DNA of 64,000 bases from an uncultured Dehalococcoidia bacterium. GTDB taxonomy: Bacteria; Chloroflexota; Dehalococcoidia; Lucifugimonadales; UBA3495. How positions within the stretch are numbered: the stretch's first letter is position 1; each line of letters opens with the position of its first letter. The position numbers were made by a program, and so were the translations under genes. The stretch spans positions 3,222,956 through 3,286,955 of the forward strand of contig OY282494.1 in NCBI GenBank assembly GCA_958296385.1, written 5' to 3'. Under the pieces are notes generated by a model. It was given only the letters and a program-made list of their open reading frames with translations. It made no database searches and had not been told where the DNA came from. Positions 1-64,000 of the stretch are shown piece by piece.

Positions 1-222
1 ATCGAGAACAGCGGCCGCTCCCGTGGCGAACTGGTGCGCCTGGGATCCAAGCAGGGCCCGGAGCGGCCCGGCGATGACGAGCTGATTATGCGCTGCGCCA
101 ACGACCCCAACGACATCCTGATTATGCACGGCGGCGGCACCGGCGGACGCTACAGCGCCATCATTGACACCACCGGCTACCGCATCCGCACCCGCAAAAT
201 CGGCGCCGAACAACTGCTATGA
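1..222 (+). CDS. 3' end of a CDS that begins upstream of the window; product not recognised
   Basis: Frame 1 is open from nt 1 to TGA 220-222 (...GGGTGGRYSAIIDTTGYRIRTRKIGAEQLL*). It is on the same strand as the downstream cluster. Confidence 0.4.
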   Translation: MENSGRSRGELVRLGSKQGPERPGDDELIMRCANDPNDILIMHGGGTGGRYSAIIDTTGYRIRTRKIGAEQLL

Positions 223-404
223 CCGCCACAACCCGGAGCCGCCGCTATCGGATGCTGACGCCGCCTGGCTCAATCAAATGCTGCGCGCTGAGGGGTTACG
301 CAACACGCCCAATTGACGGTACAATCACGCCACAAGTTCTAACCCTAACGACACCAACAACCAACGACGACGACCCCGGCAACACTCATTAACGGAGGTT
401 CGCA

Positions 405-974
405 ATGACTACTGTTGAGTCGCGGATTCGGCTGGTCAACCCCAAAGGCACCGAACTGCCCACCACCGAGTTTCGCATGAACGACCGCTCCGGCGGGCTG
501 GCCGGCAAGCGCCTGGGCCTGATGGAGAACTCCAAGGCCAATTCCGACAAGCTGCTCCACGAGCTGGGCAGCATCCTCAACGCGCGGCACGGCTTCTCCG
601 AGGTGCGCTACTACGCCAAGCACCACGCCAGCCTGCCCGCCAGGCAGGACGTGGTTGACTCCATCCTGGGCGAGGTGGATTACCTCATCACCGGGGTTGG
701 GGATTGAGGGAGTTGCAGCTCGTGCAGTGTGCACGACGGCATCGACATGGAAAAGCGCGGCGTCCCCACCGCGGCCATCATCACCCACGTGTTCCTCAAC
801 ACCGCCCAGGCCATGACCCGCATGATGGGCGTGCCGGATTACCGCTACGTGGTAGCCCAGCACCCGCTGTCCAGCCTTACCGACGACGAAGTAAAGCAGC
901 GCGCCACCGAACTGGCCGACGAAGTTGAGGCCATCCTCACCGGCCAGGAAGCGCCGGTCGCCGCCGCCAACTAA
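405..974 (+). CDS. UGSC-motif selenoprotein candidate (in-frame UGA 705-707 read as Sec)
   Basis: Track ORFs 405-707 and 729-974 share a frame (324 nt apart) and are separated only by TGA plus 7 sense codons. The joined product reads ...ITGVGD-U-GSCSSCSVHDGIDMEKRGVPTAAII..., a U-G-S-C motif. A hairpin lies 12 nt after the TGA. Confidence 0.7.
720..736 (+). promoter_or_regulatory. SECIS-like hairpin downstream of UGA 705-707
   Basis: TCGTGCA (720-726) pairs perfectly with TGCACGA (730-736). The apical loop is GUG, or AGUGU if the top pair opens. The loop lies about 22 nt from the UGA. Confidence 0.5.
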
Positions 975-983
975 TCTTTCTGC

Positions 984-1373
984 ATGGCCACCCCACAGCC
1001 GGCGCCGGCTCGTCCGCCCCTGCATCCCAACATCAGGGCCGGGCTGGCCGGCGCGGCGCGCCTCGTCGTGGGCGCGGAGCATCTCGCCCCGCACACGCCC
1101 AAGTTCAGCACGCCGGCCCTGGTTATGCTGATGGAGCAGGCATCCTACGCGGCGGTCTATCCCCTGCTGGCCGACGGGCAAACCGTCGTCGGCTACGAAG
1201 TCAACGTCAAGCACCTGGCCCCGGCCGACGCCGGCAGCCACGTAACCGCCCAGTCCACCTTGACCGACGTATCCGGCAACAAACTGCGCTTTGCGGTAGA
1301 GGCCAGACTCGGCGAACTGCTGCTGGGAACCGCTGAACACAAAATGGCCATCGTGCCCCAAACGACGGCCTGA
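984..1373 (+). CDS. hotdog-fold thioesterase (FlK-like)
   Basis: 129 aa. ...STPALVMLMEQASYAAV...VGYEVNVKHLAPADAGSHVTAQSTLTDVSGNKLRFAVEA... matches the typical small hotdog thioesterase layout. Confidence 0.6.
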   Translation: MATPQPAPARPPLHPNIRAGLAGAARLVVGAEHLAPHTPKFSTPALVMLMEQASYAAVYPLLADGQTVVGYEVNVKHLAPADAGSHVTAQSTLTDVSGNKLRFAVEARLGELLLGTAEHKMAIVPQTTA

Positions 1374-1417
1374 TTGGCCCTAAATGACCGGCCGGAACGA
1401 CCGAAAGGAATCTTGTC

Positions 1418-1993
1418 ATGTCCTGGATTAGAGAAACCGATGCCGCTGTGCCGGCGGTTATCAAGTGTATGTCCATCAACCCCGGCCTGATGGCGGCGGT
1501 GCAAAATCTGAACGCCAGCGCCAGCTTTGGCTCGTCGGCCTTGACCCGCACCCAGGAGGAGGCCATCGCAACGGTGGTGTCCCTTACCAACCGCTGCCGG
1601 TATTGAGCGGTCGCTCACGGAGGGTTCCTCCGTCAACATTCCGGCGACCCGGAGTACGCCTCCCACATCATCCACGACTACCGGCAAGCCGACCTTGACC
1701 CGCAGACCCGCGCCATCCTGGATTACGCCGTCAAACTCACGCTGACGCCGGCGTTGATGCAGCAATCCGACATTGAGCAGCTGCGCGCCGTCGGCCTCAC
1801 CGACGAGCAGGCGCTGTCCACGGTAGCCATCACCTGTATGTTCAACTTTATGAACCGCCTGGCCGACGGCCTCGGAGTCGAAATACCGGCGGGCCGTCAG
1901 GATGTGATGGCCGCCTGGCTTTCCCCGGCGGCGCAGCAGTCCCGCAATTGGCTGCTTGACGCTGCCGAAACGCCGGTTCCCGCCGCCGACTAA
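1418..1993 (+). CDS. AhpD/carboxymuconolactone-decarboxylase-family peroxidase-related selenoprotein candidate (C-x-x-U)
   Basis: ORFs 1418-1606 and 1754-1993 are in the same frame and the region between them is open. TGA 1604-1606 sits where the family has the second Cys of CxxCxxxH; here the motif reads C-R-Y-U-A-V-A-H. N- and C-terminal parts (MSWI..., ...NFMNRLADGLGVE) look like the peroxidase-related CMD subgroup. Confidence 0.8.
1617..1633 (+). promoter_or_regulatory. SECIS-like hairpin downstream of UGA 1604-1606
   Basis: ACGGAGG (1617-1623) pairs with CCTCCGT (1627-1633) around loop GUU. It lies 10 nt after the UGA and has the same design as the hairpin at 720-736. Confidence 0.5.
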
Positions 1994-2033
1994 TCAACCA
2001 AAGGCGGGATCGACCAAACGCAGGGAGAATGTT

Positions 2034-2864
2034 ATGACCTTGATGCCCACCGGCCGCCCCCGTCTGGCCGGCAAAGTTGCCGTCATCACCGGCGCCGGTT
2101 CCAGCGGCCCCGGGCTTGGCACCGGCAAGGCCGCCTCCATCCTCTTTGCCCGCGAGGGCGCGCAAGTGCTGCTGGTTGACCGCAACGCCCAGGCCGCTGC
2201 GGAAACAGAGGCCGTCATCCGGGAGGAGGGCGGCACGGCATCGGTGCTGGCCGCCGACGTAACTCTGGCCTCCGACTGCGCCGCCATCGCCGACGCCGCC
2301 ATCGCCCGCTACGGCGGCCTGCATATCCTCTTTAACAACGTAGGCATCACCGGCCCCGGCGGCCCCACCGACGTTGAGGAAAGCGTGTGGGACAACGTGC
2401 TGGACGTCAATCTCAAAAGCATGATGCTCACCACCAAATACGCCGTGCCCAAAATGATTGACGCCGGCGGCGGCAGCATCATTAATATGTCGTCCATCGC
2501 CGGCGTCCGGGCCGGCAGCGGCGCGGCCAGCCTGCCCTATTCCGCCTCCAAAGCCGGCGTCATCGGAATGTCGGAAACAATGGCGGTGCACCTGGGCCGC
2601 GACAACGTGCGCGTGAACGTCATCGCCCCCGGCCACATCTACACCCCGATGGTTGGCGGCACGATGGAGCCGCAAACGCGCGAACGACGGCGCAAAGCCG
2701 GCCCGCTGGGCGTAGAGGGCAACGCCTGGGACATCGCCTACGCCGCCCTCTTTCTAGCCAGCGACGAATCCCGCTGGGTCTCCGGCATAGTCCTCCCCGT
2801 CGACGCCGGCCTCCTCGCCGCCACCCCCCTGGCAATGTACACCCGCATCCGCGAAGGGGAATAA
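2034..2864 (+). CDS. SDR-family oxidoreductase
   Basis: ATG 2034 is preceded by AGGGAG. Motifs seen: GKVAVITGAGSSGPGLG (TGxxxGxG), NNVG, and YSASKAG (YxxxK). Confidence 0.9.
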   Translation: MTLMPTGRPRLAGKVAVITGAGSSGPGLGTGKAASILFAREGAQVLLVDRNAQAAAETEAVIREEGGTASVLAADVTLASDCAAIADAAIARYGGLHILFNNVGITGPGGPTDVEESVWDNVLDVNLKSMMLTTKYAVPKMIDAGGGSIINMSSIAGVRAGSGAASLPYSASKAGVIGMSETMAVHLGRDNVRVNVIAPGHIYTPMVGGTMEPQTRERRRKAGPLGVEGNAWDIAYAALFLASDESRWVSGIVLPVDAGLLAATPLAMYTRIREGE

Positions 2865-3157
2865 ACGTGCGGCGCCCCAACGCTCAACGCCGGCGCCGCA
2901 TAACATAACGCAAGGCAGCATGGCCCCGACCCCGGTTCTTTCACAGCTGGTATGGTGGATCGTCGCCGGCGGCTTTTTCTTTAAGACGATGATTGAGGAA
3001 CTAGGCCGGAGTCGTGCCGTGATGACACCACCCCGTAGCGCAACACAGTCCAGCGATGCCATAATGGATTTGCCGTTGACCAGCGGCGGCACCGGCTGAC
3101 AGGATTCAAAACAGGCAATCAGCAGCAAAACACGATAGTTTCAGTGTGGAGGATGGA

Positions 3158-4081
3158 ATGACGAACCCAGCAGCAAACTCTTTCGGCGGTTCCTGGACGG
3201 TTGAAAAGCTGAACATACTCAGGGGGTACTTGGACGCTTACACCACTGCGCTGAAAAATAAGCGTTTCAAACTGATCTACGTTGACGCCTTTGCCGGCAC
3301 CGGAACCGTTGACCTGAACCCGGAGGGCGCAGCTGAAAGATGGAACCAATCGCTACTAAGCGAAGATGAGCAAGCGGCTATATTAGCCGCCAACGTCGTG
3401 CAAGGCTCAGCGCGTGTAGCTCTTGAGGTGGTCGACAAACCTTTCGACAGGCTCATATTTATTGAAAAGAACTGCACATTTGCCCAGGAACTACGCGAAT
3501 TGAGGAATGAATTTCCCTACCGCGACATCCAAATCGAAAACGGCGATGCAAACTTGTTTCTACAACGATGGTGCGAAAAGCAGAACCGCCAACTCGATAT
3601 TCCCTGGCAGAACCAGCGCGCGGTTGTATTCCTCGACCCATTTGCCACTGAGGTAAATTGGCAAACAATCGATGCTATCTCAGAAACCATGTCAGTGGAT
3701 TTGTGGATATTATTCCCTCTCTTAGCATTGAGCAGAATCTTACCGAATGCCCAAGAACCTGATGAATCCTACGCGCTAATTTTAGACCGGGTTTATGGTG
3801 GCCCGGAATGGCGCGATCTATACATGACCAGAATCGCCCAGCTGTCCTTACTGCCGGACGATTCGCCATACGTTGAAACGGTACGGGCGGATCAGCAGGC
3901 CATTGTTGAATTGTACCTGGACAAGCTGGACTCTAAATTTGCGAAAGTATCGTCTAAACCTAGATGGTTCCGCAATTCTCGGAATTCGCCGCTGTTCGCG
4001 ATGCTGTTCGCTGCCTCCAATCCGCTTGGAGCCGACCTTGCAGTGCGAATCGCAGACTACCTACTATTGGAGAAATGGTAA
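3158..4081 (+). CDS. tcmP: three-Cys-motif partner protein TcmP-like (methyltransferase-like DxFxGxG motif)
   Basis: GGAGG lies 5 nt before ATG 3158. N-terminus is ...GGSWTVEKLNILRGYLDAYTTALK...LIYVDAFAGTGTV. It sits directly upstream of a DUF5131 gene, and the region is AT-richer than its flanks. Confidence 0.75.
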   Translation: MTNPAANSFGGSWTVEKLNILRGYLDAYTTALKNKRFKLIYVDAFAGTGTVDLNPEGAAERWNQSLLSEDEQAAILAANVVQGSARVALEVVDKPFDRLIFIEKNCTFAQELRELRNEFPYRDIQIENGDANLFLQRWCEKQNRQLDIPWQNQRAVVFLDPFATEVNWQTIDAISETMSVDLWILFPLLALSRILPNAQEPDESYALILDRVYGGPEWRDLYMTRIAQLSLLPDDSPYVETVRADQQAIVELYLDKLDSKFAKVSSKPRWFRNSRNSPLFAMLFAASNPLGADLAVRIADYLLLEKW

Positions 4082-4084
4082 CCC

Positions 4085-4810
4085 ATGGCGCAAGGCACTA
4101 AAATCGAATGGACGGACGCAACTTGGAACCCGGTTACCGGATGCCACAAAATCAGCCCCGGATGCAAGAATTGCTACGCCGCTCGCCTGGCTCCGCGCCT
4201 ACAGGCAATGGGCAACCGGCGCTACGCCAACGGCTTTGAGGTCACCCTGCACCACGACCTCATCGACCTGCCCCGCAAATGGGCGAAACCGCGCCGGGTG
4301 TTTGTGAACTCAATGAGCGACCTCTTCCACACGGAGGTTCCATTGGGTTTCATCCAATCGGTGTTCGCCACCATCGAAATGACCGGGCGTCACGAGTTCC
4401 AACTGCTGACCAAACGCCCGGAGCGCGCGCTGGAAATAGCCGACCAAGTACCATGGCCCGCAAACCTGTGGATGGGAGTATCCGTCGAAAGCCCGGCCTA
4501 CCTCCACCGGGTCGACACGTTGCGCTCCATACCGGCGCAAACAAAGTTCCTGTCGCTGGAACCGCTGCTAGACGCCATACCCGACATTGACTTAACCGGA
4601 ATCGACTGGGTAATCGCCGGCGGCGAAGCCGGCCCCAAGTCCCGCAAGATAGAAGCTGACTGGGTGCGGAGCATCCGGGATCAATGCAGCAACGCCGGGG
4701 TAAAGTTCTTCTTCAAGCAATGGGGCGGCACCAACAAGAAACGCTCAGGACGAACCCTGGATGACCGGACATGGGACGACTTCCCTCAACATAAGTCCGC
4801 CATTCCATGA
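4085..4810 (+). CDS. DUF5131 / phage Gp37-Gp68 family protein with C-x6-C-x2-C motif
   Basis: MAQGTKIEWTDATWNPVTGCHKISPGCKNCYA... is the typical family N-terminus. Cys20/27/30 form the three-Cys motif. The start lies 3 nt after the tcmP stop. Confidence 0.8.
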   Translation: MAQGTKIEWTDATWNPVTGCHKISPGCKNCYAARLAPRLQAMGNRRYANGFEVTLHHDLIDLPRKWAKPRRVFVNSMSDLFHTEVPLGFIQSVFATIEMTGRHEFQLLTKRPERALEIADQVPWPANLWMGVSVESPAYLHRVDTLRSIPAQTKFLSLEPLLDAIPDIDLTGIDWVIAGGEAGPKSRKIEADWVRSIRDQCSNAGVKFFFKQWGGTNKKRSGRTLDDRTWDDFPQHKSAIP

Positions 4811-5340
4811 CAGAACTGATACATCGTCAAGGCCGGGAGGAAATACTGCGTAGCCGGGCCGCAATGCCCACGCAGCCCTTTGATATGAGCAACCCAAACC
4901 CAGCAATCACCCTAAAGCTTGCTGAAACCGCCGCCGACTTGGAGGGCGCCATCGCCGTGCGGATGCGCGTTTTTGTGGGGGAGCAGGGTATCCCCGCCGG
5001 CATTGAGGTGGATGATGCCGACACTGCGCCGGATACCGTCCACGCCGTTGCGCTGGCCGGCGGCGCCGTTATCGCTACCGGACGGCTGCTGCCCGACGTG
5101 GACGGCAAGGGGCCGCACGTCGGGCGCATGGCGGTGGAGCAGCGGTGGCGGCGCAGCGGCGTGGGCGGTCAGGTGCTGGAATTTCTGGAGAACCACGCCC
5201 GCGCGCTGGGATTCCGGCAAATCACCCTGCACGCCCAGGAATACGTCAAGGCGTTCTACGCCGCCCACGGCTACCGGGAAGTCGGCGCTATGTTCCTGGA
5301 AGCGGACATCCCCCATCGGGAGATGGTCAAAGAGTTATAA
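4807..5340 (+). CDS. GNAT-family N-acetyltransferase
   Basis: ...RMRVFVGEQGIP...GRMAVEQRWRRSGVGGQVLEFLENHA...AQEYVKAFYAAHGY is the acetyl-CoA binding core. ATG 4807 overlaps the upstream stop (ATGA). The true start may be an internal Met (4864 or 4885). Confidence 0.8.
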   Translation: MTELIHRQGREEILRSRAAMPTQPFDMSNPNPAITLKLAETAADLEGAIAVRMRVFVGEQGIPAGIEVDDADTAPDTVHAVALAGGAVIATGRLLPDVDGKGPHVGRMAVEQRWRRSGVGGQVLEFLENHARALGFRQITLHAQEYVKAFYAAHGYREVGAMFLEADIPHREMVKEL

Positions 5341-5345
5341 CCGGC

Positions 5346-5660
5346 TCACGCCACGCCGGCCGTAGTCTCCACGCCGTCCATCACCCGAACCTCCATCTTG
5401 GCGATGTGGCTGGTGGGCCGGTCGCCCAGCCCGGAACGCTCCGGCGAGGCAAAATACGCCGCCTCTTTGGTAGCGATGTCGTCCGCGCTGTCAAACCGGC
5501 GCACCCAGATAAACTCCGTCCGGTCCGCATTGACGTAGCTGGACACCACCGGAATACCCAGGCGGTCGTGCAGGGGCCGGATGTGCTCGTTGAACAGGCC
5601 CAGCCACGAGTCCATCATCCCCCGGTTGATAGTATAAATGCGCAGTTGATAAGCGGCCAT
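5346..5660 (-). CDS. NIPSNAP-family protein
   Basis: The protein begins MAAYQLRIYTINRGMMDSWLGLFNEHIRPL... from Met19 of the track ORF. It is small, with the dimeric alpha-beta barrel-like pattern. Confidence 0.65.
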   Translation of the reverse strand: MAAYQLRIYTINRGMMDSWLGLFNEHIRPLHDRLGIPVVSSYVNADRTEFIWVRRFDSADDIATKEAAYFASPERSGLGDRPTSHIAKMEVRVMDGVETTAGVA

Positions 5661-5720
5661 TTCGGTTCCTCCATGAGATACGGTTGACGCTTGATTCTGG
5701 ATATTCTGACCCAATTCCGT

Positions 5721-6806
5721 TCAGCTCACCTGGTATTGCGCGATGGCGTCCTGGCTGAATGACAGTCCCAGCCCCGGCCGGTCGGGCACCACCAGCTCGC
5801 CGTTCACGATGTCCGGCGTTTCGTCGAACAGCCGCAGCGACCAGGGCATATATTCCACCGTCAGCCCGTTGGGAATCGCCGCGATGGTATGCACCTGCAC
5901 CTCCGGTATCAGATGCGACACCACCGGCAGGTTGAAAGCCTCCGCCAGCCCCGCAATCTTGCGGAAAGGCGTAACCCCGCCGGCCCGCAGCAAGTCCACC
6001 ATCACGATGTCAATGCTGCGCTGCTCCAGCATATGGCGAAACGGGCGGATGCCGTACACGTACTCGCCGGCGGCGATGGGCGTCGTCAGCGCGTCGGCCA
6101 CGCGGGCCAGCCCCTGGTAGTCGTCCCGCGCCACCACGTCCTCCAGCCAGAACAGCTGATACTCCTCCACCATACTGCCAATCTGGATAGCCTGGTTCAC
6201 GTTCCACAGCTGGTTGATGTCGCACATCAGGTCAATGTCCGGCCCGATGCCCTCCCGCAGCGTGCGGATGCGGGCCACCTCGCGGGCGGCGGTCGGCTCG
6301 GCGCCCATCTGCGTTTTCATCTGCCGGAACCCCTGCTCCACCAGACGCGGCCCCGCCTCGGCCAGATACTCCACCCCCATCGGACGCATCAGCGCGCCGC
6401 TGGCGTAAGTCGGCGCCCGGTCCCGATAACCGCCCAGCAGCGAGCAAACCGTCTGGTCCAGCGCCTTGCCCTTGATGTCCCAAACCGCCATATCCACGGC
6501 GGCCAGCGCCAGCGACAGGATACCCTCCGGCCCCGCTGATGCGCAGGTGTCCATCAGCTTGCCCCACAGCGCCTCCGGATTCATCGGGTCCTCGCCGGCC
6601 GCCAGCGCCGCCAAATCATCCACCGCCCGCCGCAGCGAGTTATACAGCGGCCCGCCAAAAAAAGTCAGCCCCACGCCCTGAATACCCGCGTCGGTATTCA
6701 GCTCCAGCGTAACAAACTCCCGCACGCCAGGCTGCTCAATACCCACCACCAAAGGATTGTCGGCCGGCGTCTGCAAAACCCGCGTAGTAGCAGTAGTAAT
6801 TCGCAT
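5721..6806 (-). CDS. mandelate racemase/muconate lactonizing enzyme family (enolase superfamily)
   Basis: ATG 6806 (Met42 of the track ORF) is preceded by GGGAGC. ...MCDINQLW...FWLEDV...PIAAGE... are the metal ligand motifs. Confidence 0.85.
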   Translation of the reverse strand: MRITTATTRVLQTPADNPLVVGIEQPGVREFVTLELNTDAGIQGVGLTFFGGPLYNSLRRAVDDLAALAAGEDPMNPEALWGKLMDTCASAGPEGILSLALAAVDMAVWDIKGKALDQTVCSLLGGYRDRAPTYASGALMRPMGVEYLAEAGPRLVEQGFRQMKTQMGAEPTAAREVARIRTLREGIGPDIDLMCDINQLWNVNQAIQIGSMVEEYQLFWLEDVVARDDYQGLARVADALTTPIAAGEYVYGIRPFRHMLEQRSIDIVMVDLLRAGGVTPFRKIAGLAEAFNLPVVSHLIPEVQVHTIAAIPNGLTVEYMPWSLRLFDETPDIVNGELVVPDRPGLGLSFSQDAIAQYQVS

Positions 6807-7042
6807 AACAAAAACGCTCCCTGGATATGCTCCGGATCTGCTCCCCGATGTAACAACGCCCCGCAGATTAGCACGCACCGCCAGCAAGGGCAACACGCCC
6901 CCCGTCACGGCCCCGTCGCTAAATGTCAAATCCCCCCCGTTGTGCTACGATACCGCCCATCCGCAACATAACCTGTTGCCACGCCCGTCACAGTCATACC
7001 GGACATAACAACCCGGACGAAAGCAACCCGGAGGGAGCAATT

Positions 7043-8149
7043 ATGAAAGGACGCATTGTTGTCGTCAAAGAGTACGGCCAGCCCTTTGAGATTCAGGAGT
7101 ACGACGTGCCGGAACCCGAACCCGGCGCCGTTCTGCTCCGCATGACCCAGGCCGGCATCTGCGGCTCCGACCTGCACACCTGGCGCGGCGACCAGTCCCA
7201 GGAACACCTGCCCCTGCCCGACACCGGCCGCGTGATGGGCCACGAGGGAACCGGCGTCATCGAGTACCTCGGCGACGGCGTGGCCGCCGACTATTGGGGG
7301 GCGCCCGTTGCCGAGGGCGACCGTGTGGTTTATGCCGCCGTGTTCCCCTGCTACCGCTGCCATATGTGCCTGCGCGGCGCCACCAACTGGTGCGCCAACC
7401 GCCAGTACCCCGCCGCCGGCGTTTGGCCCTACTTCACCGGCACCTACGGCGATTTCCTCTACCTGCCGCCCCGGCATCCCTTCTTCCGCGTCCCCGACGA
7501 ACTGCCCGACAACCTGCTGGGCCCGGTCAACTGCGCCATGGGCACCGTAACCACCGGCCTGGAACGCGCCAACATGAGCCACGGCCAGTCGGTAGTCATC
7601 ATCGGCGCCGGCGGCCTCGGCCTCCACGCCACCGCCATGGCCAAAGCGCGCGGCGCCCACCGCGTCATCGTCCTCGACCGCCTGGAGAACCGCCTCGTCC
7701 TCGCCGAGGAATTCGGCGCCGACCACACCATCAACGTCGAGGAATTCAACACCCCCGAAACCCGCGTCCGCCGCGTCCGCGAACTCACCAACGGACGCGG
7801 CGCCGACGTCGTCATGGAACTCGTCGGCCGCGCCGACCTCCTCCGCGAGGGCATCGATATGCTGTCCAACGGCGGCACCTTCGTCGAAATCGGCGACATC
7901 GTGCGCGGCCAGGAAGTATCCATCGACCCCTCCAAACTACTCCAGGGCAAAAACATCGTCGGCAGCCTCATGTACCGCCCCGCCCTCCTCCCCGAACTCC
8001 TCGACTTCCTGGTACGCAACCAAGACCGCCTCCCCTTCAACAAACTAGTCTCCCACACCTTCCCCCTCGCCGAAGTCAACGAAGCCTTCGCCCAAGCCGA
8101 ATGGAGCCAACGCCAAACCGAAATAACCCGCGCCATGCTAGTCCCCTAG
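7043..8149 (+). CDS. zinc-dependent alcohol dehydrogenase family (MDR)
   Basis: GGAGGGAG lies upstream of ATG 7043. Motifs seen: GICGSDLH, GHEGTG, CYRCHMCLRG (structural Zn), and GAGGLG (Rossmann). Confidence 0.85.
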   Translation: MKGRIVVVKEYGQPFEIQEYDVPEPEPGAVLLRMTQAGICGSDLHTWRGDQSQEHLPLPDTGRVMGHEGTGVIEYLGDGVAADYWGAPVAEGDRVVYAAVFPCYRCHMCLRGATNWCANRQYPAAGVWPYFTGTYGDFLYLPPRHPFFRVPDELPDNLLGPVNCAMGTVTTGLERANMSHGQSVVIIGAGGLGLHATAMAKARGAHRVIVLDRLENRLVLAEEFGADHTINVEEFNTPETRVRRVRELTNGRGADVVMELVGRADLLREGIDMLSNGGTFVEIGDIVRGQEVSIDPSKLLQGKNIVGSLMYRPALLPELLDFLVRNQDRLPFNKLVSHTFPLAEVNEAFAQAEWSQRQTEITRAMLVP

Positions 8150-8172
8150 CCAGCGCAACACCGTATAATAAT

Positions 8173-8207
8173 CCGTCCGGCGCGAACAAACCCCCCACGC
8201 CGGACGG
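8173..8207 (+). terminator. stem-loop after the ADH gene
   Basis: CCGTCCGGCG (8173-8182) pairs with CGCCGGACGG (8198-8207) around a 15-nt loop. There is no U-tract. Confidence 0.35.
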
Positions 8208-8220
8208 ATGGAGAAAAGCA

Positions 8221-9102
8221 ATGAGCACACCAAACCAATGCCAATTCTGGGAATGCAAAGTGATAATTCGCAGAGACCGTTTCCTTTGCTTCGACCACTA
8301 CCCCAACTATCAGCAGGGAACAATTGACCAGTGCCCATCTTGCGGGAAGTACAAGGCTACCGAGTACGACCTCTGCCGCAACTGCTATCAGGAACCGCCG
8401 AGGGTGCCGCAGACCGTCATAACTGATGCGGAGCTGCTTAATGAACTGCGCTCCCTGCGCCGCGAACTGGCCCGGCGGGAACGGCTGCAAGACTTTATGG
8501 TTTGCGAGAACGCTACGCTGGAGGAAATGGCGTCGGTTCGCCCAACTACACGAGAGGCAATGCTGGCAATCTATGGCATCGGCCCGGCCAAGATGGAACG
8601 GTTCGGCGCCGACTTTCTCCGTGTGATACGCGAGTCCATACCGGAACCCCCCGCAAGAGAGAACCAACAGCCACCCCCACGCCCCAACACCGTGCAGCGG
8701 GACAACCGGGAATTCGCGGCAGACAAGGATGCCGACAGGTTTTTCGTGTACATCCTCCTGATGAATGGCGGGGAGTATTACATCGGTCAGACCCGGGAGA
8801 TCGACGAGCGGATGCACGAGCATCGCAACAACATGAGCCAGAGCACCAAAGACAGAGAACCCAAGCTACAATGGTTCACCACCGTTGACACACGCAGCGA
8901 TGCGACTGACTTGGAAGCGGAACTTCAAAAACTGAACTCCAACCCCGCCGACCGCCGCAAAATAACCCGATTGGTCGCCGATTTCAAGAAACTAGCCGCC
9001 CATCTGGACTACGAACCGCACCGCCCGGCGGCTGCAAACACCGTCCAGGAAAGCCGCCTGCCCTACGGCGGCGTAACGCCCCCGTCAACCCGCCGCCGGT
9101 AA
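8221..9102 (+). CDS. Zn-ribbon / HRDC-like / GIY-YIG nuclease domain protein
   Basis: The N-terminus is Cys-rich (CQFWEC...CFDH...CPSCG...CRNC). The middle, DFMVCENATLEEMASVRPTTREAMLAIYGIGPAKMERFGADFL, resembles the RecQ HRDC domain. The C-terminus, FFVYILLMNGGEYYIGQTREIDERMHEH, is a GIY-YIG core. Confidence 0.7.
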   Translation: MSTPNQCQFWECKVIIRRDRFLCFDHYPNYQQGTIDQCPSCGKYKATEYDLCRNCYQEPPRVPQTVITDAELLNELRSLRRELARRERLQDFMVCENATLEEMASVRPTTREAMLAIYGIGPAKMERFGADFLRVIRESIPEPPARENQQPPPRPNTVQRDNREFAADKDADRFFVYILLMNGGEYYIGQTREIDERMHEHRNNMSQSTKDREPKLQWFTTVDTRSDATDLEAELQKLNSNPADRRKITRLVADFKKLAAHLDYEPHRPAAANTVQESRLPYGGVTPPSTRRR

Positions 9103-9183
9103 AACTACCGCCAAAGGAACGGCCCCTGACGCCCGCCCGCCGGGGGCCAATCCGGTTACAGGATTTGTCCCACGAGGTGGAAA

Positions 9184-9567
9184 GTGATTGTAGAGAAAAG
9201 ACGGTCTTACAAGGACGGCATCCCTCCCTTCCACCCCGGCGAATATCTGGCCGACGAGCTTGCGGAAATCCAAATGTCCCCCGCCAAGTTTGACGCCGCC
9301 CTGGCCCTTACCCCCGGCACCACCGCCCTGCTTCTGGACGGTTGCATTGACATAACCCCGGAGCTGGCCCTGCGCCTCTCCCATTACTTCGGCGGCGGCG
9401 CACGCCTGTGGATGAGCTTACAAAGCACTCACGACGTAAAAATCTATGCCCGCCAGCACGGCCGCGCCATCGCCGCGCAAGTCCGCCCGCTGGTGGACTA
9501 CGGCTGCCTCCCCCACGATAATTCCCCCCGAGGCTGGCCGCCGCCCGATGATTGTCAACTTCCGTGA
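9184..9567 (+). CDS. higA: HigA-like HTH antitoxin (extra copy upstream of higB)
   Basis: FHPGEYLADELAEIQMSPAKF...ITPELALRLSHYFGGGARLWMSLQSTHDV is the HigA/XRE pattern. The gene overlaps the higB start by 20 nt. Confidence 0.7.
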   Translation: MIVEKRRSYKDGIPPFHPGEYLADELAEIQMSPAKFDAALALTPGTTALLLDGCIDITPELALRLSHYFGGGARLWMSLQSTHDVKIYARQHGRAIAAQVRPLVDYGCLPHDNSPRGWPPPDDCQLP

Positions 9568-9826
9568 CCGTAACACCAGACGGTTGTTTTTCGGCGAACG
9601 CGTGCCGGCATTCCAGGGATTTGAGAAACCAGCCCTATCCCAATTGATTGCCCTCGACACCGCCAGCGTCCTGTCAGACTTGGCTGCCCGCCGCGGCAAT
9701 CGTCTCGAAGCTCTTTCCGGCAACCGTGATGGGCAGCACAGCATCCGCATCAACCGCCGGTGGCGCATCTGTTTTCGCTGGACGGATGACGGCCCCCACG
9801 ATGTTGAAATAGTGGACTACCACTGA
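9548..9826 (+). CDS. higB: HigB-type toxin (plasmid maintenance system killer family)
   Basis: MIVNFRDRNTRRLFFGERVPAF...LEALSGNRDGQHSIRINRRWRICFRWTDDGPHDVEIVDYH is the canonical family ending. Confidence 0.8.
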   Translation: MIVNFRDRNTRRLFFGERVPAFQGFEKPALSQLIALDTASVLSDLAARRGNRLEALSGNRDGQHSIRINRRWRICFRWTDDGPHDVEIVDYH

Positions 9827-9836
9827 GTGACACGCT

Positions 9837-10187
9837 ATGAGCAACAACAATAATGATGATGCAACCTCCATCCATCCGGGCAAACTACTGGCCGGTGAAA
9901 TGGCGGCGCTGGTTATGACCCCCGCCGATTTTGCCGCCGTGCTGTCCATACCCGTAAGCACTGCCCAAGCCCTGCTGGCCCAGCGCACCGGCGTAACCCC
10001 CGAACTGGCTTTGCGCCTGGCCCAGTGTTTCGGCACCTCGGCCCGTTTCTGGACCGACCTGCAAAACGCCTACGACCTCCACGTCGCCGCCCAAAAACAC
10101 GCCGCCGCCATCGCCGCCCAAATCACCCCCCGCACCACACCCGACAATACCCCCAACAGTGCTAAAATCAGCAGCGCTTCCAATTAA
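9837..10187 (+). CDS. higA: HigA antitoxin (HTH)
   Basis: IHPGKLLAGEMAAL...VTPELALRLAQCFGTSARFWTDLQNAYDL. The gene starts 10 nt after higB. Confidence 0.8.
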   Translation: MSNNNNDDATSIHPGKLLAGEMAALVMTPADFAAVLSIPVSTAQALLAQRTGVTPELALRLAQCFGTSARFWTDLQNAYDLHVAAQKHAAAIAAQITPRTTPDNTPNSAKISSASN

Positions 10188-10217
10188 CTTCTCACGTCAC
10201 CCACAAGGAGCAGCCAA

Positions 10218-11288
10218 ATGAAATTCGGTTTGATGTACGAAATCCAGGTGCCGGAACCCCACTATCCCGGCATCGAGGCCGAGCGTTACAAGCAGGTTAT
10301 GGCTCAGGTTGAGCTGGCCGACGACGTTGGCTTTGACTACTTCTGGACGGTGGAGCACCACTTCCTGCGCGAGTTCTCCCACTGCTCCGCCCCCGAAGTG
10401 CTGTACGGCGCCATCTCCCAGCGCACCAAGCGCATCCGCATCGGCCACGCCGTCGCCCTGCTGCCCGGCGCCTACAACCACCCTGTCCGCGTCGCCGAGC
10501 GCGCCGCCGTCCTCGACATCGTCAGCGATGGCCGCATGGACCTGGGCACCGGACGCTCCACCACTCTAATCGAGATGGACGGCTTTGAGGTTGACCCCGA
10601 AACTACCAAGTCGCAATGGCGCGAGGCCATCGGCATGATTCCCCGGATGTGGACTGAGGACCCCTTCTCCCACGCCGGCGAGTTCTACAACATCCCCCCG
10701 CGCTCCGTCATCCCCAAGCCCGTGCAAAACCCGCACCCGCCCATGTGGATGGCGTGCAGCCAGCCCGCCTCCTTCGGCGAGGCCGGCGAGTTGGGCGTCG
10801 GCGTCCTCTGCTTCAACCTCGGCGGACACGAACAGCTCGTCGAGCGCGTCCAAATCTACCGCGATGCCGTCAAGAACACCCAGCCCATCGGCAGCATGGT
10901 CAACGACAACATCGCCGCCCTCTGCATGGTGCACGTCGCCGACACCGACCAGGCCGCCTATGACGCCGCCGCCCGCGAGGGCGAGTGGTTCGTGGGCAAA
11001 GCCGAGGAACTCTACTCCCCCTGGGCCGGCCGCAGCGTCCCCGACAGCTACCGTTTCGCCGTGGACGCCGTCCAGACCGAACGCGTCAACAAGACCGCCG
11101 ACGACCACATCGAATCCGGCGCCTTCGCCATGGGCAGCCCCGAAACCGTCATCAAAACCATCGAGAAATACCGTGAAGCCGGCGTTGACCAGATACTCTG
11201 CTTCATGCAGATGGGCAACCTCCCCCACAGCAACATAATGAACAGCATCCGCCTCTTCGGCAAATACGTAATCCCCCACTTCCTCTAA
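10218..11288 (+). CDS. LLM-class (luciferase-like) flavin/F420-dependent oxidoreductase
   Basis: AGGAG lies before ATG 10218. The sequence MKFGLMYEIQ...GFDYFWTVEHHF...RIRIGHAV...GRMDLGTGRS supports the call. Confidence 0.85.
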   Translation: MKFGLMYEIQVPEPHYPGIEAERYKQVMAQVELADDVGFDYFWTVEHHFLREFSHCSAPEVLYGAISQRTKRIRIGHAVALLPGAYNHPVRVAERAAVLDIVSDGRMDLGTGRSTTLIEMDGFEVDPETTKSQWREAIGMIPRMWTEDPFSHAGEFYNIPPRSVIPKPVQNPHPPMWMACSQPASFGEAGELGVGVLCFNLGGHEQLVERVQIYRDAVKNTQPIGSMVNDNIAALCMVHVADTDQAAYDAAAREGEWFVGKAEELYSPWAGRSVPDSYRFAVDAVQTERVNKTADDHIESGAFAMGSPETVIKTIEKYREAGVDQILCFMQMGNLPHSNIMNSIRLFGKYVIPHFL

Positions 11289-11320
11289 CCCACCACCCGA
11301 CGCCGGCGCACACTACATAA

Positions 11321-11370
11321 CGCCCCGTATCCTTACCATCCCGCAAAGACGGCGGTAAGGATGCGGGGCG
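11321..11370. terminator. 17-bp stem hairpin between convergent genes
   Basis: CGCCCCGTATCCTTACC (11321-11337) pairs with GGTAAGGATGCGGGGCG (11354-11370), with one G-U pair and a 16-nt loop. Confidence 0.5.
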
Positions 11371-11406
11371 CGTTCCATCGCCGCAAACCGTCCACGCTGC
11401 AATAGC

Positions 11407-11709
11407 CTAATCCGACGAAGGCAGTTGTTTCGCCTCTTGCAGTTCCATCGGCTCCCCGTTCAGCCGCAAGTCGCACTTGCCGGCTTTGGTAATCAGCACC
11501 GACACGCTCCCGTCGGCCGACGACAGCCGCTTGCCCATCGTTACCTCCGGCGCGTCATCCGCCGGCGCTGCCCCGCCAAAATCCACGTTCGCCCCCTTAA
11601 TTTGCAGCAGCACGTCGCCGTCGGTCAAATCCCCGTCGCCGCTGGCCTTGCTCACAATCATCTCCGCCCCGCCGGGCGCCACGTACCGTTGTCCCGTTTT
11701 CAAATTCAT
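11407..11709 (-). CDS. hypothetical small protein
   Basis: Met22 of the track ORF is taken as the start because a TATAAT box overlaps the annotated GTG start. There are two internal segments of the form ...V.K A.GxGDL...G. No family was recognised with confidence. Confidence 0.4.
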   Translation of the reverse strand: MNLKTGQRYVAPGGAEMIVSKASGDGDLTDGDVLLQIKGANVDFGGAAPADDAPEVTMGKRLSSADGSVSVLITKAGKCDLRLNGEPMELQEAKQLPSSD

Positions 11710-11761
11710 CGTTCGCGCTACCTCATAAACTCCCGGACCAACTCCCAAATCAATGCCCAAA

Positions 11762-11791
11762 ATTATAGACACCGCCCAACAACAGCGTCAA
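11762..11791 (-). promoter_or_regulatory. sigma70-like promoter (TTGACG-18-TATAAT)
   Basis: On the minus strand, TTGACG is at 11791-11786, followed by an 18-nt spacer and TATAAT at 11767-11762. Confidence 0.4.
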
Positions 11792-11909
11792 TGCGCCTGA
11801 ACCCCGGCATCAACCCCGGCATCAACCCCGGCGCACCCCGTCCCCCCGGCAATTTGTGGTACATTACCCCCGTCGTTCCACCCCGATACCCTCACGGAGG
11901 CCGCCTGAT

Positions 11910-14249
11910 ATGCTTGACTACAAACCCAACATCGTACTGGCTGACCCAGACCACGAGTACCGCGTCGTCGGCACCCGCCCGGTGCGCCACGATGGCCCCG
12001 ACAAGGTGCTGGGCCGCGCCCGTTACGCCGCCGACATCCATCTGCCCGGTATGCTCCACGGCAAAATCCTGCGCAGCCCCCACGCCCACGCCCGCATCCG
12101 CGCCATCGACCCCGCCCGCGCTCTGGCCCTCCCCGGCGTCCACGCCGTCGTCACCGGCGCCGATTTCCCCGACGTCTCCGCCGAAATCAAAGACCAGGAG
12201 GAGGGCGCCACCGTCAACTACGGTTTCTACAGCCGCAACGTTATGGCCCGCGAGAAAGCCCTCTACCGTGGCCACGCCGTCGCCGCCATCGTCGCCGACT
12301 CACCCCATCTCGCCGAGGAAGCCCTCGCCCTGATTGACGTCGACTACGCAGTCCTGCCCCCCGTCCTGACCGCCGACTCTGCCATGGCCCCCGGCGCGCC
12401 GTTAGTCCATGAGCGTCTGGTAACCCTGGCCAACCCCGCCCTGCGCTCCGGCGGCTGGGCTGAGGGCGACGCCGGCGACGGTTCCAACGTCTCCAACCAT
12501 TTCCAGTTCACCCTGGGCGACGTCGCCGCCGGCTTTGCCGAAGCCGACGCCATCGTTGAGCGCGAGTATCACACCAAAGCCGTTCACCAGGGCTACATTG
12601 AACCCCACTCGGCCACCGCCCGCTGGAACACCGATGGCACTGTAACCGTCTGGGCCAGCAGCCAGGGCCATTTCGCCCTGCGCGACCACACCAGCCGCAT
12701 CCTCGGCATCTCCGTCGGCCAGCTCAACGTCGTCCCCATGGAAATCGGCGGCGGCTTTGGCGGCAAGGGGCAGGGCGGCTGCTACCTGGAGCCGGTCGTC
12801 GCCGCGCTGGCCCGCAAAGTCGGCCGCCCCGTCAAGATTGCCATGAGCCGCCCCGAAGTTTTCACCGGCACCGGCCCCACCTCTGGCAGCCACATCAAGG
12901 TCAAGGTCGGCGGCACCCGTGATGGCCGGTTCACCGCAGCCCAGGCCACTCTGGTGTACGAGGCCGGCGCCTTTCCCGGCTCCCCCGTCCCCAGCGGCTG
13001 CCGCACCATGTTCGCCCCCTACGCCGTCCCCAACGGATTCGTCGAGGGCTACGACGTGGTTACCAACGTGCAGAAATCGGCCGCCTACCGCGCCCCCGGC
13101 TCGCCGGCCGCGTCCTTTGCCGCTGAGCAGGCCATTGACGAGTTGTGCGAGAAACTGGGCGTTGACCCGCTGGAGTTCCGCCTGGCCAACGCCTCCAAAG
13201 AGGGTTCCCGGCAGGTTGCCGGCCCCACTTTCCGGCGCATCGGAATGGTGGAGATTTTGCAGGCCACCCAGGAGCATCCCCACCTGTCCGCCCCGGTTCC
13301 CGAACCCTCCGGCCCCGGCAAGCGCACCGGGCGCGGCATCGCCGCCGGCGCCTGGTTCAACGGCACCGGCCCCGCCAGCGCCGTCGCCAGCGTTATGCCC
13401 GATGGCACCGTCAGCCTCATCGAGGGTTCCCCCGACATCGGCGGCTCCCGCGCCGCCATGGCCATGCACATCGCCGAAGTCCTCGGCCTGCCCGCCGAGA
13501 ACATCAAGCCCTCCATCGTTGACACCGACAGCATCGGATACAGCAGCGGCGCCGGCGGCAGCGGCGTGACTTTCAAGATGGGCACCGCCGTCTATCAGGC
13601 CGGCGAGGATGTCCGACGGCAGCTCATCGAGCGCGCCGCCCGCATCTGGGATGTCCCCGTTGACGACGTGGAATACCAGCCCGACGGCACCCTGGCCCAC
13701 AAATCCGATGACGCCCTGCGCCTCACTTTCCAGCAGATTGCCCGCCGTCTCAACGGCACCGGCGGCCCCATAGTCGGCCGTGCCACCGCCAACCCCGGCG
13801 GCGTCGGCAACGCTTTCGCCATCAACGTCGCCGACGTAGAAGTTGACGTCGAAACCGGCAAGGTTGACGTCCTCCGTTTCACCGCCATTCAGGACTGCGG
13901 CAAAGCCATCCACCCCAGCTACGTAGAGGGGCAAATCCAGGGCGGCGCCGTGCAGGGCATCGGCTGGGCTCTCAACGAGGAATACTACTTTGACGACGAC
14001 GGCCAGATGCTGAACTCGTCGTTCCTCGACTACCGGATGCCCACCGCGCTGGACTTGCCCATGATTGACACCGTAATCGTCGAAGTAGCCAACCCCGGCC
14101 ACCCCCTCGGCGTCCGCGGCGTCGGCGAAGTGTCCCTCGTCCCCCCCATGGCCGCCATCGGCAACGCTATCGCCAAAGCCACCGGCGCCCGCCTCGAAAG
14201 CCTCCCCATGAACCCCGCCGCCGTCCTCGAAGCCCTCTGGCAGCAATAA
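11910..14249 (+). CDS. xanthine dehydrogenase/aldehyde oxidase-family molybdopterin-binding subunit
   Basis: MLDYKPNIVLADPDHEYRVVGTRPVRHDGPDKVLGRARYAADI...GKILRSPHAHARI is the hammerhead N-terminus. The ~780-aa length and ...GGGFGGKG... are consistent with the family. Confidence 0.9.
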   Translation: MLDYKPNIVLADPDHEYRVVGTRPVRHDGPDKVLGRARYAADIHLPGMLHGKILRSPHAHARIRAIDPARALALPGVHAVVTGADFPDVSAEIKDQEEGATVNYGFYSRNVMAREKALYRGHAVAAIVADSPHLAEEALALIDVDYAVLPPVLTADSAMAPGAPLVHERLVTLANPALRSGGWAEGDAGDGSNVSNHFQFTLGDVAAGFAEADAIVEREYHTKAVHQGYIEPHSATARWNTDGTVTVWASSQGHFALRDHTSRILGISVGQLNVVPMEIGGGFGGKGQGGCYLEPVVAALARKVGRPVKIAMSRPEVFTGTGPTSGSHIKVKVGGTRDGRFTAAQATLVYEAGAFPGSPVPSGCRTMFAPYAVPNGFVEGYDVVTNVQKSAAYRAPGSPAASFAAEQAIDELCEKLGVDPLEFRLANASKEGSRQVAGPTFRRIGMVEILQATQEHPHLSAPVPEPSGPGKRTGRGIAAGAWFNGTGPASAVASVMPDGTVSLIEGSPDIGGSRAAMAMHIAEVLGLPAENIKPSIVDTDSIGYSSGAGGSGVTFKMGTAVYQAGEDVRRQLIERAARIWDVPVDDVEYQPDGTLAHKSDDALRLTFQQIARRLNGTGGPIVGRATANPGGVGNAFAINVADVEVDVETGKVDVLRFTAIQDCGKAIHPSYVEGQIQGGAVQGIGWALNEEYYFDDDGQMLNSSFLDYRMPTALDLPMIDTVIVEVANPGHPLGVRGVGEVSLVPPMAAIGNAIAKATGARLESLPMNPAAVLEALWQQ

Positions 14250-14317
14250 CCCGCAACAACCCCCAACCCCCCAACGACACAGCACCCCCCTCGCCCCCAA
14301 AAACACAACGAGGGGGT

Positions 14318-14340
14318 CTGGGGGAAATCATTTCCCCCAG
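14318..14340. terminator. 23-nt perfect palindrome after the Mo-enzyme gene
   Basis: The sequence is CTGGGGGAAAT-C-ATTTCCCCCAG. Confidence 0.4.
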
Positions 14341-14427
14341 CGTCACCCCCCTACTTGTCAGCCGGCCATCTTGTGTTAAAATTGTTACAACCCCAGCGTT
14401 TGTAACGCAATCCCAAAGGAGGTTGAC

Positions 14428-14772
14428 ATGGAACTCGCCGAATATCTCTCCGCTTACCAGGACTACTGGTCGGACAACCTATCCAAGCTTTTAGCCATCA
14501 AAGCCTCCGAAACCATCACCGTGGACGCCGCGTTGCTCCGGCTCATTGCCGACCTCGACGAACCCACCTACCTGCAAGTGCTAACCCGCTTGCGGCAGCT
14601 GTTGGAACTGGCCTCCCCGCTGGACACCCCGGCGGCGGACGCCCCCACGCTGACCGCCCCCACGCTGGCCAGCCTGGCCGACTCCAACCGGACCAACGGT
14701 ACGGAGGCCGCCATCATCGGGTCGCAACTCGACGCCCCGGACATCGTCCTGATGGACTTGCTCGCGGCCTGA
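14428..14772 (+). CDS. hypothetical protein
   Basis: AGGAGG lies upstream of the ATG. The 114-aa ORF has ordinary composition and no recognised family. Confidence 0.35.
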   Translation: MELAEYLSAYQDYWSDNLSKLLAIKASETITVDAALLRLIADLDEPTYLQVLTRLRQLLELASPLDTPAADAPTLTAPTLASLADSNRTNGTEAAIIGSQLDAPDIVLMDLLAA

Positions 14773-14795
14773 CCGCACTCACCGGCCCCTTAACC

Positions 14796-14826
14796 CCTGA
14801 CGCCCCCGCACTCCGGGGGCGTCAGG
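14796..14826. terminator. 13-bp GC-rich hairpin between convergent genes
   Basis: CCTGACGCCCCCG (14796-14808) pairs with CGGGGGCGTCAGG (14814-14826) around loop CACTC, followed by CATTT. Confidence 0.55.
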
Positions 14827-14886
14827 CATTTCCGGGGGCGCCAGGCATTAAGCAAACGCCGTCTCGCCGCTGGCAAAAGCCTCGCG

Positions 14887-15819
14887 CTACACCTGCCGCT
14901 GCTTGGGGTCCAGCCGGTCCCGCAGCCAGTCGCCCAGCAGGTTCATGCTCAGCACCACCAGCATAATCGCCAGGCCGGGGAACAGCGATACCCACCAGCC
15001 TTGCGCCGATGCAATCAGCACCCGCCCGTCGGCTACCATCAGACCCCACGCCGGTTCCGGCGGCGGAATCCCCGCCCCCAGAAAGCTCAGCGTAGCCTCC
15101 AGGATGATGACGAACCCCACGTTCAGCGTGGCCAGCACGATTATGCTGTTGAACACGTTGGGGAATACGTGCCGCAGCATTATGCGCCGGTGCGATGCCC
15201 CCGACACCTGCGCCCGTGCGATAAAGTCCTGCACCCGCACCGCCAGCGTTTCGCCCCGCACCAGCCGGGCGTAGCGCGACCACATCAGCAGCACCAGCAC
15301 CGTTATCACCGTGGCCATGCTCGGTTTCGTCGCCGCCACAATAACCAGCGCCAGCAGAATAATCGGAATGGACAGCGATATATCCACCAGCCGCATCACC
15401 AGACCGTCCACCCAGCCGCCCCAATACCCGGCCGCAATCCCCAGCGTCGTGCCCACCACCCCGGCAATCAAAATGGCGATGGCGGCAATCATCACCGACA
15501 CCCGGGCCCCGTGCATAATCCGCGAGAGAATGTCCCGCCCCACCCGGTCCGTGCCCAGCAGGTACTCGGTGCTCCCACCCTCCATCCAGGCCGGCGGTTG
15601 CAGCTTGGCCGACAGGCTGCCCAGCTTGGGGTCGTGCGGCGCAATCCAGTCCGCAAAGATCGCCGGTATCACCATCACGGCGAGCAGCAGCACCACCGGA
15701 AACAGCGGATACCGCCGCACCTCCGCCAGGATGCGGCCAACTCGGCCGCTCGGCGCCGGGGCGGATTCCGGCATTTCCTCTATTGCCGGCGGATTGGCGA
15801 TGCGGTTTTCCGCAGCCAT
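14887..15819 (-). CDS. ABC transporter permease (DppC/OppC-like)
   Basis: Multi-TM protein. It has ...[22 protein letters not shown]... and the EAA-like loop region typical of peptide/nickel permeases. Confidence 0.9.
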
Positions 15820-15831
15820 AGCGATGTTCTC

Positions 15832-16755
15832 CTAATTGTAGCGTATGCGCGGGTCAACGTAGGCGTAGGCAATGTCAACCAGCAGGTTGGCCACGATGTA
15901 CACCATGCAGAAGGTGATTACCACCGCCTGCACCACCGGAAAATCTTTCGTGTTCGCCGCATCCACCGCCAGCCGTCCCACGCCCGGCCAGGCGAATACG
16001 AACTCAATGGATACCGAACCCACCATCAGGGAGCCGATTATCAGCGCGAAGTACGTGAACGGCGCAATCGCCGCGTTCCGCAGGCAGTGTTTCCAGATTA
16101 CTTTCCACTCCACTACGCCCTTGATGCGCGCCAGTTTCACGTACTCCGAATCCAGCACGTCCAGCATCGACGAGCGCACCAGCCGCATCAGCGCCGCCAC
16201 CTGGAACCACCCGATGGCGATGGCCGGCAGTATGTACGACAGCGCCCCCTGCTCTTTGCCCGACACCGGGAACCAGCCCAGCTGCGCCGCAAACACCCAC
16301 ATCAGCATCAGCCCCAGCCAGAACGCCGGCAGCGACTGCCCGAACAGCGCGATGAGCTTGCCCATGTAGTCCAGCGGCGTATCCTTTTTAACCGCCGACA
16401 GCACCCCAACCGGAACCGCAATCACGATGGCCACCACCACCGCCACGCCGGCCAGCGCCGCCGTATTAGGCAGCCTTTCCAGCACCAGGCTGATTGCCGA
16501 CCGCCCCCGCACCCGCAGCGACTCGCCAAAGTCGCCGGTCAAAGCGTTGCCCAGAAAAGTAAGGTACTGGATATGCAGTGGCCGGTCCAGCCCCCACTCC
16601 GCGCGCAGCCGTTCCGCGTCCTGTACCGTTGCCTCCAGCGGCAGCAGCACGTCCAGCGGATCGCCGGACAGCCGCGCCAGCGAGAACACCACCACCGTCA
16701 GCACCAGCAGGGTGAGGATGGATTGCCCAATTCTAATCAGTATGTATCGCTGCAC
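15832..16755 (-). CDS. ABC transporter permease (DppB/OppB-like)
   Basis: MQRYILIRIGQSILTLLVLTVVVF...DPRIRY(N) gives the classic family start and end. Confidence 0.9.
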   Translation of the reverse strand: MQRYILIRIGQSILTLLVLTVVVFSLARLSGDPLDVLLPLEATVQDAERLRAEWGLDRPLHIQYLTFLGNALTGDFGESLRVRGRSAISLVLERLPNTAALAGVAVVVAIVIAVPVGVLSAVKKDTPLDYMGKLIALFGQSLPAFWLGLMLMWVFAAQLGWFPVSGKEQGALSYILPAIAIGWFQVAALMRLVRSSMLDVLDSEYVKLARIKGVVEWKVIWKHCLRNAAIAPFTYFALIIGSLMVGSVSIEFVFAWPGVGRLAVDAANTKDFPVVQAVVITFCMVYIVANLLVDIAYAYVDPRIRYN

Positions 16756-16934
16756 GGTTAGTTACCTGATTGATGGTGTAGAGGAGTTAACAGTTGAGAA
16801 CAAACCCGACGTTGGCGCCCCGTCCGGGACCGCCGCCGTCGCCATAATCCTATGCAATCTTACACTTACTTACGCAACCGTAGGGGCGAACCATAATTCG
16901 CCCCTACGATACTGCCCGATGTTCTGCTCCGGAC

Positions 16935-18788
16935 TTACTGCGCCGGCGTGATGTACTCGGTGTGAGTAAAGCTGGCGTTGATGTTCCCCGGCCAAGCCAT
17001 CTCGCCAATCTGCGCCGGGTCAACCACCACCTGCGCCGGCAGCCAGACGATCGGCACTTCCGAGTACAGGTCAAACTTCAGGTCGCCCAGGTCGCTCAGC
17101 GCTTGGGCCTTCACCACCGGGTCAACGCTCTGCGTGGCCTTGTCGTACAGCGCGTCGGTCATCGGGTCAACCGAAGTACGCCAGAAACCGGCGTCCCCGC
17201 TGCGGTTGTAGAAACGCAGCGTGATGTCGGCCGGGCGATAGGTGCCCCGCGTCGCCGCCAGCGTGCCGTGCGTCTTGCCCGGACGATAGTACTTCGCCCG
17301 GTAGTCCGACCACTTAATGGCCTGCGACTCCACGTCAATGCCCACGTTGCTCAGGTACGTGAACGCCGCCTCGCCCATCGGAATCATCTCCGGCACGCCC
17401 GGCAGTTCCGTCAGCAGCAGGGTGAGGGTATAACCTTCCTGCCCGGCTTCCGCCAGCAGCTCCCGGGAACGTTCCGGGTCAAACCCGTACTTCTCGTCAA
17501 ACTCCGCCGTCCAGCGCGGGTTGTAGCCCGGCAGCGCGGGGTGATAGCCCCACACCGTATGCGGCCGCCCGATGCCGCCAAACAGCGCCTCGTTGATTTC
17601 GTCCCGGTCAATCGCCCGGTTGATGGCCTCCCGCACGCGGGGGTCCAGATGCGGCTCGCCGGCCTGATAGAAACAATCCTCAAACCCTTCGGCCTTGCAC
17701 GGCCCGGCTTCCTCCGGGTTGTACACGCCGCCGATGATGAACGCTACCTGGATGGACGGCAGTTCGCTCTGCAAAACCTTCAGCCCGGCATTCTGCGCGT
17801 CCGTGTGCAGCTCCCGGCTGATTTCGCCAATCTGCACCTGCTGCGTCTGCAACTGGGCCAGGCGGGTCGTTTCTTCGGGAATCAGGACGTATTCCATCTC
17901 CGACCAGAAAGGCGCGCGCCGGTAGTGGTTCGGGTTGGCGGAATAGAGGATGTTCACGTCAATCGTGCGTTCCTCAAACTGCCACGGCCCCACGCCCGTC
18001 GGATACTCGTAAGCCTCAATCCCCCCGGCGTCATACTGCGCCTTGGAGTACATGAACATATTGCCCTGCTGTGCGCCGGCAAAAAAGTCCATCAGCGAGT
18101 TGGGCGTCTTCAGGTTGAACTGCACCGTCGTGTCGTCCAGCGCCACGATGTTGGTCAGCAGCTCTTCCTGCGTGTCCCCAAACAGCCCCCGGAACAGCCC
18201 GGTGTCAGTAGCGATGGCATCCTCGCGAATCACCAGCGCCGCGCTGTGCGGCACGTCGTTGGCCGTAAAGGGCGTGCCATCGTGAAACTCGACGTCACTG
18301 CGCAGATTGAAAGTCCACTGCGTGCCGTCCTCGTTGGCCTCCCAGCTCGTCGCGATGCCCGGCACCAGCGAGCCGTCAAAGCGGTCGGTATGCACCAGCG
18401 GGTCGGTGAACGGACGCACCTGCGTGTTGGCCGACGTGGTGGTGCCCAGCCAGCTGCCCACCAGCTGCTGCACCGGCGGAATCGTCGCGATGCGCAGCCG
18501 CCCGCCGGTGGCCGCGGTTTCCTGCGCCGCGCTGGGCGTGCTGGTAGGACTCGGCGTTGCGGTAGCGACTACCGGGGTGGCAATCGGAGCCGGCGGCTCA
18601 GTGGGCGTCTCCGCTGCCGGAGCAGCGCTGGCCTGCGTCGGCGCCGCCGCCGCCGAACTTGACCCCCCGGCTGTTGAGTCCCCGGCGGGCGCCGCCGTGC
18701 TGGTATCCTCGGTGGCGCCGCCGCAGGCGACCCCCACAATCACCAGCAGCGCCGCAAGTGCGGCAAGTAGCATCGTTGGCTTGACCAA
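16935..18788 (-). CDS. ABC substrate-binding lipoprotein, family 5 (peptide/nickel type)
   Basis: TTG 18788 lies 7 nt after GGAGG. The signal peptide is (M)VKPTMLLAALAALLVIVGVACGG, followed by a Ser/Ala/Thr/Pro linker. The ~600-aa SBP_bac_5-like body follows. Confidence 0.85.
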   Translation of the reverse strand: MVKPTMLLAALAALLVIVGVACGGATEDTSTAAPAGDSTAGGSSSAAAAPTQASAAPAAETPTEPPAPIATPVVATATPSPTSTPSAAQETAATGGRLRIATIPPVQQLVGSWLGTTTSANTQVRPFTDPLVHTDRFDGSLVPGIATSWEANEDGTQWTFNLRSDVEFHDGTPFTANDVPHSAALVIREDAIATDTGLFRGLFGDTQEELLTNIVALDDTTVQFNLKTPNSLMDFFAGAQQGNMFMYSKAQYDAGGIEAYEYPTGVGPWQFEERTIDVNILYSANPNHYRRAPFWSEMEYVLIPEETTRLAQLQTQQVQIGEISRELHTDAQNAGLKVLQSELPSIQVAFIIGGVYNPEEAGPCKAEGFEDCFYQAGEPHLDPRVREAINRAIDRDEINEALFGGIGRPHTVWGYHPALPGYNPRWTAEFDEKYGFDPERSRELLAEAGQEGYTLTLLLTELPGVPEMIPMGEAAFTYLSNVGIDVESQAIKWSDYRAKYYRPGKTHGTLAATRGTYRPADITLRFYNRSGDAGFWRTSVDPMTDALYDKATQSVDPVVKAQALSDLGDLKFDLYSEVPIVWLPAQVVVDPAQIGEMAWPGNINASFTHTEYITPAQ

Positions 18789-18958
18789 TTTGGTTCCTCC
18801 ATTTATCGGATAACGCCGTCGTCGCAAAGTCCGGCCGCCAAGCTCGGCAGCACGGTAAAACCGACGGTCACACAACCGCCCGTAAAGTGCGACTACACAG
18901 GCAAGGCGGTAGTATAAATGCTGGCAATCAGTCGGTCAATACGATACGAACCGCCGGC

Positions 18959-19085
18959 GGCGTTTCATTTTGGGCGGTTTAGTTCACCTGATGTCATTCC
19001 GCCCCTCTCCCCCTAATGTCATTCTGAGCGCAGCGAAGAATCTCGATGACGTAGCAATGGCGTTGCCCCCAAAGTGCGCCTTGCC
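18959..19085 (+). repeat. solo arm plus centre of the palindromic repeat family seen in full at 53907-54132
   Basis: It contains the 32-mer AATGTCATTCTGAGCGCAGCGAAGAATCTCGA at 19015-19046. It also has flanks alignable to the full element: GCGTTTCATTTTGGGCGGTTTAG... and ...GGCGTTGCCCCCAAAGTG. Confidence 0.7.
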
Positions 19086-19112
19086 GTGCCAATCCAACCC
19101 CGGCGCCGGGTT

Positions 19113-21644
19113 TCAGCCCCGCTCCAGCGGTGCCAGCGACACCAGCAGCCGTTTCAGGCCCACGCCCCCGCCAAAGTTCACGCTGACCTGCTCGTCGTCC
19201 CCGCTGCCCTGCGCCTCCTGCACCACCCCCTCGCCAAAAGTCGGATGCCGCACAATCTCCCCCACCGCCAGCGGCACCCGCGCCGGCTGCCTGGTTTGCC
19301 CGGAGCGTCCGGATGCCCACTCCGTCAGCTTTTCATCGATGTTGCCCCGCAGCCGCCCCCGCGTAGCCGGGCCCACGGGCTGCCCGTCGCCGCTGTCCCC
19401 CAAACGAGTACGCGATTCCCGACGCCGGGTAGCGTAATCCCCCCCAATCACCGCATCCTCATTGCGGCCCGGACGGGACGGATTCAGCCCATGCTCGTTG
19501 GCCAGCGCTCCCGGCGGACGCTCCCGCGACGGCCCCGCCAGCACCTCATCAGGCACGTCTTGCAGAAAGCGCGACGGCAGCGATATTCCGCCGGACGACG
19601 GATAGCGCCGCCGGAACGCCCGCAGCAGGTAAAGCCGCTCCATCGCCCGCGTCATCCCCACGTAGCACAGCCGCCGCTCCTCCTCAATCTCCGACATCGT
19701 ATCCATCGAACGGCTGTGCGGCAGCAGCCCCTCCTCCATCCCGGCCATAATCACCACCGGAAACTCCAGCCCCTTTGACTGATGCAGCGTTATCAAGGTA
19801 AGTGCATCATCCGACTGTTCGTAGCCGTCAACGTCCGACACCAGCGAAACCCGCTCCAGAAACGCGCTGAGCCCGTCCGCCTCCGGCGATGCGCCGTAAT
19901 CCTCCGCCAGCCCCCGCAATTCCTGCAAGTTGTCCCAGCGGTCATCGCCATCATCCTCCGCCTGTATCTGCCGGGCCAGCCCCGACATATCCAGCGTCCG
20001 ATCCAGCAAATCTGCAACGGGCAATTCCCGCGCGGCATCGGTAAGCCGCGCCAGAGTTACGGACAAATCGGCAATAGACTTGGCGGCCCGTGCAGTAACG
20101 CTGACCGGGCAAGGCCGCCCCTCGGCCCGCGCGGCGGCCACCTCTCCCATCGCGGCCAGCATAGTAACGCCCCGCGTGGCGGCGTAACTGTTCAGCGCCT
20201 GCACCGTCTTTGCCCCAATCCCCCGCGCCGGCGTATTGATGATGCGCTGCAAGCTAACTTCGTCGCCGGGGTTGTAGATTACCCGCAGGTAGCAAATAAC
20301 ATCCTTGATTTCCCGACGATGATAAAAACGCGTGCCGCCCACCAGACGATAGGGCATCCCCTGCCGCATACAGGCATCCTCAAAAGCCCGGCTTTGCGCA
20401 TTGATGCGGTACATAACGGCGCAGTCCCCGGCCCGGTAATTCCCCGATTTCACCAGCCGGCTAACCTCATCCAGCGCCCACGCCGCCTCGTCCTCCTCGC
20501 TGAACGCCTCGTGCAGTGTGATTGGACGGCCAACGGCGTTGTTGGTGTACAAAGGCCGTTCAATCCGCTCCGTGTTGACGGCGATGACGCTGGCGGCGGC
20601 TTGCAATATGCTTTTAGTAGAGCGGTAATTCTCCCCCAGATTGATGACCGCAGCCCCCGGAAAATCGGACTGAAAGCTCAGAATGTTGCGGATGTCCGCA
20701 TTGCGCCAGGAGTAGATGCTCTGGTCCGGATCCCCCACCACGCACAGATTGTCATGGGCGCCGGTGAGCAAACGGGCCAGCCGGTATTGGGCAATGTTGG
20801 TGTCCTGAAACTCGTCAACCAGCAGGTAGCGGTAGCGGTCGTGGTACTGCGCCTGCACGTCGGGGCAGTTTTGCAGCAGGCTGGCCGTCCGCAGCAGCAA
20901 GTCGTCAAAATCCAGCGCATTTTGCAACGCCAGCGCTTCCTCATAATAATGATAGACGCGGGCGCAAAGTTCCATCCAGTGCGCGCCGTACTCATCCTCC
21001 GCGTAATAAGCTTCCTCCCGCATCCGCTTGGCATCCTGGAGCGCGCTCTTGGCGGCGGAGATGCGGGAGAGAATCGCCCGGGGATGGTACGTCTTGACGT
21101 TCAAATCGGCCAGCTGCATCGCCGACTTGATTGCGCTGAGCTGGTCGTCCTGGTCGTAAATCGTAAAATTAGCCCCAAGCCCCACCCGCTCCGCGTGCCG
21201 GCGCAGGATACGGGCGCACACGGCATGGAAAGTGCCCATAGTAACGTATTCGCTGCGGCTGGGCATCAGCCGATCCAGCCGCCCCCGCATCTCACGGGCC
21301 GCCTTGTTAGTAAAAGTAACCGCCAGAACCTGCCACGGCGCAACGCCGCACTCCTCCACCAGATAAGCAATGCGATGCGTAATAACGCGCGTCTTGCCCG
21401 AACCCGGCCCCGCAACAATCAGCAAAGGCCCCTGAGTATGCAAAACCGCCTCCCGCTGCGCCTCATTCAGCCCCTGCAAAACAGCCAGCCCATCGCCAGC
21501 CGCCCCCCGCTCCCCCAGCGCCCCCTCAACCACCGCCGGCGCCTCCCAATAAGGCGACGACACCGGCTCCACCCAATAAGGAGCAGATGCCGGCCCGCGC
21601 CCGTTAGAAGCGCCAGGCTCCGGAAATTGCGGCTGCAACGACAT
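19113..21644 (-). CDS. pcrA: UvrD/PcrA-type ATP-dependent DNA helicase
   Basis: Motifs seen: LLIVAGPGSGKTRVITHRIAYL (Walker A), LLVDEFQDTN, VGDPDQSIYSWRNA, VMYRINAQSR, TLHQSKGLEFPVV, and the C-terminal VRHPTFGEGVV tail. Confidence 0.9.
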   Translation of the reverse strand: MSLQPQFPEPGASNGRGPASAPYWVEPVSSPYWEAPAVVEGALGERGAAGDGLAVLQGLNEAQREAVLHTQGPLLIVAGPGSGKTRVITHRIAYLVEECGVAPWQVLAVTFTNKAAREMRGRLDRLMPSRSEYVTMGTFHAVCARILRRHAERVGLGANFTIYDQDDQLSAIKSAMQLADLNVKTYHPRAILSRISAAKSALQDAKRMREEAYYAEDEYGAHWMELCARVYHYYEEALALQNALDFDDLLLRTASLLQNCPDVQAQYHDRYRYLLVDEFQDTNIAQYRLARLLTGAHDNLCVVGDPDQSIYSWRNADIRNILSFQSDFPGAAVINLGENYRSTKSILQAAASVIAVNTERIERPLYTNNAVGRPITLHEAFSEEDEAAWALDEVSRLVKSGNYRAGDCAVMYRINAQSRAFEDACMRQGMPYRLVGGTRFYHRREIKDVICYLRVIYNPGDEVSLQRIINTPARGIGAKTVQALNSYAATRGVTMLAAMGEVAAARAEGRPCPVSVTARAAKSIADLSVTLARLTDAARELPVADLLDRTLDMSGLARQIQAEDDGDDRWDNLQELRGLAEDYGASPEADGLSAFLERVSLVSDVDGYEQSDDALTLITLHQSKGLEFPVVIMAGMEEGLLPHSRSMDTMSEIEEERRLCYVGMTRAMERLYLLRAFRRRYPSSGGISLPSRFLQDVPDEVLAGPSRERPPGALANEHGLNPSRPGRNEDAVIGGDYATRRRESRTRLGDSGDGQPVGPATRGRLRGNIDEKLTEWASGRSGQTRQPARVPLAVGEIVRHPTFGEGVVQEAQGSGDDEQVSVNFGGGVGLKRLLVSLAPLERG

Positions 21645-21747
21645 AGCGCACGGATTATAGCAGAGACGATTGCAAGACTGGCCCTTTGCCAACCCCTGTA
21701 ACGGCGGCGTACACTGATTCCAAACCGCTCCGCACGGGTGAACCGAT

Positions 21748-22095
21748 ATGACCGCGCAGATAAACTACCACGAACTGGCCTGGCTGGACGCCTACCGCCA
21801 GGCCATCCGGGAACAGCACCCGGACACCGTAGTAAAGATGATGCTTTTCAGTCACGAGGGCGTAATCGCCGAGCAGCACGAGTTCACCGACCTGAACGTG
21901 CTGCTGGTAGTCAAAGACGAAGTAGAACTCCAGCAACAAGAGGAACTCTGCTTGCTAGGCTACCGCCTCTCCAACCCCCCGGCAACCGACCCGTCAATCG
22001 ACGCCTGGACGGAAAGCGACTGGCACCGGAATAAAAAAGCCCGGTCAACCGCGCTGCGCTTGATCGAGGAACATGGAGCATCGCTGCATTTGTAA
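21748..22095 (+). CDS. hypothetical; degenerate nucleotidyltransferase-like fold
   Basis: ...VVKMMLFSHEGVIAEQHEFTDLNVLLVV... resembles the MNT/pol-beta NTase core but lacks the GS motif. Confidence 0.3.
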   Translation: MTAQINYHELAWLDAYRQAIREQHPDTVVKMMLFSHEGVIAEQHEFTDLNVLLVVKDEVELQQQEELCLLGYRLSNPPATDPSIDAWTESDWHRNKKARSTALRLIEEHGASLHL

Positions 22096-22318
22096 TCCAG
22101 GGCGTGTGCCATATTGGGATTTTGCGCCAAATTGACGCCGCTAGCAGCAAAATATAGCGCATAATATGAGGTGTAAAGCCGCCCGAATCCGCCGGTATCT
22201 GGCGGCCCAGGGCTTTACGGATGCGGAATTGGCGGTTACCCTGCCGCCATTCCCCGGCTAACGCCGGCGGACGCGGTATTGCGCCCCGGCAACGACAAGT
22301 CAAACCAGGAGGATTGCT

Positions 22319-22906
22319 ATGGTAGCCGTAAAGTACTCGCTCGAGGATTTCGTTCACGAAATGGAGGAGCTGCTGCAAAGCCAGCCCAATCAGGAAAAGA
22401 TTTTTGACCAGGGTTCCAATTCCCTGTCCCGCCTCATCGCCAACCCGGACGCCATCCCCGATCGGTTCCGGATGCCGGTAGGCGAGGGGCGGCGGGCCAA
22501 TCACGGCTCCTGGCTGCTGCACCACAACCCCGACAGCGGCCTGCTGGTTACCTCGGTAGTCTGGGGCCCCGGCGACCACGCCTCGCCCCACGACCATCGC
22601 ACCTGGGGCATGATTGGCGTCATGGACAACCTGCTGACGGAAACGCGTTTCCGCCGGGTTGACGACCACAGCAAGGATGACTGGGCCCAGCTGGAACAGG
22701 ACCGCTCCGCCACCGTCAAGCCCGGCGAAGTCAGCCTGCTGATCCCCGAAGTGGACGAAATCCACCAGATGGACAACTACACCGACCGCCCCACCGTCGA
22801 GATTCACGTGTACGGCCAGGACCTGCGCGGCCTGGAGCGGGTGCGCTACGACCTGGAAACCGGCGCCATCCGCCAGATGATGACCGAGAAGTACGACAAC
22901 TGCTAA
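22319..22906 (+). CDS. cysteine dioxygenase type I-family cupin
   Basis: AGGAGG lies 6 nt before the ATG. ...VVWGPGDHASPHDHRTWGMIGVMDN...EIHQMDN... shows the cupin His ligands. Confidence 0.75.
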   Translation: MVAVKYSLEDFVHEMEELLQSQPNQEKIFDQGSNSLSRLIANPDAIPDRFRMPVGEGRRANHGSWLLHHNPDSGLLVTSVVWGPGDHASPHDHRTWGMIGVMDNLLTETRFRRVDDHSKDDWAQLEQDRSATVKPGEVSLLIPEVDEIHQMDNYTDRPTVEIHVYGQDLRGLERVRYDLETGAIRQMMTEKYDNC

Positions 22907-23029
22907 CAGATTGTCCCCTCGGCAACGCTAACGGATTCCCGCCGGGCCAATGCCCGCCTTACGCATCGCATTGGCCCGGCAGCGCACCCCGCAGCGCCCA
23001 CCGCCCCGGAACCCACCGGCCCAAAACCG

Positions 23030-23458
23030 ATGCATGACCCCGGCCAATCCGGCTCCATATTCAACATCCCGCCAGCCCGCCGGCGCATCTACGCCGCGCT
23101 GTTCGTCCTGTTCAGCCTAATCGGCTACTGGATTGTAATATGGTACGTCACTACAACCGACGACATCGCAACCGACTCCACGCCGGCCATCCTGTACTAC
23201 ACCGTAGTGGGCCTGGCCATAGCCCACGGCGCCGCATTTGGGCTGGCGCTGGTTGCAACTGAAATCATCGGAGGTTTTATGGTAATCGGAGATTACCTGC
23301 GCGAAAAACTGCGCGAGCGGTATCTGAAACGCGAAGAGCAGGCCAGGGCCGAGGCCAACGCCAAGTGGCGGGACTGGCTCCAACGGCGCACGACCGCCCA
23401 GCAGTTGGGGCAAGAGTTCTCCGAACCGCCGCCCGACGGCGGCGATTCACCCGTATAA
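23030..23458 (+). CDS. small 2-TM membrane protein with charged helical C-terminal tail (long form)
   Basis: There are two hydrophobic segments (IYAALFVLFSLIGYWIVIWYV and ILYYTVVGLAIAHGAAFGLALVA). The tail is MVIGDYLREKLRERYLKREEQARAEANAKWRDWLQRR...SEPPPDGGDSPV. Confidence 0.5.
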   Translation: MHDPGQSGSIFNIPPARRRIYAALFVLFSLIGYWIVIWYVTTTDDIATDSTPAILYYTVVGLAIAHGAAFGLALVATEIIGGFMVIGDYLREKLRERYLKREEQARAEANAKWRDWLQRRTTAQQLGQEFSEPPPDGGDSPV

Positions 23459-23487
23459 ATCGCCAACCATTACATCGCGGAGGCCGT

Positions 23488-23682
23488 ATGGTAATTGGAG
23501 ACTACCTGCGCGAAAAACTACGTGAACATTATCTGAAACGAGGCGAAGAACGAGGTTTCGCCATCGGCAGGGCCGAGGCCAACGCCATATGGCGGGCTTG
23601 GAATGAACGCCGCGAGGCCGCCGAGTTGCTGGGGCAAGAGTTCTCCGAACCGCCGCCCGACGGTGGCGATTCGCCCGCATAA
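23488..23682 (+). CDS. truncated soluble paralog of the preceding gene (short form)
   Basis: GGAGG lies 6 nt before ATG 23488. The 64-aa product MVIGDYLREKLREHYLKRGEERGF...SEPPPDGGDSPA matches only the tail of the 23030 gene. The 3' flank CCCGTATAAATCGCCAACCATTA is repeated at 23450-23472 and 23684-23706. Confidence 0.45.
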   Translation: MVIGDYLREKLREHYLKRGEERGFAIGRAEANAIWRAWNERREAAELLGQEFSEPPPDGGDSPA

Positions 23683-23725
23683 GCCCGTATAAATCGCCAA
23701 CCATTATTATCGAGGAGATGACCCA

Positions 23726-25345
23726 ATGGCCCGACCAATTACGCCGGCCCAACTGGATGATTTGTTCAACGGCGCTGCGCCCTTTGCGCTGGTGGATGTT
23801 CGCGAGCCGGGCGAATACAACGCCAGCCACATCCCCGGCAGCAGCCTCATCCCCCGGCGGATGCTGGAGTTTGACCTGCCCGTAGCCGTCCCGCACCCGT
23901 CCTCGCTCACCCTGCTGTGCGACGACGACGGCCGGCGCGTGGCCCAGGCCGTGGCCACCGTAGAGGCCATGGGCTACTCCAACGTAGCCTGGCTGGACGG
24001 CGGCGTGAACCGCTGGATGAGCCTGGATTACCCCACCGAGTGGGGCGTCAACGTCCCCAGCAAAGACTTTGGCGAGAAGGTAGAGGTAGTGCACCACGTG
24101 CCGGAAATCGACGCCATGGAGCTGCACAACCGCATGGAACGCGGCGACAAAATGGTCATTCTCGATACCCGCACGCCGGAGGAATACCGCCGTTTCTGCA
24201 TCCCCGGCGGCCAGAGTCTGCCGGGCGGCGAGTTGGCCCTGCGCATCACCGACGTAACCGCCGACCTCGATCCGGACACCACCGTAGTAATCAACTGCGC
24301 CGGCCGCACCCGCAGCATCATCGGCACGCGCATCCTGCAACGAATGGGCCTCGACCGGGAAATAGTGGGCCTTAAGAACGGCACGTCGGGCTGGGTGCTG
24401 GCCGGCTACGAACTTGAGTCGGGCGCCGACCGGGACGAGTTGCCGCCGGTATCCTCCCCGGGCCGCGCCGCCGCCGAAGCCTACGCCGACCGCTGCGCCG
24501 CCGAGGATGGCGTCCGCTTTCTGGACGTGGCCGGGCTGGAGCAGCTGGCCGCGCGCAGCCGCCGCGAAACCGTGTACTTTATCGACGTCCGCACCGCCGA
24601 GGAATACGCCGCCGGACACATCCCCGGTTTCCGCTGGTTCCCCGGCGGGCAGTGCGTCCAGCGCAGCGACGACGTGGCAGTAGTCAAAAACGCCCCCATC
24701 GTGTTCTGCTGCGACGGCAAAGCCCGCGCCACCCTCACCGGCTCCTGGTATCGCCAGCTTGACCACGCCGAAGTGTACGCCCTGGACGGCGGCACCGCAG
24801 CGTGGACGGCCGCCGGCAAGCCCCTGGAATCGGGCAGCAGCGTAGGCGCGCGGTTTGACGGCTCCATCGGCGGCGCCGGCGAGCCGGCCATTTTGACCGA
24901 CGCCCGGCGCGCGATACCCGTAGTGTCGCCCGCGGAATTACAGTCCAACCCGCCCGACGCCATCCTGTTTGTAGATACCAGCCAGGATTTCGCCCGCGGC
25001 CACGTTCCCGGCGCCGGTTGGGTTCCCCGGGGCTGGCTGGAATGGCAGGCTGCGGAACACGTAGCATCCCCCGACGCCCGTATCGTAGTAACCTGCGGCG
25101 ATGGCCGGCAGTCGCTGCTGGCGGCGGCAACGCTGCAAGCCATGGGCTACGCCAACGTTGCCGCCCTCGACGGCGGTACGGCGGCGTGGCGTCAAGCCGG
25201 CCTGCCCCTGGAAACGGGCCTCACCGGAGTGATGCGGACGCCGGCCGACGTCGTGTTCAGCGGCCCCGACCGCACTTACGCCGATATGCAGAACTACCTG
25301 CGCTGGGAGGAACGGCTGGGCGACAAGTACGCCGCCGCCGACTAA
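23726..25345 (+). CDS. multi-domain rhodanese (sulfurtransferase) protein, about 4 rhodanese domains
   Basis: Repeated ...DVR.PEEY..GHIPG... modules are present. One has the catalytic loop CAGRTRS. Confidence 0.85.
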   Translation: MARPITPAQLDDLFNGAAPFALVDVREPGEYNASHIPGSSLIPRRMLEFDLPVAVPHPSSLTLLCDDDGRRVAQAVATVEAMGYSNVAWLDGGVNRWMSLDYPTEWGVNVPSKDFGEKVEVVHHVPEIDAMELHNRMERGDKMVILDTRTPEEYRRFCIPGGQSLPGGELALRITDVTADLDPDTTVVINCAGRTRSIIGTRILQRMGLDREIVGLKNGTSGWVLAGYELESGADRDELPPVSSPGRAAAEAYADRCAAEDGVRFLDVAGLEQLAARSRRETVYFIDVRTAEEYAAGHIPGFRWFPGGQCVQRSDDVAVVKNAPIVFCCDGKARATLTGSWYRQLDHAEVYALDGGTAAWTAAGKPLESGSSVGARFDGSIGGAGEPAILTDARRAIPVVSPAELQSNPPDAILFVDTSQDFARGHVPGAGWVPRGWLEWQAAEHVASPDARIVVTCGDGRQSLLAAATLQAMGYANVAALDGGTAAWRQAGLPLETGLTGVMRTPADVVFSGPDRTYADMQNYLRWEERLGDKYAAAD

Positions 25346-25360
25346 TCCCGGCCGGCGGAT

Positions 25361-25612
25361 TCAATTTGCCTCGGTAACCGGCACCAGGTCGCTCTCCTCT
25401 GGATTAGCCTCAATCCGGAGCGTCTGCACGATGCGGTTGTAAGCGGCCTCGGTGTCGTGGCCCTCGGCCACGTGGCGAGTACAAGCGTCCTCAGCCCGGC
25501 GGCGGTCGTCAAAAATGTCATACCACCCACACTCAGCGCAATCCACCCGCCACTCCGTGCTGCCCGTAGGCACCTGCTCGGCAATCTCCACAACAATGTG
25601 CAGCGTAGTCAT
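25361..25612 (-). CDS. hypothetical small protein
   Basis: The protein begins MTTLHIVVEIAEQVPTGSTEWRVDCAECGW... from Met35 of the track ORF. No family was recognised. Confidence 0.3.
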   Translation of the reverse strand: MTTLHIVVEIAEQVPTGSTEWRVDCAECGWYDIFDDRRRAEDACTRHVAEGHDTEAAYNRIVQTLRIEANPEESDLVPVTEAN

Positions 25613-25743
25613 CAAAATCTCCTGGCGGCAACGGTAAGATGCGATGCACCGATTGTTACGGTTTTCAGCCCACACTGTCAAACCTCCCCCCGCCATAAGC
25701 GATTTCTGCGTCATGCTGGCATGGTTAGTCAGAAATCAGGCAG

Positions 25744-27907
25744 ATGAGAAACGAACGATGGGTACGCGTGATGTGGGGTAGATTGTCGACTGCGCCGGCG
25801 CGCCACACCCCATTTGTGGTGTTCATCGTTGCCCTCCTGCCCTGGCTGGCGCTGCTGGGCTGGCTGGCATCGGTGTCGTGGTTTCTCACCGACGACGCCT
25901 TTATCAGCTTTCGCTACATCCGCAACCTGCTGGAGGGGCACGGCCTGGTTTTCAACGTCGGCGAGCGAGTTGAGGGCTACTCCAACTTCCTGTGGGTGCT
26001 GGAACTGGCCGCCGTCTGGGGCATCTTGGGCATCAAACCCGAACACGCCGCCCCGTGGCTGTCGGTAATTTACACGGCGGCAACCATCGCCGCGCTGCTG
26101 TGGTGGGCGTGGCGCACGCCGTCGCTGCGGTGCCGAAGCTTGACGGCGTGGCTGGCCCTGGGGCTGGTGTGCAGCAGCGCCACCTTTGCCGTCTGGACGT
26201 CCGGCGGCGGATTGGAAACCCGGCAGTTCACTTTCTTTGTCGTAGTGGCAGTAGTCTGCCTGTCCCTGTACCGCAACAACCAGTGGGGCCTGCTGACGGC
26301 ATCGCTGAGCCTGGCCGCAGCAGCCCTGACCCGCCCAGAGGGGCCGCTGATTGCGGTGCTCTGCTTCGGCTGGTTCGCCATCCAGCGGATGATTGACGCC
26401 GGCCGGCCCCGTCTTGACTGGCGGGAACTGGCTTTCCTGATTGTGCCCTTTGCCGTCCTGATTGAGGGGCATTTCCTGTTCCGCTACGCCTATTACGGCG
26501 AATGGCTGCCCAACACCTACTACGCCAAACACGTCCGCCCCTGGTACGAATCGGGGTTCCGCTACCTGTGGGCGGCGGCGCTGGAAACGGGGCTGTACCT
26601 GCTGCTGCCACTGGCCGCCGTCGCCCTGCGGGAACGCTGGCGGCAATACCGGGATGGGACCTGCGTCCTGGTTCTACTCATAGTCGTAGTTCACATGGCC
26701 TACGTAATGCGGATTGGCGGCGACCATTTTGAGTACCGCCCGCTGGATTTCTACTGGCCGCTGCTGGCGCTGCCGGCGGCAATCGGAATTGTGCACCTGG
26801 GCGGCTGGGTTGCAAATAACGTACAATATATCCAAACAATTGTACGGGAAGGGGGTATTTTCAAGTCCATCACTATGGGCGCTGCTACTGTTCGTCCCAA
26901 TCCTTTTCTACTCCGGCGCAATGCAGGCGGCATTGCTGCTTGAGGGTGCCAAGATTGACGAACGCATCTGGGGAATTCATATCGAGCTTGACGAGGATAA
27001 TGCCGGCTGGCTGCTAAGAGCTCCGGGGATGCCCGCGCTGGCGGCCATATCCAACGAGTTGAGAAATAGTTTAGTCCGGCAGTCTGTGGGTTCGCGGTTC
27101 GTGGAGCATCGCGAATTCGCTGACCTCCGGATTGCGATATGGCAGCCCTACGCGAATATGGAACGGGGGCTAATTCCCGACGACGCGGTGACGACTGCCG
27201 GCACCATCGGCATCCCATACTATTATCTCCCGGAACTGACCGTTATCGACCGTCATGGTCTGACCGACGCGACGGTAGCGCGCAATCCGGTTAAACGCCC
27301 CAACCATGAGCGTTCAATGGCCCACGACCGTTGGGCACCCTCCAGCTACCTGGAGGAGCGCGGCGTCAGCATCATCGTCCACCCCCTGGCGGACACAGTG
27401 GAGCAGGCGTTTTACCTGGGGAATTACGCGGTGCCGGTGGCGCCCGGCCTCTGGATGCCCTTTGAGTCCGACGACCATGAGTGGGTCAGCTCCGCTTTTG
27501 CCGGACGCGACCTAATAGTGTCCAGCGATTACATTGCGGAGTTGACCAGGGGAAACACGCCGGCAATTCGTTCCCAATTCGACGTCCACCTTGTGGAGAA
27601 CCGGCTGATCTACGTAAAGCAACAGTGCGGCCCGAACGACCTTGACGCCGCGTTTTTCCTCCACTTGCACCCGGTTGACGTGAACGACCTGCCCGACGAC
27701 CGCAAGCAGTACGGTTTTGACAACTGAGACTTCCACGAGGATCGTCTTATCAAACTGGCTAACACCTGCTGGGCCATAGTTCCGCTACCGGAATACGACG
27801 TCGCCGAAATCAAAACCGGCCAGTTTATAGAAGCGGCTGACGGCTATAAGCACATCTGGGAGGGGGAAATCCTCGTTGCGCCCGGGCAAGCGGGCACGCC
27901 GCAATAG
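25744..27907 (+). pseudogene. disrupted paralog (copy 1) of the GT-C-like membrane protein family; full-length counterpart is 39655-41772
   Basis: Translation follows copies 2 and 4 in frame 25744 up to about 26840. It then continues in the +1 frame (ORF 26714-27727), consistent with a 1-nt length difference in an AT-rich patch at 26812-26876. TGA 27725-27727 replaces the CGA codon of copy 4, and homology continues to TAG 27905-27907. Confidence 0.75.
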
Positions 27908-27910
27908 CAG

Positions 27911-27919
27911 TGGTACAAT
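27911..27919 (+). promoter_or_regulatory. extended -10 element TGgTACAAT upstream of GT-C copy 2
   Basis: TGGTACAAT is at 27911-27919. The equivalent TGGTAGAAT is conserved upstream of copy 4 on the other strand (about 41809-41817). Confidence 0.35.
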
Positions 27920-27951
27920 AGCCGCCCCGCAACCTACCAAACCGCTGCGCC

Positions 27952-30207
27952 GTGCAAACTTTATTTCCAGCCCACCGCATCTACCTCATCGTTGCCCTCC
28001 TGCCCTGGCTGGCGCTGCTGGGCTGGCTGGCATCGGTGTCGTGGTTTCTCACCGACGACGCCTTTATCAGCTTTCGCTACGTCCGCAACCTGCTGGAGGG
28101 GCACGGCCTCGTTTTCAACGTCGGTGAGCGCGTTGAGGGCTACTCCAACTTCCTGTGGGTGCTGGAACTGGCCGCCGTCTGGGGCATCTTGGGCATCAAG
28201 CCCGAACACGCCGCCCCGTGGCTGTCGGTAATTTACACGGCGGCAACCATCGCCGCGCTGCTGTGGTGGGCGTGGCGCACGCCATCGCTGCGCTGCCGGG
28301 GGTTGACGGCATGGCTGGCCCTGGGGCTAGTGTGCAGCAGCGCAACCTTTGCCGTCTGGACATCCGGCGGCGGCTTGGAAACCCGACAGTTCACCTTCTT
28401 TATAGTCGTAGCGGTAGTCTGCCTGGCCCTGTACCGCAACAATCAATGGGGCCTGCTGACGGCATCGCTGAGCCTGGCCGCCGCGTCCCTGACCCGCCCG
28501 GAGGGCCCACTGATTGCGGTTCTGTGCTTCGGCTGGTTCATCGTTCAGCGGATGATTGATGCCGGCCGGCCCCGGCTGGACTGGCGGGAGCTGGCGTTCC
28601 TGATTGTGCCCTTTGCAATCCTAATTGCATCGCATTTCCTGTTCCGCTACGCCTACTACGGCGAATGGCTGCCCAACACCTACTATGCCAAGCACGTCCG
28701 CCCCTGGTACGAATCGGGATTCCGCTACCTCTGTGCGGCGGCCATTGAAACGGGGCTGTACCTGCTGCTGCCGTTAGCCGCCATCGCCCTGCGGGAACGC
28801 TGGCGGCAATACCGGGATGGCACTTTCGCCCTGGTTTTGCTGATAATCGTCGTGCACATGGCCTACGTAATGCGGATTGGCGGCGACCATTTTGAGTACC
28901 GCCCGCTGGATTTCTACTGGCCGCTGCTGGCGCTGCCGGCCGCAATCGGAATTGTGCATCTGGGCGTTTGGGTTGCCGGCCAAGCGCAACGTATCAAGAC
29001 AATCGCACGGGTGCGGATACTGTCCAGCCCGCCGGCGTGGGCGCTGCTGCTGTTCGTCCCAATCCTTTTCTACTCCGGCGCAATGCAGGCGGCGCTATTA
29101 TTTGAGGGGGCCAAGATTAACGAACGCATCTTGAAACTCCACATCGAGCTTGACGATGACAACGCCGGCTGGCTGCGGTCCGCGCCGGGGATGCCCGCGC
29201 TGGCGGCAATCTCCAACGACTTGCGCGCTAGACTAGTTCAGCAGGCGGTGGGTTCGCGGTTCGCTGAGCATCGCGAATTCGCTGACGAAAGGATTACGCT
29301 GTGGCAGCCCTACGCGAATATGGAACGGGGGATAATTCCCGCCGACGCGGTGACGGCTGATTATACCATCGGCATCCCATACTATTACGTCCCGGACCTG
29401 ACCGTCATTGACAGGTTTGGCCTGGCCGATGCCACGGTAGCGCGCAATCAGGTTACACATCCCAACCGCAAGCGCACAATAGCTCACGACCGTAAGCCAC
29501 CCCCCGGCTACCTGGAGGAGCGCGGCGTTAACATCGTCGTTCACGGCTCGGCCACGACTGTGGAGCAGGCGTTTTACCTGGGGAATTACGCGGCGTCGGT
29601 GGGCCACGACCTCTGGATGCCCTTTGATTCCGACGACCCTGAGTGGGTCAGCTCCGCTTTTGCCGGACGCAACTTGCAGATACGCGGCCGCTTTTCAATT
29701 ACCGACGTATCAGGCAACGAGTTCTCTCACGACGGCCGTTTCTACGTTGGCGAACGGTTCCTGGGCAACTTTGAGCAAGGGTTTGACGGCTGGATACCGG
29801 AAGGCAGCGCGGTTACGAACTACGCCGACCACCCGGCGCACCAGAGACAGCAGCCCATTAGCGGTAATCTTGGTTCCGGTTTCCTCACCAGCTATCACCC
29901 TGATTATAAGAACAAAACTACCGGGAAAGCGCGGTCGCCGGAATTCACCGCCGGGGCCGACCAGTTGCTGCTATTCCGCATCGCCGGCGGTAAGGGCAAT
30001 GACGTCGGAGTACGTTTGCTGGCCGATGGTGAGCAGGTTGCCGTCTGGCGGGGCCGGAATAATGAGCGTTTCGACACGGTAGTGTATGCTCCGGACGACG
30101 TGGCCGGACAACGGCTGCAACTGGAGCTGTTCGACAACACCACCGGCGGCTGGGGATACATCATGCTGGACCATGTACTGCTGATGCGGAGCGATCCGGC
30201 AATGTGA
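27952..30207 (+). CDS. GT-C-like (ArnT/PMT-like) integral membrane glycosyltransferase candidate, copy 2, with C-terminal lectin/LamG-like beta-sandwich domain
   Basis: Multi-TM N-terminal half with [35 protein letters not shown]. It is near-identical to copies 1 and 4 over about 330 aa. The C-terminal ~180 aa is unique: ...[45 protein letters not shown]...[21 protein letters not shown]. Confidence 0.75.
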
Positions 30208-30228
30208 TTGCTTCGCGTAGGCATTAGT

Positions 30229-32577
30229 ATGAATCACAAACTTGCAGATACGCGCAGGGTAGGCGGGGCTTTGCTGAACAATCGCGTTGCAGCCAGGCTG
30301 AGGTCGGCGCCGGGGCGGAATGTCCTGTTCGTCCTGTTCATCGCCGGCGTCCTGGCCTACGGGGCCGGGTTCGCCGGCTATATGCTGGCCAATTTTGACC
30401 TCATCAACCTCATCCGCGACATTAACGGCGATGATTCCTTTTACTACTTTCAGATAGCGCACAACCTGTCCGAAGGGAAGTTTTCCACCTTTGACGGCGG
30501 CATTACCCGCACCAACGGCTATCATCCGCTGTGGCTGCTGCTCATTACGCCGTTCTATTGGGCGTTTGACAAGGAAACGGCCCTGTTCGGCATCAAGGTT
30601 TTTGAGATTATGCTCCTCGCCGGCAGCGTCGCGTGTATCGCCGGTGCGGCCCGGCTGGCGCGCCTGCCCTGGGTACTGCTGTTTGCCGCGCTGCCCCTGC
30701 TCTATCAACACCGGGGGATATTTCACGGGCTGGAAGCGGCGGCGGCGCTGTTTATGCTGGGGCTGTTTTTTCTGACCCTGATGCTCTACGCGCGCAATCC
30801 GGCCCGGTGGACGTGGCCGCTGGCCACCGTCGCATTCCTCTTACCCTGGGTGCGGCTGGAATATATCGCCATATCGTTGGCGGCGACGGTGGCGTTGTTT
30901 GTCATTGAATGGTCGTGGCGGGAGCGGCCGGCCGGCGCATCGTGGCGCGCCGCAATACTTGTTGCCCCGCCTATCCGTACATTATTCCTGATCGGCAGCG
31001 CCGTCACCGGCATACTGGTATATTTTGCCTACAACGGGCTGGCGTTCGGCGGCATTACGCCGGTAAGCGGGGCGGTCAAGCAGTGGTATTCGCAACAGAG
31101 ATGGGACAGGGCCGGCGGGTACAGCCTGACGCAAAACTTCCAGGACGTATTGCAGATTCCCGACTTTGACGGTGAGATACTGGTTGCGCTGGGAGTCTGC
31201 GTCTGTTTCCTGATAGTCTGGTGGTTCGCCCGCCGCTCCCGCAGCCGGGATGATTGGCTGATGCTAGTCTTTCTGGTGGGAGTGTTCGGTCTGGCCGCCG
31301 GCCATCTCGCCAAGTTCGCGCAAACCGTGCTGACTGTGCATCCTGCCGTTGGCGGCTACATCTGGTATTTCGTACCGGCGTACCTGATGCTGGCGCTGAT
31401 TGTACCGGCCAGCGGTTTTGTGGTCATTCACTTTGTGCGTCGTTTCGTCGCTCCCCAGTCGCACCGGGCGGCCAATATTTTAAGCGCCGGCACAGTCGTT
31501 ATCGCTGCGGTTATCCTGGTCACACAGGCTAATTTTGCCGGCCCGTTCCAATACGTTGACCGGCACAGCGACACTTTGTACCAGGAATGGGAAATCAGTT
31601 CCTACTCCGGCATACTGACGGCGAACCGCATACTGCCCAAAGGCAGCATACTCGGGTCGTGGGATGCCGGCGTTGTGGGATATTTCGCGCGCTTCCCGGT
31701 GGTGAATCTGGATGGGCTGGTGAATTCGTATGACTATCTGCATAAAGATATGCGCGGTGAAGTAAATAGGCTGGACAAGCATTTCTACCAGAAAGAATTC
31801 GGACTGACGCACTTCGCTAACGCCAACGAGAGCCCCGATAATTTTTTCGACGATAGTACGCTTTTCGAACTTCCGTCGTTCCCCAACGGACGCCGGCCGT
31901 ATGAGTTCCGGCTCGCCGCCATTGCGCCGCCGCCGGACACCAATGCCGCCGCCCGATTCTGGGAGCAGATGGAGCCGCACTTCGACTACCCGTCGGGCGA
32001 TGTCGGGGTTGTGGTTGACGGGCGGCTGGCGCTGGCGTTCCACCGGAATTGCCGCCCGGATGAGGTACTGACGGTTTCGTGGGCCGGCGTTCCGGGCAAA
32101 GAGAGGGCGTTTTGGCAGCCCTGGCCGGAAACGCTGGCGAGCAGCCGGCCGTTTTGCGCCGCCAGAATCATCCTGCCCCACGGCGCCGCGCCGCCGGTTC
32201 AGGTTGAGTCGCTAACCGCCGCTGATTACCTGGCGCGGACTACCGGCAACAACCCGCCGGTAATCCGCTCCAATTACGACGTCTATCTCCACGAGAACGC
32301 ACTTATCTACTGGAAAGAACAGTGCCGGCCGGAGGATACTGCCGCGCCGTTCCTGCTGCATCTGGCACCGCAAAACCCGTCAGACCTCCCCAACCATCGC
32401 AAGCAGCACGGCTTTGACAACCTGGATTTCGACTTCACCAGGTACGGCAGCAAATCAGGGACAACCTGCTTTGCAATCCGACTACTGCCCGATTATGACA
32501 TCGCCGCCATCCGTACCGGCCAGTGGATAAGAGGCCAGGGCAACGTGTGGCAGGCGGAATACATCGTTGCGAAGTAG
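30229..32577 (+). CDS. large polytopic membrane protein (copy 3) carrying the shared ~110-aa C-terminal module
   Basis: The start is set at ATG 30229. The protein has many TM segments, and its N-terminal part is unlike copies 1, 2 and 4. The C-terminus IRSNYDVYLHENALIYWKEQCRPEDTAAPFLLHLAPQNPSDLPNHRKQHGFDNLDFDF...AIRTGQW is shared with copies 1, 4 and 5. Confidence 0.7.
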   Translation: MNHKLADTRRVGGALLNNRVAARLRSAPGRNVLFVLFIAGVLAYGAGFAGYMLANFDLINLIRDINGDDSFYYFQIAHNLSEGKFSTFDGGITRTNGYHPLWLLLITPFYWAFDKETALFGIKVFEIMLLAGSVACIAGAARLARLPWVLLFAALPLLYQHRGIFHGLEAAAALFMLGLFFLTLMLYARNPARWTWPLATVAFLLPWVRLEYIAISLAATVALFVIEWSWRERPAGASWRAAILVAPPIRTLFLIGSAVTGILVYFAYNGLAFGGITPVSGAVKQWYSQQRWDRAGGYSLTQNFQDVLQIPDFDGEILVALGVCVCFLIVWWFARRSRSRDDWLMLVFLVGVFGLAAGHLAKFAQTVLTVHPAVGGYIWYFVPAYLMLALIVPASGFVVIHFVRRFVAPQSHRAANILSAGTVVIAAVILVTQANFAGPFQYVDRHSDTLYQEWEISSYSGILTANRILPKGSILGSWDAGVVGYFARFPVVNLDGLVNSYDYLHKDMRGEVNRLDKHFYQKEFGLTHFANANESPDNFFDDSTLFELPSFPNGRRPYEFRLAAIAPPPDTNAAARFWEQMEPHFDYPSGDVGVVVDGRLALAFHRNCRPDEVLTVSWAGVPGKERAFWQPWPETLASSRPFCAARIILPHGAAPPVQVESLTAADYLARTTGNNPPVIRSNYDVYLHENALIYWKEQCRPEDTAAPFLLHLAPQNPSDLPNHRKQHGFDNLDFDFTRYGSKSGTTCFAIRLLPDYDIAAIRTGQWIRGQGNVWQAEYIVAK

Positions 32578-32636
32578 TCCGATGGCCGGCGGCCTTGTGC
32601 TACAATCCGGCCCGGATGCTGCGGGAGGTTTGTAAA

Positions 32637-32876
32637 GTGAATCTGTACCGTTTGCCTTTTGTGATGCACGAGCCCGGCGCTGACACCGAGGACAAGTTTA
32701 TGGCGGAGATACCGCTCCTGCCCGGCTGCCGGGCCTGGGGCGATACCGCCGCTGCAACCGTAGATTGCCTGCAAAGCGTGGCCGCCGCTTTCATCGCATC
32801 TTACATCGCAGCCGGCGACGAACTGCCCCCAAAAGTGACGGCGACACTGATTGCAACCAACACCAACACTCGCTGA
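32637..32876 (+). CDS. HicB-like (UPF0150) small protein, no hicA partner seen
   Basis: GGGAGG lies 8 nt before GTG 32637. ...FMAEIPLLPGCRAWGDTAAATVDCLQSVAAAFIASYIAAGDELP is the HicB N-domain pattern. Confidence 0.5.
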   Translation: MNLYRLPFVMHEPGADTEDKFMAEIPLLPGCRAWGDTAAATVDCLQSVAAAFIASYIAAGDELPPKVTATLIATNTNTR

Positions 32877-32878
32877 TG

Positions 32879-34420
32879 TCAAATCCACCCGGCGGCCCGT
32901 TCGGCAATCATTATGGCGGTGGCGTTGGTGTTGGCGCGGACTACGTTGGGGCAGATGGACAGGTCAACTACCCGCAGGCCGGTTACGCCGCGCACTTGGC
33001 AGTACTGGTTCACGACCGCCATCGGGTCGTCGTCCGGGCCCATTCGGCACGCTCCGGAGGTGTGAAAGGTGGTGAACACGCTGCGGCGCAGCCAGTCGTC
33101 CAGGGCGGCGTCCGATTCTATCGTCGCTGCGTCGGGCGCAATCAGGCCGTCTGCTATTCCGGCAAAGGCTGGCTGTTCCAATATCTGCCGGCACAGCCGC
33201 ACCGCTTCACGCAGGCGGCTGCGGTCGAACTCGCTGCGCAGGTAGCGGTAATCTATTATCGGCTTGTCGTGGGGGTTGGCTGAGGCCAGGCGCATTTCGC
33301 CGGCGCTGTCGGCTTGTTGCAGGATGCAGGTCATCCGCAGCGTGGGCTGGTCGGCGCCGGGGCCGCTGCCCAGCGGGCTGGGGCCGGACGCCACGTTGTT
33401 GACGTACACGTGCATATCGTTGCGCCGGGGCGAACCGGCGCTGGTGTAGCGCAGCAGCGTTTGGATGCGCGAACCGGCGAATTCCGTTGAGAACTCCGGG
33501 TTTAGCGCAGCGTCCACGTAGATGAGCGGATGGTCGCGCAGATTCCGGCCGACTCCGGGCGCATCGTGGATTACGGCAATGCCCAACTCGGCCAGCTGCG
33601 CCGCCGGGCCGATGCCGGACAGCAGCAGCAGTTGCGGCGAGGCTACGCCGCCGGCGCAGAGGATAATCTCGCGTCCGGCGACGTGAAAGACCTCGCCGCC
33701 GCTTTCCACCAGCACGCCCACCGCCCTTGTCCCGTCAAACACGATGCGCCGGGCCAGCGCGTTGGCGCGGATGGTGAGGTTGAGCCGAGCGCGCGCTGCG
33801 GACAGATAGGCCAGCGCGCAGTTCATCCGCACGCCGGCCGGGTTGTTCATCGGCGCCGGGCCGAATCCGGCGGACGACGGGTGGTTCATGTCGGCATCCT
33901 CGGGGTAGCCCAGCGCGCGACACGCCGCCGCGAACGCGTGCTGGAAAGGATGCCAGGCCGTTCGGGGAGCGCGCGCCACCGGGATGGGGCCGTCCGTGCC
34001 GTGAAAGTCATCCCTGACGTCGGCGTCGGATTCCAGCTGGCGAAAGAACGGCAGCACGCTGGCGTAAGCCCACTGGCCGTTGCCCAGCGCCGCCCAGGAA
34101 TCGTAGTCCTCCGGCAGGCCGCGCAAAAACACCTGGCCGTTCACCGCCCCCGACCCGCCCATCACCCGCCCCCGGGCAATCTGCATCGGAGCATCCTGCT
34201 CCGCCGTCCCGGTGGCCAGATACGACCAGTTGTACGGGCCGCCCGGAGCCGATGCGTCCTGACGGCTGCCGTCCCTAATCTCGGCGGGCCAACGCTCAAA
34301 CTCGGCAAAGTCCGGCCCCGCCTCCAGCAGCAGCACCGCCCGGCCCGCATCCTCCGACAGCCGGGCCGCCAAAGCGCAACCCGCCGAACCACCGCCGATG
34401 ATTATTGCGTCGTATTCCAT
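32879..34420 (-). CDS. GMC-family FAD oxidoreductase (choline dehydrogenase-like)
   Basis: MEYDAIIIGGGSAGCALAARLSED (GxGxxG), ...GGSGAVNGQVFLRG..., and the C-terminal ...HTSGACRMG... region support the call. Confidence 0.9.
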   Translation of the reverse strand: MEYDAIIIGGGSAGCALAARLSEDAGRAVLLLEAGPDFAEFERWPAEIRDGSRQDASAPGGPYNWSYLATGTAEQDAPMQIARGRVMGGSGAVNGQVFLRGLPEDYDSWAALGNGQWAYASVLPFFRQLESDADVRDDFHGTDGPIPVARAPRTAWHPFQHAFAAACRALGYPEDADMNHPSSAGFGPAPMNNPAGVRMNCALAYLSAARARLNLTIRANALARRIVFDGTRAVGVLVESGGEVFHVAGREIILCAGGVASPQLLLLSGIGPAAQLAELGIAVIHDAPGVGRNLRDHPLIYVDAALNPEFSTEFAGSRIQTLLRYTSAGSPRRNDMHVYVNNVASGPSPLGSGPGADQPTLRMTCILQQADSAGEMRLASANPHDKPIIDYRYLRSEFDRSRLREAVRLCRQILEQPAFAGIADGLIAPDAATIESDAALDDWLRRSVFTTFHTSGACRMGPDDDPMAVVNQYCQVRGVTGLRVVDLSICPNVVRANTNATAIMIAERAAGWI

Positions 34421-34422
34421 GT

Positions 34423-35154
34423 TTACTCCCCATCCCCGTCGGGCGTGAATCCGAAAGCGGCGCAGAACCGGCGGGAAACGGCTTTTGCGACTGCGGCTAC
34501 GCTCAACTCATCAGACCGCTGGCCAAGCTCTGCGGCCACACTGCTAACCCCCCGGTCGGTTATGCCGCAGGGGATTATGGCGTCAAACATTTGCAAGTTG
34601 GGGCAGACGTTGATGGCGCAGCCGTGGAGGGTTGTGCCGGCGGCTATTTTGACTCCGATGGCGGCTATTTTGCGTTGGCCGTCGGATGTCCATACGCCGG
34701 TTAGACCGGGGGCGGTGTTGCTGGGCAGGCCGAAATCGGACAGGCTGCGGATGATTACCTGCTCCAGCGTGCGGACGTACCAGTGCGGGCCGCCGCGCCC
34801 GCGCAGATTGATGATGGGGTAGGCTACCAGCTGGCCGGGGCCATGGTAAGTTACCAGGCCGCCCCGGTCCGTTTCTACTATTTCCGCGCCCCGTTGTGCG
34901 GCATCCTGCGGGGACAGCAGCAAGTGGGAGTCGGGCGACAGCCGGCCTCTGGTGTAGGTGTGGGGGTGTTCCAGCAGCAGCAGGGTTTCCGTTGCGGCGC
35001 CCCGGCGCACTGCGTCGACGGTTTGTAGCTGGAGCTGCCACGCCTCACGGTAGGGCACCGTGCCCAGGCGGATTACACGGAGCGGCTCCGGGGCGGCGGC
35101 GTCCGATGGGGCCAAGTCAGACGGGACAATTTCAGTAGATGGGAGTGTCGTCAT
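34423..35154 (-). CDS. lipB: lipoyl(octanoyl) transferase
   Basis: Supporting sequence: ...LLLLEHPHTYTRGR...TDRGGLVTYHGPGQLVAYPII...KIAAIGVKI...HG. Confidence 0.9.
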   Translation of the reverse strand: MTTLPSTEIVPSDLAPSDAAAPEPLRVIRLGTVPYREAWQLQLQTVDAVRRGAATETLLLLEHPHTYTRGRLSPDSHLLLSPQDAAQRGAEIVETDRGGLVTYHGPGQLVAYPIINLRGRGGPHWYVRTLEQVIIRSLSDFGLPSNTAPGLTGVWTSDGQRKIAAIGVKIAAGTTLHGCAINVCPNLQMFDAIIPCGITDRGVSSVAAELGQRSDELSVAAVAKAVSRRFCAAFGFTPDGDGE

Positions 35155-36583
35155 CCATCGCCTCGAGGCGGCTCTTTACGGATTGCAGGAAACGGCCGGA
35201 TTCCTCGCCGTCGTTGATGCGGTGGTCAAAGGACAGGCACACGTTCATCATCCAGCGGATGGCGATGGCGTCGTTGACTACTACGGGCCGCTGCTGCGCG
35301 GCCTCGGTGGTAATGATGCCGGCCTGCGGATGGTTGATGATTGGGCCGCTGACCGTGCTGCCCAGGGCGCCGGTGTTGTTGACCGTGAACGTGCCGCCCT
35401 GCACGTCGTCCAGCCGCAAACTGCCGGCCCGGGCCCGCCCGGCCCGGTCGGCGATGGCGTGGGCCAGGCCGGCGATGCTGAGCCGGTCGGCGTCGTGAAT
35501 CACCGGCACCACCAGTCCGGTAGGCGCGGCCACGGCGATACCCACGTTGACGCGCCGTTTCAGCAAGATGTGGTCATCGCCCCAGGAGGCATTCATCGTG
35601 GGGTTCTCTTTCAGCGCGCCGGCCACCGCTTTGATAGCAAAGGGCAGATAGGTCAGGTTGATACCCTCCCGTGCCTGGAATGTAGCACGCTCCCGGCTGC
35701 GCAGGGCAACCAGACTGGTGATGTCCACCTCCACCATACTCCAGGCATGGGGAATCTGGCTGACCGACCGCGCCATAGCGTCGGCAATCATCCGGCGCAC
35801 CGGCGTGATGGCCAGGCGTTCCTCATCCGCGCCGATTTCCGCCGGCGCAGCGGGCGGGGATGGCGGAGCGGATGGGGGCGCAACCGGCGATGGCGCAACC
35901 GAGGCGGCGGCCGCGACGGGCGCAGTTTCGAGGAACCGCAGCACGTCGTTTCGGGTGATGCGTCCGCCCATTCCGGTGCCGGTTATCTGCGCTACGTCAA
36001 GGTTATGCTCGCGGGCCAGACGGCGCACCGCCGGGGATAGGCGGTTGGCGGGACGTTCGGCGTCGATTTCGGTTTGCGGGGCGATGATGACCGGCGGCGT
36101 TGGCGTCGTCGGGGCTACGGCCGGCGGCGCCGGTGAGGACGCGGCGGCGGCGTCCTCCTGTTCCTGAGCCAACACTGCCGAGCCGCCGGTGGGACCGAAC
36201 GGCCGGGCGTTGGTAATCAGGTACGAAACGGGAGCGGCCGGCGTTGCCGGCGTCTGCGGAATCGCCGGAACGGGCGCTGATGGGGCGGGCGCCGGCGGTG
36301 CAATCGCCGTTGCTTGCGGCGCTGGCGGCGGTGCGCTGGCGGCTCCGTCGGTTTCTACTTCGGCGATGGGGGCGCCCATGGGCACCGTTTCGCCCTCGGA
36401 GGCGATGATGCGTACCAGTTGGCCGGCTACCGGCGACGGCACTTCCATAGTTACTTTGTCGGTAACTACTTCCACCAGCGGGTCGTACCGTTCCACCCGG
36501 TCGCCCGGTTGTTTCAGCCACTTGCCAATGGTGCCTTCAACGACACTCTCGCCAACGTGGGGCAGTTCTATGTATTGCGGCAC
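35132..36583 (-). CDS. 2-oxoacid dehydrogenase E2 (dihydrolipoamide acyltransferase)
   Basis: GTG 36583 follows AGGAA. The protein has a lipoyl domain (...VVTDKVTMEVPSP...), Ala/Pro linkers, a PSBD (LSPAVRRLAREHNLDVAQITGTGMGGRITRNDV), and a catalytic domain (...LSFDHRINDG). Confidence 0.9.
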   Translation of the reverse strand: MPQYIELPHVGESVVEGTIGKWLKQPGDRVERYDPLVEVVTDKVTMEVPSPVAGQLVRIIASEGETVPMGAPIAEVETDGAASAPPPAPQATAIAPPAPAPSAPVPAIPQTPATPAAPVSYLITNARPFGPTGGSAVLAQEQEDAAAASSPAPPAVAPTTPTPPVIIAPQTEIDAERPANRLSPAVRRLAREHNLDVAQITGTGMGGRITRNDVLRFLETAPVAAAASVAPSPVAPPSAPPSPPAAPAEIGADEERLAITPVRRMIADAMARSVSQIPHAWSMVEVDITSLVALRSRERATFQAREGINLTYLPFAIKAVAGALKENPTMNASWGDDHILLKRRVNVGIAVAAPTGLVVPVIHDADRLSIAGLAHAIADRAGRARAGSLRLDDVQGGTFTVNNTGALGSTVSGPIINHPQAGIITTEAAQQRPVVVNDAIAIRWMMNVCLSFDHRINDGEESGRFLQSVKSRLEAMDDDTPIY

Positions 36584-36669
36584 TAGTCGTTCCTGCTTAT
36601 CCGGTTGCTGATGTGAGGGCGTGAGTGACGCCGGACGGACGGTTGACGTTGACGGCGGGGCGGCGGGCG

Positions 36670-37653
36670 TCAGTAGGCCGCCAGCCGGCGAATTTCTGAT
36701 GCGATGGATTCCGGGCTGGGCATATAGGCGTCTTCCAGCGATTGGGCAAAGGGCATGGTGGGGACGTCGGGGCCGCACAGGCGGGCTACCGGCGCGTCCA
36801 GATACTCAAAGGCGGCGTCGGCGGCCAGCGCGGCAATCTCGGCGCCCACGCCGCCACTGATGTTGTCCTCGTGCACCACCAGCAGCTTGCCCGTCTTGCG
36901 CACCGACGACAGGATGGTTGCGGTGTCCAGCGGTTTCAGCGTGCGCAAGTCAACCACCTCGGCGGCGATGCCGTCGGCGGCCACGGCGTCGGCGGCGGCC
37001 AGGCAGTAGTGCATCGCCAGCCCGTAAGACACCACCGTAACGTCGCCGCCGGTGCGTTTCAAGTCGGCCGGGCCGATGGGCAAAGTGTAGTCGTCATCCG
37101 GCACTTCGCCCCGCACCAGCCGGTAGGTCTTTTTGTGCTCCAGGAAAATCACCGGGTTGTCGTTGCGGATGGCCGACTTCAGCAGCCCTTTGGCCTCGTA
37201 AGGCGTGGACGGCGTTACCACCATCAGGCCCGGAGTGTGAAAGAACATGGACTCCACGTTCTGCGAGTGAAAGAGGCCGCCCCGGATGCCGCCGCCGTAG
37301 GGGATGCGCACGGTCATAGGAACGCGCAGGGCGCCGTTGGTGCCGTAGTGGACGCGGGCGGCCTCGCCGATAAGCTGGTTGACGCTGGGCCAGACGAAAT
37401 CGGAGAACTGCACTTCGGGGACGGGCCGCAGCCCCCGGAAAGCCGCGCCCAAAGCGATGCCCATGATGGACGCCTCCGCCAGAGGAGTGTCCATAACGCG
37501 CTGGGGGCCAAAATCCTCGATAAAACCCTGCGTCGCCAGGAACACGCCGCCGCGCTGCCCCACGTCCTCGCCCATCACGAACACCCGCGCGTCGCGCTCC
37601 ATCTCTTCCCGCAGCGCCGAACGCACCGCCTCAATTACCGTCATCTCTGCCAT
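36670..37653 (-). CDS. 2-oxoacid dehydrogenase E1 beta subunit
   Basis: Supporting sequence: MAEMTVIEAVRSALREEMERDARVFVMGEDVG...FQRVMDTPLAE... Confidence 0.9.
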   Translation of the reverse strand: MAEMTVIEAVRSALREEMERDARVFVMGEDVGQRGGVFLATQGFIEDFGPQRVMDTPLAEASIMGIALGAAFRGLRPVPEVQFSDFVWPSVNQLIGEAARVHYGTNGALRVPMTVRIPYGGGIRGGLFHSQNVESMFFHTPGLMVVTPSTPYEAKGLLKSAIRNDNPVIFLEHKKTYRLVRGEVPDDDYTLPIGPADLKRTGGDVTVVSYGLAMHYCLAAADAVAADGIAAEVVDLRTLKPLDTATILSSVRKTGKLLVVHEDNISGGVGAEIAALAADAAFEYLDAPVARLCGPDVPTMPFAQSLEDAYMPSPESIASEIRRLAAY

Positions 37654-37709
37654 AATGCTACCTGCTGCGCTGAATGTTGACTGCCCCAAACGAATTCCCC
37701 GACTAGCGG

Positions 37710-37919
37710 TCAGGGCCGGTCTGATATGCCCAGTTCCTCAAGCGAGATGATGTCGTCTAGATTGATGCCTCGTTCCTTAAGGCGCGAGCGTAGCATGGCT
37801 ATGACCTCAGCGCGGCCTTCGGAGTAACCTTCAGCGTAGCCTTCGGCATAAGCTTTGGCCCGCTGTTTCCGCTTTTGGGGTTCCAGCAATGTCTTGGTGA
37901 GAAATGCAGCGAGTACCAT
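37710..37919 (-). CDS. truncated soluble paralog (short form) of the 37987-38448 gene
   Basis: GGGAG precedes the ATG. The 69-aa product MVLAAFLTKTLLEPQKRKQRAKAYAEGYAEGYSEGRAEVIAMLRSRLKERGINLDDIISLEELGISDRP aligns with the tail of the upstream gene. The 3' flank CCCAAACG(A/G)ATTC... is duplicated at 37685 and 37962. Confidence 0.45.
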   Translation of the reverse strand: MVLAAFLTKTLLEPQKRKQRAKAYAEGYAEGYSEGRAEVIAMLRSRLKERGINLDDIISLEELGISDRP

Positions 37920-37986
37920 AATGGCTCCCTTGTATATGCTGCCGGTTGCGCCGTATCACGACCCAAACGGATTCGCCGATTTGGGG

Positions 37987-38448
37987 CTAGGCCCGGTCTG
38001 ATTCCCCCGGCTCTTCCGGCGGGAATATGACATCCGGGTTGATGCCGTGTTTCTCAAGGCGCGGGCGTGCCTCAGCTATGGTTTCGGCGCGGACTTCATC
38101 CCGGACTTCGGCACGGACTTCATCATGGACTTCGGCGCGGATTGCATCTCGCAGTCTCCGCTTTTGGGGTTCCAGCAGGTTGTTGTTGAGGAATTCGGCT
38201 AGTACCACGATGCCTCCTTTGGCTTCTCTGGCCAGGATGGTGAGGATATTGTATATGCCGCCGGTGATGCCCAGGGCGATTAGGGCGATGGCGATTTTGG
38301 TCGGGATGTACGGCGTTTCGAGGTGGGTGGTGGTGGCGAATCCGTACCAGGTTACGCAAGCGTATATTGCCAGCAGCAGCAGCAGACGGGCAACTTTGCT
38401 CAGGTAGCGCAGCAGGCGATTTCGGGATGCGACTCCGGTTCCGTTCAT
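37987..38448 (-). CDS. small 2-TM membrane protein with charged helical tail (long form), paralogous in architecture to 23030-23458
   Basis: TM segments are LLLLLAIYACVTWYGFATTTH and IAIALIALGITGGIYNILTIL. The tail is LAEFLNNNLLEPQKRRLRDAIRAEVHDEVRAEVRDEVRAE...PPEEPGESDRA. It shares the W-Y-x-x-TTT(D/H) motif with the 23030 protein. Confidence 0.5.
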   Translation of the reverse strand: MNGTGVASRNRLLRYLSKVARLLLLLAIYACVTWYGFATTTHLETPYIPTKIAIALIALGITGGIYNILTILAREAKGGIVVLAEFLNNNLLEPQKRRLRDAIRAEVHDEVRAEVRDEVRAETIAEARPRLEKHGINPDVIFPPEEPGESDRA

Positions 38449-38504
38449 TCGGAAAGGTTTGCAGTTAGGTTTGTCATTGGCCGGCGGGGGCTAGGTATGG
38501 GCGG

Positions 38505-39560
38505 CTAGGCGTACAGGTTGTCGTAGATGGTGGATGCGTCGGGCGGCGGGGCGGCGTCGGCGTAGTCGGTGGCGTCGTTCACTTGCTGCTGCGCCTCGGC
38601 CCGGAACTCGTCCACCTGCTCCGGGGTCAGCAGTCCCCGCTCTACCAGCAGCGCCGGGAACGTTGCCACCGGGTCCAGCCGGCGGGCGGCGTCCACGGCG
38701 TCCCGGTCGCGATAGCGGCGGTCGTCGTCGTCGGTGGTGTGGGGCATGAACCGTTCGCACTTCATCTCCACCAGCGACGGGCCGACGCGGCGGGCGTGGT
38801 CAATGCCCTGACGGGCCGCCTCGTAGCAGGCGATGAGGTCCATACCGTCCACCACGAAACCGGGAAAGCCGTAGCTGTCGGCACGGGCCGCAACGTCGCC
38901 AATCGCCATCTGGCTGCTTTGCGGGGTGGAGATGGCGAAGCGGTTGTTCTCGCAGATGAACAGGATGGGCAGTTGGTGGATGGACGCAAAGTTCATCGCT
39001 TCGTGGGTTTCGCCCTGGCTGGAGGCGCCATCGCCGAACCAGCAGAGGGTAACCGTGTCGTCGCCCAGCATCTTGCAGCCCAGGGCGTAGCCCACGCTTT
39101 GCGTCAGGCTGGCGGCCACCACGTTGGATATTTGGATGATTTTGCGAGGCAGGTCGGCGCCCTGGAGGGGGAACTGGCGCGCGCCCGAATAGGGTTCGCC
39201 GTCCTTGCCCATAAACGACAGCATCACCTGGCGGGGCGTCAGGCCGGCGGCCATCTTGACGGCCAAATCCCGGTAGTAAGGGAACAGGAAACAGTCGCCG
39301 TCTTTGCGGGCCGCCAGCAGCGAGCCCAGCTGCGCCGCCTCGTGGCCCTGCGCGGAGGCGGCGATGGGCACCTTGCCCTGCCGGTTCATCATCCAGATGC
39401 GCTCGTCCACGGTGCGCACCATAATCAGCTGGCGGCACACCTCCACCAGGTCGGCGGCGGCCAGGCCGTCGGGCAGCGGCGGCGCGTCCGGGCTAGTCTG
39501 GGCAATAGCAATAGCGCTATCGGCGTCGGTTGCGTTGGCCTGCGTCATCAGACTGGTCAT
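38505..39560 (-). CDS. 2-oxoacid dehydrogenase E1 alpha subunit (ThDP-dependent)
   Basis: ...YRDLAVKMAAG... and ...CWFGDGASSQGETHEAMNFA... (ThDP motif GDG...N) support the call. Confidence 0.9.
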   Translation of the reverse strand: MTSLMTQANATDADSAIAIAQTSPDAPPLPDGLAAADLVEVCRQLIMVRTVDERIWMMNRQGKVPIAASAQGHEAAQLGSLLAARKDGDCFLFPYYRDLAVKMAAGLTPRQVMLSFMGKDGEPYSGARQFPLQGADLPRKIIQISNVVAASLTQSVGYALGCKMLGDDTVTLCWFGDGASSQGETHEAMNFASIHQLPILFICENNRFAISTPQSSQMAIGDVAARADSYGFPGFVVDGMDLIACYEAARQGIDHARRVGPSLVEMKCERFMPHTTDDDDRRYRDRDAVDAARRLDPVATFPALLVERGLLTPEQVDEFRAEAQQQVNDATDYADAAPPPDASTIYDNLYA

Positions 39561-39654
39561 CTCCTGGTAGCCGTAAGCGTAAGCGTAGCGGACGATAGGA
39601 TAGCGGCCGCTGGTCTCAATGATAGACTAACCGGGATAGGGCTGGCAAACGGCG

Positions 39655-41772
39655 CTATTGCGGCGTGCCCGCTGGCCCGGGCGTAACGAGGATGTCCCCC
39701 TCCCAGATGTACTTATAGCCGCCAGCCGCCGGTATGAACTGGCCGGTTCTGATTTCAGCGATGTCGTATTCCGGTAGCGGAACTATGACCCAGCAGGTGT
39801 TAGCCAGTCTGATGAGACTATCCTCGTAGAAGTCTCGGTTGTCATAACCGTGCTGCTTGCGGTCGTCGGGCAGGTCGTTCACGTCAACCGGGTGCAAGTG
39901 GAGGAAAAACGCGGCGTCAAGGTCGCTCGGGCCGCACTGTTCCTTTACGTAGATCAGCCGGTTTTCCACAAGGTGGACGTCGAATTCGGAACGAATTGCC
40001 GGCGTGTTGCCCCTGGTCAACTCCGCATTGTAATCGCTGGACACTATTAGGTCGCGTCCGGCAAAAGCGGAGCTGACCCACTCATGGTCGTCGGACTCAA
40101 AGGGCATCCAGAGGTTGGGCCCCATCGGCATGGCATATTCACCTTGCTCAAACGCCTGCTCCACAGTGGCTGCCGGGGGGTGGACGTCGATATTAACGCC
40201 ACGCTCCTCCGGGTAGCCGGGGGGCGGAGAACGGTCGTGGGCCATTTGGCGCTCTCGGTTGGGGCGTGTAACCGGATTGCGCGCTATCGTCGCGTCGGTC
40301 AGACCCATATAGTCAATGACGGTCAGTTCCGGGAGGTGATAGGAATGGATGCCAATGCTGCCACGAAGCATTACTGCATCGCCGGGAATTATCCCCCGTT
40401 GCATATTCTCGTAGGGCTGCCACCTCGCAATCATGAGGTCAGCGAATTCACGATGCTCAACGAACCGATCACCTACGTGCTGCTGGACAAGAGTAGCGCG
40501 CAAGTCGTTGGCGGTTGCCGCCAGCGCGGGCATCCCCGGCGCGAACAGCAGCCAGCCGGCGTTATCATCATCAAGCTCGATATGAATTCGCTTGATGCGT
40601 TCGTCAATCTTGGCCCCCTCAAACAGCAGCGCCGCCTGCATTGCGCTGGAGTAGAAAATGACCGGGACGAACAGCAGCAGCGCCCACGCCGGCGGGCTTG
40701 ACAGTATCCTGACTTGTGCGATTGGCCGGATACGCTGCGCCCTATCCGCAACCCAGCCGCCCAGATGCACAATCCCCACTGCCGCCGGCAGCGCCAGCAG
40801 CGGCCAGTAGAAATCCAGCGGGCGGTACTCAAAGTGGTCGCCGCCAATCCGCATTACGTAGGCCATGTGCACTACGATTATCAGCAGCACCAGGGTGAAA
40901 GCGCCATCCCGGTATTGCCGCCAGCGTTCCCGCAGGGCGACAAATGCCAGCGGCAGCAGCAGGTACAGCCCGGTTTCAATGGCCGCCGCACAGAGGTACC
41001 GGAACCCTGATTCGTACCAGGGGCGGACGTGCTTGGCGTAGTAGGTGTTGGGCAGCCATTCGCCGTAGTAGGCGTAGCGGAACAGGAAATGCGCCTCTAT
41101 CAGGATTGCAAAGGGCACAATCAGGAAAGTCAGCTCCCGCCATTCCAGCCGGGGCCGACCGGCGTCAATCATCCGCTGGACGATGAACCAGCCGAAGCAC
41201 AGAACCGCAATCAGCGGGCCCTCCGGGCGGGTCAGGGACGCTGCGGCCAGGCTCAGCGATGCGGTCAGCAAGCCCCACTGGTTGTTGCGGTACAGGGCCA
41301 GACAGATTACCGCTACGACTATAAAGAAGGTGAACTGCCGGGTTTCCAGCCCGCCGCCGGACGTCCAGACGGCAAAAGTTGCGCTGCTGCACACCAGCCC
41401 CAACGCCAGCCACGCCGTCAATCCCCGGCAGCGCAGCGATGGCGTGCGCCACGCCCACCACAGCAGCGCGGCGATGGTTGCCGCCGTGTAAATTACCGAC
41501 AGCCACGGGGCGGCGTGTTCGGGCTTGATGCCCAAGATGCCCCAAACGGCGGCCAGTTCCAGTACCCACAGGAAGTTGGAGTAGCCCTCAACCCGCTCGC
41601 CAACGTTGAAAACCAGGCCGTGCCCCTCCAGCAGATTGCGAACGTAGCGAAAGCTGATAAAGGCGTCGTCGGTAAGAAACCACGACACCGATGCCAGCCA
41701 ACCCAGCAGCGCCAGCCAGGGCAGAATGGCAACGATGAAATAGATGCGGTGGGCTGGAAGTAAAGTTCGCAC
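39655..41772 (-). CDS. GT-C-like integral membrane glycosyltransferase candidate, copy 4 (intact full-length form of pseudogene copy 1)
   Basis: The GTG start at 41772 is chosen by alignment with copy 2. The N-terminal ~330 aa is near-identical to copy 2, and the C-terminal module matches copy 1 codon for codon (...DDRKQHGYDNRDFYEDSLIRLANTCW...). Confidence 0.8.
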   Translation of the reverse strand: MRTLLPAHRIYFIVAILPWLALLGWLASVSWFLTDDAFISFRYVRNLLEGHGLVFNVGERVEGYSNFLWVLELAAVWGILGIKPEHAAPWLSVIYTAATIAALLWWAWRTPSLRCRGLTAWLALGLVCSSATFAVWTSGGGLETRQFTFFIVVAVICLALYRNNQWGLLTASLSLAAASLTRPEGPLIAVLCFGWFIVQRMIDAGRPRLEWRELTFLIVPFAILIEAHFLFRYAYYGEWLPNTYYAKHVRPWYESGFRYLCAAAIETGLYLLLPLAFVALRERWRQYRDGAFTLVLLIIVVHMAYVMRIGGDHFEYRPLDFYWPLLALPAAVGIVHLGGWVADRAQRIRPIAQVRILSSPPAWALLLFVPVIFYSSAMQAALLFEGAKIDERIKRIHIELDDDNAGWLLFAPGMPALAATANDLRATLVQQHVGDRFVEHREFADLMIARWQPYENMQRGIIPGDAVMLRGSIGIHSYHLPELTVIDYMGLTDATIARNPVTRPNRERQMAHDRSPPPGYPEERGVNIDVHPPAATVEQAFEQGEYAMPMGPNLWMPFESDDHEWVSSAFAGRDLIVSSDYNAELTRGNTPAIRSEFDVHLVENRLIYVKEQCGPSDLDAAFFLHLHPVDVNDLPDDRKQHGYDNRDFYEDSLIRLANTCWVIVPLPEYDIAEIRTGQFIPAAGGYKYIWEGDILVTPGPAGTPQ

Positions 41773-41901
41773 GGCGCAGCGGTTTGGGGAATTGCGGGGG
41801 ACTATTCTACCACTGCCATTGCGAGGGTACGGTCTTAACGGCAGTGCAGCTTCCCGCGGCATCCGGGCCGGATTGTAGCACAGGGCCGCCCGCCGCCGGG
41901 C

Positions 41902-43929
41902 TTACTCCGCAACGACGTATTCCCCCTCCCACAAGCGGCCCTGGCCCTCTGTCCATTGGCCCGTGCGGATGGCCGCCAGGTCATAATCCGGCAGTACTCG
42001 GATAGCAAAGCAGGTTGCCCCCAATTGGTAGCCGGACTTGGCAAAGTCGAAATCGCGGTTGTCAAAACCGTACTGCTTACGCTGGTTGGGCAGGTCTGCC
42101 GGGTCCACCGGCTCCAGATGCAAAAAGAACTTCGCGGCAGTGTCCTCCGGCCGGCATTGCTCTTTCCGGTAGATAAGCGCGTTCTCGTGGAGATAGACGT
42201 CATAATCGGAACGAATTACAGGCTCGCCGGACGCTATGGCCGCGTATTCCGCACTCAGCGCCCCGGCGGAGTCGTAATCCCGGTTAACTTTGAATATCAC
42301 GCCGTCGCTCAGCTGCGCCACCGGCTCCAGCCTCAGGGTACGCAGGATGCCGAGATTATAATAGTGGTGAGCCACGTAGCGGTCCATATACGGGTATAGC
42401 CAGACTACGTATGTCCCATCCGCTGCGCGTTCAATCTGCCGTCTCGCCTCAGCCCAATTTCTTTCCATAGGGTGAGCATTGTTATGGCCAGCGTGGTGGT
42501 ACAGGCTGATTGCTGAGTTGGAGAGTACCCGTTCCGTCGCCAGGCGCTCGCTGACGTACTGCATAACTGCCGAGTCAATCCACCCCCGGCCAGTCAGTCC
42601 CAAATGGACGAAGCCGGCGTTCACCCGCCAGATTTCACGCGCGTTCATCGCTGCGTTGACCGAGAGCCAAAGGCAAAGAACCAGCAAAATGATCAGGGCT
42701 AACAAACTCGTCCTTTTTACCCTCCCCCATACCAACATTCTAATTACCGGCACACCGGCAATGCTTCCCATCAAATTTCGCGCGCGCGCATAGCTCAACA
42801 AACGGTCGGTCACCAGCAGCGCGGCGAACAGGAGCGGAATGTACACGGGAGTCAGAAATCGGGGCTTTACCCCGTGCCAGGTGTTCCCCAGCATTATCGC
42901 GACAACCAGCAAAGCCAGGTGCGCCAGCACAAATACGCCGAATATGACAAAGGGGCGCCATTCCCCCCAATCATTCCCGAGCCCGGTAGAATGACCCAGA
43001 GCGCGGCGGCGGGCGCGCCGGGCAACGTAACCAACCGCTGCCGCCAGCGCGAGCAAGGTTACTCCGCCCAGGGCCACGGTGAAATAATAACCGTCGCTGC
43101 TTACCGGCCAGTTCCAGATTAGCGACTTTCCCAGAATGCCACAAATACCGCTCAGAATCTTTATCAAAGAGTAATCAACAGGCTGCTGATTCCCGGTAAT
43201 TTCTCCGATGCGCAGATAATTCCGCAGCAGCCATAGTCCAATGGGGGCCAGCGCAATCAGCGAATATATCGCGATGCGCCGCAACTTGGTTGACAGCGGG
43301 ATACCGTGCTGGAAAAGCAGCAGCAAGCCTACGGTGAACGCTAACGATATGCCCACGTAGTGCGTCAACCAGGCCAGGGCAGTGAAAACCGCCGCCCAAA
43401 GCAACGCGGAACGCTTGCCGCTGCCCAGGAACGCGTCGGTCTGGATCAGGGCCAGTATGGTGAACAGAATAAATGCCGGGCGGGATAACCCCCAGAACGC
43501 AATTTCGGCCAGCGGCAGCGCAAGCGCAACCGCCAGACAGCCCCACAGAACCAGAAAGCGGGATTCCAGGCACCGGTGCAGCCACCGCCCGGCGATGAAA
43601 ACGGTCACCCCGAAAATGACGGCGTTGACCGGGCCGGAAACGTCGCGCGGGTCGAACACGCCAAGACTGGCCGCAGCCAGAATCATCGGATAGAGCGGGG
43701 CCCAATTTGTATAGAATGCCCCATTCCACTGAATAAAGCCGTTCCCCGCCAGCAGGTTGCGGGCTACGGAGATGTAATTTATGGGATCCCACGATAGAGC
43801 CACCCCATAAGTAACCTCCCGCGCCAGCACGAGGGCCGTACCCAGCACGGCAATGCCGGCCAGCAGCAGCGTAAAGCGGCCGGGCCGGAGACGGGACAGC
43901 GGGCGGCGGGAGAATAGGGGCGGGTTCAT
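41902..43929 (-). CDS. GT39/ArnT-like polytopic membrane protein (copy 5) with the shared C-terminal module
   Basis: The start is set at Met22 (43929). ...DPINYISVARNLLAGNGFIQWNGAFYTNWAPLYPMILA... is a PMT_2-like loop. The C-terminus is IRSDYDVYLHENALIYRKEQCRPEDTAAKFFLHLEPVDPADLPNQRKQYGFDNRDFDF...AIRTGQW. Confidence 0.7.
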   Translation of the reverse strand: MNPPLFSRRPLSRLRPGRFTLLLAGIAVLGTALVLAREVTYGVALSWDPINYISVARNLLAGNGFIQWNGAFYTNWAPLYPMILAAASLGVFDPRDVSGPVNAVIFGVTVFIAGRWLHRCLESRFLVLWGCLAVALALPLAEIAFWGLSRPAFILFTILALIQTDAFLGSGKRSALLWAAVFTALAWLTHYVGISLAFTVGLLLLFQHGIPLSTKLRRIAIYSLIALAPIGLWLLRNYLRIGEITGNQQPVDYSLIKILSGICGILGKSLIWNWPVSSDGYYFTVALGGVTLLALAAAVGYVARRARRRALGHSTGLGNDWGEWRPFVIFGVFVLAHLALLVVAIMLGNTWHGVKPRFLTPVYIPLLFAALLVTDRLLSYARARNLMGSIAGVPVIRMLVWGRVKRTSLLALIILLVLCLWLSVNAAMNAREIWRVNAGFVHLGLTGRGWIDSAVMQYVSERLATERVLSNSAISLYHHAGHNNAHPMERNWAEARRQIERAADGTYVVWLYPYMDRYVAHHYYNLGILRTLRLEPVAQLSDGVIFKVNRDYDSAGALSAEYAAIASGEPVIRSDYDVYLHENALIYRKEQCRPEDTAAKFFLHLEPVDPADLPNQRKQYGFDNRDFDFAKSGYQLGATCFAIRVLPDYDLAAIRTGQWTEGQGRLWEGEYVVAE

Positions 43930-44017
43930 TTCGGTCCGGTTATGCGGCGGCGGGCGGTAGGCTATAATAGCCCTTGTTATCAGCCCATTCAAGGTGCTGT
44001 GCGTTCAAGGAGTCGTT

Positions 44018-45202
44018 ATGCCTATTTCGCGGTATGTTAGCCGGTCGATGGAGGAGGGGGGGTGGATTCGCCGGATGTTTGAGGTGGGGATTGCGCTTAA
44101 GGCGCAGTATGGCGATGAGAATGTGTTTGACTTGTCGCTGGGCAATCCGATTATGGAGCCGCCAGCGGCGTTTCACGCGGAGCTGCGGCGCATCGCCGGC
44201 AATCCGGCGCCGGGGATGCACCGCTATATGCCCAACGCCGGCTATCCGGAGACCCGGCAGGCGGTGGCCGATACGCTGTCGGGCGAAACCGGCCTGCCTT
44301 TTGGCGCGGGGGACATCGTGATGACTTGCGGCGCGGCGGGGGCGGCCAACGTGGTGCTGCGCGCGATTCTGAACCCCGGCGACGAGGTTATCATCCTGGC
44401 GCCGTTCTTTGGGGAGTACGTTTATTACATCCAGAATCACAACGGGACGCCGGTTATCGTTCCAACCAACGCGGAGTTCGGGCTGGACCTGGCGGCGATT
44501 GACGCGGCGATTACGGCGCGCACCCGGGGCATCATCATCAACTCGCCCAACAACCCGTCCGGCGTGGTGTATCCCGACGCGGACATCCGGGCGCTGGGCG
44601 ACTTGCTGGGGCGCGCTGAGGCCCGGTACGGCTCGGAGATTTTTATTATCAGCGACGAACCGTATCGCCGCATCATCTACGATGGGCTGGAGTATCCGCA
44701 GGTGTTTCCGCATTACGAACACACCATCGTGGTCAATTCCCACGCCAAAGATTTGGGGCTGCCGGGCGAGCGCATCGGACATATCGCGGTGCATCCGGGC
44801 TATGCGGGCAAGGCGGAGCTGGTGGACGGGCTGGTGTTTTGCAACCGGGTGCTGGGGTTTGTCAATGCGCCGGCGCTGATGCAGCACGTGGTGCGCGCGG
44901 TGCAGGATGCGTCGGTGGACGTGGGCGAATACCAGCGCAAACGGGATTATCTGTACGACCGGCTGACGGGGATGGGCTATTCGGCGGTCAAGCCGCAGGG
45001 GGCGTTCTACCTGTTCCCCCGCTCGCCGCTGGACGACGACGAGGCGTTTGTGGCGGCGTTGCAGGAGTACAACGTGCTGGTGGTGCCAGGCAAAGGCTTC
45101 GGCGCCCCCGGCCATTTCCGCATCTCGTACTGCCTGGAGGATCGGGTTCTGGAGGGGGCGATGGACGGGTTTGCGCGGGCGGCGGAGCAGTATCTGCGCT
45201 AA
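44018..45202 (+). CDS. class I/II PLP-dependent aminotransferase
   Basis: AGGAG precedes ATG 44018. ...FDLSLGNP...YMPNAGYPETR...ISDEPYRRIIYDG...NSHAKDLGLPGERIG... shows SxAK with the PLP lysine. Confidence 0.9.
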   Translation: MPISRYVSRSMEEGGWIRRMFEVGIALKAQYGDENVFDLSLGNPIMEPPAAFHAELRRIAGNPAPGMHRYMPNAGYPETRQAVADTLSGETGLPFGAGDIVMTCGAAGAANVVLRAILNPGDEVIILAPFFGEYVYYIQNHNGTPVIVPTNAEFGLDLAAIDAAITARTRGIIINSPNNPSGVVYPDADIRALGDLLGRAEARYGSEIFIISDEPYRRIIYDGLEYPQVFPHYEHTIVVNSHAKDLGLPGERIGHIAVHPGYAGKAELVDGLVFCNRVLGFVNAPALMQHVVRAVQDASVDVGEYQRKRDYLYDRLTGMGYSAVKPQGAFYLFPRSPLDDDEAFVAALQEYNVLVVPGKGFGAPGHFRISYCLEDRVLEGAMDGFARAAEQYLR

Positions 45203-45783
45203 CTGTCCGGCAGAGCTGCGCCGCGAATCCGGTCAAAAATGGGGACCAAGTCTATGGCAATGCCCGGAATGGCTTGCGATGTTAATATCTCGTTGGACTG
45301 ATACACCCGCTCCAGTGTCAATGCTGCGCCGTCCCTGACGTATTTTGACACCGTTGCGGCGCGCAAGTCGGCAACCCACATTTCACGGACGCCGTTGCGG
45401 GCGTACACGGGCAGTTTTACCGTCAAGTCGCGCTGCCGGGTGGATTCGGACAGCACTTCTATTACTATGTCCGGCGCGCCGGTGATGCCGTGTGCCTCAA
45501 TGATATGCCGCCGGTTGTTGGAGATGAACAGCAAGTCGGGCTGAAAAGTGTTTTGTTCGTCCATGGCCACGTCGAGGGGGGCAACGAAAATTGCGCCGGT
45601 ATCGGGGCCGATTCGCGAACGCAGGGCGAAGTACAGTTCTCCGATAAACTCCTGGTGCGGAACACTGGCGCCGGCCATTTTAATAAGTTCTCCCTCAATG
45701 AGCTGGTAGCGCACGCCCCGATGCGAGGGGGGCGTCAGCGCTATGTAGTCGGCCCCGGTTAGTTTGGTGCGGGGTTGGATCAT
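45199..45783 (-). CDS. Uma2-family (DUF820) endonuclease-like protein
   Basis: ...YQLIEGELIKM...FQPDLLFISN...APDIVIEVLSESTRQRDLTVKLPVYARNGVREMWV is the PD-(D/E)xK-like core. Confidence 0.85.
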   Translation of the reverse strand: MIQPRTKLTGADYIALTPPSHRGVRYQLIEGELIKMAGASVPHQEFIGELYFALRSRIGPDTGAIFVAPLDVAMDEQNTFQPDLLFISNNRRHIIEAHGITGAPDIVIEVLSESTRQRDLTVKLPVYARNGVREMWVADLRAATVSKYVRDGAALTLERVYQSNEILTSQAIPGIAIDLVPIFDRIRGAALPDS

Positions 45784-45796
45784 CTTGTTGCCTCCG

Positions 45797-46387
45797 CTAA
45801 CTATTGGGCAGAGCTGCGCCGCGAATCCGGTCAAAAATTGGGGCCAAGTCTATGGCAATGTCCGGAATGGCTTGCGACGTTAATATCTCGTTGGACTGAT
45901 ACACCTGCTCCAGTGTTAACGCCGCGCCGTCCCTGACGTATTTTGATACTGTTGCGACGTGCAAGTCGGCAACCCACATTTCGCGGACGCCATTGCGGGC
46001 ATACACGGGCAGTTTTACCGTCAAGTCGCGCTGACAGGTGGATTCGGACAGCACTTCTATTACTACGTCCGGGGCGCCGGTGATGCCGTGTCCGTCAAGA
46101 ATATGCCGCCGGTCGTTGGCGATAAACAGCAAGTCGGGTTGAAAAGTGTTGTGCTCGTCTATGGCCACGTCGAGGGTAAGGGAAAATTCGCCGTTATACC
46201 CGGTTCCCAAGCGCAGCGCGAAGAGCAGTTCTCCGATAAACGCCTGGTGCGAATAACTGGTGCGGGCCATTTGAATCAGCTCACCCTCAATGAGCTGGTA
46301 GCGCACGCCCTGATACCAGGGGGGAGTCATCGCCATATAGTCGGCCCCGGTTAGTTTGGTGCGGGGTTTTGCCTGGGGTTGCGTCAT
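45797..46387 (-). CDS. Uma2-family (DUF820) endonuclease-like protein, tandem paralog
   Basis: The motifs match the 45199 gene. The 3' halves are about 90% identical at DNA level by eye. Confidence 0.85.
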   Translation of the reverse strand: MTQPQAKPRTKLTGADYMAMTPPWYQGVRYQLIEGELIQMARTSYSHQAFIGELLFALRLGTGYNGEFSLTLDVAIDEHNTFQPDLLFIANDRRHILDGHGITGAPDVVIEVLSESTCQRDLTVKLPVYARNGVREMWVADLHVATVSKYVRDGAALTLEQVYQSNEILTSQAIPDIAIDLAPIFDRIRGAALPNS

Positions 46388-46426
46388 CTGGTTGCCTCCG
46401 GGTGTTGCCTCCGGCGCTGTTATTGG

Positions 46427-47668
46427 TTATGGGGGTGGGGGGATGGTTAGTGGGGGGGTGCGTTGGCGGAGGTATTGTTCGGTTACGAAGGGGGTGCCGA
46501 AGCCGTATTCGTCGGCGCATTGGCGGACTATGGCGAGGGTTTCGGCGCGCAGGGTTTGGGGGGATGGCTCGCGGCCGCCGGAGATGATGCTGCGGATGAG
46601 GCGTCCGGCCAAGTCCTGCTTGGCGTCGGGGTGGCCGCAGATGCCTTCGTAGGCTACGCTGCCGCAGGTTGGGCAGTACCACCATTCCAGCGTCAGCACG
46701 GAGCGGATGCCCAAGTCGGGCAGTTGGGCGAATATCTCGTGGGCGGCGTAGCGGTCGTAGTAATCGCCCACGCCGGCGTGGTCGCGGCCAAACATATGGT
46801 GGGTGCAGCCCAGGTTTTTGCGCACGATGGCGTGAAATACGGCCTCGCGGGGGCCGGCGTAGCGCATATCCCACAGCAGCGCGGTGGTGCGGTGGATGTC
46901 ATCCCGAAAGAACCCGCGCGCGCGGAGCTGTTCGTGGGTCAGGACGATGGCCTCATCAATGTAATCGCCCTCTTTTTTCTCGCCGATGACGGCGCTGACC
47001 AGTATGCCGTCGGCGCGGGCCTCCATAAAGGCGCCTTTCATCAGGTACTCGTGGCCGGAGTGGGGGACGTTGCGGGTTTGGTGGGCTACTACTCGTCGCC
47101 AGCCGACGGCGTCCAGTTCGGCGCGCAGCTGGCGGGGGGTGCGCCAGAAACGGTCAAAGGGCGGGTTGATTACCGGCTCGCAGACCAGCGTGATGTCGCC
47201 GGCGACGAAACGGTTGGCGTAGTCCAGGGTGCGCTGCACGCCGGGGTGGGCGGGGTCGGTGGTGGCGTAGATTTGGCCGGCCAGCGCGGTGAGGTCAAGG
47301 GAGAAAATCTCGGCGACGTCCAGCGTGGCCAGGGGGTTGCCCTGGTGGGTGAGCAGGACGGTAGCGCCTACGCTGACGCCGGCCGTCCGCAACTCGGCGT
47401 CGGGAACGTCCAGCACGATGGGGATGGGCCAGACGAGGCCGTTGGAGAGGCGCATGGTTTCGGCTACCGCCGTGACGTCGGCGCGGCCCATGAATCCGGT
47501 TAACGGGGAAAAGAACCCGTAGGCGATGTTCACGCACTCGCGGGCAATCTGCTCGCGCAACTCGATGCGAGGCAGGGCGGCGATGCGTTCCCGGTCGTGG
47601 GCGGTCAGGGGCCGCACGCGTTCAATCAGCGCGCCGCCGTGAGGGGAAAGGCTGTTGTCAACATTCAT
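46427..47668 (-). CDS. sat: sulfate adenylyltransferase (ATP sulfurylase)
   Basis: Supporting sequence: ...VVAHQTRNVPHSGHEYLMK...GCTHHMFGRDHAGVGDYY... Confidence 0.85.
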   Translation of the reverse strand: MNVDNSLSPHGGALIERVRPLTAHDRERIAALPRIELREQIARECVNIAYGFFSPLTGFMGRADVTAVAETMRLSNGLVWPIPIVLDVPDAELRTAGVSVGATVLLTHQGNPLATLDVAEIFSLDLTALAGQIYATTDPAHPGVQRTLDYANRFVAGDITLVCEPVINPPFDRFWRTPRQLRAELDAVGWRRVVAHQTRNVPHSGHEYLMKGAFMEARADGILVSAVIGEKKEGDYIDEAIVLTHEQLRARGFFRDDIHRTTALLWDMRYAGPREAVFHAIVRKNLGCTHHMFGRDHAGVGDYYDRYAAHEIFAQLPDLGIRSVLTLEWWYCPTCGSVAYEGICGHPDAKQDLAGRLIRSIISGGREPSPQTLRAETLAIVRQCADEYGFGTPFVTEQYLRQRTPPLTIPPPP

Positions 47669-47677
47669 AGTGGCGAC

Positions 47678-47686
47678 ATTGTACCA
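47678..47686 (-). promoter_or_regulatory. extended -10 (TGgTACAAT) 9 nt upstream of the sat ATG; implies a near-leaderless mRNA
   Basis: The minus strand reads GATGGTACAATGTCGCCACT-ATG. No Shine-Dalgarno sequence is possible in the 9-nt gap. Confidence 0.4.
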
Positions 47687-47762
47687 TCGCTATTATCCGG
47701 CGGCGGCGGCCCGGCGGCGTTAGGTTGCAGGCGGTTTGGTCAAGTCATGACAGGTCATCCTT

Positions 47763-48054
47763 ATAGCCCAAAACCTGCACCAACGCCGGCAGCCATTGCG
47801 ACGCGTAGTGCGGGGAATCAAACAAGCGCTAGGCAACCGCCGTTGACGCCAACACCGTCCGGCAGTACCATAATCAGCACATCGCCCCTTGAGAGTACGC
47901 TACGCTCCCCGACATCATGAGCGCGCCGGAATCCTGGGGCATATTCGTGCCCGCAGTGGATTGGTTTGGTAGCCCACAACCTCCACCAGCGACGACGCCC
48001 CTTGCGCCGCGCGGTGAGGAGAATTAAGCGGACGTTTGGCAGGCGTGGTTGACG
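47763..48054 (+). repeat. S-D repeat array, locus A (about 1.4 units of ~206 bp), homologous to the array at 53551-54205 on the other strand
   Basis: S_A1 is at 47763-47846, D_A1 at 47843-47968, and S_A2 at 47969-48052, followed by a TTGACG restart at 48049. The D block contains TTGACG(47843-47848)-17-TACCAT. The array aligns over its whole length with the reverse complement of 53551-53906. Confidence 0.8.
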
Positions 48055-48069
48055 CTACCATCAAGGACG

Positions 48070-49347
48070 TTAGTAGGGCCTTCCGTCCAAAATGACTTCA
48101 AGTACCAGATAAGTCACACCGTCTATGTCAATATAGGTATTTCCGTCCCTTATGTACCCGGTATGCGGACAGTTTTCAGTCCACGAGTACCATATGCTTC
48201 CATCGTCGCGACTTTTCTTGGTTACCCGGTCAACGCAGGGTTTCCCCTCATGTGTCTTATACCAATATCCACCGTCTCCTTCGTCTCCTTCCCATTTCAG
48301 CTGGGCAAGATATGACCCGTCGTTATAGTGAGCGGTAGGCGCAGTGGGCGTAGGTGTAGGTGCAGGGGTGGGCGTAGGTGCATATACGTTTCGGCCTTGC
48401 TTGAGGGAATCAAACCGGCTGAAAATCTCGGACATGGCCAGCGCGTAGCCGATATTGTCGCTTTTTGCCTGCTTGTCCTTAAGCGTGTTCATCCCGATAA
48501 TTCGCCCTCTGGCGTTCATCAGAGGGCCGCCGGAATTACCCTCGTTAATCGCAGTGTCCGTCTTAATAAAGATTACGCCGTCCAAGTCAACGCTGGGAGA
48601 TGATACAACGCCGGTAGTTATTGAGAATTCACCATAGCCGGAGAGGCCGACAGGATAGCCTACCGCAATGGTTGCCTCTCCGTATTCTGCCGCGTAATCG
48701 TCAGCATACACGTCACGACTCCAACGCTGTAGATAATATATGCCGTCAGACATAAAATCGGTGGGACGGGCGTCCAGCAGCGCAACATCGGCCAGTTCGT
48801 CTCTGCCAAGCACTTTCGCACGTACCATAGGGGTATCCGTGTACCAATAAACATTCACGTAGGAGGCGTCTCCTACAACGTGAGCATTGGTAATGACATA
48901 GTAATCATCGTTGGTAGCCCGATGCCGGCCAACGGATGGGTCGACAATGAAAAACCCGGTTCCGAATGACCCAGGTACCCTTATTTCCAAGGTACGGTCT
49001 GCTAGCCTATTGCTCCAGTCGCGGATAGTAGGCGTCGGTGTAGGTGTGCGCGTGGGCCGGCGGGTAGGTGTCGGCCGGCGGGTTGGCGTCGCTGTGGGAT
49101 AAGGGGTTGCGGTTGGCTGCGGCGTGGCTGTCGGCCGTGGCGTGGCCGTCGGCCGTGGTGTAGCCGTGGGCCGTGGCGTGGTCGTGGGCGCATCCAACGT
49201 TGCCGACATTGCGCCAATCGTTGCCGGCAAGTCGGGCGTTGCCGTTACCTCTACGAATACTACGGTCGGTTCGGACGGCGCGGCGCAGGCCAGCAAAGTT
49301 ATTGCGACTATCGCTATCACAATTGCGGTTGTAAGTTTCGTGGCCAT
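48070..49347 (-). CDS. trypsin-like (S1/HtrA-like) serine protease with signal anchor, Pro/Thr repeat linker and extra C-terminal domain
   Basis: ATG 49347 follows GGGAG. The signal is MATKLTTAIVIAIVAITLLACAAP, followed by (PRPTAT)n. The protease core includes ...TNAHVV...TDTAINEGNSGGPL. The AT-richer C-terminal ~90 aa is not recognised. Confidence 0.8.
   Translation of the reverse strand: MATKLTTAIVIAIVAITLLACAAPSEPTVVFVEVTATPDLPATIGAMSATLDAPTTTPRPTATPRPTATPRPTATPQPTATPYPTATPTRRPTPTRRPTRTPTPTPTIRDWSNRLADRTLEIRVPGSFGTGFFIVDPSVGRHRATNDDYYVITNAHVVGDASYVNVYWYTDTPMVRAKVLGRDELADVALLDARPTDFMSDGIYYLQRWSRDVYADDYAAEYGEATIAVGYPVGLSGYGEFSITTGVVSSPSVDLDGVIFIKTDTAINEGNSGGPLMNARGRIIGMNTLKDKQAKSDNIGYALAMSEIFSRFDSLKQGRNVYAPTPTPAPTPTPTAPTAHYNDGSYLAQLKWEGDEGDGGYWYKTHEGKPCVDRVTKKSRDDGSIWYSWTENCPHTGYIRDGNTYIDIDGVTYLVLEVILDGRPY
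49130..49190 (-). repeat. 18-nt tandem repeat (about 3.4 copies) encoding PRPTAT units inside the protease gene
   Basis: Consecutive 18-mers are GTCGGCCGTGGCGTGGCC, GTCGGCCGTGGTGTAGCC and GTGGGCCGTGGCGTGGTC. Confidence 0.7.
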
Positions 49348-49535
49348 AATTACACTCCCGGCCAATATACTGCTGCGGCATGGCAAAAATGCCGGCTACC
49401 GCAATATCCAGGCCGGGATTGCGGCTGGTGTCCGGCGTATTACCACCCCTACTCCCCGCGTCGTCGCTGATTTTTTCGGATTGGGCGGGGGATTTTGACG
49501 GGGGGAGGGCGTATCGTTTGGGGTCAACGTTCACT

Positions 49536-49600
49536 GCTACGCTGTCGAGATTCTTCGCTGCGCTCAGAATGACATTGGGGGGTGGGAATGGTGGCGGGGG
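49536..49600 (-). repeat. fragment (one arm) of the palindromic repeat family
   Basis: TCGAGATTCTTCGCTGCGCTCAGAATGACATT at 49545-49576 is the reverse complement of the 32-mer core. Its flanks are alignable to the left arm of 53907-54132. Confidence 0.7.
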
Positions 49601-49611
49601 TTAGGGTTGGG

Positions 49612-50436
49612 CTAGTGGTCGCGGTATTCGGCGGGGCGCTTTTCGCGGAAGGCGGTTACGCCCTCTATGTGGTCTTGGGAGGTTAGGGTGATGGTTTCGC
49701 CGGCGGCGGCCATTTGCATTGCGGTTTCGAGGTCGAATTCCAAGCCTTTGTACAGCATCAGTTTGGAGAGGCGGATGGCGATGGGGGGGCCGGCGGCGAT
49801 GCGCTGCGCCAGGGCCAGGGTGGTTGATTCCAGTTCGGCGTCATCTACCAGACGGTTGAGGAAGCCCAGGCGGTAGGCTTCGTCGGCTTCCAGAAAGTCG
49901 CCGGTGAAGAGCATTTCGGCGGCGCGGCCGAGGCTGCCCAGGGTGCGGGGGTAGAGCCAGGTGCCGCCGAATCCGGGGAATAATCCGATGCGGACGTAGG
50001 CGGACATAAAGCGGGAGCGGGGGGTGCCGATGCGGATGTCGCAGGCGCAGGCCAAATCCAGGCCGGCGCCGGTGGCGACGCCGTTGACCATGGCGATTAC
50101 GGGCTTCTCGCAGCGCTGCACGCCCAATATCATGGCCTGCGCGGAGCGGAAACTGCGGCGCACTTCGTCGGCGTTGCCCGACGTCCAGCCGGCGCCGTCG
50201 CCATCGGCAGAGCCGCCCAGCTGGTTCAAGTCGCCGCCGGCGCAGAACGCCCGGCCGGCGCCGGTTACGATGACAACGCGGACGGCATCATCCGCATCGG
50301 CCTGCCGGATGGCATCGGCAATCTCCAGCTGCATCAGGTCGTTCAGGGCGTTGAGTCGATCCGGGCGATTGAGGGTAACGCGGGCAACGTGCGTAGCGGG
50401 GTCGGAATCGTAAAGGACAAGTTCGTAATCGGGCAT
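49612..50436 (-). CDS. enoyl-CoA hydratase/isomerase (crotonase) family
   Basis: Supporting sequence: ...ARVTLNRPDRLNAL...VVIVTGAGRAFCAGGDL...MVNGVATGAGLDLACACDIRI... Confidence 0.9.
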   Translation of the reverse strand: MPDYELVLYDSDPATHVARVTLNRPDRLNALNDLMQLEIADAIRQADADDAVRVVIVTGAGRAFCAGGDLNQLGGSADGDGAGWTSGNADEVRRSFRSAQAMILGVQRCEKPVIAMVNGVATGAGLDLACACDIRIGTPRSRFMSAYVRIGLFPGFGGTWLYPRTLGSLGRAAEMLFTGDFLEADEAYRLGFLNRLVDDAELESTTLALAQRIAAGPPIAIRLSKLMLYKGLEFDLETAMQMAAAGETITLTSQDHIEGVTAFREKRPAEYRDH

Positions 50437-50572
50437 AAGAAACGCCTCTCCTCCGGTTAGTGCGGCAAATCATTGTAGCACGGCAAAGCCCGGCGCACGT
50501 TGCCGCAGCCGGGGTTGGGTTCACAGTGACGGCAAACGCCCGGAATAGGCGTTTTAGCGGGGGCGCATAGGC

Positions 50573-50578
50573 TATAAT
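50573..50578 (+). promoter_or_regulatory. -10 box TATAAT upstream of the NYN gene
   Basis: A perfect TATAAT overlaps the ATG of the track ORF at 50577. This argues for the downstream TTG 50625 start, which has GGGAGGTGG 5 nt upstream. Confidence 0.35.
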
Positions 50579-50624
50579 GCAATCCGTTTATCCGTTACGT
50601 AGGCTATATCGGGAGGTGGCTAAT

Positions 50625-51488
50625 TTGGAAGAGAATAATAACGGCGTACTAATTGCCATTGATTGGGAGAACATCCGGCGGGGGGCGCAGCTGTACAATC
50701 AGAACGTTACGCCGGCCAGCGTGTGCGACGCGATGCGCAACGTGGCGGGGGTGTTCGGCCCGTTTCTGGGGGGCAAGGCCTTTGGCGACTGGAGCCTGCG
50801 CCTGGACGACGGGGCGGCTTTCAATCAGGCGGGGATACAGCCCTATCAGGCGCCGCGCACGATGGCGGGCAAAGACCGCAGCGACCCGGCCATCCTGCTG
50901 GAGGTGTACGACTGGGTGCGCGACCGGGATGACTGCGGTGTGGTCATCCTGGGTTCCGGCGATTCGGATTACCAGGTGCTGGTGGACAAGGCCCGGGAAC
51001 GGGGGCGGCGGGTCATCCTGTGCGCTTTCAGCCAGTCGGTGGCCCGGGATATGCTGGCCATTGCGCCCCTCTTTCCGCTGGAGGCGGAGCTGGGCTTTCA
51101 GATGTCGGAGCATGGCGACATTGCGCTGGTGGAGCTGGGGCCGAACAACATTGACGATGCGATGCAGATTTTCGTCAAGGGGGTGGACAGCCTGGAACGA
51201 CGGCTGAGCTTTGTGGGCTACTCCAAGCTGTACTCCGAATGGATGCTGGACTGGGGGTTGGCCAACACCGAGTACGAGTGCCGGGGGCTGCTGGACCAGT
51301 GGCTGGACGAGAACGTCGTGGAGCGCCATCACGTCGAGAACTACAACAACCCGCAATTCCCCACGGCGGCGGTGCGGCTGGTGCGCTCCAACGAAATCGT
51401 GCGGGAGTTTCTGGGACTGAACCGCCCGGCGGTCAACAATCCGGTGCTGCCGGCGCAATCGGCGGAGGCCGTGCGAGCCGAGGCGTAA
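50625..51488 (+). CDS. NYN-domain (LabA-like) protein with C-terminal extension
   Basis: ...VLIAIDWENI...AFGDW...RSDPAILLEVYDW...VVILGSGDSDYQVLVDKARERGRRVIL... shows the NYN/PIN-like acidic residues. Confidence 0.7.
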   Translation: MEENNNGVLIAIDWENIRRGAQLYNQNVTPASVCDAMRNVAGVFGPFLGGKAFGDWSLRLDDGAAFNQAGIQPYQAPRTMAGKDRSDPAILLEVYDWVRDRDDCGVVILGSGDSDYQVLVDKARERGRRVILCAFSQSVARDMLAIAPLFPLEAELGFQMSEHGDIALVELGPNNIDDAMQIFVKGVDSLERRLSFVGYSKLYSEWMLDWGLANTEYECRGLLDQWLDENVVERHHVENYNNPQFPTAAVRLVRSNEIVREFLGLNRPAVNNPVLPAQSAEAVRAEA

Positions 51489-51575
51489 CCGTATCAAATC
51501 AAGGGGCAGCCAATATCAAGGGGTAAGCATACCGGGGGCAACCGTACCGGGGGCAACCAAACCGAGGGGTGAGCA

Positions 51576-52763
51576 ATGCCGTCTTTCAGCTACATCGACC
51601 ATCTGGAATGCACCAACTGCGGGAGTGCGGCGGCCTACGATGGGCTGGCGACGGTGAGCGCGTGCTGCGGCAAGGTGCTGTTTGTGCGGTACGACTTGCC
51701 CCGGCTGCGGCGGGAGGTGGGCCGGGAGGTTTTTGACAGCCGCCCGGCCAATATGTGGCGGTTCAACGAGCTGCTGCCGGTTACCGACCCCGGCGCGGTC
51801 ATCACGCTGGGCGAGGGCGGCACGCCGCTGCTGGAGGCCGCCACGCTGGCGGCGCAGGTGGGCATCCGGCGGCTGCTCATCAAAGAGGAGGGGCTGAATC
51901 CGACGGGCACGTTCAAGGCGCGGGGCATCGCCGCCGCCGTGTCCAAAGCGTGGGAACAGGGCGCGCGGGGGTTCACCATGCCGTCGGCCGGCAACGCGGC
52001 CGGCGCAGCGGCGGCCTACTGCGCCCGCGCCGGAACCCCGGTCAAGGTGTTTATGCCCCAGGACGCCCCCGACTCCAACAAGAAGGAGTCCATCGTGGCC
52101 GGCTCGGAGCTGAATCTGGTGGACGGGCTAATCAGCGACGCCGGGCGGATTGCGGTGGGCGTGGCCGCGGAGCAGGGGCTGTTTGACCTCTCTACGCTGA
52201 AAGAGCCGTGCCGCGCGGAGGGCAAAAAGACGATGGGGCTGGAGATTGCCCAGCAGCTGGGCTGGCGGATGCCCGACGCCATCGTGTATCCCACCGGCGG
52301 CGGCACCGGCATCATCGGGATGTACAAGGGGTTTCAGGAACTGCTGGAGCTGGGCTGGATTGAGGGCAAGCCGCCCCGCTTTTACGCGGTGCAGGCCGAC
52401 GGCTGCCAGCCCATCGTAAAGGCGTGGCACGATGGCGCCGACACCGCCGAACCATGGGCCAACGCAACTACCAAAGCCGACGGCCTGCGCGTCCCGGGCC
52501 CGTTTGCCGACTATCTGATATTGCAGGCGCTACGCGAAACCGGCGGCGGCGCGCTGGCCATCAGCGACGACGCAATGATTGACGCAATGTACCGCCTGGC
52601 CGCCGCCGAGGGGGTAATCGCCTGCCCGGAGGGAGCGGCCACGCTGGTGGGCCTGGAACGACTGCTGGCCGACGGGAGTATCGGGGCCGATGAGGAGGTG
52701 GTGCTGCTGAACACCGGCTCCGGGTACAAGTACCTTGACCTGCTGCGGGGGCCGGGGGAGTAG
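51576..52763 (+). CDS. thrC: threonine synthase
   Basis: An N-terminal Cys cluster is present. ...EGLNPTGTFKARG... carries the PLP lysine, and ...TGGGTGIIG... also fits. Confidence 0.85.
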   Translation: MPSFSYIDHLECTNCGSAAAYDGLATVSACCGKVLFVRYDLPRLRREVGREVFDSRPANMWRFNELLPVTDPGAVITLGEGGTPLLEAATLAAQVGIRRLLIKEEGLNPTGTFKARGIAAAVSKAWEQGARGFTMPSAGNAAGAAAAYCARAGTPVKVFMPQDAPDSNKKESIVAGSELNLVDGLISDAGRIAVGVAAEQGLFDLSTLKEPCRAEGKKTMGLEIAQQLGWRMPDAIVYPTGGGTGIIGMYKGFQELLELGWIEGKPPRFYAVQADGCQPIVKAWHDGADTAEPWANATTKADGLRVPGPFADYLILQALRETGGGALAISDDAMIDAMYRLAAAEGVIACPEGAATLVGLERLLADGSIGADEEVVLLNTGSGYKYLDLLRGPGE

Positions 52764-52848
52764 AGGGAAACGGCTACGGTTGCTTTGGCTGGCGGCGGTT
52801 GGCAAATGGAGGTTTATTCGCCGGGATGCCGCCGTTTGTCAACACATC

Positions 52849-53550
52849 CTAGAACTGCTGTGTTGGGTTACTTCTGCCCGGTCGTGGGAAGGGACAGTAT
52901 ATTTGGTCAATATGCTCGAACAAATCGTGGGAAACCCGCTGCCAGAGTGGGTCGAGAACAATCCGCACGCCTTCGCGCCGGGCTAACTTTGCCGCCGGCA
53001 CGAAGTCGCTGTCTCCGGTGACCAGAACGATGGTATCCGCCTGTTTTTTAAGCGTGATAGTGGTGATATCGATTCCAATTCGCATATCAACCGCTTTCTG
53101 CCGGAAACCCGGCACAAAATCCGCGTCGTTCAAGTCAGTGACGGCCCGCCTCCCTGACAACAGGTCGTTCTGAGCCCTTTCGGTAATTATCCATTGTCGT
53201 TCCCTGTGAACCTCCCCTAATCGCAGGGCAAGGTTGGGACGACCGCGCAAGCGTTCGAACAGCCCCAAACGGAAAGACGCAACATCGGACTTTGCGTAAT
53301 CAATAGTCCGCTTACTGACCGGGTAGAGCCCTCTCTTATCGTAGGGGTACGCATCGTAAAAAAAGCAACGATACAAGAGGGAATAAGGGTTATCAGCACA
53401 CTCAACAGTATTAATTTGCTGGAGGTGGCCATCAATCAGCCGACCAATTTCCGTATCGGCGCGTTCGGGGTTTGACAAGACGCTCCGGTCAGTGAAACTC
53501 GGCAGACGTCTGAGGAAAAATCCGCCGTCAATCAATATTGCAACACGCAT
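52849..53550 (-). CDS. NYN-domain (LabA/DUF88-like) protein on an AT-richer segment
   Basis: Supporting sequence: MRVAILIDGGFFLRR...FFYDAYPY...QKAVDMRIGIDI...IVLVTGDSDFVPAAKLARREGVRIVL. Confidence 0.75.
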   Translation of the reverse strand: MRVAILIDGGFFLRRLPSFTDRSVLSNPERADTEIGRLIDGHLQQINTVECADNPYSLLYRCFFYDAYPYDKRGLYPVSKRTIDYAKSDVASFRLGLFERLRGRPNLALRLGEVHRERQWIITERAQNDLLSGRRAVTDLNDADFVPGFRQKAVDMRIGIDITTITLKKQADTIVLVTGDSDFVPAAKLARREGVRIVLDPLWQRVSHDLFEHIDQIYCPFPRPGRSNPTQQF

Positions 53551-53906
53551 AACCAATCCACTACAAACATAAATATGCCCCAGGATTTCGGCCCGCTCAT
53601 GATGTCGGGGAGCGTAGCGTACTATCAAGGGGCGATGTAGCAACTATGTTACTGCCTGACGGCGGTGGTGTCAACCCATGCGCCTCAGCGCTGTTTGATG
53701 CCCCACACTACGCGGCGCAAGGGCCGCCGGCGTTGGTGCAGGTTTTAGGCTATCGGGGGAGCATCAAGCCAATCTACTGCGGGCACGAATATGCCCCAGG
53801 ATTTCGGCCCGCTCATGATGTCGGGGAGCGTAGCGTACTATCAAGGGGCGATGTAGCAACTATGTTACTGCCTGACGGCGGTGGTGTCAACCCCTGCGCC
53901 TCAGCG
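53551..53906 (-). repeat. S-D repeat array, locus B (D2-S1-D1 plus the tail of S0), 216-bp period, directly upstream of the NYN gene
   Basis: Plus-strand copies start at 53553 and 53769 and are near-identical over about 120 bp. Each D block carries TTGACA-17-TAACAT on the minus strand (53674-53669/53651-53646 and 53890-53885/53867-53862). Confidence 0.85.
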
Positions 53907-54132
53907 GGTAGCGTTCCGTTTTAGGTGGTTTAATCAGCCCGCCGCCGGCCATTCTGCCATTCCCCCTAATGTCATTCTGAGCGCAGCGAAGAATCTCGAC
54001 AGCGTAGCGACGGCGTTGCCCCCAAAGTGTGCCCTACGTCATCGAGATTCTTCGCTGCGCTCAGAATGACATTGGGGGGAGAGGGTCGGAATGAGATTAG
54101 GGAAACTAAACCACCTAAAACGGAACGCTACC
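53907..54132. mobile_element. 226-bp near-perfect palindromic MITE-like element with 9-bp target-site duplication
   Basis: The ends are GGTAGCGTTCCGTTTTAGGTGGTTTA... and ...TAAACCACCTAAAACGGAACGCTACC. The inner arms are the 38-mer 53962-53999 and its complement 54042-54079, with 1 mismatch. The element is flanked by GCCTCAGCG (53898-53906) and GCCTCAACG (54133-54141). Confidence 0.6.
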
Positions 54133-55063
54133 GCCTCAACGCCCGCTTAATCCCCTGCACCACGCGTCGCAACGGCCGCCGTCGCTGGTGTAGGTTTTGG
54201 GCTATTAGGGGGGCCAGGGTTGGGTTGGCGGCTATTAGGGGGGCTACCCATTTGCGCAGTTCGGCTATGGTGGGGGGGTGGGTGTCCCAGGTGGGGATTA
54301 GGGAGTCCAGGGGGTGCCAGGCGCGGTGGTTGGGGAGGCGGGTTATTATGGCGCCGCCGGCTTCTTGCACGGCCAGTGCGCCGCCCAGCATATCCCACAT
54401 CCGGGGGGCGCCGATGATGGCGAACTGCATTGCGCCCATCGCCGTTAGCGCCAGCTCGTAGGCGATGCTGCCGGTTACGCGGGGCTGGCCCAGCGGCTGT
54501 CCTTTGAGTCCTTTGCCGATGCGGGTTGAGGCGCCGAAAGAACCGGGCAGTCCGATTAGACGGTCGCCGCGCGGTTTGTCGGTTTGATATACGGATATTG
54601 GCGCGCCGTCCCGGCAGGCGCCGCCGTTGGCCCGGCTGTGGATTACTACCCCGCCGTCGGAGGCCGGCCAGGGGATGTACACGGCGCCGGCCAGCGGGCG
54701 GCCGCGATACAGCACTCCGATGGACGAGGCATAGACGGGCAGGCCGTTCATAAAGTTGGTGGTGCCGTCCAGCGGGTCCAGCACCCAGAGATAATCGGGG
54801 GCGGGGGTGTCGCCGTCGGCGCTGGCGTCGTCCTCCTCGCCGAGGATGCCATGGGCGGGAAAGCGCTCCGCAATGCGGGATTCCAGGTACGCCTGCGTTT
54901 CCTTGTCGGCGTTGGTTACCGGGTCTTGCCGGTTGCGGTCTTTGTACTCAACGCTGATGGCCTGCTCAAAGTGGCCGGTCAGGATGGCGCCGGCGCCGCG
55001 CGCAAAATCGGCGGCGGCCGATTCAATCTCAAGGGCAATGGCAGCGGCGGGCAAAGTCATCAT
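54128..55063 (-). CDS. inositol monophosphatase-family protein (SuhB-like)
   Basis: ...ILGEE... and ...WVLDPLDGTTNF... are the metal motifs, and ...IAANP... fits the C-terminal helix. The stop codon TAG (54130-54128) lies inside the terminal nucleotides of the palindromic element. Confidence 0.85.
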   Translation of the reverse strand: MMTLPAAAIALEIESAAADFARGAGAILTGHFEQAISVEYKDRNRQDPVTNADKETQAYLESRIAERFPAHGILGEEDDASADGDTPAPDYLWVLDPLDGTTNFMNGLPVYASSIGVLYRGRPLAGAVYIPWPASDGGVVIHSRANGGACRDGAPISVYQTDKPRGDRLIGLPGSFGASTRIGKGLKGQPLGQPRVTGSIAYELALTAMGAMQFAIIGAPRMWDMLGGALAVQEAGGAIITRLPNHRAWHPLDSLIPTWDTHPPTIAELRKWVAPLIAANPTLAPLIAQNLHQRRRPLRRVVQGIKRALRR

Positions 55064-55111
55064 GATGGCGATTGTACACCATCTATGACGGTTACGATGG
55101 GCTTGGCGGCG

Positions 55112-57676
<2,565 letters not shown>

Positions 57677-57726
57677 CGGGTCGTGCCGGCATTATAGCAG
57701 TGGGGAATAGTAGGCGGCGGTTTTCC

Positions 57727-57755
57727 TTGACAGGGTGTTGCGGCGGTAGCATACT
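57727..57755 (+). promoter_or_regulatory. sigma70-like promoter TTGACA-17-CATACT upstream of the MFS gene
   Basis: TTGACA is at 57727-57732, followed by a 17-nt spacer and CATACT at 57750-57755. The ATG lies 29 nt downstream. Confidence 0.4.
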
Positions 57756-57783
57756 GCGGCCTCACAGGAACCGGGGAGAAGTC

Positions 57784-59295
57784 ATGTCCGCTGTGAATCT
57801 TAAACCCGCCCAATTTGCGCTGGCCGGGCAACGCATCCACTACGCCTGGATGATTGTCTGCATTACGGCGATGATGCGGCTGGTGTCGTCGTCGTTCCGG
57901 ATGTCGTTTCCGGCGCTGGTGCCGTTCATCGCCGCCGCTTTCGGGTGGGAAGTCTGGCTGATAACGCTGGCTTTCTCGCTGCAATGGGTCATATCGGGAG
58001 CGTTTGGGCCGCCGGCGGGCTGGCTGGGCGACCGCTACGGGGCGCGGTTCACGATGACGGTGGGCGCGGTGCTGTACATCATCGGGATGATACTCACCGG
58101 ATTTATGACCGAAGTATGGCAGCTGTTCCTGTTCTTTGGCATCATCCTCAGCGCGTCAATGGGCATATTCCAGGTGCCGCTCACGGTGGCGGTAACCTCG
58201 TGGTTCCGCCGGCATCTGGGCGTCGGGATGGGGCTGCTGCAATCATCGCAGGGCTTCGGGCCAGTGGTAGCGCTGCCGGTAATGCTGGGGCTGTTCACCT
58301 GGTTCAGCGTGGGCGGCGGCGCCGAGTGGAGCGAGCGACTGCCCTTTGGCAGCCCGGAGGTTCTGGGGATACGGATGGCGTTCTGGATTCCCGGCATCGT
58401 GGGCGGGGCGATACTGCTGCTGCTGACCCGCGCTTTCCACAACGCGCCGGAGGACGTGGGCCTGCGCCAGCTGGGAGCATCCGCCGACGAAACGCCCCGC
58501 CAGCGGCCCACTACCGGCGTCGGGGCCAAGGCCCGCGCGCAGACGTTCCTGAAGCAGGTTCGCAAGACGCCGGCTTTCTGGAACCTGATTGGGATTCACT
58601 ATTGGGGCTGCGCCGGCCACAGCATCATCATCGTATTCTTGCCGCAAACCATCGTCGCCGCGCTGGAACCGGAATGGCATTCGCTGTCGGCCAACGACCC
58701 GTCGCTGCTGATTGCCGGCGCCATCGCCGGCGGAGCCGCCGCTACAATGAGCATCGTCAGCACGGTAACCCGGTTCGGAGTGCCCGTCGCCGCCGACTTG
58801 CTGGGCAGCAAGTGGGTGATGGCAACGTGCTTTTTCCTGCAAGTAGCGCCGGTGCTGGTGCTGCTGTTTGCCGTGGAGTTCTACCCCGAAGTCTGGATGT
58901 TCTACCTGTTCTCCATCCTGTTCGGCATCGGGTTTGGCGGCGAGATGTCGGCGTTCCCGATAATCAACCGGCAGTACTACGGCAACGCCCCCATCGGCAC
59001 GGCCTACGGGTTCCAGATGATGGGCGCCGGCGCGGGCATGGCCTGCGGCGCCGGCCTGGGCGCGCTGCTGCTGTACATCACCGACAACTACACGGCAACC
59101 ATCGCGCTGTCCTTCGTGATGAGCCTGGTCGGGGTAATCGCCATAATGTTCCTCCCCAACACCCACCGCCACCAACTGCCCGACTGGGAACAGGAACTCC
59201 CCCCCGAAATGCGCGCCGACACACCGCCGGCGCCAACGCCGGCCGCACCCCCCAACCCAGCCCAAGCCCCCGCCAGCAGCGGCGACGGGAACTGA
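57784..59295 (+). CDS. MFS transporter (oxalate/formate antiporter-like)
   Basis: The protein has about 12 TM segments. ...GPPAGWLGDRYGARF... is MFS motif A. Confidence 0.85.
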   Translation: MSAVNLKPAQFALAGQRIHYAWMIVCITAMMRLVSSSFRMSFPALVPFIAAAFGWEVWLITLAFSLQWVISGAFGPPAGWLGDRYGARFTMTVGAVLYIIGMILTGFMTEVWQLFLFFGIILSASMGIFQVPLTVAVTSWFRRHLGVGMGLLQSSQGFGPVVALPVMLGLFTWFSVGGGAEWSERLPFGSPEVLGIRMAFWIPGIVGGAILLLLTRAFHNAPEDVGLRQLGASADETPRQRPTTGVGAKARAQTFLKQVRKTPAFWNLIGIHYWGCAGHSIIIVFLPQTIVAALEPEWHSLSANDPSLLIAGAIAGGAAATMSIVSTVTRFGVPVAADLLGSKWVMATCFFLQVAPVLVLLFAVEFYPEVWMFYLFSILFGIGFGGEMSAFPIINRQYYGNAPIGTAYGFQMMGAGAGMACGAGLGALLLYITDNYTATIALSFVMSLVGVIAIMFLPNTHRHQLPDWEQELPPEMRADTPPAPTPAAPPNPAQAPASSGDGN

Positions 59296-59361
59296 TGGCG
59301 GCATTCAGCAGATAACAGCGTCATATAAAGTCGTGCGTCCCACAAGCAAGGAGGCGTTATT

Positions 59362-60351
59362 ATGGCAGACGGGATTACTATTCTGGTTGGTACGGCGGGG
59401 CAGGGGGTTATGCGGAGTGTGGACAGTGGGCTGTCGTGGCGGCGGGTGGGGATTACGCAGGGGATACATTCGGATGCGGTGGTGCGGTGTTTGACGCCGG
59501 CGCCGGATTCGGCGAGCGGGGTGCTGGCCGGCTGCGACCGGGGTATCCTGCGCAGCGACGACAACGGCGATACCTGGCGTCGCGTTGACACTGCGCTGAA
59601 CGATACGGCGGTTTGGGCCATCGCGTTTGACCCGTCTAACCCGCAGGTTGGGTTTGCCGGCACCGGCACGCCGGATCCCTGCCGCATCTATCGCACCCGC
59701 GACGGCGGCGCTACGTGGGAGCTGCGGCCGGTGGAAGTTGCCGCCGAGTGTCCGGCGGTGGGCGTGCCGCGGGTTACGGGCATTGCCATTGACCCCACCA
59801 ACGGCGACAGCGTGTGGGTGGGCATTGAGGTTGACGGCCTGCGCCACAGCGCCGACGGCGGCGATACCTGGGAAACCGTGCCGCATCGCGTCATCCCCAA
59901 CCTGGACATTCACAACGTTACCGTTACCGCCGGGCCGCCGCATCGGGTGGTGGTGATGGTCAACGACGACGTGTTTCTGACCGACGACGACGGCGGCTCG
60001 TGGCGCAATCTGGACGTGCGGCAGAACTTCCCGCTGGGCTACCCCCGGGGCATCAAGGTCAAGGCCGACGACCCGCAGACTATCTACACTACTTTTGGCG
60101 ATACTACGCCCGGCTCAACCGGCGTGGTGATGCGCTCGGAGGACGCCGGCGCGACGTGGGACAGCCTGGATTTGCCGGTGGAACCGAACACCGCAATGTG
60201 GGTGGTGAACTCGCAGCCGCAGAACCCCGACTACCTGCTGGCCGGCAGCCGCTACGGTTACCTGTACCAGTCGGATGACGCCGGCGCCTCGTGGGCCAAG
60301 CTGAACCGGGAGTTCAGCGAAATCTCCTCGGTGCTGTGGTTCCCCAACTAA
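59362..60351 (+). CDS. BNR/sialidase-like beta-propeller repeat protein
   Basis: Repeated S/T-x-D-x-G-x-T/S-W motifs are present: SVDSGLSW, SDDNGDTW, TRDGGATW, SADGGDTW, TDDDGGSW, SEDAGATW and SDDAGASW. Confidence 0.7.
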   Translation: MADGITILVGTAGQGVMRSVDSGLSWRRVGITQGIHSDAVVRCLTPAPDSASGVLAGCDRGILRSDDNGDTWRRVDTALNDTAVWAIAFDPSNPQVGFAGTGTPDPCRIYRTRDGGATWELRPVEVAAECPAVGVPRVTGIAIDPTNGDSVWVGIEVDGLRHSADGGDTWETVPHRVIPNLDIHNVTVTAGPPHRVVVMVNDDVFLTDDDGGSWRNLDVRQNFPLGYPRGIKVKADDPQTIYTTFGDTTPGSTGVVMRSEDAGATWDSLDLPVEPNTAMWVVNSQPQNPDYLLAGSRYGYLYQSDDAGASWAKLNREFSEISSVLWFPN

Positions 60352-60495
60352 CCCCGGCGCCGCCCTGTCCGCCGGCAGTGTCAATCCGCTGCCGGGAATA
60401 GGGCGGCGGGCGTGTTATTATTGTCGGGCGGGTAATGACGCGGCAACGGCGCCGGCCGGGCCGCGATTCTGTTACGGGGAACAAGTAACATCGGG

Positions 60496-61698
60496 ATGCA
60501 CCGGGCGCCGGCACGCGCCAACGAGTTAAACAAGGGCTGGTTCTTTTCCGTACTGGCGCTGGCCGTCTTTGCCGCTTTGAGCGCGGTTTTCATCCTCCCG
60601 CCGCTGCTGGAGGAAATCGCATCGGACCTGGACATCTCGGTGCCGGTTGCCGGTCAGCTGGCGACGGCTACTGCGGCGGCTTGGGCCGTCTCTTTACTGC
60701 TGGCGGGGCCGCTGTCCGATTCCGTAGGCCGCCGTCCGGTGGTGCTGGCCGGGCTGACGGTGCTGGCGGTGTCCGTTACGGCGTCGGCTTTTGCGCCCAA
60801 CATCGAGACGCTGCTGGCGCTGCGGATGCTAACCGGCCTGGCCGGCGGAACGATGCCGCCAACCGCAGTGGGGGCAGTGTCGGACGTCATCTCACCGGCC
60901 CGACGGGCGCAGGCGGTGGGCGTGCTGCTGGGGCTGAACGGGCTGACGCTGCTCATCACCGTGCCGCTGGTCGCCGTGCTGGCCGGCTGGCTGGGCTGGC
61001 AAGTGCCGTTCCTGGCCATCGGCGCGCTGCTGGCGGTGGGGCTGGTCGCCAACTTTATCTGGTTCCCGCGGGACAGCGCCCAGCGAATTCGCAGCTGGCG
61101 GTTTTTCTCCCGCTACCGGATGCTGCTGTCGCTGCGGTTTTTCCGCGTGGCCGTTGCGGTTGGCACGACGCAGCGCATCGCTTACTGGGCAATAGTCACC
61201 TTTTTTGCCGTGTATCTGATAAAGACCTACGGGGTGAGCGTGGGGTTCGTAGCGCTGCCGCTGGCGATAACGGCCATCGCGCAGATGGGCGGGAGCTACG
61301 CGGCGGCGTTCGTGGCGCAGCAGCGGCGGCGCGGCATCATCATCGCCGTCACATCGGTTGCCGGCGGCGTCTGCGGGCTGCTGCTGTTCACCGTAGAGTT
61401 CAACATCTGGATGGCAGTGGCGCTGGCTACGGTGGGGACGGGGCTGCTCAGCCCGGCGATGCCCGCGCTGGTGGCCGTCAGCACCGAGTATTCGGGCGAG
61501 TCCAAAGCGACGGGCGCCAGCCTGATGGGGCTGAGCAACCAGCTGGGCGGCGCGCTGGGGGCGGCGATTGCCGGCGCGCTGCTGGCGAACACTGGCTACG
61601 CCGGCATCGGCTACCTGTGCCTGGGCGTTACGATTGTCAGCGCGCTGCTGACCGGCCTGTTCGGCCGGCAGTTCGGGGAGAACGCCGGCCGTTACTGA
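60496..61698 (+). CDS. MFS transporter
   Basis: The protein has 12 predicted TM segments. ...GPLSDSVGRRPVVL... is motif A. Confidence 0.85.
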   Translation: MHRAPARANELNKGWFFSVLALAVFAALSAVFILPPLLEEIASDLDISVPVAGQLATATAAAWAVSLLLAGPLSDSVGRRPVVLAGLTVLAVSVTASAFAPNIETLLALRMLTGLAGGTMPPTAVGAVSDVISPARRAQAVGVLLGLNGLTLLITVPLVAVLAGWLGWQVPFLAIGALLAVGLVANFIWFPRDSAQRIRSWRFFSRYRMLLSLRFFRVAVAVGTTQRIAYWAIVTFFAVYLIKTYGVSVGFVALPLAITAIAQMGGSYAAAFVAQQRRRGIIIAVTSVAGGVCGLLLFTVEFNIWMAVALATVGTGLLSPAMPALVAVSTEYSGESKATGASLMGLSNQLGGALGAAIAGALLANTGYAGIGYLCLGVTIVSALLTGLFGRQFGENAGRY

Positions 61699-61717
61699 TG
61701 CGGGAGCCGGCGTCCGG

Positions 61718-62476
61718 CTAGAGGGCGGACGGGGCGGGCTGATGCGCCCGCAGGAAATCGCGCACCTGGTTGATCGTTGCGGCTTTCAAGTCCGGGGATT
61801 CTTTCCAGGGATACGCCGTCACCTGGGCCTGCGGCGCCAGCTCCGCCAAGTCCATTGCGGCCTCCAGCGAGTGGGACGGCGTGTCGTCGGGCATCACCAG
61901 CATCGGGGTCTGGCAGGCGCGGGCGAAATCGCGGGACACGCAGTACATAAAGTCGGGCTGCAACCGATAAAGGTTGTGCAGGTACTGCTCGACGGTTTCC
62001 ATCGTGACGTCGTCGCGCCGGGCGCACAGCTCGGGGCCCCAGACGTCGCGGCCGGAGTCGTACATTGCGTCGGGGGTTTTGCTGGCGTGGCCAACCGGCT
62101 GGCAAAGCACCGCCGCCAGGACGCGCTCCGGCGCCCGCTCGATGAGCTTGAGGGCAAAGGGGCCGCCGATGCAGTAGCCCATAAAAAAGAACTCGTCGAT
62201 GCCCAGATGGTCCATCAGCCCCAGCTGGTCATCGGCAAAAGCGCCCCAGGGGTCGTTGACCTGCACCGGGCCGCTGGACGCGCCGCCGTTGGCGTTGCGC
62301 TGGTCCATGGTAATGCAGCGGAAGTCGTCCTTAAACTCCTCCATCGCATTGAAAACCTGCCCCGGCCAGTTGCTGATGAGGGAGTTCAACCCCCCACCAG
62401 GGGTAACCAGCAGCGGGAACCCATCCCCAACCTCCTCGTACTGGATGCGGACATCGCCCTTAGTATAAAACGGCAT
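61718..62476 (-). CDS. alpha/beta-fold hydrolase
   Basis: ...FFFMGYCIGGPFAL... is a nucleophile elbow with Cys in place of Ser (G-Y-C-I-G). The ~250-aa length fits the fold. Confidence 0.7.
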   Translation of the reverse strand: MPFYTKGDVRIQYEEVGDGFPLLVTPGGGLNSLISNWPGQVFNAMEEFKDDFRCITMDQRNANGGASSGPVQVNDPWGAFADDQLGLMDHLGIDEFFFMGYCIGGPFALKLIERAPERVLAAVLCQPVGHASKTPDAMYDSGRDVWGPELCARRDDVTMETVEQYLHNLYRLQPDFMYCVSRDFARACQTPMLVMPDDTPSHSLEAAMDLAELAPQAQVTAYPWKESPDLKAATINQVRDFLRAHQPAPSAL

Positions 62477-62700
62477 TGCAATTCCTCCTTATCATCCTGG
62501 CCCACCTGCTGGCACCGGCGCCGGGTGTGCGGGCAATTGTAACCGGGCAGTGCGGCTTGTCAAGGCAGAAATCGCCGCGCGCCGGCGCCAACAACCGGCC
62601 CGATTTGCGCTATACTGCCCCCAGCGCACCGCGCGAACAACCCACGCCAACCCGACTTGGTGTATGATGCAACCGGACTGCGTTTCCGGTTGGCGGCGTT

Positions 62701-64000
62701 ATGACGAGTAACAGCACGTATTCCTACCAGTGGCGGCACATAGAACCGCTTACGGACGATGAACGGTCGATCAATCTCCGCACTATTAAACCGCTTTACG
62801 AAACCTGGCGGACAGCGCAATCCCGGCTTGAACAATCCAGCCCGAATAACCTGCGGATGTTCAACGAAAAACTAATCCGTCGCCTCAGCATCGAGACTGG
62901 CATCATTGAGCGTATCTATGACCTTGACGCCGGCACAACGGAAGCTCTGGTAACCCACGGATTCATCGAGAACCTCGTACCACACTCCAGCACCAACATC
63001 GCGCCCGCCCGCCTTATTGACATTCTCAATGACCAGGAAGCGGCGGTTAAATTGATGATGGCTTGTGTAGCCGGCGAGCAGCCGCTCAGCGTCTGGACTA
63101 TCCACCAATTGCACGAAACCCTGACCGCTAACCAGGACACTACCACCGCTATTGACCAGTTTGGCAATCGATTCGAAATTCCGCTTCTGAAAGGCCGATT
63201 CAAGGAAAACCCCAATAACCCGCGTCGTCCGGACGGCACACTACATGGGTATTGCCCACCGCTGCACGTGGCGTCGGAAATGGACAATTTGCTGGACTGG
63301 TTTGCGGAATATACCGACGAAGACCCCCTCATTACGGCAACCTGGCTGCACCATCGTTTTACTCAGATACACCCGTATCAGGATGGAAACGGACGAGTAG
63401 CGCGCGCCCTCTGCACTTTTGCGCTCCTGCAAGCAGGACTTTTGCCAATTATTGTGGATCGTGATATTAGAGCTGATTACATCAAAGCGCTTGAAATTGC
63501 CGACGACGGCGACCTGTCTAATCTGGCAGCTTTGTTTGCCGGACTGGAACGGCGCGCAATATTGCAGGCGATAAGCATTGACGCTGATTACGAAGTGTCC
63601 AGCCAGCAGACACTCTCCGCCGTAGCGCTAGGCAATCTGGCAAGACGGATTGAACAGCACGGCAACGAACCCAGTCAAATCAGTCAATCCCAACTAGACA
63701 AACTCCGCACCGTCAACGACATCGCTAAAATCCTCCGCCAACACGCACACCACACTATCAACGCCGAATTCAATACACTCAACGAACTTCTGTCAAGCAT
63801 CGCAGCAACCACCCTGCGAATTGACGACGGCGGGGCCGATTATGGAACTGCCCATTGGTACAAGCATGAAATCGTGCAATCTGCTGTTGCCGACGACATA
63901 TTTGCCAACTTCACCGATGACCATTATTTTGTCAAAGGCTCAATACGCGCGAACGACGAGCGGCTAATCTTTGTAACGTCATTCCACCATGTCGGTAGGG
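62701..64000 (+). CDS. Fic/DOC-family protein, long form; 3' end beyond the window
   Basis: This ORF is not in the track because it has no stop in the window. I translated it by hand: the frame is open from ATG 62701 to nt 64000. The Fic motif is HRFTQIHPYQDGNGRVARAL (about 63349-63408). The segment is AT-richer than its neighbours. Confidence 0.85.
   Translation, partial: MTSNSTYSYQWRHIEPLTDDERSINLRTIKPLYETWRTAQSRLEQSSPNNLRMFNEKLIRRLSIETGIIERIYDLDAGTTEALVTHGFIENLVPHSSTNIAPARLIDILNDQEAAVKLMMACVAGEQPLSVWTIHQLHETLTANQDTTTAIDQFGNRFEIPLLKGRFKENPNNPRRPDGTLHGYCPPLHVASEMDNLLDWFAEYTDEDPLITATWLHHRFTQIHPYQDGNGRVARALCTFALLQAGLLPIIVDRDIRADYIKALEIADDGDLSNLAALFAGLERRAILQAISIDADYEVSSQQTLSAVALGNLARRIEQHGNEPSQISQSQLDKLRTVNDIAKILRQHAHHTINAEFNTLNELLSSIAATTLRIDDGGADYGTAHWYKHEIVQSAVADDIFANFTDDHYFVKGSIRANDERLIFVTSFHHVGR

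Follow-up and report, generated by a model that had tools for sequence, protein, structure and literature searches.

A horizontally acquired, strain-variable TcmP–DUF5131 cassette in a sponge-symbiont Dehalococcoidia bacterium and its possible role in nucleic-acid modification

The window, a 64,000-nt stretch of the genome of an uncultured Dehalococcoidia bacterium, carries at positions 2868–4920 a horizontally acquired, strain-variable two-gene cassette, which encodes TcmP, a partner protein with a predicted methyltransferase fold, and a DUF5131 (Gp37/Gp68) protein resembling radical SAM enzymes. We propose, giving the proposal somewhat less than an even chance, that the cassette is a two-subunit SAM-dependent nucleic-acid-modifying enzyme that serves in genetic conflict.

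A strain-variable AT-rich islet

In the contigs from four runs of one source sample, there is a bubble between positions 2801 and 4950. One branch of the bubble, a 2,150-nt contig, carries the cassette (depth 32.8, 145.5, 120.9 and 104.4 in the four runs), while the other, a 201-nt contig, joins 2867 to 4921 (depth 13.1, 73, 66.8 and 43.4). The allele without the cassette accounts for approximately one third of the depth, and the islet is missing from approximately 30% of the co-occurring population. Because the alternative allele lacks exactly 2868–4920, these positions define the borders of an accessory islet of 2,053 bp, which some of the co-occurring strains carry and others do not. The names of the source contigs follow the style of a long-read assembler. 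An earlier note on this DNA had placed an AT-rich islet at 2900–4810; the islet stands, but its borders are moved outwards by the contig joint at 2867/4921. Low-depth joints within 4144–4706 were considered as further variants of the locus, and were attributed instead to cross-matching of paralogous DUF5131 genes that belong to other members of the metagenome.

The composition of the islet sets it apart from its surroundings, with a GC content of 0.547 versus 0.63 for the remaining window. Specifically, the GC content is 0.50 for TcmP and 0.59 for DUF5131, and only 0.2% of the 924-nt windows in the stretch are as AT-rich as TcmP. The segment had been described as AT-richer than the flanking SDR and GNAT genes; it is indeed the lowest-GC stretch of the window, and its GC3 is also lower, at 0.56 for TcmP and 0.72 for DUF5131 against 0.81–0.85 for the neighbours. 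Furthermore, the cassette is AT-richer than its own flanks in 73 of 80 related loci.

The SDR and GNAT genes flank the pair as described earlier, with SDR ending at 2864 and GNAT lying downstream, and the DUF5131 stop codon overlaps the annotated GNAT start (ATGA, 4807–4810). The first 38 codons of the annotated GNAT open reading frame (4807–4920, forward strand, as are all genes and sites described below) are an islet-derived 5′ extension that is missing from the alternative allele. Their GC3 is islet-like, 0.55 versus 0.81 for the remaining GNAT codons, and the GNAT domain proper begins downstream of them. The overlap is a by-product of insertion. Flanking genes vary from locus to locus, and GNAT was rejected as a third component of the cassette, with a GNAT homologue beside the pair in 0 of 80 loci.

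Upstream of TcmP, the islet opens with a non-coding leader (2868–3157) without any open reading frame that has homologues. A scan of 2600–5200, leader included, gave no Rfam match, and a scan upstream of TcmP found no consensus promoter. The last ~110 nt of the leader are ~74–86% identical to those of the closest relative. The repeats found around the islet are short matches at chance level, with no terminal inverted or direct repeats, and the contig joint at 2867/4921 likewise lacks microhomology. These results therefore lend no support to a transposon-like insertion. The window contains zero tRNA genes in a tRNA scan, and thus no tRNA-linked integration site.

Pairing, folds and conserved sites of TcmP and DUF5131

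The TcmP gene (3158–4081) could start at 3146 (GTG) or 3158 (ATG), and ends at 4081; the database protein of 307 aa (pI 4.8) starts at ATG 3158, with GGAGG ahead. It scores 174.4 bits against NCBIfam TIGR04474, well above the curated cutoff of 53, over profile positions 2–259 of 263, and the PADLOC PDC-M41A model matches it nearly end to end (E 9.3e-85). The DUF5131 gene (4085–4810) encodes a protein of 241 aa (pI 9.1), the N-terminus of which reads MAQGTKIEWTDATWNPVTGC. It matches PF07505 over the full domain (profile positions 2–243 of 243) with 328.6 bits, above the Pfam gathering threshold of 28.9 (E 3e-98), and also matches PADLOC PDC-M41B nearly end to end (E 3e-112) and phrog_2045. Both family assignments made from the letters alone are thus borne out by HMM search.

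The TcmP stop codon TAA (4079–4081) is followed by CCC and then by the DUF5131 ATG at 4085, which has GGAG 12 nt upstream. The pair had been called translationally coupled with a 3-nt gap; the gap is present, and coupling is suggested by the spacing. Exactly the same gap is found in 22 of 28 relatives with the same gene order, and the distance lies between −1 and +4 nt in every one of the 28. Adjacency itself is obligatory: TcmP and DUF5131 are neighbours in 80/80 related genome loci (the closest loci), in 8/8 viral contigs, in one phage and in two of the three plasmids inspected, confirming that the pairing is conserved, and adjacency is kept in three gene orders (TcmP before DUF5131, DUF5131 before TcmP, and convergent). 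The identities of the two proteins to their window counterparts co-vary across loci (r = 0.89), although DUF5131 is the better conserved, with 80% identity to the closest sequence found versus 65% for TcmP. The two proteins carry opposite charge, and the acidity of TcmP is unusual for a lone nucleic-acid binder.

The partnership has variants. DUF5131 has alternative methyltransferase-fold partners, PDC-M30A being a distant TcmP homologue, and a TcmP on a Nostoc plasmid is paired with a canonical C-x3-C-x2-C radical SAM protein beside BREX-1. No true TcmP–DUF5131 fusion was found among the related loci. Long open reading frames in two loci (L067 and one other) were rejected as fusions, being open frames that overlap DUF5131 in a different frame, and a 552-aa protein (P0241) consists of two TcmP copies in tandem, which probably reflects an assembly artefact. 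There is no conserved third gene, the next commonest neighbour cluster occurring in 18 of 80 loci.

The AF2 model of TcmP (pLDDT 83.7) places the protein in the class I SAM methyltransferase fold. In particular, all 32 PDB matches found by Foldseek at E ≤ 1e-3 are class I SAM methyltransferases, and the matches in the viral structure library are likewise SAM methyltransferases. Many of the matches are RNA-base N-methyltransferases. The rRNA and tRNA methyltransferases KsgA/TFB1M/Erm, Trm1, RsmD and TYW4 are among the matches, as are the small-molecule methyltransferases EgtD, ToxA and Coq5; with TM-scores of ~0.3, the matches support the fold class only. At the level of sequence, a Pfam search of TcmP at E ≤ 0.01 returned no methyltransferase family and no match at all, its best PDB match is a weak one to an RsmD-like methylase (E 0.14–0.2), in line with the fold, and PDB searches with single sequences and profiles returned nothing significant for either protein, so that fold comparison alone was informative.

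Consistent with the predicted fold, the motifs of the SAM site are the most conserved TcmP positions among 60 divergent homologues. Motif I (YVDAFAGTG, residues 41–49, 3278–3304) follows model strand 38–44, with D43, F45, A46 and G47 invariant and G49 at least 90% conserved, so that the stretch YVDAFAGTGTV, noted earlier for its likeness to a methyltransferase motif I, retains that reading. A motif IV-like FLDPF (residues 158–162, 3629–3643) follows model strand 153–159. D160 and P161 are invariant, and the position after them is taken by F, Y, C or H in the more distant homologues. The motif resembles the (D/N)PP(Y/F) of amino-methyltransferases and is one residue shorter.

In the AF2 model of DUF5131 (pLDDT 86.7), there are six barrel strands, and a loop after the first of them (17–19) carries Cys20-x6-Cys27-x2-Cys30 (4142–4174), a putative [4Fe-4S] site. 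The three cysteines, singled out in the earlier note, are present and conserved in bacterial, phage and archaeal-virus homologues: each is at least 90% conserved in 40 homologues, the single exception having a scrambled N-terminus, and six of the seven members checked from phages, plasmids and an archaeal virus keep the spacing. The top six PDB matches of the model are all spore photoproduct lyase (SPL; E 4e-4 to 1e-3, probability 1.0), with a structural match that is moderate (TMq 0.5); lipoyl synthase, NifB-type proteins and BlsE follow further down the list. In barrel enzymes, the active site usually lies at the C-terminal ends of the strands, and the invariant residues of DUF5131 are located at these ends in all six strands (N75–D79, T109–R111, S133–E135, S157–P160, G179–G183 and K211–G215). 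A fourth cysteine, C201, is invariant in the 40 homologues; in the model it lies near the C-terminal end of helix 191–204, and should sit far from the cluster loop.

DUF5131 does not conform to the canonical radical-SAM sequence pattern, having CX6CX2C instead of CX3CX2C and no match to PF04055 (Radical_SAM) at E ≤ 0.01. The radical-SAM resemblance claimed for it is nevertheless supported, both by SPL as the top PDB fold match and by SFLD and RadicalSAM.org, which count DUF5131 among the subgroups of that superfamily, RadicalSAM.org assigning it and SPL to one megacluster (5-2 and 5-3) (PMC9477430).

Genomic context and possible function

In the two-subunit enzyme that we propose, DUF5131 would be the conserved catalytic subunit, a compact partial-barrel enzyme related to SPL, and its C-x6-C-x2-C loop would hold a [4Fe-4S] cluster that cleaves SAM to yield a 5′-deoxyadenosyl radical. 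TcmP would be the faster-evolving methyltransferase-fold subunit, which, through its intact motif I and D-P-aromatic motif IV, may bind a second SAM and capture the target base, supplying target recognition and possibly a methyl group. Acting jointly, probably as a heterodimer, the two proteins would introduce or alter a DNA or RNA modification, and the module, gained and lost as a unit, would serve in genetic conflict, either in phage defence or in self-marking. A bolder version of the proposal is a heterodimeric 'split' radical-SAM enzyme in which TcmP flips out and holds the base, perhaps together with a second SAM, and DUF5131 carries out the radical step, giving a modification not yet described. 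Such an enzyme would act in a new, nuclease-free form of phage defence or self-marking, with partners such as TcmP and PDC-M30A retargeting one radical engine. In this full form the proposal is rather doubtful.

The genomic context of the pair is mixed. The earlier note had proposed gene-neighbourhood statistics to test for enrichment in defence islands or prophages; the neighbours considered here are the nearest ones at the 80 closest loci, against ~4,200 TcmP clusters in all. Metabolic genes predominate directly beside the pair at these loci, also in Chloroflexota, and defence-model matches among 150 neighbour proteins trace to about two ABC-ATPase-type proteins, but the two closest relatives are linked to a prophage and to restriction. 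Specifically, the closest relative abuts a serine recombinase, a phage capsid gene and a prohead protease, which constitute a prophage remnant, and the second closest abuts a Type ISP restriction enzyme. On S. meliloti pSymA, TcmP is located beside the defence gene hna. Furthermore, COG4422 is enriched in sponge symbionts together with RM genes (PMC5649159). No nuclease or other effector linked to the pair was found, and a restriction-like mode of action is therefore not evident.

A role on the side of the invader is unlikely, yet has the most in its favour among the alternatives. The modification would then shield the DNA of the mobile element or of the recipient genome from restriction, to the benefit of mobile DNA and not of host defence. 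The absence of a linked nuclease agrees with such a role, as do the conjugative plasmids (7 of 11 plasmid matches) and temperate-phage contigs that carry the pair, and the 181 phage records of DUF5131, which often lies in early or replication regions (beside RecT in Che9c, and elsewhere beside polymerase or ATPase genes). However, these phage DUF5131 genes are mostly without TcmP, which occurs in 2 of 50,697 phage records, so that the phage association previously assigned to the pair holds for DUF5131 and not for the pair. Most instances of the pair are chromosomal and solitary, and in Gordonia phage Bosnia a DUF5131/PDC-M30A pair sits between the integrase and the immunity repressor, the region in which temperate actinophages carry defence genes expressed in the lysogen. 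Because the families and folds hold, but the neighbours are mostly metabolic and TcmP is rare in phages, a modification or defence role stays a reasonable hypothesis, as had been suggested.

The likeness to SPL, together with the shared megacluster and the phage copies among replication and recombination genes, also brings DNA repair into view, with DUF5131 as a lyase that uses radical chemistry to undo a DNA lesion or crosslink, and TcmP as a lesion-recognition accessory. We consider repair quite unlikely: it leaves the obligatory methyltransferase-fold partner with its conserved SAM site unexplained, it fits poorly with a sporadic, strain-variable and compositionally foreign distribution and with embedding in BREX and RM loci, and DUF5131 lacks the CX3CX2C motif of the SPL type.

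One established type of defence relies on radical SAM enzymes for the synthesis of antiviral nucleotides, viperin producing antiviral chain terminators, and the pair could by analogy modify a nucleotide or metabolite, DUF5131 performing the radical step and TcmP methylating the product. The matches of TcmP to EgtD, ToxA and Coq5 and its acidity are consistent with such small-molecule chemistry. Nevertheless, the enzyme closest to DUF5131 in fold has DNA and not a free nucleotide as its substrate, the motif I/IV pattern of TcmP is of the nucleic-acid amino-methyltransferase type, and no kinase or transporter partners are linked to the pair, all of which make this chemistry improbable. Equally improbable is an accessory housekeeping role in tRNA or rRNA base hypermodification, in which methyltransferase-type capture would precede a radical step, without any part in conflict. 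The resemblance of TcmP to KsgA/Erm/TFB1M, RsmD, Trm1 and TYW4 and the mostly metabolic neighbours in Chloroflexota would suit it, but about one third of the co-occurring population lives without the cassette, the cassette is compositionally foreign in 73 of 80 loci, and copies reside in prophages, on plasmids and beside BREX, Hna and Type ISP systems, a behaviour not usual for core RNA-modification genes.

Least probable of all is that DUF5131 is no radical SAM enzyme and holds a structural or redox Fe-S or zinc site, perhaps with Cys201 as fourth ligand, beside an inactive TcmP scaffold: the non-canonical cysteine spacing, the missing PF04055 match and the invariant C201 allow for it, but variant spacings occur in other radical SAM enzymes, the structural match is to a genuine radical SAM enzyme, conserved residues line the ends of all barrel strands of DUF5131, C201 should by barrel geometry be far from the cluster loop, and the top-conserved positions of TcmP are its SAM-site motifs.

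Within the radical SAM superfamily, DUF5131 forms a large branch linked to phages and without a known reaction, and TcmP is without a known function. Our proposal of a two-subunit modifying enzyme offers a concrete and falsifiable model for both, built on inseparable genes, SPL-like and methyltransferase-like folds, and a conserved SAM site in TcmP. Since the co-existing strains of one sponge symbiont differ in whether they carry the cassette, naturally cassette-plus and cassette-minus strains are available in one sample, and their DNA modification signals could be compared without cultivation. Should a role in defence or modification be borne out, the pair would bring new radical chemistry to bacterial immunity, and would also help to explain the enrichment of gp37-type genes in sponge symbionts.

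Comparison with known systems

The pairing and the idea of defence are already known, the first from NCBIfam, which named TcmP after its pairing with a three-Cys-motif protein, and the second from PADLOC, in which PDC-M41 is one of 145 candidates, chosen because some of their members lie inside BREX, DISARM or type I RM systems. The window pair belongs to both: a PF07505 three-Cys-motif gene adjoins TcmP, and the two PDC-M41 component models match adjacent genes. It does not differ in kind from the NCBIfam TcmP/PF07505 pair, of which it is a Chloroflexota member. Unlike the PDC-M41 members embedded in BREX, DISARM or RM loci, however, the copy in the window stands alone, with metabolic genes on either side. 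PDC-M30 shares its DUF5131 family (FAM_00989) with PDC-M41 and differs in the partner, PDC-M30A. Literature searches found no functional, biochemical or phage-challenge study of any member, in agreement with the earlier statement that the function of the pair is unknown. New here are the SPL-like fold match, the methyltransferase fold, the adjacency counts, the AT-richness in 73 of 80 loci and the second allele.

The folding of TcmP is reminiscent of RsmD/YhhF, KsgA/Erm/TFB1M and Trm1, with which it shares the Rossmann fold, a D-x-F-x-G-x-G motif I and an acidic-Pro-aromatic motif after strand 4. It differs from RsmD, KsgA and Trm1 in an insertion of ~30 residues after motif I, in an extra N-terminal helix and C-terminal sheet elements, and in motif IV, which is D-P-F and not DPPF or N-x-P-Y.

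SPL (for example, PDB 4fhc) and DUF5131 both have a partial barrel with a three-Cys loop after the first strand. Unlike DUF5131, SPL has CX3CX2C, is ~100 residues longer, and acts alone, on DNA. The likeness is in fold only, with 12–13% sequence identity and no sequence-level match between SPL chains and DUF5131 even with a profile, and membership of DUF5131 in the SPL family was rejected on the different cysteine spacing and the lack of a sequence match. DUF5131 is likewise not a member of TIGR04471 (radical SAM mobile pair protein A), because its score of 87.7 bits (7e-25) is far below the cutoff of 355, and the cysteine spacing is different. TIGR04471 and the SPL-like partners of TcmP nevertheless have one theme in common, a radical SAM gene that travels with a partner on mobile DNA.

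Gene organization and predicted folds of TcmP and DUF5131

The window carries two ORFs on the same strand, flanked by an SDR gene that ends at 2864 and by a GNAT gene. The first, encoding TcmP (TIGR04474), runs on the + strand from an ATG at 3158, preceded by GGAGG, to a TAA at 4079–4081, and its 307-aa product is identical to a protein-collection entry. The second, encoding DUF5131 (phage Gp37/Gp68), is also on the + strand and ends at 4810; its ATG, at 4085, is 3 bases past the TcmP stop, and a GGAG precedes it by 12 nt. In Pfam searches DUF5131 is a full-length match to PF07505 (328.6 bits), while TcmP has no match; DUF5131 also has a match in phrog_2045, whose function is unknown. Its Cys20-x6-Cys27-x2-Cys30 motif is directly C-terminal to IEWTDATWNPVTG. 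The GC content is 0.50 for TcmP, 0.59 for DUF5131 and 0.63 for the remaining window, TcmP being the most AT-rich gene-sized stretch of the entire 64 kb, and DUF5131 is basic (pI 9.1), whereas TcmP is acidic (pI 4.8). The ORF, family and GC data therefore bear out the earlier note, which had described the two families, the 3-nt gap, the Cys motif, the AT-rich islet and the SDR and GNAT flanks.

The structural model of DUF5131 (mean pLDDT 86.7) shows a partial barrel of six strands, in which the three-Cys loop follows strand 1. In a comparison with solved structures, its top six matches are all to spore photoproduct lyase (SPL), a DNA-acting radical SAM enzyme (E 4e-4 to 1e-3, probability 1.0, TMq 0.5), followed by designed TIM barrels and, lower down, by other radical SAM enzymes. 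RadicalSAM.org lists DUF5131 as a radical SAM superfamily subgroup, Megacluster-5-2, beside SPL in 5-3 (PMC9477430). The three Cys are kept in 40 homologues with a single exception, which has a scrambled N-terminus, and the C-x6-C-x2-C spacing also occurs in plasmid, phage and archaeal-virus members. Barrel enzymes have their active site at the C-terminal strand ends, and the alignment of the 40 homologues, read on the model, places invariant residues at the C-terminal end of every barrel strand. Specifically, the invariant blocks are NSMSD (75–79), TKR (109–111), SVE (133–135), SxEP (157–160), GGExG (179–183) and KQWGG (211–215). A helix carries a fourth invariant Cys, C201, at its far end, where the model geometry would make this Cys an unlikely cluster ligand. 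The founding Gp37/Gp68 member, gp68 of Mycobacterium phage Che9c (L095, 3908–5065; 386 aa), has no partner gene, and the strict C-x6-C-x2-C pattern is not found in it, its sequence differing after the first Cys; longer solo phage forms may carry a different cluster loop.

The structural model of TcmP (mean pLDDT 83.7) matches only class I SAM methyltransferases, including KsgA/TFB1M/Erm, Trm1, RsmD/YhhF and EgtD, and its matches in a viral structure library agree with this. The TM-scores are ~0.3, and thus support the methyltransferase fold class but no specific family. Across 60 homologues of 34–45% identity, D43, F45, A46 and G47 of motif I are invariant, as are D160 and P161 in a D-P-aromatic sequence that follows strand 4 and resembles motif IV. 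Distant members have F, Y, C or H at the aromatic position of this sequence. G49, G83, S84 and N132 are nearly invariant. No part of the protein is better kept than the SAM-site residues, which favours a functional SAM pocket. The family is modest in size: of 1.84 billion clusters, 4,210 match at E ≤ 1e-3. One homologue (P0282, 412 aa) has an N-terminal extension of ~125 residues that may be a fused extra domain.

Obligatory pairing and exchangeable partners

A scan of one genome per species yielded 450 TcmP relatives, and the best 80 were examined as loci; all 80 are from Chloroflexota MAGs (Dehalococcoidia/SAR202, Caldilineaceae), several with sponge-type isolate labels. A DUF5131 gene adjoins TcmP on the same strand in every one of these 80 loci, downstream of it in 28 and upstream in 52. 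In the 28 loci with the window order, the intergenic distance is always between −1 and +4 nt and is exactly 3 nt in 22. Furthermore, a tail-to-tail pair is found on 8 viral contigs and in Synechococcus phage Ssp-JY39. This adjacency, kept through three gene orders, is strong evidence for a functional link. From locus to locus, identity to the window TcmP rises and falls with identity to the window DUF5131 (r = 0.89). No other gene is conserved around the pair, the next commonest neighbour cluster occurring in 18/80 loci. The pairing is obligatory, and the cassette moves as a unit. The cassette is more than 3 points AT-richer than its flanks in 73 of the 80 loci (mean −6.9) and more than 3 points GC-richer in none; the islet-like appearance is therefore the cassette's own property at every landing site.

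DUF5131 is the better conserved member, with 80% identity to its nearest relative versus 65% for TcmP, and is far more widespread, with at least 8,000 matches in a word-limited search and with 181 phage records versus 2. The PADLOC phage-defence candidates PDC-M30 and PDC-M41 have the DUF5131 family FAM_00989 in common and differ in their first genes. In Gordonia phage Bosnia (L098, NC_070790.1, 3992–5844), gp44, a DUF5131 gene, is convergent with gp45, both being annotated as hypothetical proteins. The gp45 product matches the component model PDC-M30A (E 1e-20) and is a distant TcmP homologue (hhalign probability 73%, E 3e-5), with motifs I and IV recognisable as VEPFSGSG and IIDPHG. In a Nostoc plasmid (L093, NZ_CP040275.1, 6823–8885), TcmP is divergently paired not with DUF5131 but with a canonical C-x3-C-x2-C radical SAM protein (PF04055). 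An SPL-type radical SAM protein with a methyltransferase-fold partner is thus a recurring theme.

Islet borders and the cassette-less allele

Assembler contigs, not raw reads, from four public runs of one sample were aligned to 1500–6500; the window sequence is also partly present in a run with the label 'sponge metagenome'. Together, the contigs make a bubble between 2801, where they split, and 4950, where they rejoin. The first branch consists of a 2,150-nt contig that is identical to the window (depth 32.8, 145.5, 120.9 and 104.4 in the four runs). The second is a 201-nt contig (depth 13.1, 73, 66.8 and 43.4) that tracks the window to 2867 with a few SNPs, resumes at 4921 and, by arithmetic from its length, contains ~104 nt unrelated to the window in between. 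From these contig depths, about 29–36% of the strain population in this sample therefore lacks the 2,053 bp at 2868–4920. The islet is marked neither by terminal repeats nor by microhomology at the joint, and neither a tRNA gene nor an integrase accompanies it.

The right border of the islet falls inside the annotated GNAT ORF (4807–5340, +), whose ATG at 4807 overlaps the DUF5131 stop as ATGA. Its first 38 codons (4807–4920), missing from the cassette-less allele, have an islet-like GC3 of 0.55, compared with 0.81 for the rest of GNAT and 0.81–0.85 for neighbouring genes. The ORF is chimeric, and its first 38 codons derive from the inserted islet; hence its coupling to DUF5131 is only apparent, a by-product of insertion, and the native start has to be within the ~104 nt found in place of the islet in the cassette-less allele. 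GNAT was rejected as a system component, as 0/80 related loci have a GNAT homologue with the pair.

Other genes in the window may also have been acquired: an ORF at 8149–9102 (+) that unusually combines an HRDC domain (5.5e-20) with a downstream GIY-YIG nuclease domain (8.4e-09), on a lower-GC patch (8001–9000, GC 0.57); an NYN-domain, RNase-like protein at 52849–53643 (−; patch 53001–54000, GC 0.54); and a trypsin-like peptidase at 48070–49386 (−; patch 48001–49000, GC 0.52). Four large ORFs of 696–789 aa form two adjacent pairs (27952–30207 and 30208–32577; 39655–41862 and 41902–43992) and have no Pfam match at E ≤ 0.001. Just outside the window, ~4–5 kb upstream of its start in the same genome (L089, 3012–4415), three tandem PaREP1-family genes lie upstream of UGSC, thioesterase and SDR genes.

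Genomic context and proposed role

The context of the pair is mobile and conflict-related, but not uniformly so. PADLOC lists the pair as PDC-M41, one of 145 candidates, untested, picked for members embedded in BREX, DISARM or type I RM; its authors report that embedded candidates are less associated with other defence systems than enrichment-found ones (10.1101/2024.01.29.577857). The closest relative of the window cassette (L001; 74% nt identity, including ~110 nt of the leader) adjoins genes for a large serine recombinase, a phage capsid and a prohead protease, while the second-closest (L002) adjoins a Type ISP restriction-modification enzyme, with a DDE transposase a few kilobases away. 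The Nostoc plasmid copy is directly beside a BREX-1 locus (pglZ, brxL, brxA). On S. meliloti pSymA (L092, NC_003037.1, 5343–11004), TcmP (SMa2243) directly follows the validated defence helicase gene hna, together with which it was up-regulated (PMC12445080). Convergent with this TcmP gene are a DUF5131 gene and a PDC-M30A-like gene, the latter encoding a GMT-like wHTH domain, so that one DUF5131 gene has two methyltransferase-fold partners beside a known defence system. The Bosnia pair is placed between integrase and immunity repressor, viral contigs with the pair encode tail, terminase, integrase and repressor genes, and 7 of 11 plasmid matches are on conjugative plasmids. COG4422 (gp37) is, like RM genes, among the COGs enriched in sponge symbionts (PMC5649159). 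Against a conflict context, hydrolases, IMP dehydrogenase and alcohol dehydrogenases are frequent among the 150 genes nearest to the pair across the 80 loci, each PADLOC model is matched by at most 2 of these 150 genes, the recurring matches being related ABC-ATPase models, and metabolic genes flank the cassette in the window.

The best-supported reading, which we advance tentatively, is a two-subunit SAM-dependent nucleic-acid enzyme, encoded by an often gained and lost accessory cassette and used in genetic conflict. Specifically, DUF5131 would be the SPL-like radical SAM catalytic subunit, and TcmP, with its methyltransferase fold, would be the subunit for SAM binding and for capture of the target base. 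Of this reading, the parts on structure and family are near-certain, a nucleic-acid substrate is about evenly balanced, and a defence role is less probable than such a substrate. The pair could instead make a protective modification that serves the mobile element, or act in DNA repair; it could also perform small-molecule, viperin-like chemistry or accessory RNA modification. DUF5131 could also be a non-radical Fe-S protein.

Full-text literature searches found no functional study of the pair. New in this analysis are the two fold assignments, SPL-like and methyltransferase-like, the way in which the SAM-site residues of TcmP are conserved, the adjacency through three gene orders with exchangeable partners, the generality of the cassette's AT-richness, and a natural presence/absence polymorphism that fixes the islet borders to the base. 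The pair itself is already catalogued, as TIGR04474 plus PF07505 and as PDC-M41, with its defence candidacy published, and the window adds a new and fairly divergent member to this known kind.

Follow-up and report, generated by a model that had tools for sequence, protein, structure and literature searches.

The window, a 64,000-nt stretch of DNA from an uncultured Dehalococcoidia bacterium, carries an IMPase-family gene followed by a NYN-domain gene on the minus strand (Table 1). Between them the order is IMPase-S0-[226-nt MITE]-D1-S1-D2-ATG(NYN), a layout proposed by an earlier sequence-only reading and borne out by both the sequence and the repeat coordinates. The underlying repeat unit of ~216 nt is present in two tandem copies at the IMPase 3' end. 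It begins at IMPase codon ~283 and reaches just into the NYN ORF, by its first bases, and so holds the IMPase tail (S) and the entire NYN promoter and 5' leader (D). A direct repeat of 138 nt (53553-53690 and 53769-53906, 94% identity, spacing 216) marks the duplication, and Tandem Repeats Finder does not report the S-D array because the MITE breaks it up. From the last S codons to GGGGCATATT, D1 and D2 differ at only 1 of ~135 positions, and at least 8 differences are found in their final ~24 nt. Two further statements of the sequence-only reading stand, that D opens with TTGACA-17-TAACAT, as it does in both copies, and that its end abuts the NYN start codon, D2 reading GGATTGGTT directly into the ATG at 53550. 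At the D1-S1 junction the first 4 nt of the NYN ORF (ATGC) are kept and fused to IMPase sequence at a 2-nt GC microhomology.

Table 1 Coordinates of the features at the two S-D arrays and their neighboring genes.
Feature	Position	Strand	Details
Sa, in-frame 84-nt IMPase tail copy (IAQNLHQRRQPLRRVVRGIKQALGNRR, then stop)	47763..47846	+	without start codon
Da, orphan third promoter (TTGACG-17-TACCAT) and intact structured RNA	47843..47968	+	R1 match 47877-47949, 40.4 bits
Sb, in-frame 84-nt IMPase tail copy (VAHNLHQRRRPLRRAVRRIKRTFGRRG, then stop)	47969..48052	+	
Db', first ~21 nt of a further D copy	48049..48069	+	truncated at stop of trypsin-like protease gene
Trypsin-like protease gene, convergent to second array	48070-49386	-	
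NYN-domain gene, 233 aa	52849..53550	-	Pfam NYN E 6.7e-11; phrog_5783 E 3e-69
D2, putative NYN promoter (53674-53646) and 5' leader RNA, AU-rich tail into ATG	53551..53674	-	R1 match 53640-53568, 45.6 bits; P1 3' end 53577
S1, decayed IMPase tail	53671..53753	-	TAA at codon 3, 1-nt deletion; TGA overlaps D2 -35 element
Duplication junction	53754..53768	-	...GATTGGCT-TG-ATGC-TCCCCCG, by comparison with 53540-53560 and 54206-54225
D1, TTGACA-17-TAACAT (53890-53862) and complete structured RNA	53769..53890	-	R1 match 53856-53784, 44.0 bits; no NYN gene after
Displaced final S0 codons CGCTGAGGCGCAGGGG, then ancestral TGA overlapping TTGACA	53891..53906	-	
MITE, 226 nt	53907..54132	.	perfect 26-nt terminal inverted repeats, internal 47-nt inverted repeat
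S0, coding tail IAQNLHQRRRPLRRVVQGIKRALRR	54131..54205	-	truncated by MITE 2 codons short of ancestral stop
IMPase-family gene, 311 aa	54128..55063	-	last ~27 codons = S0; Pfam Inositol_P E 4e-45, residues 12-269

IMPase orthologues with 74-81% identity match the window protein up to residue 309-311, and S-like tails are found at the IMPase 3' ends of 50 of 80 related Dehalococcoidia loci. The tail is single everywhere, with no second S copy within ±6 kb of the 80 loci. Judged from these alignments, S is a genuine, conserved C-terminal tail of this IMPase clade, which agrees with the earlier proposal that the last 27 codons of the gene are what is repeated. The length of 81 nt given for S there needs correction: once the MITE and one copy of its target site are taken out, S0 measures 84 nt and ends ...RRG-TGA. 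This TGA lies within TTGAC, so the suggested overlap between the -35-like element and the ancestral S stop codon stands, as does the described decay of S1.

The 226-nt insert has the hallmarks of a MITE, with terminal repeats, a target duplication of 9 bp (CG(T/C)TGAGGC, one mismatch), many copies and an autonomous, transposase-bearing relative. Its terminal repeat occurs at at least 117 sites in related Dehalococcoidia genomes, and 1.07-kb relatives carry a Transposase_mut-like ORF (21.2 bits, cut-off 21) and a target duplication of ~10 bp. The insertion supplies today's IMPase stop codon, a TAG (54130-54128) within the MITE terminal repeat.

A second array, Sa-Da-Sb-Db', which the sequence-only reading did not include, lies on the plus strand at 47763-48069. 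Between Da and D1 the core differs at 3 of 57 positions and the promoter/spacer at 10 of 41 (p=0.013), and the Da promoter hexamers are retained; from these counts the orphan Da looks maintained. Differences between Sa and Sb stand at 10:10, a synonymous excess (P=0.002 under neutrality). We rejected the S copies as independent peptides under purifying selection, given that Sa has no start codon, and the excess may be better read as the trace of copies drawn at different times from the tail while it was functional in IMPase. The two arrays lie in opposite orientation, but we also rejected an inversion between them, as the gene order is identical to that of the relatives. A D-tail remnant upstream of Sa, sought under a circular-permutation idea, gave no significant match.

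We predict that D is the NYN gene's own sigma-70-like promoter and that its transcript opens directly with a ~65-nt structured RNA. Promoter-like sites number 4 observed versus 0.7 expected, and -35/-10 hexamers lie directly 5' of the RNA motif. In the RNA fold, a GC-rich helix (P1) closes the structure and is extended by 2 bp; it is followed by an internal loop and a hairpin of variable form (P2). The internal loop has AGUA on its 5' strand and GA(A/C) on its 3' strand and is of the sarcin-ricin, or bulged-G, type. In the RNA alignment, 98.3% of cells are paired, compared with 31-57% after a shift of the partners by 1-3 columns, and changes on both sides are seen in 13 of the 14 pairs, in 196 cells. 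The loop nucleotides are conserved at 96-100% (A, G, U, A) and 92-96% (G, A). Folded as a single sequence, D2 has an uninformative z of -0.37, and the structure emerged only from this comparative analysis. As a protein-coding segment D was rejected: of three frames read by eye, none retains a start codon or gives D1, D2 and Da a consistent product, and substitutions within the helices are instead compensatory. A U-rich tail (at least 5 T in 9) follows the motif in 75 of 77 matches. Since the U-run directly follows P1 in most lineages, P1 and the tail resemble an intrinsic terminator. The window clade has CAUAUUU after P1, a weak terminator, and a simple terminator scan found none at this P1 tail.

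The pairing of this RNA with the NYN family reaches far beyond the window. A covariance model (R1) seeded with only 14 proteobacterial and verrucomicrobial sequences places the motif immediately upstream of 73 of 80 NYN homologues from about ten bacterial phyla, with a median of 27 nt (range 2-63 nt) from motif end to NYN start codon. The lineages include Chloroflexota, Proteobacteria, Verrucomicrobiota, Firmicutes, Actinobacteria, Cyanobacteria, Acidobacteria and others. With filters off, R1 finds exactly three copies in the window, each a full-length alignment with all pairs standard. Beyond the NYN locus set it matches phage phiE202, a Xanthomonas plasmid and four Staphylococcus loci; the motif is absent by R1 from E. 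coli phage ev099, where there is a different hairpin with a U-run, and from Campylobacter pTet, where an AT-rich look-alike was seen by eye alone. In all contexts examined the motif was seen solely with the NYN family or NYN remnants. Records of the family include 65 from phages, one of them in the rexAB position of a lambdoid phage, and 165 from plasmids. Six relatives have the one-copy arrangement IMPase-D-NYN-<PALP in the same synteny as the window, and comparison with relatives shows the NYN module as a precise indel, placed after the IMPase stop and before a terminator hairpin. The suggestion of a portable promoter or leader module was therefore right for D, in that promoter and conserved RNA travel with NYN across phyla, phages and plasmids. 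Our literature searches gave nothing on this RNA-nuclease pairing, which appears to be unstudied.

One catalogued family comes close to the D RNA. At gathering (56.1 bits for RF03535), Rfam returned nothing relevant for the whole window, and RF03535 gave no match to 53300-54300 even at E<=10. Intermediates connect the two: the RF03535 model matches the NYN leader of Collinsella full-length at 40.3 bits, the best intermediate, and R1 matches the four Staphylococcus TEG147-type loci at 25-33 bits (E 5e-8 to 2e-5). The RF03535 consensus structure agrees with R1 in P1, the AGUA/GAA internal loop, the P2 hairpin and the 3' U-run, and the RF03535 loop is given by JAR3D as a strong match to sarcin-ricin (PMC13085918). 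In S. borealis the motif is followed by an intact NYN homologue; in S. schweitzeri and S. simulans all that follows is a decayed N-terminus of NYN. In the part of the S. aureus HG003 work that treats it, Teg147 is among the bona fide sRNAs, annotated at 386294-386353 with 60 nt (PMC5826253); the literature passages on Teg147 make no link to NYN. These matches indicate that the D RNA core is a distant relative of RF03535 (S. aureus Teg147) and that RF03535 is an orphan of the RNA-NYN module. The statement that no described element has this structure is consequently right only in part.

The NYN gene has a low GC content of about 51-54%, compared with 63-72% in the flanking core genes, in keeping with a mobile, accessory gene. 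Its product scores 43.3 bits against PF01936 (cut-off 24.2), with the match limited to residues 146-198, and contains all of the acidic residues D8/D66/D155/D161/D180/D182 that are invariant among 78 homologues. The family has 6320 homologues at E<=1e-10, and phrog_5783 is listed as 'unknown function'. An AlphaFold model has a pLDDT of 90.1. Foldseek of this model against the PDB returned nothing at E<=1e-3, only generic Rossmann-like folds with a TM of about 0.3, and a sequence search of the PDB gave no match; the prediction of a nuclease is accordingly based on the Pfam NYN match together with the invariant acidic residues. PADLOC gave weak NYN and HEC-09 matches only.

Taken together, we consider it fairly probable that a microhomology-mediated tandem duplication of the IMPase tail and the NYN promoter/leader produced the array and that the NYN nuclease has this RNA as its cognate partner. 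One lineage-specific duplication would have generated S-D-S-D, and the array, or a piece of a longer array, would then have been copied in inverted orientation to 47.8 kb. For D1 and D2 to be identical while S0 and S1 diverge by ~15-20%, something further must have taken place: gene conversion, or another duplication at a later time. In our account D1 and D2 were probably made identical by later gene conversion, and the MITE may have inserted into S0 last. The synonymous excess among the non-functional S copies is unexpected from one old duplication followed by decay. Three junctions begin at one S position, which could hint at a non-random process.

The sequence-only reading had likened the repeats to att-site duplications. 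Integrative elements can duplicate gene 3' ends, of tRNA or protein-gene targets, as att sites, and the S-D repeats resemble such attL/attR-type scars of serial site-specific integration and excision of small elements in that a gene terminus is repeated with the copies in frame. Each event would bring a replacement tail, and it fits that reconstructed S0 has exactly the 84 nt of Sa and of Sb, that all three are in frame with a common TGA end and show the synonymous excess, that the unit boundaries coincide at (C)CT(A/T)ATAGCC and that the NYN module is a precise indel in relatives and mobile at large. However, both S-D copies lie upstream of NYN and do not flank this cargo, no S follows NYN, the DNA between the 'att' copies would be only the 135-nt D, and S-D is single, without the duplication, in the six relatives that carry NYN at this site. 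The junction, with its retained NYN ATGC and 2-nt microhomology, is what plain tandem duplication predicts. The sequence-only reading had seen no recombinase, and Pfam likewise finds no recombinase domain, nor any integrase, in the ORFs scanned at 36.6-61.7 kb (part of the ORFs there). We regard att scars as very unlikely; the synonymous excess keeps a history of serial events open, short of demonstrating site-specific recombination. An artefact of assembling or polishing a repeat-rich long-read metagenome would account for D1 and D2 being identical over about 117 nt and for the lack of an independent copy in the searched collections. Exact matches to the window NYN, IMPase and PALP proteins are not on record, a D-core 22-mer has 0 matches in genome contigs, and a D-core 21-mer has 5 chance matches in metagenome contigs, all without S, D or synteny. 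We give the artefact almost no weight, given that the units differ by 13 substitutions and an indel in S, at least 8 D-tail changes and a MITE with its target duplication, and that a second, diverged array lies 6 kb away. S-D as a dispersed mobile repeat was rejected: no further copies occur in the window or within ±3-6 kb of 160 related loci, a 0.94-Mb sample of related genomes has copies at IMPase loci only, and terminal repeats or target duplications are lacking.

How the RNA acts on NYN we infer from sequence comparison. As the cognate RNA partner of the NYN nuclease, it could be made as a small RNA when transcripts end at P1/U, as most would, with read-through giving the NYN mRNA. The bulged-G loop may serve as a protein-binding platform, so that NYN would be held in check or would feed back on its own expression, in an overall scheme like a type III toxin-antitoxin system or a leader with autoregulation. 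With D1 and Da as additional orphan copies, the RNA dose would be higher. Alternatively, the RNA could be purely a cis-regulatory attenuator or leader on the NYN mRNA, for example with NYN-bound negative feedback, leaving D1 and Da as undecayed by-products of duplication. The position of the motif at the extreme 5' end of the predicted NYN transcript, 2-63 nt from the start codon, and the Rfam type of RF03535, Cis-reg, are consistent with this, and gene conversion alone can account for the D1-D2 identity. It is nevertheless the less likely reading, because the orphan Da keeps both structure and promoter, and Teg147, listed in the passages cited as a bona fide sRNA (PMC5826253), persists in several Staphylococcus species with a decayed NYN. 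The terminator-like tail sits directly 3' of the motif, and a short RNA would therefore be the main product.

A metabolite or ion riboswitch, with the D core as aptamer and P1 with its U-tail as the expression platform controlling NYN, is highly improbable. The D RNA does have what a riboswitch-type aptamer has, a conserved structure with strong covariation and highly conserved junction/loop nucleotides, and a terminator-like P1 and U-run upstream of an ORF. Against this, it accompanies one protein family or its remnants rather than a range of gene families with a coherent function, we saw no competing antiterminator pairing, and the conserved loop is a generic protein-binding bulged-G motif. 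More specifically within the partner hypothesis, the TEG147-class RNA could mimic the sarcin-ricin loop and act as antitoxin or decoy against a NYN ribonuclease of PIN-like type that targets bulged-G RNA such as the 23S rRNA sarcin-ricin loop; we regard this as a decidedly long shot. If true, the module would represent a novel family of RNA-protein systems, of toxin-antitoxin or anti-phage kind, with a very wide distribution: its homologues number in the thousands and lie in the immunity regions of prophages, at P2-like variable loci and on conjugative plasmids. The three RNAs per nuclease here would be a dosage adaptation analogous to ToxI repeat arrays.

The local duplication, seen in a single uncultured lineage of Dehalococcoidia, is a rearrangement of an ordinary kind; what stands out more is the RNA that was duplicated. 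It is a strongly covarying ~65-nt RNA tied to one functionally uncharacterised NYN family that is also found in temperate phages and conjugative plasmids, and among catalogued RNAs it is related only to Teg147, a small family in Staphylococcus with no assigned role. A connection to a decayed NYN gene would explain that orphan sRNA. Culturable hosts make the RNA-nuclease two-component hypothesis testable, whether the role is in defence, toxin-antitoxin-like or autoregulatory.

Compared with known systems, the D RNA and TEG147 have in common the closing helix, the AGUA / (C)GAA sarcin-ricin-type internal loop, the hairpin and the U-run. They differ in that the window P2 is longer (8-9 bp, with a bulged A), P1 is GC-rich and CAUAUUU takes the place of the U-run, and in that the S. 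aureus-lineage RNA is an orphan. PIN-domain toxins VapC20 and VapC26 cleave the 23S rRNA sarcin-ricin loop, VapC20 cutting the GAGA tetraloop, and Regnase-1, an RNase of NYN/PIN-like type, cuts stem-loops within the mRNA that encodes it. The NYN module resembles these in combining a PIN-like nuclease with a sarcin-ricin-type or stem-loop RNA, and regulation of the nuclease's own mRNA thus has a precedent, although the D RNA motif lacks the GAGA tetraloop. In type III toxin-antitoxin systems (ToxIN, CptIN and TenpIN) the antitoxin is a tandem array of 34-36-nt repeats that the toxin processes, an intrinsic terminator separates it from the toxin gene, and the RNA neutralises the toxin. By contrast, a single ~65-nt RNA unit is found in 73 loci here, the 216-nt repeats of the window include coding sequence, and the protein is NYN/PIN-like (Pfam NYN / phrog_5783), not ToxN, CptN or TenpN. 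The likeness lies in the architecture: as in type III systems, an RNA gene with its own putative promoter lies directly upstream of the protein gene on the same strand, giving the order promoter, small structured RNA, terminator-like element (weak in the window clade) and presumed ribonuclease gene. The module is likewise found on phages, plasmids and variable islands, the RNA is probably in excess, and in the window the RNA gene is reiterated.

Read on the minus strand, the IMPase/NYN locus holds an IMPase-family gene, a miniature element (MITE) and two D blocks (a promoter and a structured RNA each) with a decayed copy of the IMPase tail (S1) between them, the second block leading into a NYN-domain gene (see table). 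A repeat search places the two D blocks 216 nt apart at 94% identity, and both contain TTGACA-17-TAACAT. The MITE supplies the present IMPase stop codon and is accompanied by a 9-bp target duplication, CG[T/C]TGAGGC; without it and one copy of that duplication, S0, the tail of the IMPase gene itself, becomes 84 nt and 27 codons ending ...RRG-TGA, and this TGA falls within the TTGAC of the -35-like hexamer. S1 is arranged in the same way, except that its third codon is TAA and that it has lost 1 nt. The minus-strand reading, repeat search and S alignment agree in all essentials with the layout described by the sequence-only reading, including an IMPase tail and its decayed copy, although the S length of 81 nt proposed there has to be corrected to 84 nt.

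Coordinates of features in the window and of the loci compared for the indel
Feature	Position	Strand	Remark
IMPase-family ORF	55063-54128	minus	ends with IAQNLHQRRRPLRRVVQGIKRALRR
MITE, 226 nt	54132-53907		26-nt perfect terminal inverted repeats; directly after IMPase ORF end in minus-strand reading
D1, first 138-nt block	53906-53769	minus	
S1, decayed IMPase-tail copy	53753-53671	minus	83 nt
D2, second 138-nt block	53690-53553	minus	
NYN-domain ORF	ATG at 53550	minus	directly past D2
Second array, Sa-Da-Sb-Db'	47763-48069	plus	inverted relative to first array; Sa 47763-47846, Sb 47969-48052
Trypsin-like protease gene	48070-49386	minus	
Second NYN-domain gene	50577-51488	plus	303 aa
Uma2-family paralogues	45199-45834, 45797-46387	minus	adjacent, overlapping
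ORF, 367 aa	38583-39686	plus	
ORF, 735 aa	39655-41862	minus	
ORF, 696 aa	41902-43992	minus	
Indel, relative with D and NYN	L034 7760-7800		compared with the two loci below
Indel, comparison locus	L039 6940-6975		
Indel, comparison locus	L010 6935-6965		

The window belongs to a SAR202-like Dehalococcoidia genome. The IMPase Pfam domain stops near residue 269, yet in the closest orthologues (74-81% identity) the alignment extends to query residue 309-311; the basic tail is therefore common to them. Comparison of IMPase 3' ends in relatives, a check proposed from the sequence alone, covered 80 GTDB loci encoding orthologues: the S profile matches 50 of them, at the IMPase 3' end every time, with no second copy within ±6 kb of any of the 80. 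On these alignments and profile matches, S is a real, conserved C-terminus of the IMPase, and among the loci compared its extra copies are found in this genome only.

A motif search of the window revealed a third D-like copy near 47.9 kb, in a second array between the start of the ATP-sulfurylase gene and the stop of the convergent protease gene. Sa and Sb are exactly 84 nt each, in frame, and end at the common TGA/TTGAC overlap, and Db' is only the initial ~21 nt of a D copy; an nhmmer profile of the units found none beyond the two arrays in the 64 kb. The protease gene beside the array is itself an insertion: L009, L029 and L034 have no such gene between hydratase and ATP sulfurylase. It has a Pro/Thr-rich repeat (TPRPTATPRPTATP...), a low-GC 3' half and weak PADLOC matches to the protease part of 'RT-Protease_XI'. 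Elsewhere in the window are two Uma2-family paralogues (PF05685, 'putative restriction endonuclease') and three long ORFs with no Pfam match at E<=1e-3, which could represent genuine new genes or just shadow ORFs in GC-rich sequence.

The D1-to-S1 junction, ...GATTGGCT-TG-ATGC-TCCCCCGATAGCC, is the same as D2/NYN as far as the opening ATGC of the NYN ORF and the same as IMPase from (TG)GC-CCCCCTAATAGCC on. This fits a tandem duplication of the stretch from IMPase codon ~283 to NYN nucleotide 4, joined at a 2-nt microhomology. Because the Da-to-Sb junction is identical save for an 11-nt gap and two substitutions, and D1 and Da have a derived GC-rich tail in common (CGTGCCCGC versus TATGTTTGT in D2), the second array probably originated as a copy of the first, made once the duplication had taken place. 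D1 equals D2 from the last S codons to GGGGCAUAUU, with S0 and S1 differing at 13 sites plus an indel and D1 and Da at 10/41 promoter/spacer sites, which points to homogenisation of D1 and D2 by gene conversion or later re-duplication. The MITE insertion appears to have come last. Its family is very abundant in related Dehalococcoidia (at least 117 sites with its terminal repeat, over 50 of them in a single genome), and autonomous relatives of 1.07 kb (for example L195 1866-2939) have a ~10-bp target duplication and a Mutator/IS256-like transposase ORF, assigned by a weak Pfam match just at the cut-off. At one locus, L248, four terminal-repeat matches at 154-nt spacing suggest tandem mini-elements.

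The likeness to att-site duplication by serial integration or excision, raised from the sequence alone, is not supported: both units lie upstream of NYN rather than on either side of it, relatives with NYN at this site carry a single copy, and the ORFs scanned with Pfam (36.6-61.7 kb) included none with a recombinase domain. Neither S nor D occurs outside IMPase loci in a 0.94-Mb sample of related genomes. A single observation leaves a history of serial events open, namely a synonymous excess among the S copies relative to neutral decay (S0-Sa 10:6, Sa-Sb 10:10, P = 0.002 each), which would be expected if the functional tail was copied at different times. We read the reiteration as an ordinary duplication specific to this lineage.

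The D profile matches six relatives (L001, L009, L017, L029, L030 and L034), each with one D running from a few bases past the IMPase stop to the start of the NYN orthologue, in the same synteny as the window: IMPase, D, NYN, convergent PALP enzyme, second NYN-domain gene, enoyl-CoA hydratase and ATP sulfurylase. Most other relatives lack NYN, and in several only a terminator hairpin separates IMPase and PALP. This hairpin is kept right past the NYN stop in L034; hence, D and NYN form a precise ~0.83-kb indel between the IMPase stop TAG and the GGGGCGAA...CGCCCC hairpin, which stands again right after the NYN stop TAG. The second, unrelated NYN-domain gene keeps its synteny in most relatives and has no RNA motif upstream.

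The alternative suggestion of the sequence-only reading, a portable promoter or leader module, is right for D. In a set of 80 loci with homologues of the window NYN protein (37-79% identity; Chloroflexota, Alpha-, Beta- and Gammaproteobacteria, Verrucomicrobiota, Firmicutes, Actinobacteria, Cyanobacteria, Acidobacteria, Bdellovibrionota and others), the D profile alone matches directly upstream of many homologues, and compensatory changes are obvious in the alignment. A covariance model (R1) with a hand-drawn structure was built on 14 sequences from Proteobacteria and Verrucomicrobiota. It detects the motif at 73 of the 80 loci, the 3' end of the motif being a median of 27 nt (range 2-63) upstream of the NYN start codon. 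Each of the three window copies scores 40-46 bits, and with filters off R1 matches nothing further in the window. The covariance analysis, likewise proposed earlier, gives standard pairs in 98.3% of pair cells versus 31-57% with 3' partners slid by 1-3 columns, and two-sided changes in 13 of 14 pairs (196 cells); no shuffle attains any observed measure. The R1 alignment is model-fitted, and it is the slide control and the raw sequences that leave little doubt that the structure is real.

Sigma-70-like -35/-10 hexamers are placed for a predicted start at a conserved CAUC, 3-5 nt before helix P1 (GCCCC/GGGGC), which leads into a small internal loop and a 2-bp extension that covaries. A further internal loop comes next, with N-A-G-U-A-N as its 5' strand (A 96%, G 96%, U 100%, A 96%) and C-G-A-N as its 3' strand (G 92%, A 96%; third base A in 58%). 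The hairpin P2 is variable, at times with an extra inserted stem, and keeps AU(C) in its loop. P1 and its tail resemble an intrinsic terminator, given that at least five T occur in the next 9 nt for 75 of 77 matches; the window clade has CAUAUUU in place of the T-rich tail. Before the NYN homologue of phage ev099 (L170 2380-2500) stand a promoter and a different long hairpin plus U-run, in which the AGUA/GAA loop is absent. Upstream of the NYN gene of the Campylobacter plasmid pTet-M129 (L172 2375-2440), an AT-rich UUUUGGCAGUAACC...GGCAAACCCUUAAC looks by eye like a degenerate motif, without an R1 match.

The window D copies have no Rfam 15 match, and a scan of ten NYN loci gave one relevant sub-threshold match, RF03535 'TEG147', which aligns full-length to the Collinsella tanakaei copy at exactly the R1 site (40.3 bits versus a gathering score of 56.1), with a common architecture AcCCAUGAGAGUAG...CGAAAUCAUGGgUUUUU. 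A pattern from the RF03535 consensus led to four Staphylococcus loci, all detected by R1. In S. borealis an intact NYN homologue with 37% identity to the window protein begins ~30 nt past the motif, S. intermedius has a frameshifted one, and in S. schweitzeri and S. simulans (L169 1263-1420, L167 5135-5260) only a decayed NYN N-terminal remnant (KVAILIYGEF...) follows the RNA. From these matches we conclude that the D core is a divergent relative of the RF03535 family, with the window copies set outside its membership because they fall below the family's own threshold. Teg147 is listed among the bona fide sRNAs of S. aureus HG003 (386294-386353, 60 nt), with a GC content unusually high for that genome (PMC5826253), and is located in a genomic island (PMC3053349); RF03535 came from a student course (PMC7779021), and its internal loop is a strong 7x6 sarcin-ricin motif by JAR3D (PMC13085918). 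The passages around 'Teg147' in these four papers draw no link to NYN. Given the decayed remnants in S. schweitzeri and S. simulans, S. aureus Teg147 looks like an orphan of the RNA-NYN module.

The window NYN protein matches Pfam NYN at 43 bits over residues 146-198 only and phrog_5783, annotated 'unknown function', at E 3e-69; its AlphaFold model (pLDDT 90) has no significant PDB neighbour. The 6320 homologues at E<=1e-10 are named only 'NYN domain-containing' or 'LabA/DUF88', and D8, D66, D155, D161, D180 and D182 are invariant in 78 homologues and all present in the window copy. With a GC content of ~52% against 63-72% in flanking core genes, the gene belongs to a family that is typical accessory cargo. 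Homologues occur in 65 phage records (48 of them Stx2a-converting phages) and 165 plasmid records, mainly conjugative Campylobacter pTet-type and Xanthomonas plasmids; in lambdoid ev099 the gene stands where rexAB would be, with a cI-like repressor on one side and N on the other, and in P2-like phiE202 it adjoins a toxin-antitoxin pair and an integrase. In Herbaspirillum sp. (L111 2562-2766), the NYN module is closely preceded, on the other strand, by a C4 antisense RNA (57.5 bits, above threshold), a c4-a1b1 target and an isrK-like match, which suggests a P1/P7-type prophage immunity region.

The invariant pairing with a single nuclease family, the position at the transcript 5' end, the protein-binding type of loop and the terminator-like tail point to the RNA as the cognate RNA of NYN. 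Termination would leave the majority of transcripts as a ~65-nt RNA, NYN mRNA would come from read-through, and the RNA would either restrain the nuclease, as in type III toxin-antitoxin systems, or mediate feedback on the NYN mRNA. Of the rival readings, a leader acting purely in cis is a serious one and a riboswitch less probable. We lean to a trans-capable partner, given that the orphan RNAs keep structure and promoters (Da differs at 3/57 core versus 10/41 promoter/spacer sites, p=0.013, and Teg147 persists in staphylococci with decayed NYN) and that the gene takes accessory positions in phages and plasmids.

The duplicated element thus appears to be a widespread, essentially uncharacterised RNA-nuclease module, of which the apparent orphan Teg147 is the only catalogued relative. 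As a lead rather than a result, the internal loop of the RNA is like the 23S sarcin-ricin loop, the target cleaved by some PIN-domain toxins.
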